This document shows, one piece after another, positions 1 to 64,000 of a stretch of DNA of 64,000 nt. The notes under the pieces were generated by a model that searched no databases, was not told the origin of the DNA, and saw only the letters and a program-made list of their open reading frames with translations. The first letter of the stretch is position 1. Every line of letters starts with the position of its first letter. A program made the translations under genes and the position numbers. The DNA lies in the NCBI RefSeq assembly GCF_000497125.1, contig NC_090601.1:1302001-1366000 (forward strand), in the 5' to 3' direction. This DNA comes from Spironucleus salmonicida (Eukaryota).

Positions 1-1096
1 ATACATAGATAAATCCAGAAAGTGACGCAAATATACCAAAAATAACAACGATATTTTCATAAACAGCAGCTAAAGCGAAGGCTAATGTAACAAAAATGAA
101 CGAAATAATGACGGATACTAAATATCCTTTTGTTGTATCCATAGTAAGTCCAAAAATTTATAATAGAGTTTCTTTAATAGGAAACACTACAAGTGGGAAT
201 GAAATAATAACAACTATAGCATAAAGCAAGGCTAAGATATTAAAATACAATAAATTACATTTAGCGAAATTAATAAAAATATTGCTTTATATTTAGTCAC
301 CAAACATTGCCGCGCCAAAATATCCAACCAATGCATAGAATATAGAAGCACCAGTAATTGCTATTCCTAATGAAACTTTGAGGATCTTCTTCTTGAAAAT
401 AGGAGGGCCTTTAAGATCATTCAAAAGAGACGGTATACCATTATGACAGCCAAAATTACTCTAAATAGATGGAATATACATCAAAAATGTTAATATAGTA
501 ATAAAAGGGCTGGACTAAGGGAAAGCTTAGATTTTATATAAAACATCTTTCCCATCAACTTTACAAATTTAACGAGCATCTAACTTAACGAAAAATATGG
601 CAACAATACTTACTACAGTAATGAGAATGATAAAACTAGAAATAGAAGAAACTTTAGACAGGACCCCCATTGATTTTATTAGGCAAAGTGGGAAGATCAA
701 CACAAAAGCTATAAGAGCTTTAGCAAGATATGTGTTAAAAGAATACTTCCCAACATTTTAAATAAAAGATACAACTGAGTTTGCAGAAATAATGACATAA
801 CCTGTACAAAATCCATAAAATGAAACAATGATACACACATTAAGCAAAATTGCCATCTTCTTACCACATATTTTTGTTGTTACTTCCATATAGCTACGTG
901 ATTGTGTATAGTGAACGGCCTCAGTAAATATGTTCAGCAAATATAAAACGAAAATATATACTCCAATGAAAACTATTGCTGAAAGTACAGCTCCCATCTG
1001 GAAAGTAATAAATGATATAGATAGTAATGAAGCTCCCATCATCTGTGATACCAATGAAAACGAGGTAGAAGCTTGATCTTTAATATTTTTAGGCAT
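1..1096 (-). CDS. Amino-acid transporter (Aa_trans, SLC38/AVT-like), 3' end runs off the window
   Basis: ATG 1096; N-term S..LVSQMMGASLLSISF and SYMEVTTKICG; many TM segments; frame stays open past the TAA at 758-760 when read as Gln. Confidence 0.85.
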
Positions 1097-1414
1097 TTAC
1101 GAAGTGAAAATTTTTATAAATGTATATGATTGATAACTAGATACCTAAAAGGCGATTTATTATTTTTTAACAATATCAATTTATTTCGTATAATTATAAT
1201 ATTATTTGAGATTAGATAATTAATTTAATTCATATTTCGAGTATTACGTTTGAATGAACATTATTTATATTATATACTCGACAAATTTATGTCATAAAAA
1301 ACTAATCTTAATTTTTCCAACTAGAGTTTTATAATTTTAAGCTAATATTTATAATATTTAAAATTAAATTTTATATAAAACTCTGTATTTTTCTTAACTG
1401 AAATTAATAGCATA

Positions 1415-1987
1415 TCACTTGGGTTTACCTTAAAAAATATCACACGGACCGCAAACGAGGTTACCACAGCTGTGACCGTGTGGGAGAACGTCTTGGCAGT
1501 CAACAGCGTTACAAGTGAAGTCAGAAGTAAGGAACTTAGTGTGGTCGACCTTTCCAGTAAGCTTGTTGCACGACATTTCGATGTTGGAGATTTGACCGGT
1601 AGGAACACTGGAAATCTTGTTAAAGCCAAAGAGCCCAAATGCAGTGGTGAGGCAAGTGGGAATTTCGGTAAGCTTATTCTTGGTGAGATCCACAGTGCAG
1701 AAAGCCTTGTCCTAGAAGGCATCAGGGTGGATGCTGGCGATCTTGTTATTCGGAAGGATGAGGGCGCTGAGGTGATCTAGGCTCCTGAGGGATGCGGGAA
1801 TGGTTCCAATGAGGTTATTGCCAGGAATCTTTATCGCGACAACATTAAATTTGCTATCGCAAGTAATGCCGTACCAGAGGCAGTAATTCGGATGTTCCAT
1901 CCAGTTGAGCTTAACCTTCCAGTTGTCTCCACCAGTTTTCTCATAGAAGTCCACAAGTGCGGTAACGCTCATTATGATCGCAGCCAT
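1415..1987 (-). CDS. Cyst-wall-protein-like leucine-rich-repeat protein (~190 aa)
   Basis: ORFs 1712-1987 and 1430-1693 join through TAG=Gln. LVDFYEKTGGDNWK..NW....CLWYGITC LRR N-cap, LRRs (NNLIGTIP, CNKLTGKV) and Cys tail CN..DC...CG...C..C, the architecture of Giardia CWP1-3; ends AAG TGA. Confidence 0.75.
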
Positions 1988-2115
1988 TTGTTAGGTCTGT
2001 AAACCAATCTTTGACCCGTGTAGACTAAAAGTAGGGAGTAGACTTTGGCCTTTAAAATAGAGTGGAAAGAAATTTATATTATTATATGTTATAAATAATA
2101 TTTCTAATTTTTTAC

Positions 2116-2664
2116 TCAGTTTCCGACTACACAAAAATCGCCCCAAACGACGCCATTTTCGCACGCATTAAGCTCGCACACCAGCTAATTGCCACTAATG
2201 ACTTTCCTAAACCCAATTTCGCACCGCACACTCTCAAAACACGCCCAGCCTTCCTATCTGCCCTCTAAATCGACCATTTCAAATCCTCTGGAACACTGCG
2301 CGCACCCCTTTCCGCCGTAGCCGTTATCGCACTCACAGCGGCCTTTTCGGACGTTAAAGCGGCCTCTGCCGCAGTTTTCCGCGACGAAGCAGCCGAAAAT
2401 TGCGTCAAAAAGTGCGTTTTCGGGGCAAATTTCGCAAAATTTTCCGCTCGAATTCCCGCATTTGCAGGCGAATTTCTGGCGCTTGGGCGAGTATTCGCAA
2501 GCGGCGAACGGGCACAGCGCGCAGTCCGAGGGCCGGCAGGTGAATTTTTAGCGTTTTTGGGCCGGATCGCATGGCAGGGCCTGGATGGTCAGGAGCAGCA
2601 GAAAAAGGAATATCGGGATTGCGAGCTGGAACGCTGCGTAGAGGTGGATTTGGTGTTATTTCAT
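2116..2664 (-). CDS. Small cysteine-rich, probably secreted EGF/laminin-like protein (~182 aa)
   Basis: Hydrophobic N-term (LAIPIFLFLLLLTIQALP), then CKCGNSSGKFCEIC and CECDNGYGGKGCAQC EGF-like motifs; GC-rich codons; stop TGA 2116-2118. Confidence 0.75.
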
Positions 2665-2960
2665 TTTTGTAATTTTGATAATTAATGTATAATAATGTGT
2701 AATTATTTGGAGTCGAAAATTTAGGCTGGTTGAGATGTTAAGCAAAGCTGTAGAAAAGAGGGTGGGAGAGAGTAGAAAGCTAGTAAATAGGAATAATGAT
2801 ATATAATAAGGTTAGTTGGTAAATGTAAGTGATGCTAAATAGAAGATAGAAAATTGTTTTTTAAGAATAATAGATGAAAACAATCATATAAATGTTACAT
2901 TAATGAAGTATTGACGCTCATATTAATATTTTTATAGTGTGTAAAATTAAAATAACTTGC

Positions 2961-4574
2961 TCATTTTTTACTTCTTTGCTTCATCTTCTTCTATATTTTT
3001 AAGATGTATATAATTCCATAAATTGAGAATGTAAGACAAGTTATAATGTATACACAACCAATAGTTACCGTAATGGCTTTTACTATTAGAAAGTCAGAAT
3101 ATTATTGTTTCTATGTTATTATCATTAGATTAAGGTTTTATTATGAATTTACGCTAGTAAATTTTGCTTCAATCATAATTGTATGATCTTTCAATAATTC
3201 AATGATATCTGCACACAACTATTTATCAATACATGCATAGCAATATTCCGACTAGTTAACATTTAATTAAATTTATTAGTTAATTTATTAAGGCATGACT
3301 TGTCCGTTCTTTTAAAATCTTAATAACATATTAAAATCAAGTGTTTATTTAATAGGTATTATGCATCCAAAAACTTACTTTTATCTAACTAAACCTAGAC
3401 ATATTTAACCATATTCTTGCTATATGAAAGCTTGAGTCCAACAAGAACTATATATTGGAATTACAGTTTTTTCTGCATTTTTAAATTCGTCATTCTAATA
3501 AAATAAAGTATCGAAATAAAAAGTACCACCCTCTTCTATTGCTGCATTAAAAGCAGTTCTACACTATTACTAGCTTTATAATGACCCAGAATCACATGCA
3601 TATATTGTAGTTTCCTATTTTTCATTATAAGTAGTAGAAGTAAAAGATTATTCTAAAATAATTTAGCCTCCCCCCGCGCTTACTGTTAATCTTTTTATAT
3701 AATATGTGAATCCTATATTATTAACAGCATCTCTAATTTTATCATAATCAGGAATATTTGGTACATTTACATGAAATGCAGTATTAGCTAATGAAACTCC
3801 TACATTTATATCCCCATAAAACTTAACACCCATACCTTATATATTAACAAAATCAATGAAAGTTGTAAGTGTAATTGTTGCTGCACCTTATTGTACAGTA
3901 AGTACCATTCTTCCATAAACAACAGCTTTTTCTCTAATACCAGGGAAAACAGAATTTCCAGTATATGTAAAATTTTATCCTATAAGTGTATATGAATCTA
4001 CAAATTACTTAAAATCTATATCCGCATAAATACCATCGACAGCCAATTACCCCTAAATAACTTATGATGTAATATCCCCAGCTGAATTTTTCTATGTTTC
4101 GATTTATTGTCTACATAACCCTGTGGAATCGACAGTTAATGTATAAGAATTAGAAGATACAGTCATTGCGCTAATTTTTGTATAACATGATGCAATTTCT
4201 GATAATATTTCATCAAAATAGTATATATTTAATTCAGTAATTAAAGAATAAGTGTAAATATGCACGATCATAAATGATTCAGACACAAAATCTGGTATAT
4301 TTTAAAACAATAATTCAGTTGTATTTTCATAATTATACTACTAATCTATAGTATAAATAATAGGAATAGTAGCATTTTTTAATATAAGTGAAGCTTATAT
4401 AGGTTAGCTTAAAGCTTAGCATGATTCATTAAAAGTTGGAAATAGCAGAATTTTAATTTATTAAACATTCTTATTATACTCTGCGACAGTTTCATTTTTG
4501 AAGCAATCTGTATACACGGTTTAGTATTCAGTAAACAAATAACCAGTTTATAAAACCATAAATAAACCTGACAT
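2961..4574 (-). CDS. Hypothetical type I membrane protein (~537 aa)
   Basis: ATG 4574 in frame with track ORF 4104-4286; C-terminal TM (ITVTIGCVYIITCLTFSIYGIIYIL) and basic tail KIQKKMKQRSKK-TGA. Confidence 0.7.
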
Positions 4575-4911
4575 TTTTATATTATGTTACAAACAATATC
4601 TTATAATCAAATCAAAATATAAGTTAATAAAAATGTGATATTTTTATATATTATTAATTAATATAGTAATTAATAATGTTAAATTTTAAATTTGCTTTTG
4701 TCTAATTGCCCGATAACATATTTAAATTAATAACTTTATATTGAGAGTAACAATAGAAGTACTTACTTTTTTCTATTGCCGACACAAACTATAAAGTAAC
4801 CTTATGAGATAATTGTAGCTACTGCTCAATGTTCCAAGCTCTTCTAATCTATTACATATATTTTTCATTAACAGTATATTATATGAATATAGAGTACCCA
4901 TTCCATAATTC

Positions 4912-7900
4912 ATGATCCCGCAAAAGTTCTAGGACTCCGAAAACCTTCGTACACTCACGTTGGCATAGAGAATGAATACATTTTAAACAGTAACTAAGGC
5001 AAAACCCCTTGATATACACTAAACCTTGAAAAATTGGTCAAGATAAACCGTTAAAACTTCTTCTTTAACTCAGCGTGTGAAAAATCCTGAATTTGAAATT
5101 CCTAAATCTCCTAATCTCTCATATGCAACAGCTGCAAAAAATCCTGAGCAGTCAATTTTATAAAATTACATTTAAAGGCATGAAAGCTAATCTCAACTAT
5201 TAATTAATAATTTTGTGCACTATTTAGACACACTGATTGTTGCAAGCTACGATGATCTATCTAAAACTAGAGAGGATTTTTAATATTAAATGAGTTCTTT
5301 TGAATGCCAGTATCTTAAATACATCGATGATGACTAAATCAAACCAATCAAGCTCATTCTCCAAATGAACTAAATTCGAGATGATACAACAGACTTTTTG
5401 AGTTCTATTGTTGATAAAATTAACAGGTAAAATGACCTCCTGATTTCTTCAACAACAACTGAAACCATACATATTGTTGATGAGTTATTTACTAACTCAT
5501 AAACCGAAGAATAAATAACCAGTCTCTTGTTGATACCATTAGACGATTTTAATGACAAGTAGGTTCGTCTAATCAAGTATCAGCAGGACTTTATCATCTC
5601 GTCCCAGGAGCGCGCCCAAATCACGAAAAATGATTTCCTGGCTCGTGCTCAATAAGTTATGAGAAACCGAAGAAAAGTAGCCGCTGAAGTACTAATTCGC
5701 GACTTCCGGGACTTCGTAATTCAGTAAAACGAGTGGAACAATATTCTAACGGCCGCTGTCAACGACTGTAACTGCCAGAACCAATAGATCAGTGCCAGTG
5801 TTCATGATGCTATGAGTGGTGTGTATGGTGCAAAAAGAGTGGAACTTTTCGCTCTAATTCGTGTATTTTTGCAAGGCCGTCATGAGGCTAGGTACGGAGT
5901 TAAAAATTTGTATTCTACATATTCTGAGGTCTACAATGCGCTTTTGGAGGCTCAAAATCGCACTATTGATGCGCTCACACAAATTAATATGCCAGGAACC
6001 CAGTACGTAGAGATGATTTTATAGGGCTGGGAAACTCGCTGGAACAAACGTATTGAGCTTCTAAAGTAGTAAAGTGAACTTTAGATGAAAGATAACGGAT
6101 TTTATGTTGCTGGGATTGTTATAATGTTCAGTTTTATTGAAAAAATTAAATTAGAAAGTCACGCAAATGATATAATAATGCAAAGTTATTTTGATAAGGT
6201 TTTAAATTCATTGGAAACTAGGTTTTAACGTGACTTGCAGCGCTATAATGGATGTATCAACACAATTAGTGTGTAATATAAGAAGATATGGAATATAAAC
6301 GAGGTTTAAAAAATGTCAGAGATAGCTTTAAAACTGATTTAAGCCATGGATTTAGCGTTAAAATAAAGATAAAATTAATTAGAAGTTATGACTGTTAATG
6401 AGGACAATATTTTTTCTAAGATAATAACAGACAAGATGTTTGAAGAAGTTTAACTATATATTTAACATCTTGTTGGTACAGATTTTAAATGCGAAAGCTT
6501 GGAATGCAAGAAAAGTGTTTAATGGAATAATGGTCGAATGTAAATTAAAGAATTAGATGAGATGATAAACGAAAGAGATTAAGATTTTTCGAAAGAAGGA
6601 GCTAGCGAAAAATAAAATTCTATTAAAGAAGATTCCAACTAACCTTAGCGAAGCAGTAGCTCGAAGAAATCAGACGTCAAGAAGGTGGAATAGAAAAAAT
6701 AGGATCCTAAAAAACCTGTTTAATATTAGTTAAACGAACAAGGACTTTATATGGATTTACCATTATTTGACAATATAGATTAAGCTTAATATATTAAAGA
6801 TCATGGGTTTTCATTTGGATAGGATAATGTTTCTGCAGAATAAATTGGAGAAGCAATCAAAATATCTATAACTGATCCTAACGAAAAGAAAAAAGAGGTT
6901 AAAAAAGGCAAAGATGATGTTGTTATGAATGCTATGCTTAATGCAGAAATAGGATAAACTATTGTTAATGTATAAACATAAAATGGCCAGATATAAATAT
7001 AACTGAAAATAACAGCTGATATTAGGTTACTAATGCATCTTGCAATTTTAATGTTTATGCAGGAAGAAGGAATAAGAAAAGCTTTTAATTAATCTGTATA
7101 AGATTTCCATAAGTAGATTAAACAATGGGAAGTTAGCTATATATCTATATTAAACGAAGTTTCGATGTAAAAACTAAAGGATAGCAAAGATAATTGGATA
7201 AAAGAGAAAGCTGCAATAGAAAAGCGCAATAAAAGTAAAAAGAAAGATACTGACGATGAGGAAATCCCCCCAGAACCTTAAGAACCTGATTAAATAGTTG
7301 AACTACCTTTAGATGTAATAGAGAAGCTACAGCATACTCGTGTACCATAATAAAAAGAATAGGACACGTAGAATATTTACTTAACTCTAGTGTATCAACT
7401 TCTACCTTATGAAGAACTGAAAAAGATACCTTTTGCAGAAAAGTATCAAATTGATATAGATGAAGTAATGTTTGAAACAATTGGTTGCTTAGACTCAACT
7501 CCTACAATTACTGCTCCATAGACTAGACAAAACAGTAGGCCTGGTACAGGTACTACTAGTAGAAAAGTATCTGCGCAATAAGACAAGAAGGGGAAACAAA
7601 AAGTCGAATAGAAAACGGATTAAATAATATTACCAAAACCATATAATATAAAAGAATTTTGGACAGATGCTAGACTTGTTACTCATGGTCAGTCAACAAT
7701 TTTACAAATGTTAGTAAACTAAGTAGTTTCTGTTGAGCTTGCCTAGATTTTAGAAAAGTCATATAAATGTTTATAACATTATAAGCGCGAAGGTAATATA
7801 ATCAGACAAAAATCTTCTTAGGATACATATGGTTTTTTGCTTTAATTATAGAGTCATAAAATGACTTATGTGTAATAAGCTGTTCAATCTATTGAATCAT

Positions 7901-10599
7901 AGTTCGCTATTAGAAATGGTATTTCGTAGCGTTTAATTGAAAAAGTTAACCACTTAGTGTCAAATATTTCAGTTGAGCATCTACAATGTGATAGCAGATA
8001 TGATTAATTATTACCAATATGTTAAAGAATATTCCCTGTATAAGAAAATACTTAGGTAATTAAAGAAGAAGTTAAAGGTAAGAAGGATGCTCCAAAGAAA
8101 ACTGAAAATAATTTTCAATAATAAGCAGACTCTATGCTTATTAAGAATAACATTGCTTAATATGTTTAACTTATTTCTAATGTCTAAACAGGGTAGGTAG
8201 AAAGTGTTTATTTTTAAGATTCATTAGGATAATCGATTCCTTTATTAAGAGCTACCTAAAAAGAATTTGAGACGATATTTTTACCTTTGGTTGTTAAAGA
8301 ATTAAAAAATTCTCCTTAATAAGTTCATAGAATTATTTTAAAATAATTAAATGCATATGTATATGCTATAAATAATAAATTAGAAACATAAATTATTCCA
8401 TAAGTTATGAGATAGATACTTATGATGTAAAGATAATTAGACAAGGAATTATAAGAAATTTCACAATGGGGTAGTGATAATGAAGTTTCTTGTGACTTTA
8501 GTTTTGCAGACCAAACTGTTGCATTTCTTCTTAATTCTTACAATATCCCATAAAAATTGGTCATCGTTGAAAATTCTAAAGCTACATCACACCCAACGCT
8601 AAATATTACAATATCATTAATTCAATAATTAGATATGATGAAATAGGACATTGAATCTAAGTTTTCATAGGATATTTATTTAATCAAACGAGTTATAACA
8701 TCGTTATCTAAAGTTATAGAAACATGCAATACATAATAGATTTAATAACATAATAAATAAGTATTAGTCTAAAGAGAGACTAGTAAATTATAGGCTTTGA
8801 TAACCGGTCGTTTCACATCACTAGATGCGTAACTTGATAATATTAAGGCAAACATTAAAAATGGAGAAAAATTATTTGCTCTGTAATATTTACATGAAGA
8901 TATGAAATAGTCCAAATCTGTACTACAAAGTCTTACTATGAAAAATAATTCTAGATCAAAAAGCTCTATTAGTTCATAGAAATAGCTAACATTTGTTAAT
9001 GATTAATAAATTTTGAGTAAGTCAGCTTAGTTTGTATAAAATAGTCTAAATTTAGAATTTATCTACTACTTACTTTCTTATGAAAGACAACTTACAGAAG
9101 TTGTTTATTTGAAATCTTCTAACTACACATTAGCATTAGAGTAATATTAGTAGAGATAGAAGGCATTTAATTCGTATTTCGGATTGTTTTCATCACTAGT
9201 TACTATGATTGATAAGTTATTTGTGAATAAGGACAAAATGGAATTTCAATAAATTTTAGATTTATGTAGTAATACCAACTAGTTTATTGGTTCGAATAAA
9301 TATGAAACAAAAAACAAAATATATGTAAATAACGACACAGTAGATATTGGAACCTAATTTGCTTCAGAGTATAATTAGTTAATTGCTAAATTTCCAGGAA
9401 TTATTATTTAAAAGGACAATATTCGTGAAAAATGTGTTACTGAATAAGACTGGGTTAATTACTATATCAATAAGATGGTTGATAGATTGGATAAAAGTTT
9501 TAGTGATCTTCGTATCAAATGCTAATCTATTGTTGCTTAAAGAGATAGTACTATGCAAATAATACTAAACAATTATAGATAGTATAGTTAAAAATTAATA
9601 ATTTAATTATTTACATAATAAAGATCATCAAGCGTTTTGTAATCTTAAAAGTTTAAAGAAGAGTTCTTAAAGCATTTTAATGGTTTGTATGATAAAGTTA
9701 GACCAGTTTTAAAATCATTACCTGAGAAGAAAGCATAACTTTTAGAATAAGGTCTATAATTTTATAATAGTATGAAAGTTCAGCTTTCACAATATGCAGA
9801 ATATCAAGACTAAGAATTTTCACTTTAGATTTAATTCTTATTATTATCAGTTTTGGTTCCTCATCTGCTTTTTTCATTATATCCATCAATACCAAACTCA
9901 TCATCAGTGTCATTATAAATATCAACATTGATAGATATCTTCACGAAAGATGATACAGTTCCTGTAAAAGAAGCAAAAGTTAAAACTCCGGTCGCAGAAA
10001 CCCGTAAGCTGGTTCTTTTATAAGAGATTGATTAGATATAACCATCGTCAGATGAGGTTTTTGCGAGTTAATATGTTAAATGTGTTAAGTGTCTCACCTA
10101 AAATCTGAATTCGAAGTAAATTATATTTGATATTTCTAAAATTGATTAAAAAGTACTGCTTTCTGCACAAAATAATCCTAAACCATAGTTAATGCAGCCT
10201 TTTGCAAAAGCACAATTAATACCTGTTGCTGATGCAGAATCATTAGAAATATATAGATAAAATGAGTCACGTCCAGCAAGTAAATTAGGTGAAAAACCTC
10301 CTGCAAAAGGGGCTCCTATTTTAGGAAAATAACCTGTGTTAATTAACTTTAATATTGCGTTGTAAAATCTTGTATTGGCTGATGATGAAAAATCCATGAA
10401 ATTTGGAATTAATGTTTCAGTTCCTGTTTCTAATGATAAGCTGAGCGTTGAGTATGGATCTAATATTGCTAACGCATGTTATTAAACTATTGATGGATGT
10501 TGTAGCGATACTAGTACAGTCAAAAATGCATTTGAAGAGGTTAATAAAGTAATTGAACAAGTATGGATAGAGTTTTAAGAAGCATTAACTTCAATCTGA
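4912..10599 (+). CDS. Large coiled-coil protein (~1895 aa), possibly CCDC180/DUF4455-DUF4456-like
   Basis: Single frame open with TAR=Gln from ATG 4912 to TGA 10597-10599 (includes track ORF 5812-6024); long helical, K/E-rich sequence. Family resemblance judged by eye only and is weak. Confidence 0.65.
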
Positions 10600-10654
10600 T
10601 TCTGATAATTTCATTGCTCATTTAATATTATAATTATTTATCCATTCCAAATTA

Positions 10655-13309
10655 ATGCCACCAATTCAGAAAAGTATAATGGACTTCTTAAAACCAAAAA
10701 CTTACACATAATCATAAGAAATTACTATTAAAAAAGAAGAGAAACAAATACCTAAGACACCTGTTCTAAAACCAATCAATCCAAAAGCTTCAGTTGGAAT
10801 ATTAAAAACACCTTCGCCAAAGCCTATTCATATAGCTCCAGCATATTCTCCTTCTAATTAATCTCCGTAAAATTCTATTGATGTGTCTCGGTTCTATTCT
10901 CCATCACCAATAGCCTAGGATGCAGATCCAATATTATTCAAACCTACCAAAGAAACGCCAATGTTGAAGTAATATAATTACATCAGAAATCAACTTGAAA
11001 TTGATACTGCTCTATTTTTACAAAATGGTGCATTCTACGAACTATATGAACAAGATGCTAGCTTTGGAGGTCAGTTTCTATAGCTAAAAGTCGTATAAAA
11101 ACATGAAAATATGGTAATGTCAGGGGTTCCTATGGTATAAGGTGATTTCTTCATAAAAAGGTCTCTTTAACTCAATCGACGTATCTGTGTGGCCCTCTAG
11201 TTCGAATAATAGGACCCAAGATTCAAAATATAAAAACGTGAAATTTCTTATCTTTTAAGTCCAGGGTTAATATAAGATCCTGATTTTTTGTCATCTAGTG
11301 CGTATGGTTTATTATTTTTAGATACTAATAGTGCTATTTTTATAGACCTTATAAAGTAATCTTTTAGTCATTTTGAAATTCCAGAAGATGAAGATTTATA
11401 ATAACTATTAATTTTAATTTAGCCTGCAGAAGTATTGACAAGTGATATATAAAAAGCATAGATTGCAAAAATTTATGTGAGCTGTGTAACGTACTATCCC
11501 GAAAGTTATTTTGAAAAGTTAGTTAACGAAGGAAAATTTTCACATTTTCCAAAAATTTTAAATCAATACTTAAGTTATATGAGAGTCGGTAAACTGAATT
11601 AAATGGAGTTTTAATAAGATGATATAACGAAAAATGTATTTTTACCATCGTCAACAATTTATTCACTTAATTTGGAATGTAAAACTGGATACTCTCTTCT
11701 CAAAACTATAAATTTCACATAAACAAAATAAGGGTTTTAAATGCTTAGAAAGTAGGTTTTAAGGCCGTTTTTCATGAAAGAAGATATATGTTAATATCAA
11801 AAACTAATCTAAAGCTTTGCATCAGTTTCACTCGAACAATTAAAGCAAATTCAAAAATAGTTGAAATAATGTATTGATTATGAAAAATATACTCATTATA
11901 TCATCAAATAAGCAGAAAATGTAAAATTTCCAATCAATTAATTTCAGGTACTAATCGTCTCTTTCTAAAAGGGAATTAACGTGTTGAATCAGCTTTTAAC
12001 TGAGCAATTTTACACCGTTTTTATCGATAGGGTAAATGTTGCATCCATTCAACAAATTGTTGATTAGTTCAACTAAAACTTCTAAATAATAAACAAAGAA
12101 CTACACTTGCACGATTCAAACTCTAATTTTCAATAGCAAAAACAAAAATCCGACGAGTTCTAAAACACTCTACTGTCATATTTGCGGGAATTAAAGCTTT
12201 CTTATGTGACATAACCAATCCTCGCCAAATCGCTCTCCTCAAAAGATTCCAGGAACTTCTTAGGTTTTACGCCAGCCCCTAACCAGTTTCTAGTTGTAGG
12301 CCGCGACCTACTTTCAACCGACCAGCTGCTGTCAGCCTTCAAGGGAAAACACTCATTAACCTACATTGCCTCCACCCAAACCGTCCACAAATTCGCATTT
12401 CCTGAAATTTTCTAAAAAGAAGTGGAAAATCAAATTCAAAGTCAAAACTGTATGCTCAAAACCTCAATTTCTGAATTTTTGAGCTACCTCAAAATCGACC
12501 AAATAGCCCAATTTTCGGCCCAAATCGCCCTATTCGATTTTGCGATTTCCCTCGCGATCCTGCCTCTCAAGCACGCGAATTTCCCCTGGTGTTTCCCGCA
12601 GATACAGACCGCCAGCGCCTCAAAACTCAGCTTCCGGAACGCGGTCCACCCGATCGCTTTCAGCACGCAAACCGCCTGGCAAAAGCAGTCGTTTTCCGCT
12701 TCAAAACCTGCGATTCTGACGGGCGCCAACACGTCCGGCAAGTCGACCGTCCTGCGGCTCATCGGAACGCTCGCGATTTTGGCGCAAATCGGCGCGCCGG
12801 TGCCCGCCGAAGAGGCCGTTTTGGTGCCGTTTTCAGCCGTTTTGGCGCGCGTTGGAGGCAGCAAAAGCGCGAATTCGACCTTCGCGGCGGAGTGCCTAGA
12901 GACCAGTTTCCTCACGAATAGTATGACGGGCCGAAGCCTGGTGCTGATCGACGAAATCGGCCGCGGGACTGAGAGCTCTGAAGGGGACGCGCTGGGGCAG
13001 GGCGTCTGCGTTGAAATACAAAAAATGGGTGTATGCGGAATCGTCGCGACGCACTCGGCACCCGTTAAAGCGCTAGCGGCAGTTCTGGGCATTTCGCTGA
13101 TCAATATGACCAGTTTTGTATAGAATTCGAGTGTTGTGAACAAGTACGAAATCGACGAAAGCGGAGAGGGGAAGAGCTACGGTATCGAGGTCGCGCGGGG
13201 GATGGGCATCCAGGAAAGCGTTATTGAGGAAGCCGAAAAATTGCGCGACTAAATGGAAAAGCAGAGAAAAATAAAACTTTTCTTAAAGCTTTAAGAGCTG
13301 TGCGTGTGA
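10655..13309 (+). CDS. MSH6: DNA mismatch repair protein MutS homolog, MSH6-type (~884 aa)
   Basis: N-terminal PIP-box-like QKSIMDF; domain I TPMLKQY...GAFYELYEQDA (Phe-X-Glu mismatch motif); Walker A LTGANTSGKST, STFAAEC, Walker B LVLIDEIGRGT, ATH, SYGIEVA. Confidence 0.85.
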
Positions 13310-13310
13310 T

Positions 13311-13754
13311 TCAGAATATTTTTAACTGTGTAGCGAACCAAATTGTAGCTAAAAATGTGAAAATATATGCTAAAACGGACCCTAAGAATGCTGAGTAGAG
13401 TTCACCAACGCCAAAGTCAATTCCTGCAAAAGTGATCAGAATTAGCGTTATTGATGTTATTAGAATGCTTCGTAAGAGGTTGATTGTGATGAAGATGTTA
13501 TCACCTAGCTTACGTCGAATTCGGATTGAAACAATGGAATAAAGGATCAAAATTAGCTAAAATAATATTACTATTATAACTAGGCAAATAATAATTGAGT
13601 ATTTTGGGAGAAGTTTTGGTTTTTCTAGTTATAAATCGAAATAGGCTAATAAAAATAATGCAACTATATTAAGGAGTATATCTGAGCGAGTAGATACCAA
13701 ATTTTCATATTAAATTGCTCTGGATCGGAGATATGCTTTTTGAGAGGTGTCCAT
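13311..13754 (-). CDS. Small multi-pass membrane protein (~147 aa)
   Basis: ATG 13754 in frame with track ORF 13311-13550; about four hydrophobic segments. Confidence 0.6.
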
Positions 13755-13875
13755 TATTACTACAATAATCTACAAATGGATATTATATACTTATATACTA
13801 AATACTACTCTACTGTACATATTAATATTAAATATATAATATTAATCTAATTCCCGTTCCGATTATTGTTTGAAT

Positions 13876-15576
13876 ATGTCAAAATCAAAAAATAAACGTT
13901 AATAAAATTCAGAAATAGATAGAGTATTACGCTAGATTGATGAAGGACTAGATGAATTTGAGTCTATGTGGGGGGAATTTTCTGTGAACTCTAAGCAAGA
14001 ATAGCAATTGAGATCTCAATTATAAAAGTTGTAGAAACTTAGATCATAAGTTAGAGTATGGTTAGATGATCCGACATTAAAAGAATACCATACTAAACTA
14101 TCGAATGCTAGGGTGTTAATTGAAGCAGAGATGAGACGATTTAAAGTTTCCGAAAAATCAATCCGATCTAAAGGTGGAGATGAAGATTACTGCACAGGGC
14201 CTAGAGCTGCTGCTATTGCATGGGCAGATCATTGTTGCACTAAATTATAGGTAGAAATTACAAAGCTCGAGGATGAAGGTGGAAAAAAATAAAAACGTTA
14301 GCGAGAATAATAGGCTGGCACATATAAAGATCATTTAAATATACTTCAATAGATTAGATAAGGTTTAGAAGAATCTATTATTGAAGCAGAAGATGTTGAT
14401 AACTTCAAAGACCTAGTGGACGAGTTTATAGAATCTATTTCTTCTGGATATTAGGATTTAGATTTTGAAATTTATGATGATATTATTTCTATTATTGAAT
14501 AAGGGGGGCATGAATCTGAATCTTCGGAATAAGATATAGTTAACAACTCATAACCGAAAATTTTAATGACAAGCTCTTAAACTGAAACTCTAGTTTAATA
14601 ACCTGCTCCAATCTCAATATTATCTCCAAAACTATTAATTTCTCCCCCAGCAACTATTTCTCCCACAGAATCCTCGAGTATTTAATAAAAACTATACATA
14701 GGGCCACCAAAATAAGTAATAGCTGCTCCTCACTAGTCAACAGAATCAATTTCGCCACCAGAGTATTATAAACCACCTTAAATATAGACAAAGTTATCAA
14801 TTGAGCCTCCACCTTAGAAATTATTATAACCAGAACCATTAAAAATGTAGACTATATCTCAACCTGTACAATTAACTAAAAAATCATTTGCAGTTAATGC
14901 TACTACACAACAAAATTTAACAAATATTATTCCTGGTGAGTACTTAACAGGCGTGGAGATAATGGAAAAATGGACTAATAATGAGTCATGTGGATTAATT
15001 GGTAATCTCTCAACGGAATAGCTATTACTGATTTAGGAAAATTAGCTTTATAGCAGTAGTACAAGAAATCATTACTTATAGTATTAATTAGAGATGAATA
15101 AAAGAAGCTTATAAATTAATATGAGCTAAAAAATGAGAGATTTGGATAATTAAATTTAACCTAGATTATATTAAAATTAAGAAACATAATTATCTAACCC
15201 AGAATTAAATTAAAGACTAGAAAAAGCCAAAAAATTATTATTAAAGGATCCTCTTGGTTCTTAAGCACTTAAAGTACCTTAGGTCATGAAATTATCAACA
15301 CCAGGAGAGTCAGTTACTTAAGAAACTTGCCTTAAATTAGAGACAAAAATATTTGATTAGATACCTGCTGAAGTTGCTTTCTATGCAGCCTCTAGTAAAA
15401 ATAAATCTAGAGATCAATATCTAGCTGGTTTGAGCTTGAAGAATCGTGGATGGCATTTTTCACCAATAGTAGGTCGTTGGGTTAAGAAGGATGCAGGAAA
15501 ACTTTAATTTTACGAGTTTGGTGAAGGAATTAGAGAAGTTGAAGAAGGTTTAGATGGAATGTTTGATATTATGTGA
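13876..15576 (+). CDS. NOT3: CCR4-NOT subunit NOT3/NOT5 (~566 aa)
   Basis: N-term EIDRVLRQIDEGLDEF...QLQKLQKLRSQVRVW...LIEAEMRRFK (Not3 domain); C-term NOT box QYLAGLSLKNRGWHF....RW. Confidence 0.85.
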
Positions 15577-15589
15577 ATTAATATTGCAG

Positions 15590-16744
15590 TCACTCATAAA
15601 GTTTTACGTGAATATTTTCCAAAAACTCGCAATCAAATTCATATTCCAACTAAATCAACTTCTCCACTATAGATTATAGTTAAAAATTAACTATATTGTC
15701 TTCACATATTTCAAACTAATTTATTTGCATAACCTATTCGTAAACCGCCTAGTTATACACAACGTCTAAGTCCATAATCCACTATACAGTATACAGTAAA
15801 TTTCCAAACTCATACGAATCAGTTTGCCAATGTACTTTTTAAATTAATGCCATATAGCTCTCCCGTAAATCAATCTACTATTCACAAAGTTATTAGACTA
15901 ATTTATATACTTTCCAGGCGATCGAACTGTCTATAACCCTTTTTAGCCACAGGTCTAACTGTTATGCTTTAAAATTATTTATTTAATTCTTACCTACAAG
16001 AGTTTAAAGTAACACTATCAGAGCAGCTTGGAATCGCTTGTTTAATATTTCTTCAGGAACAAAAAACTACATGCAAATCTGGCTTACCATTGAAACATGG
16101 CTATCACCCAAATATCTTATGAATTCTGAAAGGTAAATGACGGTGTTACGCTTGAATGTTAACGAAGATCTTGCAGATAGCTCCGTTTCCAGCTTCATAC
16201 AGAAGCCGTCAACATCATATGAAAAATCCTTTGAAAACAGAAACCTAGCAATAGCAAAATGCTCCTCGTAGACACATGGTATGAACAAAATATCCTAGAT
16301 TTTTTGCTCAGTCAACAGAGCACATCTGAAATCAAATGGCGAATCCCAACCTATATTTTTGATTATTTTCAGAAGCTTTCGCTGAATCACTGTAGAAGAT
16401 GATAAATAGCATATTTTAATAGCTTTTACCAAATTAGAAAGTTCTTATGGCATGATTTCATAAAAATTCTTAGCAAACGAAAAACGTAGAAGAGCCCAGG
16501 TTGTTTCTTCCAAATGGAGATTTGCAAGTATATGTGGATAAAGAAGCAAAAACTATGAATCTGAGACGTTTTCAGCGTTTAGCCTGATGTTGTCCCAGTC
16601 AAATTGATCCAGATACTGTCTTACTTGATCTACGCTTGCCTGATTATATTTAGGTAATTTAAGTTGATTAATTTGTTGTGTAGATGATTCTTCTTCAATT
16701 TCCAGGACCTATTTTTACTTATTCAGATACATCTGTCTAGACAT
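15590..16744 (-). CDS. Hypothetical protein (~384 aa)
   Basis: ATG 16744 in frame with track ORF 16067-16288; ends GAG TGA. Confidence 0.65.
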
Positions 16745-16794
16745 TTACTTGTAATTAAACATATTATTATATGTTAAATAATATTACTAGTTTA

Positions 16795-17694
16795 ATGGAA
16801 TTCAAAATTAATTTTAATCTCGAAAAAAATTTACTGAACGTGATCCATAATTAATAGTAATATAATATATTATTTGTATAAGAATAGTAATTGTTACATA
16901 CGTTTTAATAATAATAAGTTCAGCTAAGTGAATAAAAATTACAACTCTTATCCTCAATAATGATAAGGAACGAACGGGTTAGATAGCTTCAAAAGCTCAA
17001 TTAATAAGGCTCTAATTAACATTATGATACAATAGTATATTTAAATAGTCTTAAATATATGAATAGTGATCTTAAGAGCTTTAAAAACAAACTTATGACA
17101 ACTTAAAATAAAGATAAATTTTTAAATTTATTAAAACATTATAATTCTCAATATAAGGCAAATATTACGTTTTCCGATCATGGTTAAGAAATTATTATGG
17201 AAGAAGGCGATAACATAGAACCGATGTTGTAAACAGAAATTTTTCCTCCTGATCACCCGATCATTTACTATAAATAATAAATTTCCAATTTAAATAAATA
17301 AATTCTCATTCTATAGTCGCCTAAAAATGAAATTCTGTCTATATTCGCGTCTAAACTTGAGAATCTATAATAGGAACTGAAATTAAAAAACTAGAATATT
17401 AATGAATTAAAAAATACTATTTAGGCCATAAGTGCTAAGAAAAAATTAAATATTGATTAAATAATAATGGATAATGAATAATATAAAACAGAATTATTAG
17501 CTTAAACGCAACTAATAAATTCACTAACTGAAAAAATTGACGGTTGTGACTTTTAAATGAAAGAAGCCTAATAAATTTAAGAAACTTTATTGCAAAAGGA
17601 AATAGTATAAAATTCAAGTATTCTTGAAAAACTTCTAAAGAAGTAAAATGCTGATCTATCTAAGTAAACTTCAGAGGAAAAATTAAACTAGTGA
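16795..17694 (+). CDS. Hypothetical coiled-coil protein (~299 aa)
   Basis: Open frame with TAR=Gln; Q/K/E-rich; ends TAG TGA. Confidence 0.55.
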
Positions 17695-17753
17695 GATATA
17701 ATTCTAATTTGTGTAGATAAATATAACTTATTAATATATTATAGTATTTTTGA

Positions 17754-18218
17754 ATGAAGTTTAGAAACATGGTATAAGATTCTTATAAAAGAGCTCAGTT
17801 AAATAGTAGGAAAATATTATTCTAAGATTCATAAAAAGAATAGATAAAGAAGTCAGTAGTCAATCAATAATCATCTGAAATTATGAATTAAAATAATTCA
17901 TCTTAGGATTTGAAATATGAATCCTTGCTATATTCTTTCTAAAGATCTGATGAAATAGTAGATACTTATAAACCTGGTTTGATATTATCATAGATTATTT
18001 AACAGAGAGATGAAATATATAAAAATGAATAAATTAAAGATAGCTAGTTTACATAGCAAATAAAATATGAACATGTAAAAGAGATGTAATCGATGCGAAA
18101 ATCGAGAGTAATATATTCACGTCCATAATCGAGTTCTACTATTATATAAAAGCATCACGTCGCTCTTAACTTTAATGATATCGAACTAGAAGATATTTTG
18201 TTTATTGAAGAAAAGTGA
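17754..18218 (+). CDS. Hypothetical protein (~154 aa)
   Basis: ATG after an AT-rich spacer; open frame; ends AAG TGA. Confidence 0.55.
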
Positions 18219-18256
18219 GTATTATACTATATTATTATATATCTATATTTTATCTA

Positions 18257-18655
18257 ATGGAAGAAAAAGCCTTAACTGTATTTAAAAAGCATTGCAACGA
18301 ATATCTTATTACAGAAACTACAAAATTGCCATTATTACTGTAAGAACTGGGAATTTCTCCTAAGCTCGCTCACTATTTTACTGCTCATATCAAAACTGAA
18401 TTAATGACGATTTCATAATTCATTACAATAATCAAAAAAATGGAATCCCTTCAAGATTAGATTGAGAAATTTCTCGACAAATTCGGCACTGACAAAACAA
18501 TAACTTTGCAAGATTTAGTCTCTATTTTGGAGAAAAAGGGCGAAAAATTTTCTCTTTCGGAAGTGCAAAAATTTTTCAATGAGAGCGATATGGACAAGGA
18601 TGGCGTTGTGGGCTTGCAAGACCTTTTGAAAATTATCCAGCCGAGTGAAAAATGA
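18257..18655 (+). CDS. EF-hand (calmodulin/centrin-like) protein (~132 aa)
   Basis: LLQELGISP and GEKFSLSEV...DMDKDGVVGLQDL (EF-hand loop). Confidence 0.75.
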
Positions 18656-18660
18656 GCAAA

Positions 18661-19029
18661 TCACTGTGCCCTGAAGTCCTCTTCCTTCTTAAACTGTCCT
18701 ACTCTGACCCTGGACGCTGCAACCGGAACTGAGCCAACTGTTTCCTCGTAAAATCTTCTGTCCTTTGGTGTGATATAATCCCACTTTTCCTCCTCAAATT
18801 GCAGGCCGTCTTTGAAGAAAACTTGGTATTCCATCAGTTCCCCATTGTGCCATTTCCCGACAATTTTGCCTTCCGGAAACTCAAGTTGGCCGTCACCGTG
18901 AAATTTTCCTGACTAAAATGACCCAATATATGTAGTTCCGTCTCCAATTTTCATTACTCCCTCGCCATCTGGTTCATTAGTAGCAATTCCGCCAGAATAG
19001 TCAATTTAGTTCAAGTTTAAATATTCCAT
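18661..19029 (-). CDS. MORN5: MORN-repeat protein, MORN5-like (~122 aa)
   Basis: YIGSFQSGKFHGDG MORN repeat followed by FKDGLQFEEEKWDYITPKDRRFYEE, a MORN5-type motif; ends CAG TGA. Confidence 0.8.
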
Positions 19030-19273
19030 GGCGGAAAGAATTTTATATATCTATTAAGATATAATAATGAATAATTGTTATAAAATTATAAAGGCAATAG
19101 AAAGATTTTTTTAGGCATTGAGAAGAATAGATGCAAATCGATAAGTTGACTAAAAAATTTAACTTTTGATGTTTAGATAGTGAATGCTAGAAATATCGAG
19201 ACTAATTATGAAAAAAGTATCTTATTTTAGCAACGGTAATTGCAAATTGAATATTTTAAAAAATTAATTCATC

Positions 19274-20833
19274 TCAAAATTGCATCCCGCTGAACAATTT
19301 AATAAACTTACCTTCTGACTAAGTAGATGTTTATTAAAACTAATCTAGTTCGATAATTTCGGTATCTCCCATCAAATTTTCATTAAAAGTACTTGTCTTA
19401 TGAACATCGCGTTCTGTAAATCCTTTAGTACCTCGTTCAAACCGGAAAACACCCATAAAGAAAGTTATACTTACTACACCTATTCCCAAAAATGCAGAAA
19501 ACATGTAAACCCAAAAAACTGATTTGGCGCTTAATGTGCCTTTTCCTGAATTGTCTCCATAAAAAAGATTGTTTACTAATACCGCTATTGATACACCTAT
19601 AGAATGTCCAGTATTGGTTACAATTTAATTAAAGACACCAATTTAATTAGCATATTTTGGTGGAGATGCTGAAAAATTATAATTGGTTAGACAAATTGTT
19701 GTAGCAACAAACAATCCCATACCAATAAAATTTAGTATTCCGTATAGTGGTATATTTAAAAAATATCTAACATGAAGCCCATTAAATAGTAATACAACTA
19801 TATATACTGAATAAATTATTAAAATAGATCGCTTGGTAATAAGTTTTTTGAACATCAAATTACCAATAGGAGAAAAGACAAATGAGCCACATCCAGCTAC
19901 AGCTATAACAATACCTGATATTGCTGGAGTCAAATTTACTAACCGCATTTACACATATGGCATATAAAATTTCTCACAGAAAGATATAGTATTGTTAAGT
20001 AGAATTAAAAGTTCCACCAAAATTGTTGATTTATTGAATACCTCTAGTGCAAAAATAGGATTTTTAGACCATTTTTTATTGTAAACAAAGAAAAATATAA
20101 TAATTCCAATTGATAATACCAATAATATTGAGCTAGCATAATAAGGAATAAATTGATCAGATAAACCCGTTAAAGACAATATTAATAATGATAATCCAAT
20201 GGAAAGCTAAATTACTCCAATAAAATCTATTTTTGCGTGTCGAGTTGGTACTTTATAAGGCAGAGTACTTACTTAAGCAATAACATAAATAATCGCGACA
20301 CATCCAGTTATAACGAACATATAACGCCAACTGGATGCTTATGCTACCACTCCAGCTACAGATGCTGAAAAAATCATACCGACTGGTACCATGATACTGA
20401 TTATAGCAATTGCAGTTGGGAGTTTATTAGGCTAAATAAGTATATATGCTAAAGGTGTTGAAGATGGCAATACTAAACCTAGTCCAATAGAAGCTCCCAA
20501 TCTTAAACTTAGTACACCGGCAAAAGATGTTTCCAGCTATGGAATTAAGAACATGATATTACAAATTGCAAACAAAATAGTACCTATAGTAAAGACAATT
20601 GGTGTTCCAAATTTATCCGCAAGTTTTCCAGTCATCGTAGCTGTAATAACTACCGTTAGTAATTCAATATTAATAATCCATGAGGCTATTGCAGTGGTAA
20701 TTCCCAAAGAGGCAGCGATTAGGGGCAAATTATTATTAACATGTGCAGATGATAATGCATATAGAAATTAAGCGGGGGCAGTAATCATTGCAGTCTTCCA
20801 TCCGACAGTTTTCCGTAATTCATATCTTCCCAT
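19274..20833 (-). CDS. Major facilitator superfamily transporter, DHA2-like (~519 aa)
   Basis: Joins track ORFs 20537-20728, 19949-20179 and 19643-19948; MFS motif A TGKLADKFG, SSWRYMF, KIDFIG. Confidence 0.85.
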
Positions 20834-20941
20834 TTGATTTATTACAGATATACTTAAGTTTAATATATAATTAATTAAATAGTCTCTAATAGAGTTTTAA
20901 GAAAATACGATTATTATATAAAATAGTTAGAATATTATTAA

Positions 20942-22378
20942 ATGATTATAAAACCACTCGGACCTAAGTTAATTTTTGATACAGAATTTTATGATTAGGA
21001 GGTTTATAACTCCTTATAAATTACCCAAAGTAGAGATTAAAATAATTATTTAACACCAAAATAGATTTCTACATTAAAGTTGCTTGAAGTTTTTCTAAAT
21101 CCCAACGAGATTAAATATATGAGGAAATAAAATATGGATTTTTGTAATGTAACAAAGCATGCTATTGCAAATTCATTGTCATCTGGTGTTGTATTTTGCA
21201 TAATTATAAGCAAGTTTTTATAAGATTTATAATTTATATTAAACCCAAAAACTGAGAAAGAACGAAAAATTAATTTTAACTGCGTTTCATCATTTTTGGA
21301 ATCATAGAATATATCCACATCAGAAGTATCCATTGAAAATTTTGATGTAATTATGGATTTAGCACAGTAATTGCTTTAAAAAGTTCAAAAAATCTAGGTT
21401 TAAACGGCGATAACTAGTCAAGTTTAAACTAAAGTGAATTAAACATTAATATGTAAAAACTAGTAGAAAGTTGATAAATTTACTCCAAACTGGGTGATTA
21501 AAAAGATAAATGATACGAACATTGAAAATAAATTAGAATTTATAAATTAAAATAATGATATTTTCCAAAAGGTAGAGTTTTTTAATACTAGGTATAATAG
21601 TTCAATGAATTTCTTAGAGAATACTGCTCAAAACGGGACTATATATGTGAAAATCTTATAATCATCTGGCTATAATATAAGTATTGAAAAACCATAAACT
21701 ATAGCTAATTGTAAAAATAATATTCAAGGAGTTTTAAATCTTTTAATTAAACTAGGAATTAAAAAAGTTCCAAACCTGGAATAAATACTGAAACATGATT
21801 TGTTTTCAGTTATTTTACTGTTATATATAGTAATAGGTATTTCAACAAATTTCGGCTTGATTTAGCCACCTTCTTACAAAAAGATTATTGACTTCATTAA
21901 ATGCCTAGAAATAGAAATCAATAATATAGACTAAATCATTCCTTTAATGTAAAATGGTGTAATTATAAGACAGTTCTTAAAACGGATGTTTATATTTCAA
22001 AATATAGATATACATTTACCTAAAAGCGATAGAATGCTTAGAACAAAAAGTTAATGTTTAAACTATCTTTAAAAATTAAAAGCAATAGCAGCAGATGGAA
22101 ATATTATTATACTATAAAATGTTGCTGATATTTGTGATAATAATTTAATTATTATTAAAAAAGAATTGGAACACTATATAGAAATTTATACATTAAATAA
22201 TGGTATAATTCTTGATTTTTAATCTATCAGTCCAAACTTTATAAAATATGGAGGAATATAACCCATATATTTGATAGATAACCTATATCTTAATTAATAA
22301 TTTCTTAATCTAGAAATATTATATCCTAATATATAATTATAAAAAATCACTTAAAATGACTAATAATTGTAATAGTGA
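20942..22378 (+). CDS. Protein with putative tandem calponin-homology-like domains (~478 aa)
   Basis: Open frame ATG 20942 to TAG TGA; three segments resemble CH helices: SLSSGVVFCIII..NPK...RKINF...SFL, QNGTIYVKIL..KP....NNIQGVL..L..LGI, QNGVII...ADICDNN. Confidence 0.55.
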
Positions 22379-24455
22379 TTAGAATATTGATCAACCACTT
22401 GTTATCTCGGAATTAGAATAATCTCTTACGAATTATTCAGAAATTTCTTAAAAATTAAGAATAGGCTAAAGGTTAAGCTACTCATCATTAACGCTAGACA
22501 TATTAATTTTTATGTTTTTGGTCTCTAGTATAGTTGTAATAAATATTAATAACTTATTATCCTAAAAACAGTAGGTAGAATATTCTTAAACTAAAATTAT
22601 TCAATTCATCATTTTGATTGTCTTTAATCATGCTCATGGAGATTTTTTGTTTGTATACAGCTTTCTAGTCATATCGATATTTCCATCTATCCTGTAATTT
22701 AAAGATTAAACCATTGCTAATAACGTAATTGATATTATTTTTGCAGTATTAGTTTTCATATCTTTCCATTTGAAATATTACTCTAGAAAATATATTTTCA
22801 CAGAATTTGTTTAAATAGGATAAATACTATTTAGTATAACAATTAATTTCTTACTTACCGCTGGGATGATTATCTTATAGTCAATAATATAGGAATTAGA
22901 TGTCAACAATAATCAAGAAATTAAATATTTTACTATTTATGCTGGTTAGGAAATTCTTATTTTCATCCTAACGTGTGCATGTTTAGTATATCAGCACTAT
23001 TTTAATGAAATGTCTGTTAGCTTCAAAGCTGTAATAGTTATTCTTCTGTTATGTTTAATTTTTGGGCTGGTCATTGCAGGTATTTTAAATTTGGTTCTAA
23101 TAATTTATATATCTGGTTATAATTATGTCAAAAATCTAGATCCTGTTATTATTAGTACATGGACAGAATTCACATTCCCTTCATTCTCACCTGCATCGAG
23201 TAAATCATTAGCAGCATTAATCTCTACATTTATGTAGTTTTTCATGTTAGATTATATAAATTTTAATTTTTCAAGAGAATTTACATTCTAAAATATTAAA
23301 TTTTTCAAGACTTAAAAACTTATATTTTAAATTTTTTTTGCTGAAAAATATGAGATTATAATATCAAGTATTTTTATCCTAATAAGCTTTGCAACTGTTA
23401 GTGTAGCAGATTTTATTAACTTGTTTTTCTTATTCATTTCTGGTGCTTTATTTCACGACTCTGTGTTAAAAACAATCCTAAATTACTTATCATTTGCATT
23501 TGTTATACTTATCATTTTTCTTTATCTTTTTATTTGCTACAAATAGAAATTATAAAATGGTAAGTCTGTTAAATACGGCATCCTCTAATTTCTAGTAGGG
23601 ATATTTGCTATTCCAGGTGCATTCTCTATTGCATTAGTCAAAGTAATTTTCACTAACATTTTACCATGCTAACTGTAAAATACAGGTCAAGTAATTATCA
23701 CTCAGCTAATAACTCCTGTTACCGCGGCCCTCTCATTTATTGTTTCTTTTCCATACTTCTACTAATTGTATAACTAATACACTAATCTCGAATAGACATC
23801 ACAAAACTAGCGTAAAAACTTATTAATCGCTAGTAAGATAGTTTCTAGTGCAAATAATAGTCATTTTGATAATAAGTTACCATTTTCGACAGCTCAATTG
23901 AAGTAACTTTAAAAAGCTAAAGTTTATATAAGAGCAACAGATACGTAGCTACAAATAGCGTTTGCTGGTGCCAGAACATTCTAAATTTTTTCACTGAGTA
24001 AAATGATTATTTCTGGCTTTGATTGGATACGTTATAGTTTCTCACGTAATAGAATTTATACATTCAGTTAGTAACAAACTTTCATACCTAAGTATGCTGT
24101 AGATAGAGCAAAATTAGTTTAATAGATAGTATGTGAAACAAACTTCGGCGGATTGGAAATAGTAATTGCTGGTCATCATTTTGGGGCTATTTCGGCGTTA
24201 TACTTGGCTGAAAAACTAGGCGTTAGAGAAGTGTACACTTTTAACGCACCTATGCTAGTTAAATAGTCATTTTATGAACATGTAGGAGCTATGGGAATTG
24301 ATAGTAGCTAGAAATTAAAAATAAGTAGCATTTTAAATCAGTAAGGAAAGTGGGGTAATTGCTTCTATGTTAATGGTGGAGAGTGGCCTACTAGGGTATT
24401 TAGTGGTGCAGGTGTGTGCAGTGACATAATATGGGAAATTAAAAAGCTATAATGA
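22356..24455 (+). CDS. Multi-pass membrane protein with C-terminal class-3 lipase-like domain (~699 aa)
   Basis: ATG 22356 in frame with track ORF 23010-23237; many TM helices, then QIAFAG, IVIAGHHFGAISA and VYTFNAP. Confidence 0.65.
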
Positions 24456-24466
24456 TAAATTTTCTC

Positions 24467-27400
24467 TCACTTCTTCTTAATTGGCGCAATCATAGTTCTT
24501 CTGAGCATACCTGCAGTACGGCAAATAGCAATAATGGCTCTAAGACCCCAATCATAATGGTCTTATTTTGACAGCAATTCCTTATTTAAATTGTATAGAG
24601 TGATAAACTTTTTAGCTAGCTCTCTAGCAGCCATGAAACCGTTAGAAATAAGCATAATTTCTGTAATTTAGCAGAAATCAGGTACCACCATAGCAACACC
24701 TCTAAATAGTGCTTTCAAGTTATCCGGTAATTCGGCACGACCGGCATAACCAGGATTCATAGTAATGAAATAACCAACTTATTTGTTTAACTTAGCCTTT
24801 GGCATACCAGGACGCTCTTCTTCATCTCCTAGTGTAAAATATTGTTTATCTGCGCGAATAGCATCTAAGACAGTTTTAACCTGCATAGCGACGACAGACA
24901 AAACCTCTACTTCAATTCTATTGAATTCATCGAAGCAACCCCATGAACCAGAAAGTGAAAGACCGTAAAATATATTACCAAGTGATCTATAGTCCATTTC
25001 TGGTGAGCAATTGAAAACATAAACCATACGACCTAAGGCTCTACCCAAATCTTTAGTTGTCTCAGTTTTACCTGTACCAGCAGGCCCAGCAGGAGCACCA
25101 CCAAGTATCAAATGTAGTGATTGTGTAAGAGTAATATAACATCTATCTGTAAGAGCTGTAACGACTAATCTGGCAGTGCAACCTAAATACTCGTAAGTAT
25201 ATAGGAATTCTGCGTCACAAATATTAACATAACAATCTTATTATTATTCATCCCAACGGAATTTCAACTAAGATTACCAAGCAAAAGCAGAAATTACCTC
25301 AACCTTGTCTCTGATTAATGCGGCAACTATATCCTTTGAATGCACTTCAATTGTACAAATAGTAGCAATTTTGGTACGCATATTTTTATCTAAATCACCC
25401 TAAGTCATAGTAATGAAATTAAGCAAGGCGTCGTTTTGCTTCTTATTGTACTCTTTAAGAGCCTGTTCATTGCCTTCTTCCAGACGCTCGAAAGCAGCTC
25501 CAGTATCAGATGTCCAAAAGTTTTGCAATGCAACCAAACAAATTTATGCTGGATAAACATCTAACCATTTTTCTCTATCCATATCTTAGAATTACTATAA
25601 AGAAGATAGAAGACTACTACGCAAAGTATCCATCATATATACAACTAATTTGTTGAGCCACGATTCTACGGGACCATCACATAGGCAATTAGCATGCAAT
25701 TAAACAATTTCATTTTCTCCTGAAACCATTGCAGTCGCTTCTTTACAAAGAGCATCATCAGTAGTCCATTTTAAGGCGTGCATATTATCAAATATTTTTG
25801 AAAGATGGCGTTCGACCTATTTAGGCTGTTAACCTTTAGACAGAATATCTAACAAGTCTACAGAAGAAACAAAATAGAATCTTGGGAATAAACGACGTTT
25901 AGTATCAAGATAGTCGGCAAGAGCCTTTTCGCATTTTTATAATTTTTCTTACATTTACTCAAGATTTTCTTACAGGCCAGCCTATTATGCTGATTCAATA
26001 CAATTTGAGATCCAAACAGCAGAATTCATTGCAACAATCCAAGATTCATTCATTTGTTCAAAGCGTTTAGAATCTTCAGGTAGCTACTCTCTGATATCCT
26101 ACGATCCAATGAATATAGGATAAAGATAGCTCCAAGTACGTTAGACTTCAGACCAAACCTAAATAACAGAATCGACTTGAGCTAATTTCTTTTGCCAGTC
26201 CATTACTTCGTCGTAGAAAAATTTAACATATTTATTAGAGACCATGTTCTAGACAGCAAGCTAATCTTATTCTAACTGGTCAGCTACTTCTTCAGGAACT
26301 TAAATATTATATAGAAGTTCTTTACCAGATTTTATTTATTCTGCGTCCTCTTCTAACATGGGCTAGGTCAAAATAATCAAATTAACATCTCCATGGTGGA
26401 TAAAATTGAAGTTGAGGTCTTTCCAAACTTAGTTTAATGCAGTAAGTTATTTTTCCATTGAAAGTTCTTTTTCTGCTTTAGATACGATTTCTTCAACAGC
26501 GTCTGAGTGTTCGTGCAGATTAAGCTTGATTAAATCAGATAATTAAAACTTGTCATCAATAGTAAATGAAACTTTAGTAAGTTCTTTTAATTATTCCCAA
26601 TGACGGCCACGCATAGCATGAGAGCGTAATTTCTGGATAAGTGGCAATGTTTTCAAGAAATTCTTAACTAAGTTATCTAATTTGACATAAGCATCGTTAC
26701 CACGAGACATACGGTCAACAGATCTGATTTCCTTTACAAACTTCTTCATATTCTCTTCCATATATTCTACATCAACATCCTTGAATAAAGTATTATTCCA
26801 TGAACCTAATTGAGACTCAACCATATCAGTAATATCCCAAATTAGCTTGAGAGAAACTAACTCTTTCTAAAGATTTGCAATAAGATTAATCTCTTCCATC
26901 TCTTTATCATTGGCAAATGAAGAATCAAATAGTTTTTGTTTTTCAGTTAAGAAAAGAGCTTGATCACGCAACTCTCCTAATTCGACTAAGCAAGTATCAA
27001 GCATTTCATAGGCTCTATCTATACCAACATCTCTAAGGAAAGGACCTTTCGATTTAAAGTGCTCTTTGAAATCCCAAACTTTGTTCTAGAAAACTTTAAC
27101 AGACTCAAATGTTTTTTATGTTTCCTCTTAAACTAATGGAGCTAGTTCTTCTCTCTTATTATAAGATATTTATTTAACTTTTTCCCATTCCTTTGGTAAG
27201 GATTCAACTAAAGAGGATACTTCAGGTGCAAATTAAATATTGTGTCTTTATAACATCTGCATCAATTCTTTAATAGGTTCAAACATCGTATCATACATAA
27301 GCGTGTTATCTTTTATATCTTTTTAAATGATTAAAGCATCTTCTAAAGATTATCCGGCTACGATTTCAGATTATAATTTAGCTTTAGCATTATTGCAGAA

Positions 27401-30400
27401 AGCAGATAAATTTTAAAGTCTACTGTTTGTTGAAGCTATTAAATGATTCGTGAAAAGATCTTTGAAAGAATCTACAAGTTATAATAATGAGGTCTTAGCA
27501 CTTCTAACATTAATCTATAGCCATCCAATTCTAACAGTAAGTGGCACATTCTATGATACTTCTTCTCTGATATTTCTATATTTTTCAATAGCATCATTAA
27601 AATCGTAAATATCAGGTATTCTATAATATTTAAGCTCCATTTCAATAGTTTAAACAGTAGGACCGTTGTCTGTTTTTTGGTTTTGTTCCCCTTCTTTACC
27701 TTCTTCTCCATTATCTTCCTATGTCTGACTATTTTACTTTACAATTGTTCTAACAATATGTTATGTTTTATCAGCCATTGCTTCAGTATCATATTCTCCA
27801 GAAAGAGGGACATTAGGACCATCCTTAAGGAATCTTTACAAATAAGCTTTCCTGTCTGTTTAATAAACAGGTTTATACTTTTCATAGTTTTATTCTTAAT
27901 CAGCAGCCATATGTGCGCGTTTAATAACTCTATTTTTAAGTTTATCTTTTGCGGCAATAAATTTAGGGTTTCTCATGATGTTGAAATGGAAATCTCTGAA
28001 ATCATTACTAGATTTCAACTTATCATCTGTACAGGATTAGGTTGGATTAGGAACACACTTAGCAACATTGCAGAAAGAATCAATCCATTGAGATAATGTT
28101 TACTCTAATGTTAATTTAGTGGCATTAGATTAAACTTATGGTTCAAAGAATAAGTCTGGATGGCGAATTAGCATATTGATTTCGATGAAAGGATATGAGC
28201 TTTCATTAATAATAGCCGACAGATTATCCAATTCATTATGCTCAATTGTTTCTGACTCATCCATATACTTTTGTAAATACTTAACATTAGTTACGACAAT
28301 GTCTAAAAGACCACATTAAATATATTCAGCTAACCATAATAAATATAGATCCCAGTACTAAACTAATTGCTCTGAATTAAAACCAATGAGTTCCATTACC
28401 TTAGTTTCTTCTTCTGAAGATGGCTTTTCTTCAGTTGGTGTGAAAAACACGGCCTGCTTAGAATTTTCTACTGCTTCTGTAATTTTTTGAGATTGAGTGT
28501 CTTTTATTTAATTAAGTTTAGTTTAAATTGTATCAGGGGTCTTATCTAAAGATACTGGAGCTTTTGCAGGTTTATCAACAAGAACTATCTTAGACCAGGC
28601 AACAAGGAGTTATTAAATAGAATTAATATTATCTTTCAGAGTAGAAACTTACATGAATAAAACGTTCAGTGGTAAGTTTAATTTATCTAAAAATATATTG
28701 ATATCAGCAGTTGAATCTTTCCATGTTAACTTATCAATACCATCAACTAACATTGACTCTATATATTAAAGTTGAGGATAGAAAAGTGGACGCTCAACAA
28801 ATACCAATTGTTTCTATACAAAATTATATTAATTTTATATAACATCGAGTTAAATCTTTGTCTAACGATAAGCATCAGCTTTAGCAAATACTTCTAAAGC
28901 ATCTTCACTTACTTCCATATCTAAAATCTTGAAAATCTTAGTTTCTTCCATAAGATCCGTAAGTTCAATAGAGAAATTAGTTTTAATTAATTTAATTAAA
29001 TCTAACTCGTCATTTCTAGTGATTCCTTCAGGAGTTATATAAACGTCATTCTAAAACTCAATTAAGTTAGGCTAGACTCTAATAATTAACTTTTCTGCAA
29101 GCTTTTCAGTACAAACCATGTCAATGCCAGATAACCATCGTTAATGTTGTTCAATTTCATACTCTTTGAGCTTTTACACGATTTCCAAGAACTTCTACCT
29201 ACTAATTTCAAATCTGTCATCTTTCACGATGCTTTCCGCACGTTCAAGATATGCAATATTCAAAGCATCAAGTTTTTTGTAAGGAACTCTAGTTTTATTC
29301 AGCAATACTCTAGACCACATAACTGCACCTGAAAGAGGTGGTTAATTCTTCTCAAGAGGAGGGTCATCTTTATTTGTTGTGAATTCATCGAATATCTTCT
29401 ATAACAAAGCTAAAAACATGTTATTAAAATGCCCAAATTTAGCTTAAACTACATTTTTAAGAACAGCCTCAGGTAATATACCTGAAAATGATTCAACAAC
29501 TGTGATTGCCTATTCTAATGTAATAGAAGAATCAATGCCAGTTTCTAAAACAGCAACTAATCTCTTCTCCCAAGAAGTATAATGTTTAATAAATTTTGCA
29601 TGATCTTCTTCGAACATATCAATTTGTAAATCGGTTGGATCATAAGTAGACTCTAAAAAGATTGCAGTTTTGGCGTTATATAAAGCAAAAATTTGTTAGA
29701 TTTACTTTGATAGTGAATCACCTTAAACACCGCCGACCTCCAACTTTTCTAATCTCTGCATACACGCATTAATAGTAATGACTCTGTGAATATCTTTGAT
29801 TCTTTCAACAAAAGCTTCGAAGCGTTTAAACACTAATGAAAGTGTTGGCCAGCACCCTTTGTTAAATTTATATCTTCTATAAGCATTAATTGAGACTTTC
29901 TCTTCTTCCTAAGGCTCTGCTTCTTCAACAGGAGCTTCTTTGGTTTCTTCTGGTTCTGCTTTTTCTTCAACAGCAGCTGCATCGGCAGCCTGATCAGCTT
30001 CAATCTTTTCTAGTTGCTTTTTCTTATTCTTTGATTGCTTTTCAATATACTCATGTTATAATTGTATCAATGCTTGACTAATTCTCTGTCTTTCGTTAGA
30101 ATCTTCCTGAGACTAATCTCCCATTTCACGACAATCTTCAACAACTTTTTCAGCATATTTCTTATAAAGAATGATGAAATCATCAGCTAATCTAGAAACA
30201 TTTTCAACTAAAATTAAAGAATCAGAAGGCTCGTTTTTAAGAATATTTTCACCTTCTAAAATAGTTCTCATCTATTTAATAATTAAGTTGCAAAGAGATC
30301 TAATTAAAAATATATATCTAGTAGAACTATTATAAAATGGAGCATGGAACCAAATAATGTATAATGCCTTAAAAATAGCTTATAAAATGTTGCTAGCTTC

Positions 30401-31357
30401 AGCGATATCAGCTTCATCTAATAACTATTAGAATAATGGGCGCAAAGGAGTCAAAAATTAAGTGTTTGAATTACATTCAGCAAGAGTCTAGTGAACTTCT
30501 TCAATAGTTTTAATTAAAGCTGGGTAATAGGTAGAGTCAATAGATTTCAAAACTTCTATAACAACTTTGGCTTTCTCAGTATTTAATTAGTCGATAATTG
30601 AGTTAAGATTGTCAGTTTTATGAACCCAGAAATCAATTTCTTCCATTGGCAAAGGATGTGATCCCTTAATGATATCCTCTGGTTGTGTATTGATAACAAC
30701 ACGAATCTACTTTATCCAATCCAAAACAACTGCTTCTACGTCATGAGCTGAATCTCTTGACTGCTTATCTAGCTAAGAAATAATAGACAAAGTTGCAGAT
30801 TCTGACTCTTACGCAATAACGCATATTTTCGAGTAAATTGAAGCTGCTTCTGAAGGAATTGGCAGCAAGCATTTTCCCTGGATCTTACCCTCAGTTGTGT
30901 AAATAACCTGTGAGAACTTGTCAGACTGCTTGACAACATCCTAATAAAGCATATCAGGCCAGTCTTTCGTGAACTGTTCAGCTTTGAGCAAGGGCAAGTA
31001 CATGTAATCGAGCTTCGTACGAAGCATTTGAACAACATTTGGCGTGTAATCGCCATAGAACAGTGAATCCTTGATAGGCTTGTCCTTTTCGAGCCTGGCA
31101 ACGCCAGCAGCTTTGGTGAAGTAAATAGCTTTGCGGCGGAAGACCTCTGGCGCCCTATCGGCGATAATGAGGTCGCCCTACTTATTCTCGTAAACGAATA
31201 CGGTGTGCACCTCCTCAGACTCGAAGAAATTCATTAACACTGCGGTGTGGTCATTCTCGGAAGCAGATTTGATAAATTTGTCCTCTTTAATCTTCAGCGA
31301 GCTTGCCACGCGGGGACGCATCCAGTTAGCACGGGGGTCATCAAACTGATCTTCCAT
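24467..31357 (-). CDS. Outer-arm dynein heavy chain beta, N-terminal half only (tail + linker + AAA1, ~2296 aa)
   Basis: N-term [16 protein letters not shown]; linker [18 protein letters not shown]1 [68 protein letters not shown]; then stop AAG TGA at 24467-24469. Confidence 0.9.
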
Positions 31358-31360
31358 GTT

Positions 31361-31386
31361 AAATTTTGCGGAAAGAGAAGGGAAAT
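31361..31386 (-). promoter_or_regulatory. C-rich core promoter motif upstream of dynein
   Basis: Minus strand ATTTCCCTTCTCTTTCCGCAAAATTT-AAC-ATG after an AT-rich tract; the same CTTTCCGC precedes the MORN5 ATG. Confidence 0.55.
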
Positions 31387-32332
31387 ATTTAGATTAAATT
31401 AAATATTATAATAATAATATTTATTTTTTGAAAAACATATTATATATATGATAAAAGGAAATGATGAGATAAAGGGGACGTAAAATTGGAGTAAACTGAA
31501 GCTTTTTGGTATCTGATATAAAAATTGGGGTTATATATCGCTTAAAGATATGATGAGAATTCTGATTAACAAATGGTGTTAAATTATAATATAAAGAGAT
31601 AATTTTCTTGAGTTGCAACTGTCAGTAAGCACTAATTTTTCATTGTCGATTTTAATTAAATCAGAAAATCATTATTATAATCATAATTTTGATAATCATA
31701 ACTATCCATATTATATATAATAAAATAATTATAATTGGTCTAATATAATTTTTTAATTAATTTATCATAGTATGATTGGTACTTAAGTAAAACCAAAGAA
31801 GAATGACTAACATAATGCAATTAAGGTAAAATACCATGTTTTTAGTATTATATATTAACTGCTTAAGCTATACACCTATATTTCAACTTACTTAAATACT
31901 AAGTAATGAATAAAAATAACGTTTTCAATTTTAAATAACTTTTGAAAATCATGTTATTATAATTTTACTGAATTTATAATAATCATACTAACTGCTTATA
32001 TTTATTAAATTATCAGGTATTAAATATCTAATTTTAAAGATAATAGCTTAGTTTAGTTTATTTAATATACTTGCTGAATAAATTATTTATTAACTACCAA
32101 TTTTGCTAAGAAGTTCAAAGTATATTACATATTATTTATATGTAATATAATTAAAAATTCTAAAATAATTAATAGTGAGGTAAATTTAAAATATGATAAT
32201 ATATATTCTTAACACTTATTAAGTATTGACTATAAAAGCAACATTTAATATAGCAATAAACAAATTAAAAAATTACTAATTATTCGATAGAAATATAATT
32301 TCATTTTTTCAAGAATAAAATTAATATTTGTA

Positions 32333-33844
32333 TCAATACCATCCGTCCGTCCAACCCTACTTCTTTATCTCGACAAATCCTTTTTTTACGACTTCGGGAT
32401 CTAGTAAATAATTATTTACTAGAACTTTTTGTTTACAATATTTTACTGGTTGTTTACTAGCAGATTTAGATTTTTTAACAAATTTATTTAAGTTTCCCTA
32501 TTGATCTAGTAACTTTTCTATACTTCTATCATGGGAGAGTTCGTTTTGATATGATTTTTTTAGTACTGAATTTTTGTACTCTTAAGCAGCTTTTCTCTGA
32601 TCAATTCTTTATTACTCAACAAACTTATCATTTTGAAATTTAACAAAATTTCCAAAATCTTTTTTCTACTAAATACGTTGCATTCGTCGTTTTCGGAGCT
32701 CATTTTAAATCTCCATTTATGACGACTTCTACTAATGAAAGTTTTTTTGCTGTTATTGTAGTTATTATTCCTTTATAAGTTATTGCTATTAAAATAATAA
32801 ATATTTATTTTCTTTCTGTTATTATTACTATAACAAATTTTCTTAAATTTAACGCATTCTTAAAGCTTTTTATGCAGTGAAAGATAGTTGATTTTAATTT
32901 TACTAAGATTTTTATTTTTGAGAGTTTTGTAGTTAAAATTATTCTAATTTTTCAAATCGATATTTAGTTTCCATTTCCTTCTTTTTAAGTAATTACTAAT
33001 GTTATACTTAAACTGATTACACACGCTTTTCTGCTTCCTTCGACTAGGATTAGCGCATTGTAACACGGTCTTCATGTAACAATTTTTTCTTTCTTTCCAT
33101 CTCTTTTACTTGGATTTCATATTCTTCACGCATTCTCTACTTATGCATTTCATTAGCATTAATAAATTATTCATCTTTACAAGCTTAACTTTAGATGTGA
33201 ACATCCCATTTATCTAGGTTTAATTGTTTTTATTCTTAGAAAAAATCTGATTTTTCATTATATTATTAAGATAATATTTTATCTTCAAACTTTTACCTTT
33301 TCTATTATCTAAACGAACTAGAGCGCTCTAAATATGTCTATGTTTTAGATAGCAAGCAATAGGCTTTTTCTTCGCGTATTTCTTAATTTTACTTTTATAG
33401 CTATGCCCAATTCATAGAATGGCGTAGATCTTTGTTAGTTGTTTTGTCTAAAGATTATGAAATAAAATTTAATTCATCAATTTATTTCTTGACTCGTAAA
33501 TCTTACTGTGTCTTTGGATATTCTGATGGTGTAAATGAAGTTTCAGATGCGATTTTACAAAAAGTAGAAAGATCTGGAAAAGCTACTTTTTCAGCAAGTG
33601 TAATCCCATTATTGATGATATTTGTATGTTCTCTTATTAATTCAATTAAAATTGCCTGCCTATCTTCTTCAAGAGCATTTTCGGCCTCTTTTCTAAAATT
33701 TGGAGGGAGATGCTTAAATCTAAATTAGATTTCCTCTAGTTTAAGAGGTTAAAGTTCAATTTAATCAATACCAAGTCTTTTACATGCTAATAAAGATCTA
33801 GGGGATGTTAAAGGGTGACCTTCCTAAAAATTTTATATTGACAT
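32333..33844 (-). CDS. Coiled-coil protein, CCDC177/DUF4659-like (~503 aa)
   Basis: N-term LTSPRSLLACKRLGID..EL motif followed by long Q/E/K-rich helices. Confidence 0.65.
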
Positions 33845-33901
33845 ATATTTGGCGGGATACTATAATAATATAATAATATATAATAATATATTAACATGAA
33901 A

Positions 33902-35473
33902 TCAATAGAAATTATCCAGCTAAAACGGGACTCGATTACTTTATCGATCTGTTGTTGACGTTACTTCATTGAATTCTTCATTAAGTTCAGAGCTTAATAC
34001 AGTGAATTCATCATACGAATGTGTAAGATGTACATCATGTTCGTTAAATCCTAGCCTTCCCCGCTCCCAACTAAATGTACCCATAAAAAATGATAGCACA
34101 ATTAATATCACCAAACAAATTAAGCTGATACCTATACTTAATGAACTAGAAAGAATTAAGTTATTTGAAGTTAATCTAAATATTGATGTGAATATAGCAG
34201 TTCCTGCAGACCAACCAAATTTTGAATTGAGTGCTACAATACTTCCAGTAATAAATGCGTATTACTTTGGGGCTGTAAATGTGTTAAATATTTAGATGCA
34301 AAGTATCATTTGCACGTTAACAAGCTCGATCATAATATATAACAATTCTATGAAGTATATATTCTAAAATTTTTATATAGCAATAAGAATTATGATAAAT
34401 AATATTAATTATAACGAAGAAGCTGTTTACATTACACGCTTATTTGTTACTTTTTTTAAAATAAAAGGATATAAAAAACAAAAACAACATGAGATAAATT
34501 ATGTTACGCCTTAAATTATACCCGATTACAAAATATCTAGATTAAAATATAATCTCCATAAAAGGGGAGTAAACCAATTAATAGATTGATAACTAATGGT
34601 AATTAGCAATATTTGTAGCATAAAAATTATAGAATTACGGTTAAATATTTAATTTGGAAAATTTTTAACTTAAGCTTTATAGTTGTATATGAAAAATAAT
34701 ATTAAGAAAACTACTCCAAATATCAACAAAAATATTTCTACAATCCAATTTCCTACTCCAACTGCAACAAACGATAAATTTATAACAATTAAGCTCATAC
34801 CAATAGATCCTAAAATAATTCCAATGAAATTACATTATGTTTTATGATTTTTTTCTGTTCTAGGTAAATAAAATAATAAAAATAGCGAATGAATTATTCC
34901 CAAAATACCTGCAAGCAAGAATACCAGTAATGGGTGATACTATACAGTAAATGTCGATAACATTAATGCAATAAGTGCTCCAAAGGGCACAAATATATCA
35001 CCTGAACCCATTGAAATTTCTAATTTACCAGGTTTTATTAGAAAGTTCATCATTGGCGCTGTTGATGTATACATTAAAGTATATCCAACTGCTGCAAATA
35101 ATCTCATCATTATAAGATAAACAAAATTTTTCCAGAAAAATATTGAGACATTAAAAATTGTAACTATAATAGATCCTAATATATAACAATTCGGTATTGT
35201 GAGTAAATCATGAAACTTTGATGAAAATAATCCCATAGTACACATTACTAATATTTCGGCATGTTGAACCAATTGAAGTGTATTAATGTTAATTTAATAA
35301 TAATCTGCATATAACACAGTAAAAGAGTATAATGTAGTATTTGTTAATGTATATAAGAATTATGGAAATGATGCAGCAAGAACAGTAAAAAATACGTTTG
35401 TATTTCCAGGTTGTAACATTGTTTTATTGAATTTATTGAAGATAGGAGGTTTAATTTAAGTAATATTAGGCAT
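33902..35473 (-). CDS. Major facilitator superfamily transporter (~523 aa), paralog of 19274-20833
   Basis: In frame with track ORF 34940-35272; shares PxQFLYxL-like N-term and GFxExDVHxT C-term with the first MFS. Confidence 0.8.
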
Positions 35474-35651
35474 ATTATATTACGGAGGATTTAAATATAG
35501 TTATGACTATTTCTTTTTTAAATGATTTTTCTTTGATTACATTTTAAGAATGAAATATATTTATTAATATACGTATATAATAATATTATACTGTATTAAA
35601 ATTAATTATATATGATATATAAATTATCAGTATTATATTTTCATTTCTTTA

Positions 35652-35927
35652 ATGTCAGCAATCATAAATAATTCGCTAAAATGGTAAGCAATTAACAACA
35701 ACGAATAAAGAAAGTCTCACTTTAAATACATAGATCCCTACTATTACTGGTTTGAAAAGAGGCAAGTAAATATGTAAAATGTATCTTTCGAGCAAGAGTT
35801 ATTATAATAGTCTAAATAGTTCTATTAGGATTACAATTTAGGTAGGATGTAATTATAAAGGCAAAACTTATACTAGAGGAGCTAAAAAGCTCAATAAAAT
35901 GTTGAAAAGTGGGCAAAAAATAAATGA
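35652..35927 (+). CDS. Small hypothetical protein (~91 aa)
   Basis: ATG after AT-rich tract; open frame to TGA. Confidence 0.45.
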
Positions 35928-36080
35928 TACTATTAGTTTTATCTGTCACAAATTATCAATTATTATATTGTAACTAAATAAATATACATACCTATCTAAT
36001 GTACATATTATATTTGTTTTCATTGTATTTTAAAATTATATTAAGTATTTTATCTATTATATGATAGATAATAAACAGAA

Positions 36081-38090
36081 ATGAATAATAATTAATCATT
36101 TTTAACAGATACTACATAAGACGAGATTATAGAGTTCACTTAGTAATTGAAACTAAAATGTGAATTAATGTTAAATATGCTACCAAAATAAGATTAAATT
36201 ATGGAATTGTATAATTACATTAATTAGTAAAATATTACTGATGTAATAAGAGGTATCTGGTATAGTAAAGTATTAGTTTTGATTAATTAAACTATTCAAC
36301 AGCTAGAAATATATCCTGGAATTGATTAATTGTATAATAAGCCTGAAAAGTAGTAATTTAGTATGACATATTTTAACAGTAATCATTAAAAAACTATATT
36401 TAAGGAATTAATGAGTTAATCATTGGGGTCAAATTAATAAGTACAAGATATTTAAAATATCGATTTGTTAGAGTTTGTTTAATATCTCTTATTTTAGTTG
36501 GTCAAATTGGAAGATATGCAAGATAATACATTAACGCAGCGTAGTATATAAGAATCTGAAATTACAGTATAAGTAAAGCCAACATATATAAATATATTAA
36601 AAAATAAAGTAGTTACGCAGAAGATCACTTAGCGTTATTATAAAAAATTGGAATCATGTTAAAAATTTATAGATAACTACTAGTTTAATGAAGTTATATA
36701 TTTATTTTTATAAAAATTTGATGAAGTTAAACTAAATTTAGATTTTATGTTAGTGCAATCTATAAAAGATCTAAATGATCCTAGTTTAAATGATTTATTG
36801 ACGGAAATGAAGATATGTTAACCACTGCCTGAATTTACTATCTAAGCATAATATTAAGATAAAAATAATATGTTATAGTAATAGTTTGATAATTTAACGA
36901 TACAATATAATGAAATTTTTAAGGAATTGATGTAACTTAGGTCTTAATATTAAACAAATCACTCACAAAATTAAAACAGTTCTACCTATCTGTAGTACTC
37001 AAGAGTATTACAGTGCGAAACGGATGACATAACTGATTTGTAATTAGTGAATATAGGTATCTAAACTTCAGATTAGTGTGATTATTATATTAATGAGTAA
37101 GATAGTATAAGCTAATAGCAAGGATCATATTTTAATACAGATATTAGTTTTAATATTAGCAACATTTATATTAGATCCTTAGCATATATTGATTAAATAA
37201 AATTAGAAGAGGAATAATTATTAGATATTTATGAATTTCTTTATTTGAAACCAGAATATATTGCCGTAAATAGTATAGATGGTATTTTATAAGAGCCAGA
37301 AAAAAAGTATATAGGAATAACCGAATTATAATTAGATATTAACAAATATTAATAATAAAATTTAAAATTATAATAAGATATTCAATTGTTATAAGTTAAT
37401 AGTAATGAGATTTAGAAATAAAATGATGTATAGATGTTAAATCTAAACGGTTTATAAAAATAATTTAAAACGGTGAAAGCTTCACTATAAAAATAATTAT
37501 TAGGTTTAAAGTTAAAAATTAAAAAATCATAAACTATGACAAATAATCTCTTATTCATTAATTCTTAACAATCTACTAATGTGTTGTTAGCAAATGCGAC
37601 CGTGAATGAAATTACCTTAACTGTATAGAGATTGTAACTAGAGTAATAATTATGGTAGGAGGATTATAATGATGCATTGAAATAACTTAAAAATAAAAAG
37701 CCCTTAAAACCATTAAAAAATACTGTTAGTAATGTTCAGGTTGATAATCAAATCTAAACAGATGATATGACGGTACATGAGATCATTAACAATAATCGTT
37801 CCATTTAGGTATCATATAATAATATAGATGTCGAAAATTCCAGTAAATAGAATCACTTTCTTGATTTATCTTCTAGATATGATGCATTATAATCAGTAAT
37901 TAAACTTTAAAAGCATATTATTGATCTTGAAAAGGAATTAACATAGGAAAAATGTAAATCACTCAGGTTTTAGTAGTAAACAAGTTTATAACGGCATGAT
38001 GTATTTGAATTGAGGTCAAAAATTTCAACATTATTAGGAAATTCATCAGATGGTGGTTTGCTTTTAAGTATGTAAGTGTCAAAGTAGTGA
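36081..38090 (+). CDS. Hypothetical coiled-coil protein (~669 aa), paralog of the convergent repeat protein
   Basis: Open frame; ends TAG TGA; N-term CELMLNMLPKQDQIMELYNYI aligns with CTLLLNILPQQKQLKELYDFV of 38079-42396. Confidence 0.7.
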
Positions 38091-41000
38091 TGCCAGCATT
38101 ATTGTAATAATTACTATAATACTTGCAACAGTAACATTTTGGTGAGATTTCTTATTATTTTATTATAGAAGAAATTGTTTGTCCGCTTCTAGTTACTCTT
38201 ATTTGTTTGTTAACCGTAAAATATCATAACTAATTTTATTTCTTGATGTTTATAAGGATTTTTACAGTGATTATTAAGGTTATATTTACTATATTTATAA
38301 TGATTTTACAAAAGATAGTTCTTATTTTAAATTATTGAGCTAATTTTAAATATGTTCAATATTTATTTCTGGTTAAGATTAGATAATATTTGCAGGTTTC
38401 ATACGTTAGTTTAAGCGTTTCTATATTCTTTTATGAAATGGTAGAAGCTATGACAATCTTAGGATCCTATTCTATTATGTTTGCAATAGGATTACATCTG
38501 TGCTGTGTGATTATATTTTACTTAATTTTAGTTCATCTAAATTGGAGTCTTTAACTATTTGGGTAGTTACTTGCTTCAGAAAGGTAGCACGCTCTTCCTC
38601 TGGTAGGTTCAGCAACGCAGCACGCTCTTCCTCTGGTAGGTTCAGCAACGCAGCACGCTCTTCCTCTGGTAGGTTCAGCAACGCAGCACGCTCTTCCTCT
38701 GGTAGGTTCAGCAACGCAGCACGCTCTTGCTCTGATAAGTTCAGGAAGTTAGCACGCTCTTCCTCTGGTAGGTTCAGGAGGGCAGCACGCTCTTCCTCTG
38801 GTAGGTTCAGCAACGCAGCACGCTCTTGCTCTGATAAGTTCAGGAAGTTAGCACGCTCTTCCTCTGGTAGGTTCAGCAACGCAGCACGCTCTTCCTCTGG
38901 TAGGTTCAGGAGGGCAGCACGCTCTTCCTCTGGTAGGTTCAGCAACGCAGCACGCTCTTGCTCTGATAAGTTCAGCAACGCAGCACGCTCTTCCTCTGGT
39001 AGGTTCAGCAACGCAGCACGCTCTTGCTCTGATAAGTTCAGGAAGTTAGCACGCTCTTCCTCTGGTAGGTTCAGGAGGGCAGCACGCTCTTCCTCTGGTA
39101 GGTTCAGGAAGTTAGCACGCTCTTCCTCTGGTAGGTTCAGCAACGCAGCACGCTCTTCCTCTGGTAGGTTCAGCAACGCAGCACGCTCTTGCTCTGATAA
39201 GTTCAGGAAGTTAGCACGCTCTTCCTCTGGTAGGTTCAGGAAGTTAGCACCCTCTTCCTCTGGTAGGTTCAGCAACGCAGCACGCTCTTGCTCTGATAAG
39301 TTCAGGAAGTTAGCACGCTCTTCCTCTGGTAGGTTCAGGAGGGCAGCACGCTCTTGCTCTGATAAGTTCAGGAAGTTAGCACCCTCTTCCTCTGGTAGGT
39401 TCAGCAACGCAGCACGCTCTTCCTCTGGTAGGTTCAGCAACGCAGCACGCTCTTGCTCTGATAAGTTCAGGAAGTTAGCACGCTCTTCCTCTGGTAGGTT
39501 CAGGAGGGCAGCACGCTCTTGCTCTGATAAGTTCAGGAAGTTAGCACCCTCTTCCTCTGGTAGGTTCAGCAACGCAGCACGCTCTTCCTCTGGTAGGTTC
39601 AGCAACGCAGCACGCTCTTGCTCTGATAAGTTCAGGAAGTTAGCACGCTCTTCCTCTGGTAGGTTCAGGAGGGCAGCACGCTCTTCCTCAGGTAGGTTCA
39701 GGAAGTTAGCACGCTCTTCCTCTGATAAGTTCAGGAAGTTAGCACGCTCTTGCTCTGGTAGGTTCAGCAACGCAGCACGCTCTTGCTCTGGTAGGTTCAG
39801 CAACGCAGCACGCTCTTCCTCTGGTAGGTTCAGCAACGCAGCACGCTCTTGCTCTGATAAGTTCAGGAAGTTAGCACGCTCTTCCTCTGGTAGGTTCAGG
39901 AGGGCAGCACGCTCTTCCTCTGGTAGGTTCAGCAACGCAGCACGCTCTTGCTCTGATAAGTTCAGGAAGTTAGCACGCTCTTCCTCTGGTAGGTTCAGCA
40001 ACGCAGCACGCTCTTGCTCTGATAAGTTCAGGAAGTTAGCACCCTCTTCCTCTGGTAGGTTCAGCAACGCAGCACGCTCTTCCTCTGGTAGGTTCAGCAA
40101 CGCAGCACGCTCTTGCTCTGATAAGTTCAGGAAGTTAGCACGCTCTTCCTCTGGTAGGTTCAGCAACGCAGCACGCTCTTGCTCTGATAAGTTCAGGAAG
40201 TTAGCACGCTCTTCCTCTGGTAGGTTCAGGAGGGCAGCACGCTCTTCCTCTGGTAGGTTCAGGAAGTTAGCACGCTCTTCCTCTGATAAGTTCAGGAAGT
40301 TAGCACGCTCTTGCTCTGGTAGGTTCAGCAACGCAGCACGCTCTTGCTCTGGTAGGTTCAGCAACGCAGCACGCTCTTCCTCTGGTAGGTTCAGGGGGCA
40401 GCACGCTCTTCCTCTGGTAGGTTCAGCAACGCAGCACGCTCTTCCTCTGGTAGGTTCAGCAACGCAGCACCCTCTTCCTCTGGTAGGTTCAGCAACGCAG
40501 CACGCTCTTCCTCTGGTAGGTTCAGGAAGGTAGCACCCTCTTCCTCTGGTAGGTTCAGCAACGCAGCACGCTCTTCCTCTGGTAGGTTCAGGAGGCAGCA
40601 CGCTCTTCCTCTGGTAGGTTCAGCAACGGCAGCACGCTCTTCCTCTGGTAGGTTAGGTTCAGGAGGCAGCACGCTCTTCCTCTGGTAGGTTCAGCACGCA
40701 GCACGCTCTTCCTCTGGTAGGTTCAGGGGGCAGCACGCTCTTCCTCTGGTAGGTTCAGGAAGGCAGCACGCTCTTCCTCTGGTAGGTTCAGGAGGCAGCA
40801 CGCTCTTCCTCTGGTAGGTTCAGGAGGCAGCACGCTCTTCCTCTGGTAGGTTCAGGAAGGTAGCACGCTCTTCCTCTGGTAGGTTCAGGAGGCAGCACGC
40901 TCTTCCTCTGGTAGGTTCAGGAAGGTAGCACCGCTCTTCCTCTGGTAGGTTCAGGAAGGTAGCACGCTCTTCCTCTGGTAGGTTCAGGGGAGCACGCTCT

Positions 41001-42396
41001 TCCTCTGGTAGGTTCAGGGGGCAGCACGCTCTTCCTCTGGTAGGTTCAGGGGGGCAGCACGCTCTTCCTCTGGTAGATTCAGGAGGGCAGCACGCTCTTG
41101 CTCTGGTAGGTTCAGCAACGCAGCACGCTCTTCCTATATACTATTATTATCGGAGACATCATCATGATCATAATCAATTATGAAGGTATTAATAAATAGA
41201 TCCTTTAACTATAGATCAATATTCTACATTTTATTTACTAATGGCTATATCTCTTCATTACTGCGATTATCTATAACCTCATGTAATTTTAAGTTTACTT
41301 TAGAAATGGTGAAATTATCTTCAAAATCTTAAGATGGATGACAGCTAATTTGTCTTTTTTCTTAAATTACATATGAATCATCATCCTATAATTCGGAAAT
41401 AGATTATAAAGAAGAATTTTATTTAATGCTATTTATAGCTGAATATGTGTTAGGAACGAGCTGAAAATTTTTACGTTAAGGTTTCTAAAACTAATTTTAG
41501 TCTATTAAATTTAAGCTAGATGATAAAGAAGGAAAATTTTATATCTGATTTTACTACTTTTTATTATCTATTAACTTAATGTATGTTTCTTGTAAATTAT
41601 CACATGCAGCTGCATATTCATTTAGCATGAATTAAATATCGATACTATTTTCATGTTAGTTTTGAATGTTTTAAAACTCACTTTATTAATCTAGTTAAAA
41701 TTTAACTATAGATTCAATAATTAAGTTTGTTGCTTTTTAATTACTGAAATATTTATGTTATAAATTTTCAAAATTTTATATACATTTTTGCGTTCCATGA
41801 AGTTCTGAAACAAAATATCTAGAACTCCTTGTTGTCCCAGAAGTTAACAATTTCGAAACGTCCATACTCGACAGCTAAGAGCTTAATAGACCATTTCTTG
41901 CTCCTAAGCTTTTAATATTCTAATGTTTATGTTTCTTTGATTTATAGAGTTTAGATACTTATTCTAGGATGAGTAACATAAATTCTGTTGGTAAAACTTT
42001 TTATAAGTCCCGTTCTTTATCCTATTATATACCAACTGACTATCTGGTTAATTAGTACATTACATGTCTTTTATATCTCATCCAGTTATAAATATCTTAT
42101 AATTTTTCTAAATCCGTGGGAGGAGAATATAATTGCTCATAATCTATTAGGATTTAGTTTCCCTTTATAATTTCCATAATTACGCCCAAAATATCAACAT
42201 TCCAAACAATTTTTGTGTCATTATTACAACTAAACTCTTAAACGAAATCATATAATTCTTTCAGCTATTTTTACTAAGGTAGAATGTTAAGCAATAATGT
42301 ACACTATGTTTACAATATTTTTAGAAATTTTTCTGCCTTATTCTCATTTAGCTCTTCGGTATTGTTGTCAAAAAAGGTAGTTTAGTATTTATGCAT
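38079..42396 (-). CDS. Tail-anchored protein with ~77 x 11-aa repeats (EEERAALLNLP); apparent frameshifts at ~40390-41060
   Basis: ATG 42396 frame enters the repeat in frame at ~41134; frame of track ORF 38511-40601 continues through TAA=Gln to C-terminal TM VTVASIIVIITIMLASLL-TGA. Confidence 0.7.
38575..41134. repeat. 33-bp coding tandem repeat array (~2.56 kb, ~77 units)
   Basis: Unit CTCTTCCTCTGGTAGGTTCAGCAACGCAGCACG with recurrent variants (CTCTTGCTCTGATAAGTTCAGGAAGTTAGCACG, ...GGAGGGCAGCACG); indel-bearing units at ~40390-41060. Confidence 0.97.
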
Positions 42397-42511
42397 TGTA
42401 ATTTTCTAAAGTTGCTTTATCCATTATAACAATATATAACGAACTCATAAAAATAGAAATCTATTTTTATTATCTATTTTATTATACATTATTATCTATT
42501 TAACTTACTAC

Positions 42512-42982
42512 ATGCGTCATTTAAAATATCTGATTGCAAATCAGCTAAAAACTCCCACACGGCGCAACATGTTTAACTTTACCAAAGTGCAGTTTGAACT
42601 AGACTAAAATATTGTGGAATAGCTTAATTTAAAGATCGTAAATGTAACCGATTTACACTTTAGTACACTCAATAAGCCACCGAACGCAATTTTACGGTTC
42701 ATACGTGCATTTAAACGACTTAAAAATAACTCCCATATCGTTAGTTTGGATCATGTCGATTTTTAAGTTACACCTCCTGCAAAATGCACGGATCAAAAAG
42801 TGATTTAAAAGACATAATAATATTATGAATTTCGAAAGTCATAAACAAGGCAGCAGAGAGTAAAAATTCTCGAGTAGATTGAATTCGATGTCCATATTGG
42901 ATGCATTCGCAATCAGCCTGTCACATATCGATACCGCGAGGTCTCCTAAATTTTGAAAAATTACAAAGACAAACTATTCTGA
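42512..42982 (+). CDS. Hypothetical protein (~156 aa)
   Basis: Open frame from ATG 42512; stop lies 2 nt from the convergent gene's stop. Confidence 0.5.
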
Positions 42983-42984
42983 GA

Positions 42985-43884
42985 TCACTGCATTCTAGTT
43001 TTGTTTCGCATCATCTCCTCACAGGCTGCTCTTCTGGCATTCTATGCATCATTTTAGTTGAAAAACAGCTTCCGTCCGTCTAATGAATTTGGATTTTTAC
43101 AGTCAAATTTCGTGATCGGAAAATTATGAAGAATAGTCTCGTAGTTGCTCTAATTGGATATTGATGGTTTCTTAATAGCTTCAATTTTTTCTATTCCAAA
43201 ATCAAGTGCAGATTGTCTCGGCTGGTGGTGTACTGTTTGTTTTGGTACACATTCGCCGTTCCATAAATCCGATTTTTGGAAGTCTATATTTATTTTTGGT
43301 TATGTTACTTGCTTTTCTAAGGTCTGTACATTTTCGTTTCTTTTCTTGCCATATATTAATTGCTGCTCCTATCCAGGCTTTTATGGTATTAATTTTTTGA
43401 CAATTTCGCGGATTTACATATCCGTGGTGATCCCTGCCCGGTTGTTGAGATCTCTTGGAGCTGCTAAGACTCTATGATAGGGTTATTGTTCCGTTGTTTA
43501 CGCATTTTTGTAAACTTTTTACTTGGGGGGTGGTATTTCCGCAGAAAATAAATCAGATTTTAAGTAATTGTTAGTTTTTTGGGAATGGATTTATGCTCCA
43601 AATGGATCTGACGCTGGCTAATTAGAGGAGTTATATTTTCTCGGTTTTTCAGTTTCTGATGTGAAAACTGAGTTTGAATTAGTATTTAATGGATGCGCTT
43701 TATGTGGGATCGGACCAGGAGACGAAAAAATTGTTTGGTGTGACTATACAGTTGATGGTTTATCTTTTGAAACAATTTGATGAGATTACTTAAAGGTATC
43801 TACGTCCTATGCTGTGTAAAGTGACTATAATCTCTAGGCATAGCCAGGTACTGGAGGAGGCTGTGAGGCATGGAATACTTTCAT
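42985..43884 (-). CDS. Hypothetical low-complexity protein (~299 aa)
   Basis: ATG preceded by C-rich CACCGCCC; open frame; ends CAG TGA. Confidence 0.65.
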
Positions 43885-44050
43885 ATTTTAAAAAGGGCGG
43901 TGATTAGCAATAATATAATTATAATATGATTAAAAGTCTAGTATATTAAAAGATTGGATTATGTAATTATTTATATAATTTATTGTTTTTGCGATCCAAG
44001 AAACTATTTCACAAGTATCGAATTCAATATTTTTAAGCATAAAGTAAAAA

Positions 44051-44491
44051 ATGAACAAACTAAAAAGATCTTCATTCTTCTTTACTGAAAAAAGCAGTTC
44101 TAACTTAATTCACCTACCATTCATTGATAGATCAAAATACAGGTACATTATAGCGTCACCTTTCCTCAAAGAACGCGAAGATAAATTCATAAATTAATAA
44201 AGCGAAATGGCACAACTAGCCCTGGAAGAGCTCAAACGCCGTCAGCTCTAGAATACTGAGCCAATCCATCCATTGCACAATTTTCCATGGGAACCTACTT
44301 TTAAGAACTTGACACCAGAATGGTTATGTGGATGTCTTACTTCACAAACAGCTGTTTAGTGCTTGGCAAGCAAAAAAGGTGCATACAAAATAATGCTTTA
44401 TTTTGAAAGGCTAAAGAAGGACATAATGTTGAAGGCAGAAATCAAGGCCAAGAACAAGAATAAAAACAGCATATTATTGCTAACGAAGTGA
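44051..44491 (+). CDS. Hypothetical protein (~146 aa)
   Basis: Open frame; ends AAG TGA. Confidence 0.6.
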
Positions 44492-44980
44492 ACTATAATT
44501 AAATATTATTTTAAAAAATATTTTAGAAGTTGTATTTATATGGCTAAAATGCGAAATTTGGAATTTACGTAATTTTCAAAGTCTAAAAATTGAATTGAAT
44601 TGAATTTCAATATGAATATAAAAATGAATAAAAACTGATAATGTGAATATTTTTCATTTAATGACATTTAATATAAACAAATGTGTATCTAGATATATTT
44701 CTGATAAATCATTCCAATAATGAGTTTATATAACACTTATGATTATCCTAATACATTTTATTTATTCGTTTTGTGAGTATTCAATATTATCTGACAAAAT
44801 TACAACGCATGCTATTCAATTTCATCTTTACCTCTCAACTGTAGGAACCTTATTGTCTTCCAGATCATATTCAAATTATATTATACTATAATATAACTTT
44901 ACTAAATAATTTATACTAAAAAACCTTAGAAATTATTATTTCCATAGATATATATAATTCATATAAAATTCATCTTAAAA

Positions 44981-45805
44981 ATGGGCGTCCCCAGTTCCAT
45001 TCCAGAAAACTCCGTAGAGATGCTACATTATCACCTAGAGCTTGATAACTTTAAATCAGCAACAATAATGATACCAGATTTTTTATAAACGTGTCAGGAG
45101 ACGTCCCGTACGACGTCACTCATGATCGCAGCACGCCGTAACAGTCTAAATATGATAGAGTTACTTATGGATGAACTAAAAATGCAAGATTGTAACGGTT
45201 AAACCGCCTTGCATAAGGCTCTTATTTTTAACAAACCAGAGGCTGCTAAGCTTCTGCTGGCGGAACGCGACATCCCAGATAAGTCTAACTCGACACCCCT
45301 TCACTTCGCAGCAATGTCAGGATGTTTGGAGCTCATAAAAGAACTTAAAACTGAGAAAATATGTTTCGATGATCTTTAGCGGACACCACTTATGAAGGCT
45401 GCGATGTACCGCAAACTTGAAAGTGTTTAATTACTTACAAATCAGTGTGGTTTATAAGATGATAATGGTCTCACAGCATGTGCTTTGGCAGCACAAAGAG
45501 GGTATCCAGAAATTGTCAAAGAACTTATTTCTGAAGAAGGAGGAATTGTCGACGGGATGGGGAGAAGTTTGGTCTAAGTTGCAGAATAAAGCGATTAGTA
45601 TATGATGGTGGTATTCCTAATGAATGGATGCGAGGGATTTAAAGATGGGAAATATAATAAGGAACTAAATGTTAAAGGAAACGAACTGAAATTATAAGCT
45701 GAGTAGAGGAAATAGGAGAAGACTGACGATGGAGACTCTAGTGGGAATGGAAATCCAAGTATAATAGGCAATTAGAGCGTTCGAAGCATGGATGGTAGTG
45801 CATGA
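44981..45805 (+). CDS. Ankyrin-repeat protein (diplomonad protein-21.1-like, ~274 aa), possible N-myristoylation
   Basis: TSLMIAA, DCNGQTALHKA, STPLHFAA, RTPLMKAA, DDNGLTACALAA; starts MGVPSS (MGxxxS). Confidence 0.85.
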
Positions 45806-45861
45806 GTTTTATTTTTTATTTTTTCATTTCACTTTAATCTCCACTTTAATAATTAAATTAA

Positions 45862-46578
45862 ATGGAAGGTTTTAAAAATCGCCCAGATTGCTAGTCTAAA
45901 GCATACTAGAGGTTTAGGCATCGCCCACATTCAAATCCATTAGCAGATAATAATATACCTTTACCTGCTGTCAATGCCGATGAATTTCCCTATAATGATT
46001 TTTATCCTGAACAAAATTTCTCTTCATTTTCTTTAATTGATATAGGATGTGGTTATGGAGATTTTATTTGTAAAATGGCTAGTGAATATTCTTAAAAATC
46101 CTTCCTAGGCCTTGAAATTCGTGATAAGGCAGCTGCTATTGCCCAGCAATAAATTATTGATAAAAGAGAAACCGAGAGCTGCTTACTGAATGCTGCTGTT
46201 CTTCGATGTAATGTTATGAGACAATTGCCTATTTTAGTATCTAAAGGGTCAGTAGAAGCATTTTCTATTATGTTTGCTGATCCTCAATTTAAATAGTAAA
46301 ATAAAAGAAGAAGAGTTTTAACACAAAGTTTTGCTATAGAATTATAGTATTATTTGTAAAGTAAAGGGCTAATTTTGTGTTGTACTGATGTTTAAGAACT
46401 TAGTGAAGCTATGGACGAAGGTGTCAAAGAATCAGGGCTCTTTGAAAAAATTGATACTTAAGATGGGTTATGCGCTTCATTTCTTAAACATTTAAATTAG
46501 ACTGCTGATGCATAGAGGCATTTAAGAAAAGATGATGATAAAACTATTTATGTCAGTGTCTGGAAAAAATTGATTTGA
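45862..46578 (+). CDS. TRM8: tRNA (guanine-N7)-methyltransferase catalytic subunit (~238 aa)
   Basis: RHRPHSNPLAD, DIGCGYG (SAM motif I), LGLEIR, LRCNVM, FADPQFK, CTDV. Confidence 0.9.
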
Positions 46579-46597
46579 AATATTTCACTCATTCCGA

Positions 46598-46855
46598 TCA
46601 GATATCAGATAGCGTATCATCATTTGGAACTGTATATATTCCAGAGTCAAAGTCTAGCTAAAAGTCGTAATCTTGAAAGCAGTCTAATATCGAAGGCTCC
46701 AAATAAGATAATTGCTACAAATATTTTTTCGGTATCAATGACTAAATATCTACTTCATAATCATCCTTTTCAAATATATCACTGCTCATCCCTCGATCAT
46801 TTTCAAACATATCCATAACTGTGTGAAAGCTAATGTTTTCTTGGGATGATCCCAT
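46598..46855 (-). CDS. Small acidic hypothetical protein (~85 aa)
   Basis: MGSSQENISF...; open frame; AGTGA ~10 nt after the stop. Confidence 0.4.
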
Positions 46856-47422
46856 ATTTTGGAAATAAATATTATCAGCATATTATTTTATTGTTTAATT
46901 ATTACATTAAATATTGTGGTTTATTGAGTGTAGATAAAAATTCTTGTTTTAGTATATTATTATAAAATATACTTAATTAGTAAAAACTGAAACCAAAAAT
47001 TAGTAACAATAATACCTTATAAGACCTAATAAGCTAATTATAGTAGCCGAAACTATTAAATCTTAAGATAATCTCTTACTTCAGTAACTCACTAATGTGA
47101 TACATACGATAAAATGATACTATAAGCATAAATCATTTTTATTTTATCGAGTCAGAACGTTTACCGCGCAAAGTAGAGTTTTCCCTTTTATTACTTAATT
47201 TAGTTTATTAAACATATTATTAATCTGCAATTTATAAATTTCAGATCTCCCTTACTTAACTCTATATCATACTGTATTACTTCATATAAACATACGTTAA
47301 CAATTTTTCCTTTACACTCCTCATTTCCACTTCCTTAGTTTAAGTTCACTTATAGAGCATAAATTTTGACCCACTCACGTAATAAACGTTATTATTAGTA
47401 ATACCATAACAATATATCACTC

Positions 47423-48031
47423 TCATTTAGTAAATTTAATGACAAAAATTATTATAAAGCTAACTATTACCACGATGATCATGGCAGTTTGAATAAGGCA
47501 ATGCTTATTTTCAGTCGCAGCAACTTTTAATGCTAAACCACCACCCTTTGTGAATATGCTTCCCACACCTTTTGCTCGGCCCTAAAGATCCTCAATTTAT
47601 CCGTTTTGGCGTGCTAATTCATTGTTCATGTTATCAACAGTCTCCTTTCCTTATGTAAGGTTAGATTAAATCACATTTTTAAGGCCTTATACCTCTTCTA
47701 CATCCGTATAGAGGTCACTAGCTACGTTCTCTGAAGCACTTAGAGCCTAGAATTATTTCACGTGAAGGATCGAATCAATGATGGATGTCTATTATTGGAT
47801 GAACATTTATTGAGCCGTCACAAGCTCTTACTGTGTGGGTAAGTGTAGGTTGATTAAGTTAGTAACATTCATCTGTTTAATAGTACTTTAAAGTAGTTTC
47901 TAAGACTATTGAAGACAGTCATCAGCTGCTTCAGCTGGTTCGAAATCTCGTGTATTTGTAGCTTCTTGCAGCAGTTTTTTGATCTTGAGATGCAGAGATA
48001 TTATCTGTTCAAATGTCTATGGTATATTCAT
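47423..48031 (-). CDS. Qb-type SNARE (Vti1/membrin-like, ~202 aa)
   Basis: SNARE motif QGKETVDNMNNELARQNGQIEDL then C-terminal TM MIIVVIVSFIIIFVIKF. Confidence 0.7.
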
Positions 48032-48164
48032 TTTGATGGTATTTGATATTGGTATATAATAAATATGCTCACACATATAATTATATTCGATTAATATTAA
48101 CGATAATGTGGTACTATTATTTATATCGTGTTTAGTATGTTTGCAAACAAAATGTAATTTATTC

Positions 48165-48479
48165 TCACTACATATCTACACCTGAATTCCTATAGGACTA
48201 TATTCCATTTGGATCAAATCGAAGCTCGATAACCTCTTCCTACTCATATTCAATAGGCAATGAATTTTCTATTGACATCTCTATGGATAGTCGCTGCTTT
48301 TTATCTGTGTATATAACTGAATTTTACGAGAATAACATGTTAACATTACAATCAGCTTTGTCAATCTTATATGAGCTGCTCTTTGATGAGACAAATATTT
48401 TGGATCCAATTATATTAGCCTAACTCATATATTCTCTTTTGAAGAAGAGCCCTTAAAACTTCACCTTACACGTTCTCAT
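48165..48479 (-). CDS. Small hypothetical protein (~104 aa)
   Basis: Open frame from ATG 48479; ends TAG TGA. Confidence 0.5.
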
Positions 48480-49507
48480 TTCAAAATTAACTGATCATTT
48501 TATTATATGCTTTTATATAATCCTAGTTAAAACTACTATTAAAATAATTTCTCTATAATTACTTATAACAGATAATAACATTAGTTATTCGACCTAAGAA
48601 TATAAGTTTATAATAAACCAAAATAATACTTTTTATTAAATGTATATGTCTAACTTAAAAATAGTAAAATAGTAAAAATAAACTAATGCAGGTGAATTAA
48701 AAATTAATTTAAGTCATGTAAATTTAAATAGATATATATAAAATAATAGTTAACTATCGATTTTTATTATTATATATTTAATTTACAATATAAAAAATAT
48801 AATAATCTAAAGTTTAGGTAACGAGAAATCGAATATTTGTTGATTTAACTGTATTTTAGTGATAAAATATATTTAAAAAACTAGGTATCTAATATTGTAA
48901 CCTGCTAATAAAATTTCATTAATCAAGTATTTTCATTTTAGTTAATTTGGTATTTTTAATTTGTACGAGATGTTGTAATCATCATGTATGTTGATTTTAT
49001 TATTATCAATGACACTATTATATTACTATAATTGTCCTGAGATTTAAGAAATTTCGAATATGATGATAAATTATAGCGTAACTATTTTTAGTCACTAAAG
49101 TATGAATTATTTCTAATAACAGTAATAAGAAAACTATTTTCCTAAATATGATTATGCATATATTAAGATATTTTTGAAATATCTTTAAGTATATAGTGAA
49201 AATAGTTAGCTATATATCTTATCTAGAAAATTTGTGTTGTAATTTCAATTTTCATCAAATCTTATATTATTTTATGGTAAAATTTTATATGTACAATATA
49301 AATCAAAATTCACTAGACGAAGTGACTACTTCGTTCAAATTTTGATAATAGTTGCCTACAAGAGACTTATTTATATTCTTTGACAGCTTAATCCTAAATG
49401 ACAATGACGTAGTATCCGATCCTTCTACTTATTTCATATTGAAATAATGGGATTCAAAACAAATTATACTAATATTATTGTATATATTCTAGAAATATAT
49501 TGAAAAA

Positions 49508-51190
49508 ATGAAACTTAATTCGAATGTGTCTAAAAAGTTAAACATATTAAAGCATACACCTGGCTGTGATTCTTGCAAATTATCTGTAGCATAAGACTTA
49601 TCATATTTTATTATTGGTATTAAGGATAAATTAGACTAGTTGTAGCTAACTTGTAGCTTTCGTTAATATCTACCTGCTTCTAAAAATGTTCCATCAATCC
49701 CTATAAGTAAATGTAAAATTTGTGGGCGAAACTAACTTTTTTCATGCCTATCTTAAGTTATAGAAGAAATATCAGAAGAATGGTTTTTTAATCTAATTTC
49801 CTCAATTTTACATATTTAATTTAAAGATTTATCAAAAAAAGTTTGGTAGCTATTAGATTTATGCAAATAGATTGATGTCAAAAGAATACAAAGTGATAAA
49901 CCACTCATTGAAAACATTTAAATATAAACAGATGACGCCGAAGTAGGATATAAAAATAATTTTAATAGAATAGCACATATAGTAAATTGTAGCTCTTTAC
50001 AGCCTGAAACAGTAATAAGAAGCATTGAGAATCTTATTAAAGATCTTAAAGTACATTAGGAGACTGATTACTCTAAAATTATTAATAATTAGGAAGAAAT
50101 TATTTTGCAGGTATAAAATGAGGTATAACAATTACAGTAATAAGTGCGAATAAATTATAGCTTATTTTAATAAGAGAAAAAAAATAATTATTCATAAGAA
50201 GTTATGAAGTTGTAAAATAAACTTAAAACCAAAGACGAATAAATGGAAAAGCTGCATAAATCTTAAACTTTTAACGAAAGAAAAACTCTTCTTAACGAAT
50301 TTGCTCGTTCATAAAGGCCTTTATCATCAATTGATGAATTTAAAAAATCATTCTCACCAAGAAAACTTATAAGCCCTCTTTCTCATTCATAGAATAAAGA
50401 TAAGGAAGAATATTAACCTAACAATAAATATTAAAAACAAGTAAACATACTTCAATAGGAAAACAATCGACTTTATTAATAAAATTCAATATTTGAATAA
50501 AAATTATAATAATTAGAGAAATAAAGATATTCATCTGCCAAAACAATTACTTTTGCCCAATCAGTTGCCAAAAATGTATAAATTGATTAAAAAATTATCA
50601 AAACATAGACTTCGGTAATAAATGATTAATCATAGGAAATCACACTTTTTAAAGATAATATTCATGTTTTAATGTAATAAATAGTTTCTCTTCATATAAA
50701 CTTATCAGAAACACGTAAGAATTAATTTTTTTCTATAAAATATAACACAGATGCATCAACTTATGTTAAAATATTTAAAAAAATACTTAATTAATTAAAT
50801 ATTTCATAATATACATAAGAATAAATCTCAGATCATTTTCTGTCAGTTTTAGAATTTATGAGCTCAGAAGAGATTGTTAATAAATTTACTGAATTCTCTG
50901 GAGTATAATCTCTTGATTTATGTAATATCAAAAGCATGTTTAGCGAAAGCACAGAAATATACATTGTAAGTATTATGAAGGATTATAAAACATTATCCCT
51001 GATTAAAAATTTAGCATCAGTCGATGGCTTTATGTATGATTTCATGTATCCAGTTGATCTTTAATTTAATGTTGTTTGTGCAATTTTATGTATTTTTGGT
51101 CTAAAGCCACTTTGCAAAAAAGGGTATGGTATACCTTGGTTAGTTGGTGATAATGGTAGTTTTGAAGGTGTTGAGTGTGAAGTTTTATGA
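49508..51190 (+). CDS. Coiled-coil protein with N-terminal CxxC pairs and possible divergent TLDc-like C-terminus (~560 aa)
   Basis: CDSC and CKIC near N-term, long Q/K-rich coil, C-term WLVGDNGSFEGVECEVL; domain identity by eye only. Confidence 0.55.
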
Positions 51191-51358
51191 ACTAATCATC
51201 TGTAAATTAAAAACTTCATAAATATCTATTAGATGTAGCAAATGCAGTATATATTGAGATTATATAAAATATTACTATTTTATCATATAATTTTCGTATT
51301 ATACGAAATTTCTGGTAATTCTGTCACCCCTGCTGAACGTATTATTATACTCAATCTA

Positions 51359-51802
51359 TCACTCTTCTATCTCGGCTCTGATGTCCTCTATCTCCTTCCT
51401 GGAGACGAAGAGGTCGTGGTCCAGCTCGAGCAGTACCGACCTAGCTAGGGTCCACAGTGCTTTCTCAGCAAGGCCGAACCGCTGCGCAAGGGTCTCAGCT
51501 ATGCCGTCCTGGTCCCGGGTGGAGGTTGAGGCCAGCAGGAGTACGACCGGGATGGTAAGTCGGTGGGCTTGCAGTTCGGCGCTCAGCCTGGTGAAGAATA
51601 CTGCGGACACCAAGAGCATGTCCGTACCGAAATTCGACTCCGCGAACCGCAGCATTTCGGATACCTGGGACTAGAGCTTGGGGTTCGGCGCCTGAACGAG
51701 TGATTGCAACTGCACATGGATCTGCAGATTCCGCCCTTCTCGCACCTAGTGCCGTGCCGCTGTCGCCAGCTTGTTGGTAAATTGTCCGTAGGAGCAGTCC
51801 AT
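51359..51802 (-). CDS. Divergent cyclin, Pho80/P-type cyclin-box-like (~147 aa)
   Basis: LLVSAVFFTRL...VVLLLAS...D...LAQRFGL....LWTL.RSVLLELDHDLFVS resembles the P-cyclin box pattern; ends GAG TGA. Confidence 0.55.
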
Positions 51803-52377
51803 TTTTAGTAAGAAATCACTCTTCAAATATACACTAATTAAGTATATTGTAATTTATTTAGTTTAAGATATATCTAATATCATTTTTATCTACTAAATAA
51901 TAGAATTGCTTGTTTCTTGTTTATAAAGAATATGATTAACTTGTTATTTTATACCAATATTATTGAGATAAGTTAATTACCGATATATACCAGTTTCTAG
52001 ATTTATTGAGAAGTAAAATATCGAAATAAGACATAATACCGAATGTATATGTTTTTAAAAACATATACAGTTTTATTAAATCAATGATTTATCATTTAAG
52101 TTAGATGTAACAATAATATTAATACAATAACTACTGCGAAGCTAATAATTTTAAATTATTAGTAACTCCTCGGTAAGTGAATTGGTTTTAAAAATGAATA
52201 TATAATAATATTTATTAAAAGTAATAATAATTAATATTTTAACATTTGAATAATAAATCTTTGCATTATAAGTAATCTCATGGATCAATAGATAATTGTT
52301 AATGGGAGCCGGACGAAGTTAATATAGATGAATAACTGAAAACTTTAGTATGAAAACTATAGAGTGAAAGCAAACTT

Positions 52378-53274
52378 TCAGTGCTCTGTTCCCTCTTCTG
52401 GAACTGCATCATGAACAGGAGATTCAACACTTTCAGGTTTTTTATAAACCTTCGTGTAGTAATAAAACTAACATAATATTACAACGTCAAGTGAAACTGG
52501 AACAAATGCTGCCAGGAAATACGGAATTTGGTCATATGATGAGGAAATGTTGGCTGAATCAAAAATATAAATGCTTGCCGTTGAAAGGCAAAGCTAAGAG
52601 AGCTATGTAACATTAGCCGCTATAGTGATACAGAACATAACGACAGAGAGTCCTTCCACCGACTTTCTTTTATAATTCAAAGCTATCTAAAACGGCCTTG
52701 TCAGACAGTAAAATGGTACAGTGGCATAACCTAACACCAAGCCTATAATATTTCGAGTTTTCGATATTACGGGAGTGCTGCACTCGGTGAAAACCCCAGT
52801 TGTAGAGGTGAAAAGCTAACCTTATAGGACTCCGATGGTAATCAGAAGCGAGATAACATATGCGAAGATCATCCCATAAATGATACCTTCTTACAAGTTA
52901 ACTTTTATTGACCGTGAGATAGGTGTTTTCTTAGAGTAGAAAATCTACTAAAATATCATCATAATATCCATTGATATCCAAATTGCTGCTAATATTTTTT
53001 AAGTAAATAGTAAATCTAGAATAAACACAGAAATTAAATTCAATGCATCTCCAGACACCAGAAAGAGTATAAAGCCCCATGACATACCACCTGATGACTT
53101 TATAAGATACTGCTCCCTAATTTGAGGGTAATTTGCGACAACCCAGCAAAATAGAGAAAGCCACCCAAAAATGAATTGGGCATAATCTAGATTGTTGTAC
53201 TTGCAGTCGCCAAAAGCTGCATTAATGAAGGCATTTGCATCAGCTCCACTTTGTTTTGCGCATCTGCAAGGCAT
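52378..53274 (-). CDS. PQ-loop membrane transporter (PQLC2/LAAT1-like, ~298 aa)
   Basis: GWLSLFCW..ANYPQI..Y..KSSGGMS..F....SGD and second repeat RPFQIALNYKRKSVEGLS. Confidence 0.85.
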
Positions 53275-54086
53275 TATAAAATACTTAAGTTAAGAAATTA
53301 TATCTAGAATATATATTAAAAATAAGCATAAAGTATGAAAATTACATTTTTATCTATTAATGATTATAATAATTAGTTTTTTAAGTTTATTCATTTATAT
53401 ATATTAATAATATATGTTTAATTATGGGTTTTAAAAATAATTAAAATTTTATTCTTACTTTAGCTTTAATTCATAAATAATAGTTAATATTAGTTTAGGT
53501 AAAATCTCACAAAATATATAAGTGTATAATCTATGAATAATTTATATATATAATTTTTAATATAAATTACGTATTTATACTAAATACAAATTTCAATATA
53601 ATAACTAATTTATCTGTAATAATTGAATTTTTTAATATAAATATATTAAAATTATTATATAATTATTAAAGTATTTTTTATTTTATTCATCAATTACGTT
53701 TTTTACATAGTTTTTAAATACGAGAACTTATAGAATTCTAATTTTCACGCTATTCAGCTCGCTTTGAACAGGTTGTAAATTGATAACTGTTATACTGAAA
53801 ATTTTATCGCACTCAAAGAAGCGCCTATGCTAACTAACTACCTAAATTGCCTTATTTCATGATTTTGCAACCTTTTTACAAATTAGCGCATATTTGTTCA
53901 TTCTATTACTATAATTACAGCCAATAAGCTGCATATTTAGTGGAAATTCCGTGTATTTTGAACATAGATCCTTAAAATACCATGCTATGCTTTCGCTAGA
54001 AAATAAACCCACAATTTTGCAGGGCCTGGCGCACTACTAGCGCATCTGATCGCTACATTACGCCAGCAACATCCCAAGCGAAATAA

Positions 54087-54302
54087 AAGCAGCACAATCA
54101 GCGCCTAACTTTTACCCAAGAAATGTACCGCATTCTAGTGCCAGTTATGCATTCTGGACGCGTTTTAAGCCATTTTCACGCGTAACGCCACGCCAAAACA
54201 ACATTTTCACGATATTATCAGCACCATGACCTTTAAAACGCTCAAACTGGCCAGTCAGGCTCTCCTGCGGGCGTTACTGGCGCCAGCTTCCGGTACTGCT
54301 TC
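54087..54302 (-). ncRNA. Candidate RNase P/MRP-like RNA (~216 nt)
   Basis: Nested helices in RNase P order: terminal AAGCAGUAC/GUGCUGCUU, P3-like hairpin, GGAGAGCCUGAC pairing with GUUAGGC as a pseudoknot, GCCAGUU/AACUGGC, GCGUUUUAA/UUAAAACGC; followed by a U-run; only a 20-codon ORF. Confidence 0.45.
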
Positions 54303-54304
54303 AT

Positions 54305-54380
54305 TTTAAATAGTGGAGTGGAATTAATATATTTTATATATAATAATGATAATAAAAATAAAATATTTTTCCGCTCCTTT
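54305..54380. promoter_or_regulatory. Putative bidirectional promoter (AT-rich core flanked by outward C-rich motifs)
   Basis: Minus strand TTCCACTCCACTATTTAAA and plus strand TTTTTCCGCTCCTTT on either side of an AT tract. Confidence 0.45.
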
Positions 54381-54388
54381 ACAACGTC

Positions 54389-54559
54389 GCGATTCGGTAC
54401 TGAATTTCTGGGCAGCGGCGCCGCGTTTTGCGCGAATTTGAGGGCCTGTGGCAGAGAGCGTTTGTGCAAAATTCATGTCAGTCGCACTGCTTTGCTTGAG
54501 CTCGCTGGGTAAGAATAGCAGGGGCTAGCTGGTGCATTTGGGGGCGGTTCAAGCGTAGA
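54389..54559 (+). ncRNA. Candidate structured ncRNA with two long hairpins
   Basis: GCGAUU/AGUCGC (54389-94/54480-85), UGAAUUU/AAAUUCA (54401-07/54469-75), GCUUGAGC/GUUCAAGC (54494-501/54547-54); many G-U pairs only on this strand; no credible ORF. Confidence 0.3.
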
Positions 54560-54875
54560 TACGATGGCAAAATTACGGTGTTAGCTCTGTTTCGAATATT
54601 AGTATTAAATATATATAATAATCATAATTAAAATATTCTGAGTATCAAGTACACACGGGTTTAATTTCTTTGTTTTGATTCGATATCAGCGTGCAAGATG
54701 GCCATTTTGGTTATATTGTGTGTTGAAGGCATGTTTAGCGTAGTGAAAATATTTTTTTGATATTTTTTAGCATTTCTAAGGCGCTTTACGTTATAGAAAC
54801 CGTTTCTACTCTGTACAAATAATAACTTCATTATAATATATTAATCGATATCATTAATATTAAAACGTTTTTATC

Positions 54876-56435
54876 TCAATCACATTTACTCACCACAAGC
54901 ACGCCGTTGCGCTCCACCAGCCGGCGCCCCCAGATGAGCAGCACGGCGAGACACACCAGGAACTGCTCGCCCCCGGAGTAGGCGAACTCCCACTGGAGAG
55001 AAATAGCCTCGGCCGGGAGCAGGACCAGCGTCTAGAAACCACTGAGCAGGTGCCGGACATACAGCTCGGAGCTTCGCGTATAATAGCTCTGGATGCTTTG
55101 GAAGTTCGCGGAATCGGAGCTTCCTGTTGGTCCGAACCCTCCAACGAAGGTGCTTGCAGCGACTGCATCGTACAGGGCCGCCTGATATGCCAGGAGCTCT
55201 CCGTTGGAGTAGTTGGAGTGAACTAAGAGTGTATCCGTGTTGTGCACGTAAGTCTCTAGGTCAGGAGCAAAGTTGGGCGCGAATCCAGGCGAGATACGCG
55301 TCGTTGCGAGGCTGCCGTGGAGGCTGCAGATCTCGGCAATGAGCGTCTAGATGATCTCCCCGTAGTACTGGTTTTGCTCCTCTACGTCCCGCTACTCCTC
55401 AATAATGTCGCGGAGGTGAGTTTGCTGGGTTTGCATCTGCTGGGAACTGGTCTGCATGTCTTCAATGTACTCATTTAGGCTTACCACTTGGTCCTGGAGG
55501 GCTTCGATACGATCATTGGCAAGCTATAGCTTCACCTCGTTTGTTTGGACGTGCAGCCTGCCAGTGTGCATTTTCGTGAAGCGCTGTAGTTCAGCAGACT
55601 TCCGGCCCGGACAGGGCACCTTTGCCTTGCGGACGATACTCTGAAGAAAAATCTTCCTGTCCTCGAGTCCCACTGTAGTTTCAAGTACTTTACACTGATC
55701 ATCTCGCGCCTGCAGCGACTTCTTGAGGAATGAAACCTCATCACTTTCCCGGAAGGAAATACCTTGTTAGGAGAGGGTCTTTATGCGGTTGTACTATTGT
55801 ATATATAGTGTAAGGTCCTTATCCAATTAGTTATTTTGCTAACGTATCGTAGCCAGCTAGGCCTCATAATCCTTGGATACCATATCGTCGTGACTGGCTT
55901 TTAATGACCTAAGATGGTCAAGCAGGGCATCCGGTGTTACAAAAGAAAGCTGAAAAAGCTGTGCTATCTCCTTTATAGCACGCCGATACTAAGACTGTCC
56001 GTTGCCGTCAACCTGGACCCCGGCATCTTAATAGGTGGTCGTAGATCGCTGGTTATGCTTTACTAGAAACTCTGTCGAAAAGTCTAGTAAGAACAAAACG
56101 TTCTTATCGGCTGAAAGTTTTTTGAAGTTAATGTGCTGCAGCCCCTGACACAGCTCAACGAAGGTAGAACTACTGACCTCGGCAGTAACCAAATCGATAA
56201 GGTTCTTCAATGCAGGTCTTCTACACGCGCAGCATTTTCTGAGCGGCGGAACCTGGACTGTACCGATGGGGAGGTCAAACTCAAAAGTGCACGGGAAGGC
56301 TCTTTCCTGTATGATTGTTCGTAAGTTGACGATGAATGCTTTGATCTCTAGAACCAGCAGCTACTTGCACGAGTCACATATGTCCTGGGCCCTAAGATAA
56401 AATAGCCGTTGGGAGACATGGCCAGTAAGTGTCAT
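54876..56435 (-). CDS. Coiled-coil protein with N-terminal Cys cluster and possible kinesin-14-neck-like segment (~519 aa)
   Basis: Joins track ORFs 56028-56210 and 55032-55247; CDSC...CCACR, long coil, LIAEICSLHGSLATTRISP. Confidence 0.7.
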
Positions 56436-56513
56436 CTTTTGTAAGCCCAATAATATACTGGATATTAGTTTCTAGTGAATACCAGAGAATACAGTTCCCT
56501 CCAAATAAATCGA

Positions 56514-58733
56514 ATGGAGTTCACCTTCGAACCATGCAAGGCTACCCAGACGGACTAGGCATTACAAAATTGCGCTTTCCTCAATACTTCAGATTATAAG
56601 ATCTGCTGCGACAAGGTGCAGACAGTACCGCTCTACTTGCAGGCAAATGGTATTGTCATGCTGTGTCAGCCGTTACCGGAGGTCAAGGCTGGCTACATTA
56701 TGCTCAATGCACAGCTTAGGACGCATGCTAGAATATCTCTGATTTCTAAGGCTGCGTTCATGGCCTTCATTTCATCCTAATAGAATTACCTAGAGTCAGT
56801 TTAGTTCACCGTGGCCCCAAAGAAGACTCTTACCAATATTGATTCTGATGAACTCTTTAATATCGTGAAGCAGTCCTTCAATAACCGATATTTCTACCCA
56901 GGTGCGATTTACTACACAGACTACCAGGGCACCACTCTTGAGATGTCACCCAAGTAGGAAGGTATCCTCAATTCATTTACCTAGATCAGTTTTTCCCCTG
57001 CCCCTGCTGCAAAAAAGTTAATACTATCGGGGTCCCACGTTGATGGAACTACAGTTGGACAGAGCGCCTTATCAGACGCCTTCAAGAAAATGGCAAAATC
57101 AGAGATAGAGGGAGGCGACTAATCGGAAAATGAGATCGACATCCAGTCTATTGGTATTGGAGGCCTCAACGCCCAGTTTACGTAGATCTTCCGTAGGGCC
57201 TTTGTGTCGCGCATGTTCCCGCCCCATCTTGTGCGCAAATACGACCTGTAGCATGTTCGTGGTATTTTACTATTTGGTCCTCCGGGTACTGGGAAGACCT
57301 TGATAGCACGAAAAATAGGCCAGTTGCTGAACACGAAAGAGCCAAAGATAGTATCAGGGCCAGAGATACTCGACATGTATGTAGGAAACTCTGAGGCTAA
57401 CATCAGAAAACTGTTTGCCGATGCTGAAAAGGACTGGAAGGAACTAGGCGACGAATCTGAGCTACATCTTATTGTGATGGATGAACTCGATGCCATCTGC
57501 AAACAACGTGGATCCCGTGGAGATTCTACCGGCACGTACGACTCGATAGTGAATTAGCTTCTTGCGAAAATGGATGGGGTGGACTCCCTCGGTAACATCT
57601 TAGTGGTCGGTATGACCAATAGAAAGGACTTGATAGACAGTGCGCTATTACGTCCAGGTCGTTTCGAGGTGCATGTGGAAATCCATCTTCCAGATCTCCA
57701 GGGCCGTCACCAAATTTTACTTATCCATACTAAGACTCTGAATGACAATGAGGCTCTGGGGGTTGATGTAGATCTGTTGGATATTGCAGGACGCGCCCAG
57801 AATTTTTCTGGATCAGAGATTGCAGGGCTGGTGCGTTCAGCTTAATCCTTCGCTATGTCGCGCGTGGTATCAGGGCAACTTCTAATCCAAGGCAAGAACG
57901 CCGAGCCAACTGCATTCACAGTTACCCAGGCTGACTTCGTGCGCGCACTCGGAGAGGTGCATGCTGGATTCGGAAGATGTGATCCTTCGTTGTTCGAGTA
58001 GATTCAGTAGTTCAATTTTCTACCGCTTACGGCTTCTGCCCAGATATTAGAAACCATCCAACAGAAAATCACGGCATCTTAGAATGCGCACATTCACTTA
58101 TCTACACTTATCCTTACCAGTTTCGCACCCGGAACCGGTAAGTCTTCCATCCTAGCATAACTTTGTAAGGAGACAAAAATAGAGTTCATCAAGTTCATTT
58201 CGGCAGATTCACTCATTCGGCAGGCATCTACAGAGTAGTAGCGGGCGGCGATAATCGCCCAAGCGTTTGATGACGCAAACCGAGTACCTGAAGCTCTTAT
58301 AGTACTAGACGGGATTGAACAAATCGTCTAGTTTGCGCCATCTGGAATGCGTTATAGCAATGTTATCCTACAAACTATCCTCCCACTACTAAAGAACCCC
58401 AGAAATGGCCGTGTTTTTGTACTGGCCAGCACAAATTGCATGGCTGGAATGAGCGACCTAGGAGTACTGGACTGCTTTATTAACCGACTATCTGTTGGAA
58501 CCATGGATCTTCCTTCTATGCAGGAGGTAGTCAGAGAGTGGTGTATGGCGAAGAATTTGATATTCTAGGGTAACCTGTAACAGTTCCAAGGCTTTCTAAA
58601 AAGATAAGAGGCTGGTATCGAGATTAGCCTAAACCAACTTCTGTTCGCTTTGGAATATGCCCGAGGGAGCAGCGAGGGAGCAAATCTGATTGCGGAAGAC
58701 CTAGAAAAATAACTGGATGATACTGGGATCTGA
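56514..58733 (+). CDS. NSF: Vesicle-fusing AAA+ ATPase NSF/Sec18 (~739 aa), copy 1
   Basis: [93 protein letters not shown]. Confidence 0.95.
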
Positions 58734-59122
58734 GTGACGACTATAGCTCACTTCACAGTGTCAAAAGCGTGGTAACGACTCCAATGAACACTAGAACTAC
58801 TCCCATAGCTACATATGCGCTATTGAAACATATGTATAGAATCCGCTAGAGGCGGCTGCTGCTCTCTATTCCACTACGAAGTCCCAAAAGCCCAGGGAAG
58901 ATGATCACCAGGGGAACTCCGGCCAGAGCACTCACCATATCCAGGATCAAGATTATCTCGGTAAGGAAACTGGCTATGAGACCTACGGTTAGACTTGTAC
59001 AGATGGCGAAAGTCGCGTTCAGGCGATAAGTCCTAGGGTTAACACCATAGATCATATGCTCCAGACATTCCCTGAAGCAGAAGCACAGCAGCGGGTACGA
59101 GCAGATCATTACTATCATGATA
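57057..59122. repeat. Left arm of inverted repeat (true start probably further left; pairs with 61935-64000)
   Basis: Position x pairs with 121057-x; five track ORF pairs translate identically over the shared span; first mismatch at 59123/61934. Confidence 0.95.
58753..59118 (-). pseudogene. Duplicated 3' third (~121 aa) of the 61000-62304 transporter
   Basis: Identical to 61939-62304; lacks the N-terminal two-thirds; begins at a Met codon at the repeat boundary. Confidence 0.75.
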
Positions 59123-59151
59123 AAAGAATTAAGGTAATCATTAATAATCGC

Positions 59152-60861
59152 TCACATATAGACATTCTAACCATTATAATTAAAAACAACACGCTATCTA
59201 CCACCTTATTGCTAGCCCTATTATTATCCACCATTAAAAAATTAAAAAGGATCAAATCCACCAAAATCTTAGCCTTAGCCTTAAGAACGTTATTATTATC
59301 TATAAAACATTTACTGTGCTAATTATTTTCTCTGTTGGTGATATTATTCTGCACTTTAACGTTCTTATGCATTATGCTGTCCTTAGTTATAAATTGTTCT
59401 TTTCTTAGGATCACTAATGATATCATAAGCATCTGCAATACGTTAGAACTACCTAGCTAATGATTTCTTTTCTTCCTCAGTAGTGTTTTTAGCAACCATA
59501 TCAGGATGATATTTTCTAGCCATTTTAAAATACGATTTCCTAATATCAGAGTCAGAAGATTATCTAGACACATTAAGTATTTTATAAATATCTGGATTAA
59601 GGGTCTTCATATGATAATTAAATACAGAGTCTGATAGTTTATTAAGATCAGTGATAAACTGTTACATATGAGGGAAAGAGTTATCATTAACTTTTAATTT
59701 ATAGGCATCTCTTAATAAAGCATAAACGAAATTTATCTTTTTATCAGCTTCACCAGTTAATATCCCGAAATCTTCTTTCTTTTAATATGCAGAAACGATA
59801 CTTTTAAGATTTATGTCTAATTCAAAATAGTATAAAATTGCTTTAATATACTTTTAATGTGGGGTATCTGATGGAAGATCTTCAACTATAATTTATGAGG
59901 TGCCTGAACTAATTAAATTAATAATATCAATAAGGGAATCAACTTAATTCTAAACTTTATATTGCATATTTTCAAAATTAAGAACGGGAATAAGCTCCTC
60001 ATCAATATTAAATATTTTGCTAGTTAAAAATTAGATTCTAGTATTGAGACTAGTAAATAATTTTTGTGGATAAGCTTAAATCTTCTTAACTTTTTTTAGC
60101 AATGGCGATAATGTATCTGCACTAAGCTTTTACGTAGGTGCAAATTTTTCAATTTCAGCACTTAATTCTTTCAAAACCTTAGCTATTTTATAAAAATTGG
60201 TATATATGGACTCATCTGGTTAACTTCTACTCGCTCTAATTGCAACTTTTTCAAGATTATCATAATTTCCTATGCTACTATCTCTTAAAAGTTCAAATAT
60301 ATCGCTTAGCTGGGAACATTCTTATCTTTTATCTTAAAATACAATTTTTAGTCGGTCTGTCACATCTTTACATTAAGCAAATTACTACTATTCTAAAAGA
60401 ACTGTAATAACCTTAAGCTAGATTTCCGGATCCCTACTACATTTTTAAGCAAAATTGATTAAGTCATCATTAGAATATCCACCTTAAAGCAATATTTTTC
60501 TATCCTTTGTCATCTATTACAAAAAAGAATAGTGCCAATTGCTTTAAAACATAGAGCTCGTAAATTCTTTGTAACAGTTAAGTTAACAATTGCTTTAACA
60601 TATTTCAAAAAGCTTCTCTTAAGATCTAATTTTAAGATTTTAAGATTATGTCTACTTTATTACCTTAACAAAGTCTGAAATAGCTGGTTTTGGTTAGTGT
60701 AATGCTGCCTTTGCAGTACCTCTGAAAAATAGATTAGTCGGAGAGAGTTTATCGGATTTTTCAGCAATATCAAATTATTTAATAGCTTCCGGGTAATTCT
60801 TAGATTTCATTGCCTGTTCTGCGCGTTCTAGTGCAGTGACTTAAAGGAATATCACTAACAT
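59152..60861 (-). CDS. TPR + DnaJ co-chaperone, DNAJC3/P58IPK-like (~569 aa)
   Basis: Short hydrophobic N-term, TPR (AIKQFDIA...LFFRGTAKAAL...AISDFVKVI), J domain DIYKILNV...IRKSYFKMARKYHPD...IADAYDIISDPKKR, G/F/Q-rich tail; stop ATG TGA. Confidence 0.8.
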
Positions 60862-60999
60862 GATGATAAATGACGAAATGGAGGTGATACTAATGATGTA
60901 ATTTAAATTATATAATAATTATTCTATAAAAACAAAATATCCATAGAAAACTTTACTAAATATAAAGTATTATAATGAGTTTATAGAAAATTGTATAAA

Positions 61000-62304
61000 A
61001 TGAATTAAAAAGCATTTGAGCAAACTTTAGTAGAAAATTATAGGAAAGCAGAGGAATATTTTCTATTAGATAAATTTAAATAACTGAAATAAACACCTCC
61101 ATTTTCAGCTGGTATTGTCTCGTCAGCTATTAATTTAACTAATACTATTTTAGGTGCTGGAATACTTACGATCCCATTCTCATTTTAAAGTACAGGATAT
61201 GGGTTTGGAGTTACTGTATAAATAATATTTGCGATATTTGCTCACATTTCATTTATGATGCTTGCATAAGCTGGAAAAGATACTAAATCATTTAATTATT
61301 AAACTGTTATTACGTCCCTGTTAGGTAAACCATTAGGATGGATATCTGGAGTTTGTATACTACTTTTCACATTTTGGGTATTAGTATCATTTTGTGTAAT
61401 TATGTAAGAAAATATGTTCTTTTTTGTAGGATCAAAACATCAACATCTTTACTCCGTTTTAACAATGTGGTGTATATTAATTTTTCTTATTACCCCATTA
61501 ACACTATTCCCAAATTTAAATACATTATGGATGACATCTTTTTTGGCAATAGCTTGTGTTGTTTATATTATTATTTGCCTTGCCGTGTTTCTATTTAAAT
61601 AATATAATGGGACTATGTTTTTCCCTAAACACGAAACTCCAGTAGTTATGGCAAAGCTTAGCCCAAACTTTTTAGCTGCAATTCCAACATTCGCTCTATG
61701 TTACGCCGGACATTTTAATGTTTTTAATGTTCATAATGAGGTTAAATATTAATCTATTAAATCAATGAGATATGTGTCATTATTAACATGTACTACCATA
61801 CTTATTATAAATTTATCTATTGGCACTTTAGGTTATTTCATGTTTACAAATACTATCCTAGGAGATTTATTAGCAACGCTAGGTACTCTACCTAAATCTC
61901 AATACTCTATTTATGCATTCATTTGTAATATTTGTATCATGATAGTAATGATCTGCTCGTACCCGCTGCTGTGCTTCTGCTTCAGGGAATGTCTGGAGCA
62001 TATGATCTATGGTGTTAACCCTAGGACTTATCGCCTGAACGCGACTTTCGCCATCTGTACAAGTCTAACCGTAGGTCTCATAGCCAGTTTCCTTACCGAG
62101 ATAATCTTGATCCTGGATATGGTGAGTGCTCTGGCCGGAGTTCCCCTGGTGATCATCTTCCCTGGGCTTTTGGGACTTCGTAGTGGAATAGAGAGCAGCA
62201 GCCGCCTCTAGCGGATTCTATACATATGTTTCAATAGCGCATATGTAGCTATGGGAGTAGTTCTAGTGTTCATTGGAGTCGTTACCACGCTTTTGACACT
62301 GTGA
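61000..62304 (+). CDS. Amino-acid transporter (Aa_trans, SLC38/AVT-like, ~434 aa)
   Basis: SSAINLTNTILGAGILTIPF, AIPTFALCYAGHFNV, SYPLL.F..RE; joins track ORFs 61414-61602 and 61765-62211. Confidence 0.9.
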
Positions 62305-64000
62305 AGTGAGCTATAGTCGTCACTCAGATCCCAGTATCATCCAGTTATTTTTCTAGGTCTTCCGCAATCAGATTTGCTCCCTCGCTGCTCCCTCGGGCAT
62401 ATTCCAAAGCGAACAGAAGTTGGTTTAGGCTAATCTCGATACCAGCCTCTTATCTTTTTAGAAAGCCTTGGAACTGTTACAGGTTACCCTAGAATATCAA
62501 ATTCTTCGCCATACACCACTCTCTGACTACCTCCTGCATAGAAGGAAGATCCATGGTTCCAACAGATAGTCGGTTAATAAAGCAGTCCAGTACTCCTAGG
62601 TCGCTCATTCCAGCCATGCAATTTGTGCTGGCCAGTACAAAAACACGGCCATTTCTGGGGTTCTTTAGTAGTGGGAGGATAGTTTGTAGGATAACATTGC
62701 TATAACGCATTCCAGATGGCGCAAACTAGACGATTTGTTCAATCCCGTCTAGTACTATAAGAGCTTCAGGTACTCGGTTTGCGTCATCAAACGCTTGGGC
62801 GATTATCGCCGCCCGCTACTACTCTGTAGATGCCTGCCGAATGAGTGAATCTGCCGAAATGAACTTGATGAACTCTATTTTTGTCTCCTTACAAAGTTAT
62901 GCTAGGATGGAAGACTTACCGGTTCCGGGTGCGAAACTGGTAAGGATAAGTGTAGATAAGTGAATGTGCGCATTCTAAGATGCCGTGATTTTCTGTTGGA
63001 TGGTTTCTAATATCTGGGCAGAAGCCGTAAGCGGTAGAAAATTGAACTACTGAATCTACTCGAACAACGAAGGATCACATCTTCCGAATCCAGCATGCAC
63101 CTCTCCGAGTGCGCGCACGAAGTCAGCCTGGGTAACTGTGAATGCAGTTGGCTCGGCGTTCTTGCCTTGGATTAGAAGTTGCCCTGATACCACGCGCGAC
63201 ATAGCGAAGGATTAAGCTGAACGCACCAGCCCTGCAATCTCTGATCCAGAAAAATTCTGGGCGCGTCCTGCAATATCCAACAGATCTACATCAACCCCCA
63301 GAGCCTCATTGTCATTCAGAGTCTTAGTATGGATAAGTAAAATTTGGTGACGGCCCTGGAGATCTGGAAGATGGATTTCCACATGCACCTCGAAACGACC
63401 TGGACGTAATAGCGCACTGTCTATCAAGTCCTTTCTATTGGTCATACCGACCACTAAGATGTTACCGAGGGAGTCCACCCCATCCATTTTCGCAAGAAGC
63501 TAATTCACTATCGAGTCGTACGTGCCGGTAGAATCTCCACGGGATCCACGTTGTTTGCAGATGGCATCGAGTTCATCCATCACAATAAGATGTAGCTCAG
63601 ATTCGTCGCCTAGTTCCTTCCAGTCCTTTTCAGCATCGGCAAACAGTTTTCTGATGTTAGCCTCAGAGTTTCCTACATACATGTCGAGTATCTCTGGCCC
63701 TGATACTATCTTTGGCTCTTTCGTGTTCAGCAACTGGCCTATTTTTCGTGCTATCAAGGTCTTCCCAGTACCCGGAGGACCAAATAGTAAAATACCACGA
63801 ACATGCTACAGGTCGTATTTGCGCACAAGATGGGGCGGGAACATGCGCGACACAAAGGCCCTACGGAAGATCTACGTAAACTGGGCGTTGAGGCCTCCAA
63901 TACCAATAGACTGGATGTCGATCTCATTTTCCGATTAGTCGCCTCCCTCTATCTCTGATTTTGCCATTTTCTTGAAGGCGTCTGATAAGGCGCTCTGTCC
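61935..64000. repeat. Right arm of inverted repeat (continues beyond window)
   Basis: Reverse complement of 57057-59122. Confidence 0.95.
62324..64000 (-). CDS. NSF: NSF/Sec18 copy 2 (5' part outside window)
   Basis: Reverse complement of 57057-58733. Confidence 0.9.

What the first reader, a model, noticed from the sequence alone, without database searches (positions are those of the whole stretch)
24467..31357. Half a dynein: outer-arm beta heavy chain ends cleanly after AAA1 (split motor)
Seen: the ORF carries tail, linker and complete AAA1 motifs, then leaves consensus right after QDHYDWGLR...GMLRR and stops at IAPIKKK-TGA. The stop has the AAG-TGA context typical of real gene ends here, and a convergent gene ends only 11 nt away (24455), so AAA2-6, stalk and MTBD cannot follow in cis. 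Known: dynein heavy chains are normally single ~4500-aa chains. From recall, not checked: in Giardia intestinalis the outer-arm beta chain is fragmented, partly trans-spliced and partly made as separate polypeptides. Inference: the AAA ring is assembled from two separately translated proteins split between AAA1 and AAA2, or the mRNA is joined in trans. I saw no GTATGT-type donor next to the end, which favours a two-polypeptide motor.
Basis: partly seen in the sequence, partly recalled or inferred. Interest (0 to 1): 0.8.

Follow-up and report, generated by a model that had tools for sequence, protein, structure and literature searches.

The report
Split outer-arm dynein, N-terminal half
This is a real gene for only the front half of a flagellar dynein motor. 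The back half is made as a separate protein, an oddity already described for Giardia and Spironucleus.

Summary
Under genetic code 6, window 24467..31357 (-) is one 2296-aa ORF with dynein tail, linker and the ATP-binding core of AAA1. It ends 9 residues after ...AGMLRR at a TGA.

A sequencing-run contig follows the gene through the stop and then carries an untemplated A-run plus adapter 10-11 nt later. None of 4 runs shows a joint. The same break, with an invariant LRR.MI ending, occurs in 8 of 8 fornicate N-halves: diplomonads, Dysnectes and Kipferlia.

Giardia muris and Hexamita inflata each encode a separate "outer-arm dynein beta" protein. It starts with its own Met exactly where the N-half stops. 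No fused form turned up.

One correction: the break lies inside the AAA1 module, in its small lid part (Pfam AAA_6 positions 1-229 of 327), not between AAA1 and AAA2.

The two-polypeptide reading is well supported, but it is already in print: Roy 2012 for Giardia, and Kollmar 2016 explicitly for Spironucleus salmonicida, including the duplicated N-half gene. I could not retrieve this genome's own C-half.

New details are minor: the poly(A) site, conservation of the break across fornicates, and a second N-half very divergent in the tail but 75-89% identical in AAA1.

The parts
24467..31357 (-). Coding sequence of the N-terminal half of outer-arm dynein beta (2296 aa, code 6, stop included)
   Evidence: ORF. 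Pfam DHC_N1, DHC_N2 and AAA_6. An identical protein is in the collection as P0002.
28712..29836 (-). Tail region, best DHC_N1 stretch (residues 508-882)
   Evidence: E 5.6e-99, 2 stretches.
25610..26878 (-). Linker (DHC_N2, residues 1494-1916)
   Evidence: E 4.1e-119, model positions 2-400 of 403.
24494..25201 (-). AAA1 ATP-binding core plus the first lid helices (AAA_6 match, residues 2053-2288, model 1-229 of 327)
   Evidence: The full-length homologue P0122 matches all 327 positions.
25064..25087 (-). AAA1 Walker A, GPAGTGKT (residues 2091-2098)
   Evidence: Translation. Invariant in 8 of 8 fornicate sequences.
24917..24937 (-). AAA1 Walker B region, CFDEFNR (residues 2141-2147)
24497..24505 (-). 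LRR, the last residues that align with single-chain dyneins (the break point)
   Evidence: alignment ends at query 290, DNAH9 residue 2059. (tblastn ends at 24497).
24470..24496 (-). Nine-residue lineage-specific basic tail, TMIAPIKKK; its M and I are invariant among fornicates
24467..24471 (-). AGTGA: stop codon embedded in the reported polyadenylation-signal context
   Evidence: Sequence. Motif described in Xu 2014, passage read. Window statistics.
24456..24457 (-). Apparent poly(A) addition site, 10-11 nt after the stop
   Evidence: tables 7 and 8. The run X3 contig covers 24456..30276 and continues with at least 9 untemplated A (gene sense), then adapter.
24505..24510 (-). GTATGC, donor look-alike that is not used (Gly-Met-Leu codons)
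   Evidence: Contigs of 4 runs read through it with no joint or loose end. Orthologues with other residues at this site keep the reading frame.
22356..24455 (+). Convergent neighbour ORF (699 aa, many hydrophobic stretches, no Pfam family) ending 11 nt from the dynein stop
   Evidence: Contigs lie on it (table 8).

Best explanation
Window 24467..31357 (-) is a complete, independently polyadenylated gene. It lies in a Spironucleus salmonicida-like diplomonad that reads TAA and TAG as Gln. It encodes only the N-terminal half of the outer-arm dynein beta heavy chain (class DHC4; DNAH9/11/17 type).

This half carries the tail, the linker, the AAA1 nucleotide-binding core and roughly the first three helices of the AAA1 lid. 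The rest of the lid, AAA2-AAA6, the stalk, the microtubule-binding domain and the C-terminal domain are made from a second gene elsewhere as a second polypeptide.

The motor is then assembled without a covalent link. The two pieces of the AAA1 lid pack together. AAA1 meets AAA2 as in any AAA+ ring, so the main ATP site is built from both chains. The linker lies across the ring.

What is shown: the gene's end, its conservation, and the existence of matching C-halves in sister lineages. What is inferred: the physical assembly of the two chains, and the partner in this particular genome.
For: 1. Gene end. Xu 2014 (passage read) describes AGTGA with a poly(A) tail about 14 bp downstream in S. salmonicida. 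Here a contig of run X3 is colinear from 30276 to 24456 and then carries A-run plus adapter, although the genome continues TCATT.

2. No joining seen. There are 0 joints in 4 of 4 runs and no loose end at the GTATGC. Contigs of X1 and X2 bridge the stop and the 11-nt spacer without a mismatch, so there is no misassembly. Roy 2017 (passages read) found no trans-splicing in S. salmonicida RNA-seq, including in the orthologues of Giardia's trans-spliced genes.

3. Conservation. Eight of 8 fornicate N-halves end 4-17 residues after LRR, with L, R, R, M and I invariant. These are the window protein, its paralogue P0011, Hexamita inflata, G. muris, a Giardia-like ENA protein, Dysnectes, Kipferlia and ENA P0008.

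4. No fused form. Among proteins of 4019-5000 aa the best match is 767 bits at 60% identity and non-fornicate. The five split orthologues without an intein score 779-934 bits at 59-70% identity (Dysnectes 844, Kipferlia 762).

5. Partners. G. muris 'Outer-arm dynein beta, partial' (P0248, 1347 aa) starts MSGLNLEEIFREEEKVLCRALRD, which is exactly at the break. Hexamita inflata 'Outer-arm dynein beta' (P0409, 2536 aa) has no tail or linker domains, starts the same way and runs to the canonical C-terminus.

6. Literature. Kollmar 2016 (passages read) states that in S. salmonicida the C-part is one single-exon gene and the N-part gene is duplicated. It also states that in Giardia the N-part is translated independently, citing Roy 2012.
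Against: This genome's own C-half was not seen. No whole genome is held. The window has no match to residues 1822-4244 of a full-length homologue.

No S. salmonicida C-half appeared among the 120 proteins listed, where the Hexamita one ranked second. It may be shorter than the 2359-aa floor of that search, or it may be missing from the collection.

The four runs come from one study and their RNA nature is only the tool's guess. The A-run rests on one contig. Contigs drop rare variants, so a minor trans-spliced form is not excluded.

Physical association of the halves is untested here. The AlphaFold model of the last 254 residues was poor (pLDDT 57.8).
Confidence: 0.88

Rival explanations
1. 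The two halves are joined at the RNA level by spliceosomal trans-splicing of a split intron, as for other Giardia dynein pieces. The terminal codons would then be intron.
For: Giardia trans-splices the C-terminal pieces of this very gene. A GTATGC lies at 24510-24505.
Against: Contigs of 4 of 4 runs read through GTATGC to the stop, with no joint or loose end there, and one contig ends in an A-run. The residues after that site (MLRR.MI) are conserved as protein in 8 of 8 fornicates, most of which cannot have GTATG at that place. Roy 2017 found no trans-splicing in S. salmonicida. Partner proteins in G. muris and Hexamita start with their own Met.
Confidence: 0.03
2. It is a truncated duplicate or pseudogene of a normal full-length beta heavy chain that sits elsewhere in the genome.
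For: A second, shorter N-half (P0011, 2087 aa) exists on a contig of the same length, so duplication has occurred.
Against: The 2296-codon frame is intact. The catalytic motifs are invariant. Contigs of all 4 runs lie on the gene. The same end is kept in lineages as distant as Kipferlia. No fornicate-like fused protein was found among longer proteins. Kollmar 2016 lists no full-length DHC4 for this species (its supplementary figure was not seen).
Confidence: 0.03
3. The two polypeptides are ligated after translation, by protein splicing or another ligation, giving a normal single chain.
For: Relatives of this gene do host inteins: Kipferlia and Dysnectes carry one in the AAA1 P-loop.
Against: No Hint or intein domain lies at the break. 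The tail after LRR is only 9 residues, and Pfam finds only dynein domains. The partner heads in G. muris and Hexamita are short and not Hint-like. The inteins seen are ordinary cis inteins at another site.
Confidence: 0.03
4. Assembly artefact: the gene is broken by a misjoin near 24470.
For: None found.
Against: Contigs of runs X1 (23451-28887) and X2 (23553-27029) cross the junction with 0 differences. The same protein end recurs in 7 other sequences.
Confidence: 0.01

Closest known systems
Spironucleus salmonicida DHC4 N-terminus genes as catalogued by Kollmar 2016 (Mol Biol Evol 33:3249, PMC5100056)
   Same: This is apparently the very same object: a partial outer-arm dynein gene encoding the N-terminus, present in two copies, with a single-exon C-part gene elsewhere (passage read). 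The window protein and the named S. salmonicida paralogue P0011 sit on contigs of identical length.
   Different: Nothing essential. The paper's supplementary figure S8, which may give the break position, could not be seen. The passage labels the class OAD-alpha, whereas best matches here are beta-type (DNAH9/17).
Giardia lamblia dynein heavy chain beta (GilDHC4): N-part translated alone, three C-parts trans-spliced (Roy et al. 2012, Kamikawa et al. 2011; known to me only through)
   Same: Same gene and same break position. G. muris and a Giardia-like sequence end ...AGGLRRTMIPPVQRK... The G. muris next piece starts at the break.
   Different: In Giardia the C-half is itself in pieces joined by trans-splicing. 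In Hexamita it is one 2536-aa protein, and per Kollmar it is one gene in Spironucleus.
Split cytoplasmic dynein of Basidiomycota (Ustilago maydis Dyn1/Dyn2, Straube 2001; Wallemia split within AAA1, per Kollmar 2016)
   Same: A dynein motor ring made from two separately translated polypeptides. Wallemia is also said to be split within AAA1.
   Different: A different dynein class (cytoplasmic DHC1), of independent origin. The Ustilago break is in AAA4. Exact positions were not compared here.
Canonical single-chain outer-arm beta heavy chains (human DNAH9/DNAH17, Chlamydomonas and Tetrahymena beta; PDB 8j07, 9fqr, 7kzm, 7moq)
   Same: The last 299 residues, up to LRR, give E about 1e-127 against DNAH17 and DNAH9, with all AAA1 motifs in place. 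The order tail-linker-AAA1 is the same.
   Different: Those chains continue for about 2400 more residues. Here the chain stops at the equivalent of DNAH9 residue 2059.

Membership tests
Dynein heavy chain, outer-arm beta class (DHC4; DNAH9/11/17) | N-terminal tail and linker domains (DHC_N1, DHC_N2) | tested here: met
   E 5.6e-99 and 4.1e-119.
Dynein heavy chain, outer-arm beta class (DHC4; DNAH9/11/17) | AAA1 with Walker A and Walker B | tested here: met
   GPAGTGKT and CFDEFNR, invariant among 8 fornicate sequences.
Dynein heavy chain, outer-arm beta class (DHC4; DNAH9/11/17) | Closer to beta chains than to other dynein classes | tested here: met
   DNAH17 429 bits, DNAH9 427, Chlamydomonas beta 353 and Tetrahymena beta 348, against gamma 331 and alpha 303-315. 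This covers the last 299 aa only. Names of best whole-collection hits agree. No class-wide tree was built.
Dynein heavy chain, outer-arm beta class (DHC4; DNAH9/11/17) | Six AAA modules, stalk and microtubule-binding domain on the same chain | tested here: not met
   nothing beyond AAA_6 position 229. This is the point of the finding: it is a fragment-encoding member of the family.
Two-polypeptide (Giardia-type) split outer-arm dynein | N-part mRNA ends with its own stop and poly(A), with no junction to another locus | tested here: met
   A-run plus adapter after 24456 in one contig, and 0 joints in 4 runs of one study whose library type is guessed. Literature.
Two-polypeptide (Giardia-type) split outer-arm dynein | Break at the same residue as in Giardia | tested here: met
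   all end just after AG.LRR.MI.
Two-polypeptide (Giardia-type) split outer-arm dynein | Separate C-half gene product beginning at the break with its own start codon | tested here: inconclusive
   Met in G. muris (P0248) and Hexamita inflata (P0409). For this genome it rests only on Kollmar 2016, because no genome is held, the window has none, and it was not among the 120 proteins listed.
Two-polypeptide (Giardia-type) split outer-arm dynein | The two polypeptides associate in the axoneme | not testable with these tools
   No complex prediction was obtained. This needs proteomics, co-purification or cryo-EM.
Split-intron trans-spliced gene (Giardia HSP90, DHC beta/gamma C-parts) | Exon ends at an extended GTATGT-type donor and reads join it to a second locus | tested here: not met
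   the only look-alike (GTATGC) is read through. There are no joints and no loose ends there.
Split intein (protein trans-splicing) | Hint-domain half at the broken end | tested here: not met
   no Hint family in the window protein. The tail is 9 residues.

The most novel reading that the evidence does not exclude
The break may be an old, selected feature of all fornicates with its own docking device. The N-half keeps an invariant LRR.MI ending plus a mostly basic tail. The C-half has a short acidic head, seen in only 2 sequences.

In Spironucleus, two very different N-halves appear tailored to plug into one shared C-half motor. They are 18-34% identical through the tail and linker (residues 1-1800) and 46% at residues 1801-2000, but 75-89% identical in AAA1. 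That would give combinatorial outer-arm dyneins from interchangeable front ends.
Probability: 0.3. Interest if true: 0.5.

Novelty: already known. Interest (0 to 1): 0.25.

Why it matters
A dynein ring whose main ATP site is built from two polypeptides is a natural experiment. It shows where the roughly 500-kDa motor tolerates a break, and how far it can revert to the multi-subunit state of other AAA+ rings.

Three modest additions could guide structural or tagging work on diplomonad flagella:
- the break lies inside the AAA1 lid;
- the break is kept, with an invariant ending, out to Kipferlia and Dysnectes;
- the two Spironucleus N-halves are nearly identical only where they should meet the partner.

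Tried and rejected
- **Own genome.** The whole-genome search was not possible because none is held. Earlier notes of this scan had nothing on this genome.
- **Sequencing runs.** No RNA holder is listed. The 4 holders are only guessed to be RNA. Bins 31352-32000 have no cover, and I draw nothing from that.
- **Finding the partner by generic queries.** A 1190-residue post-break stretch of the full-length homologue P0122 was searched against cluster representatives, giving 150 listed. I looked up names for 20 of the 150. Only one was a fornicate beta C-part (G. muris P0248). Others that start near the break look like truncated gene models or other dynein classes and were dropped. These include a Carpediemonas protein starting MVVPD.., ENA P0310, JGI P0286 and 'Eukaryota sp. 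TZLM1-RC' P0255.
- **S. salmonicida partner.** It was not among the 120 listed.
- **Structure.** The AlphaFold2 model of the last 254 aa with an 18-row alignment has pLDDT 57.8, too poor for a fold search. It shows three helices after the last strand and a coil tail, which I use only as a weak hint.
- **Complex prediction.** None was obtained, so contact between the halves is untested.
- **Papers.** Roy 2012 and Kamikawa's Commun Integr Biol note are not held. Supplementary figures of Kollmar 2016 were not seen.
- **Tree.** The careful tree did not finish, so only a quick tree is reported.
Full report
**Observation.** Read with the standard or bacterial code, the region has no ORF longer than 139 aa. 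With table 6 (TAA and TAG read as Gln) the minus strand is open from 31618 to a TGA at 24467-24469. From the ATG at 31357 it gives 2296 residues. That start fits the orthologues, whose conserved N-terminus (..F.D.R..W...RV..SLK.K.DKW) begins a few residues after their first Met. Pfam finds DHC_N1 (5.6e-99), DHC_N2 (4.1e-119) and AAA_6 (5e-106), but the AAA_6 match covers only positions 1-229 of 327. So the ORF, the tail-linker-AAA1 content and the abrupt end are all real.

**Organism and identity.** The identical protein is in the collection (P0002) on a contig of 1,673,122 bases. That is the same length as the contig carrying 'Dynein heavy chain [Spironucleus salmonicida]' P0011. Together with code 6 and tightly packed genes, I infer S. 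salmonicida or a very close relative. Best matches by name are DNAH9/11/17 and 'dynein beta chain, ciliary'. Among solved structures the last 299 aa score highest on DNAH17 and DNAH9 (429 and 427 bits) and on Chlamydomonas and Tetrahymena beta chains (353 and 348). Gamma scores 331 and alpha 303-315. The outer-arm beta class is therefore supported.

**Where the chain stops.**
- Alignment to DNAH17 and DNAH9 runs to ...AGMLRR and no further, which is DNAH9 residue 2059 of 4486.
- tblastn of a full-length homologue (P0122) against the window ends at its residue 1821, the R of LKR, at window 24497.
- In P0122 the AAA_6 model spans 1594-1920 and the AAA2 AAA_5 match starts at 1909. About 90 residues of canonical sequence between the break and the AAA2 P-loop (..PEDQVLMRALRDFNLPKIV..FMGLIGDLFP..) are therefore absent here.
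- After the last strand (..VAMVVPD) the window protein has 61 residues. A low-confidence model (pLDDT 57.8) folds these as three helices followed by a coil tail.
- From general knowledge of AAA+ modules (recalled, not tested), the lid is a bundle of four or more helices. The break is therefore inside the AAA1 lid, not between AAA1 and AAA2.

**Is the end genuine?**
- The stop sits in AAG TGA, that is, AGTGA. Xu et al. 2014 (passage read) report AGTGA as the stop and polyadenylation context of S. salmonicida, with the poly(A) tail about 14 bp downstream.
- In the window, 11 of 25 long ORFs have G before TGA and 6 of 25 have AGTGA.
- I laid the contigs of four public runs on 22000-32000. All four are from one study, and their library type is only guessed to be RNA.
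- A 5845-letter contig of X3 is colinear from 30276 down to 24456. It then carries, in gene sense, at least 9 A followed by Illumina-type adapter, whereas the genome continues TCATT. That places a poly(A) site 10-11 nt after the stop, as the literature predicts.
- Contigs of X1 (23451-28887) and X2 (23553-27029) cross the stop, the 11-nt spacer and the end of the convergent ORF without a difference. This argues against a misassembly.
- No joint was reported in any of the 4 runs.

**Trans-splicing.** In fact a GTATGC lies at 24510-24505, but it is the codons Gly-Met-Leu.
- All contigs read through it.
- The residues behind it (MLRR.MI) are conserved as protein in sequences that have Thr, Gly, Asn or Ser instead of Met.
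- Roy 2017 (abstract and passages read) searched S. salmonicida RNA-seq. It found no trans-splicing, and none in the orthologues of Giardia's trans-spliced genes.
- Contigs can hide rare forms, so a minor spliced species is not excluded.

**Conservation.**
- Eight sequences end 4-17 residues after AG.LRR. They are the window protein, its paralogue P0011, Hexamita inflata P0004, G. muris P0006, a Giardia-like ENA protein P0005, Dysnectes brevis P0007, Kipferlia bialata P0009 and an unnamed ENA protein P0008. L, R, R, M and I are invariant.
- The tails are net basic in 6 of 8 by my count.
- A search restricted to proteins of 4019-5000 aa gave nothing closer than 60% identity and 767 bits, all non-fornicate among the 120 listed. 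The five split orthologues without an intein score 779-934 bits at 59-70% identity; the intein-bearing Dysnectes and Kipferlia score 844 and 762.
- The break thus predates the divergence of diplomonads from the Carpediemonas-like organisms sampled. In the library I searched I found no paper saying so. The Kipferlia genome paper does not mention dynein.

**The partner.**
- The window holds none, and no genome is held.
- A post-break stretch of P0122 was searched against cluster representatives. Name look-ups for 20 of the 150 hits followed. These produced 'Outer-arm dynein beta, partial [Giardia muris]' (P0248, 1347 aa).
- P0248 begins MSGLNLEEIFREEEKVLCRALRD... That is its own Met, a short acidic head, and then the canonical sequence that follows the break.
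- Using P0248 as query among longer proteins gave 'Outer-arm dynein beta [Hexamita inflata]' (P0409, 2536 aa). It has AAA2-6, stalk and C-terminal domains but no tail or linker. It has the same kind of start and a canonical C-terminus.
- The S. salmonicida partner itself was not listed. [quoted passage not shown] **The paralogue.** Identity between P0011 and the window protein varies sharply along the chain:

| Region (residues) | Identity |
|---|---|
| Tail and linker (1-1800) | 18-34% |
| 1801-2000 | 46% |
| 2001-2200 | 75% |
| Last 96 residues | 89% |

The last figure is higher than for any orthologue. In a quick tree P0011 falls with the window protein and Hexamita (support 100) on a very long branch (the careful search did not finish). 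This is what one expects if both N-halves must fit one C-half, but it is only an inference.

**Mechanism.**
- Shown: a separately terminated N-half gene; conserved break; matching C-halves in sister lineages.
- Inferred from established dynein and AAA+ structure (recalled): the AAA1 site needs the Walker motifs of the N-half and elements of the neighbouring AAA2 module. The lid would be completed by helices from the C-half, and the linker of the N-half spans the ring. Several interfaces could therefore hold the two chains together.
- The basic tail and acidic head may add an electrostatic clasp. This is speculative and rests on two partner sequences.

**Comparison and novelty.** This is the S. 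salmonicida DHC4 N-terminus gene already catalogued by Kollmar 2016, and the counterpart of the Giardia case of Roy et al. 2012. I could not read Roy 2012 and know it only through. Independent parallels are the split cytoplasmic dyneins of Basidiomycota, including one said to be split within AAA1. The finding is therefore already known. The additions here are the poly(A) site, the placement of the break within the lid, its conservation across fornicates, and the mosaic paralogue.

Noticed in passing
P0009 residues 1942-2344 (Kipferlia bialata); P0007 residues 1833-2245 (Dysnectes brevis); not in the window: The orthologous N-halves of these two free-living fornicates carry a roughly 400-residue intein (Pfam Hom_end_hint, E 6e-29 and 1e-22). 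It is inserted in the AAA1 P-loop between GTGK and TETT, starts with Cys and ends ..VVHN before Thr. The window protein and the diplomonads lack it. The held library has no paper with both 'intein' and 'Kipferlia'. Dynein inteins are reported for Anaeramoeba.
   Followed up: partly
window 31350-31357 (-): Contigs of runs X1 and X3 stop at 31351 and 31350 with adapter directly behind, 6-7 nt downstream of the A of the presumed ATG (31357). X2 stops at 31346. This points either to a nearly leaderless mRNA whose extreme 5' end is lost in library making, or to a start site inside the annotated first codons. Conservation of residues 5-12 with orthologues favours the ATG at 31357.
   Followed up: partly
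window 22356-24466: The convergent 699-aa ORF has many hydrophobic stretches and no Pfam family. It ends ..CTA TAA TGA, with TAA read as Gln. In X3 and X4 its contigs stop at 24449 and 24447, before its stop codon. In X1 and X2 a single contig runs across both gene ends. The two 3' ends may therefore overlap or abut within about 10 nt.
   Followed up: partly
window 56418-58733 (+), 61000-62304 (+), 62324-63967 (-): Two GC-rich ORFs end with the identical 29 bases GGGATC TGA GTGACGACTATAGCTCACTT. The sequence after the stop of the third ORF is the reverse complement of that tail. This is a repeated gene family with a shared 3' end, sitting in the 0.47-GC blocks.
   Followed up: no
window 10454-13309 (+), 19274-21160 (-), 33902-35542 (-): Neighbours include a MutS-family protein (MutS_I, III and V) and two major-facilitator transporters that flank the dynein locus at a distance. 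The 1931-aa ORF at 4804-10599 has no Pfam family.
   Followed up: no
P0255 (NCBI 'Eukaryota sp. TZLM1-RC', 2373 aa), not in the window: A C-terminal beta-type dynein protein, 53% identical to the query, whose first 92 residues are not dynein-like and which then begins inside AAA2. It may be a gene-model artefact or a differently placed break in another lineage. It is not resolved.
   Followed up: no
P0003 and P0408 (NCBI 'UNVERIFIED_CONTAM ... Acipenser sinensis'): These gene models top two searches with inflated scores but low identity (43-49%). P0003 contains the same dynein segment twice. They are artefacts, not relatives of special interest.
   Followed up: partly
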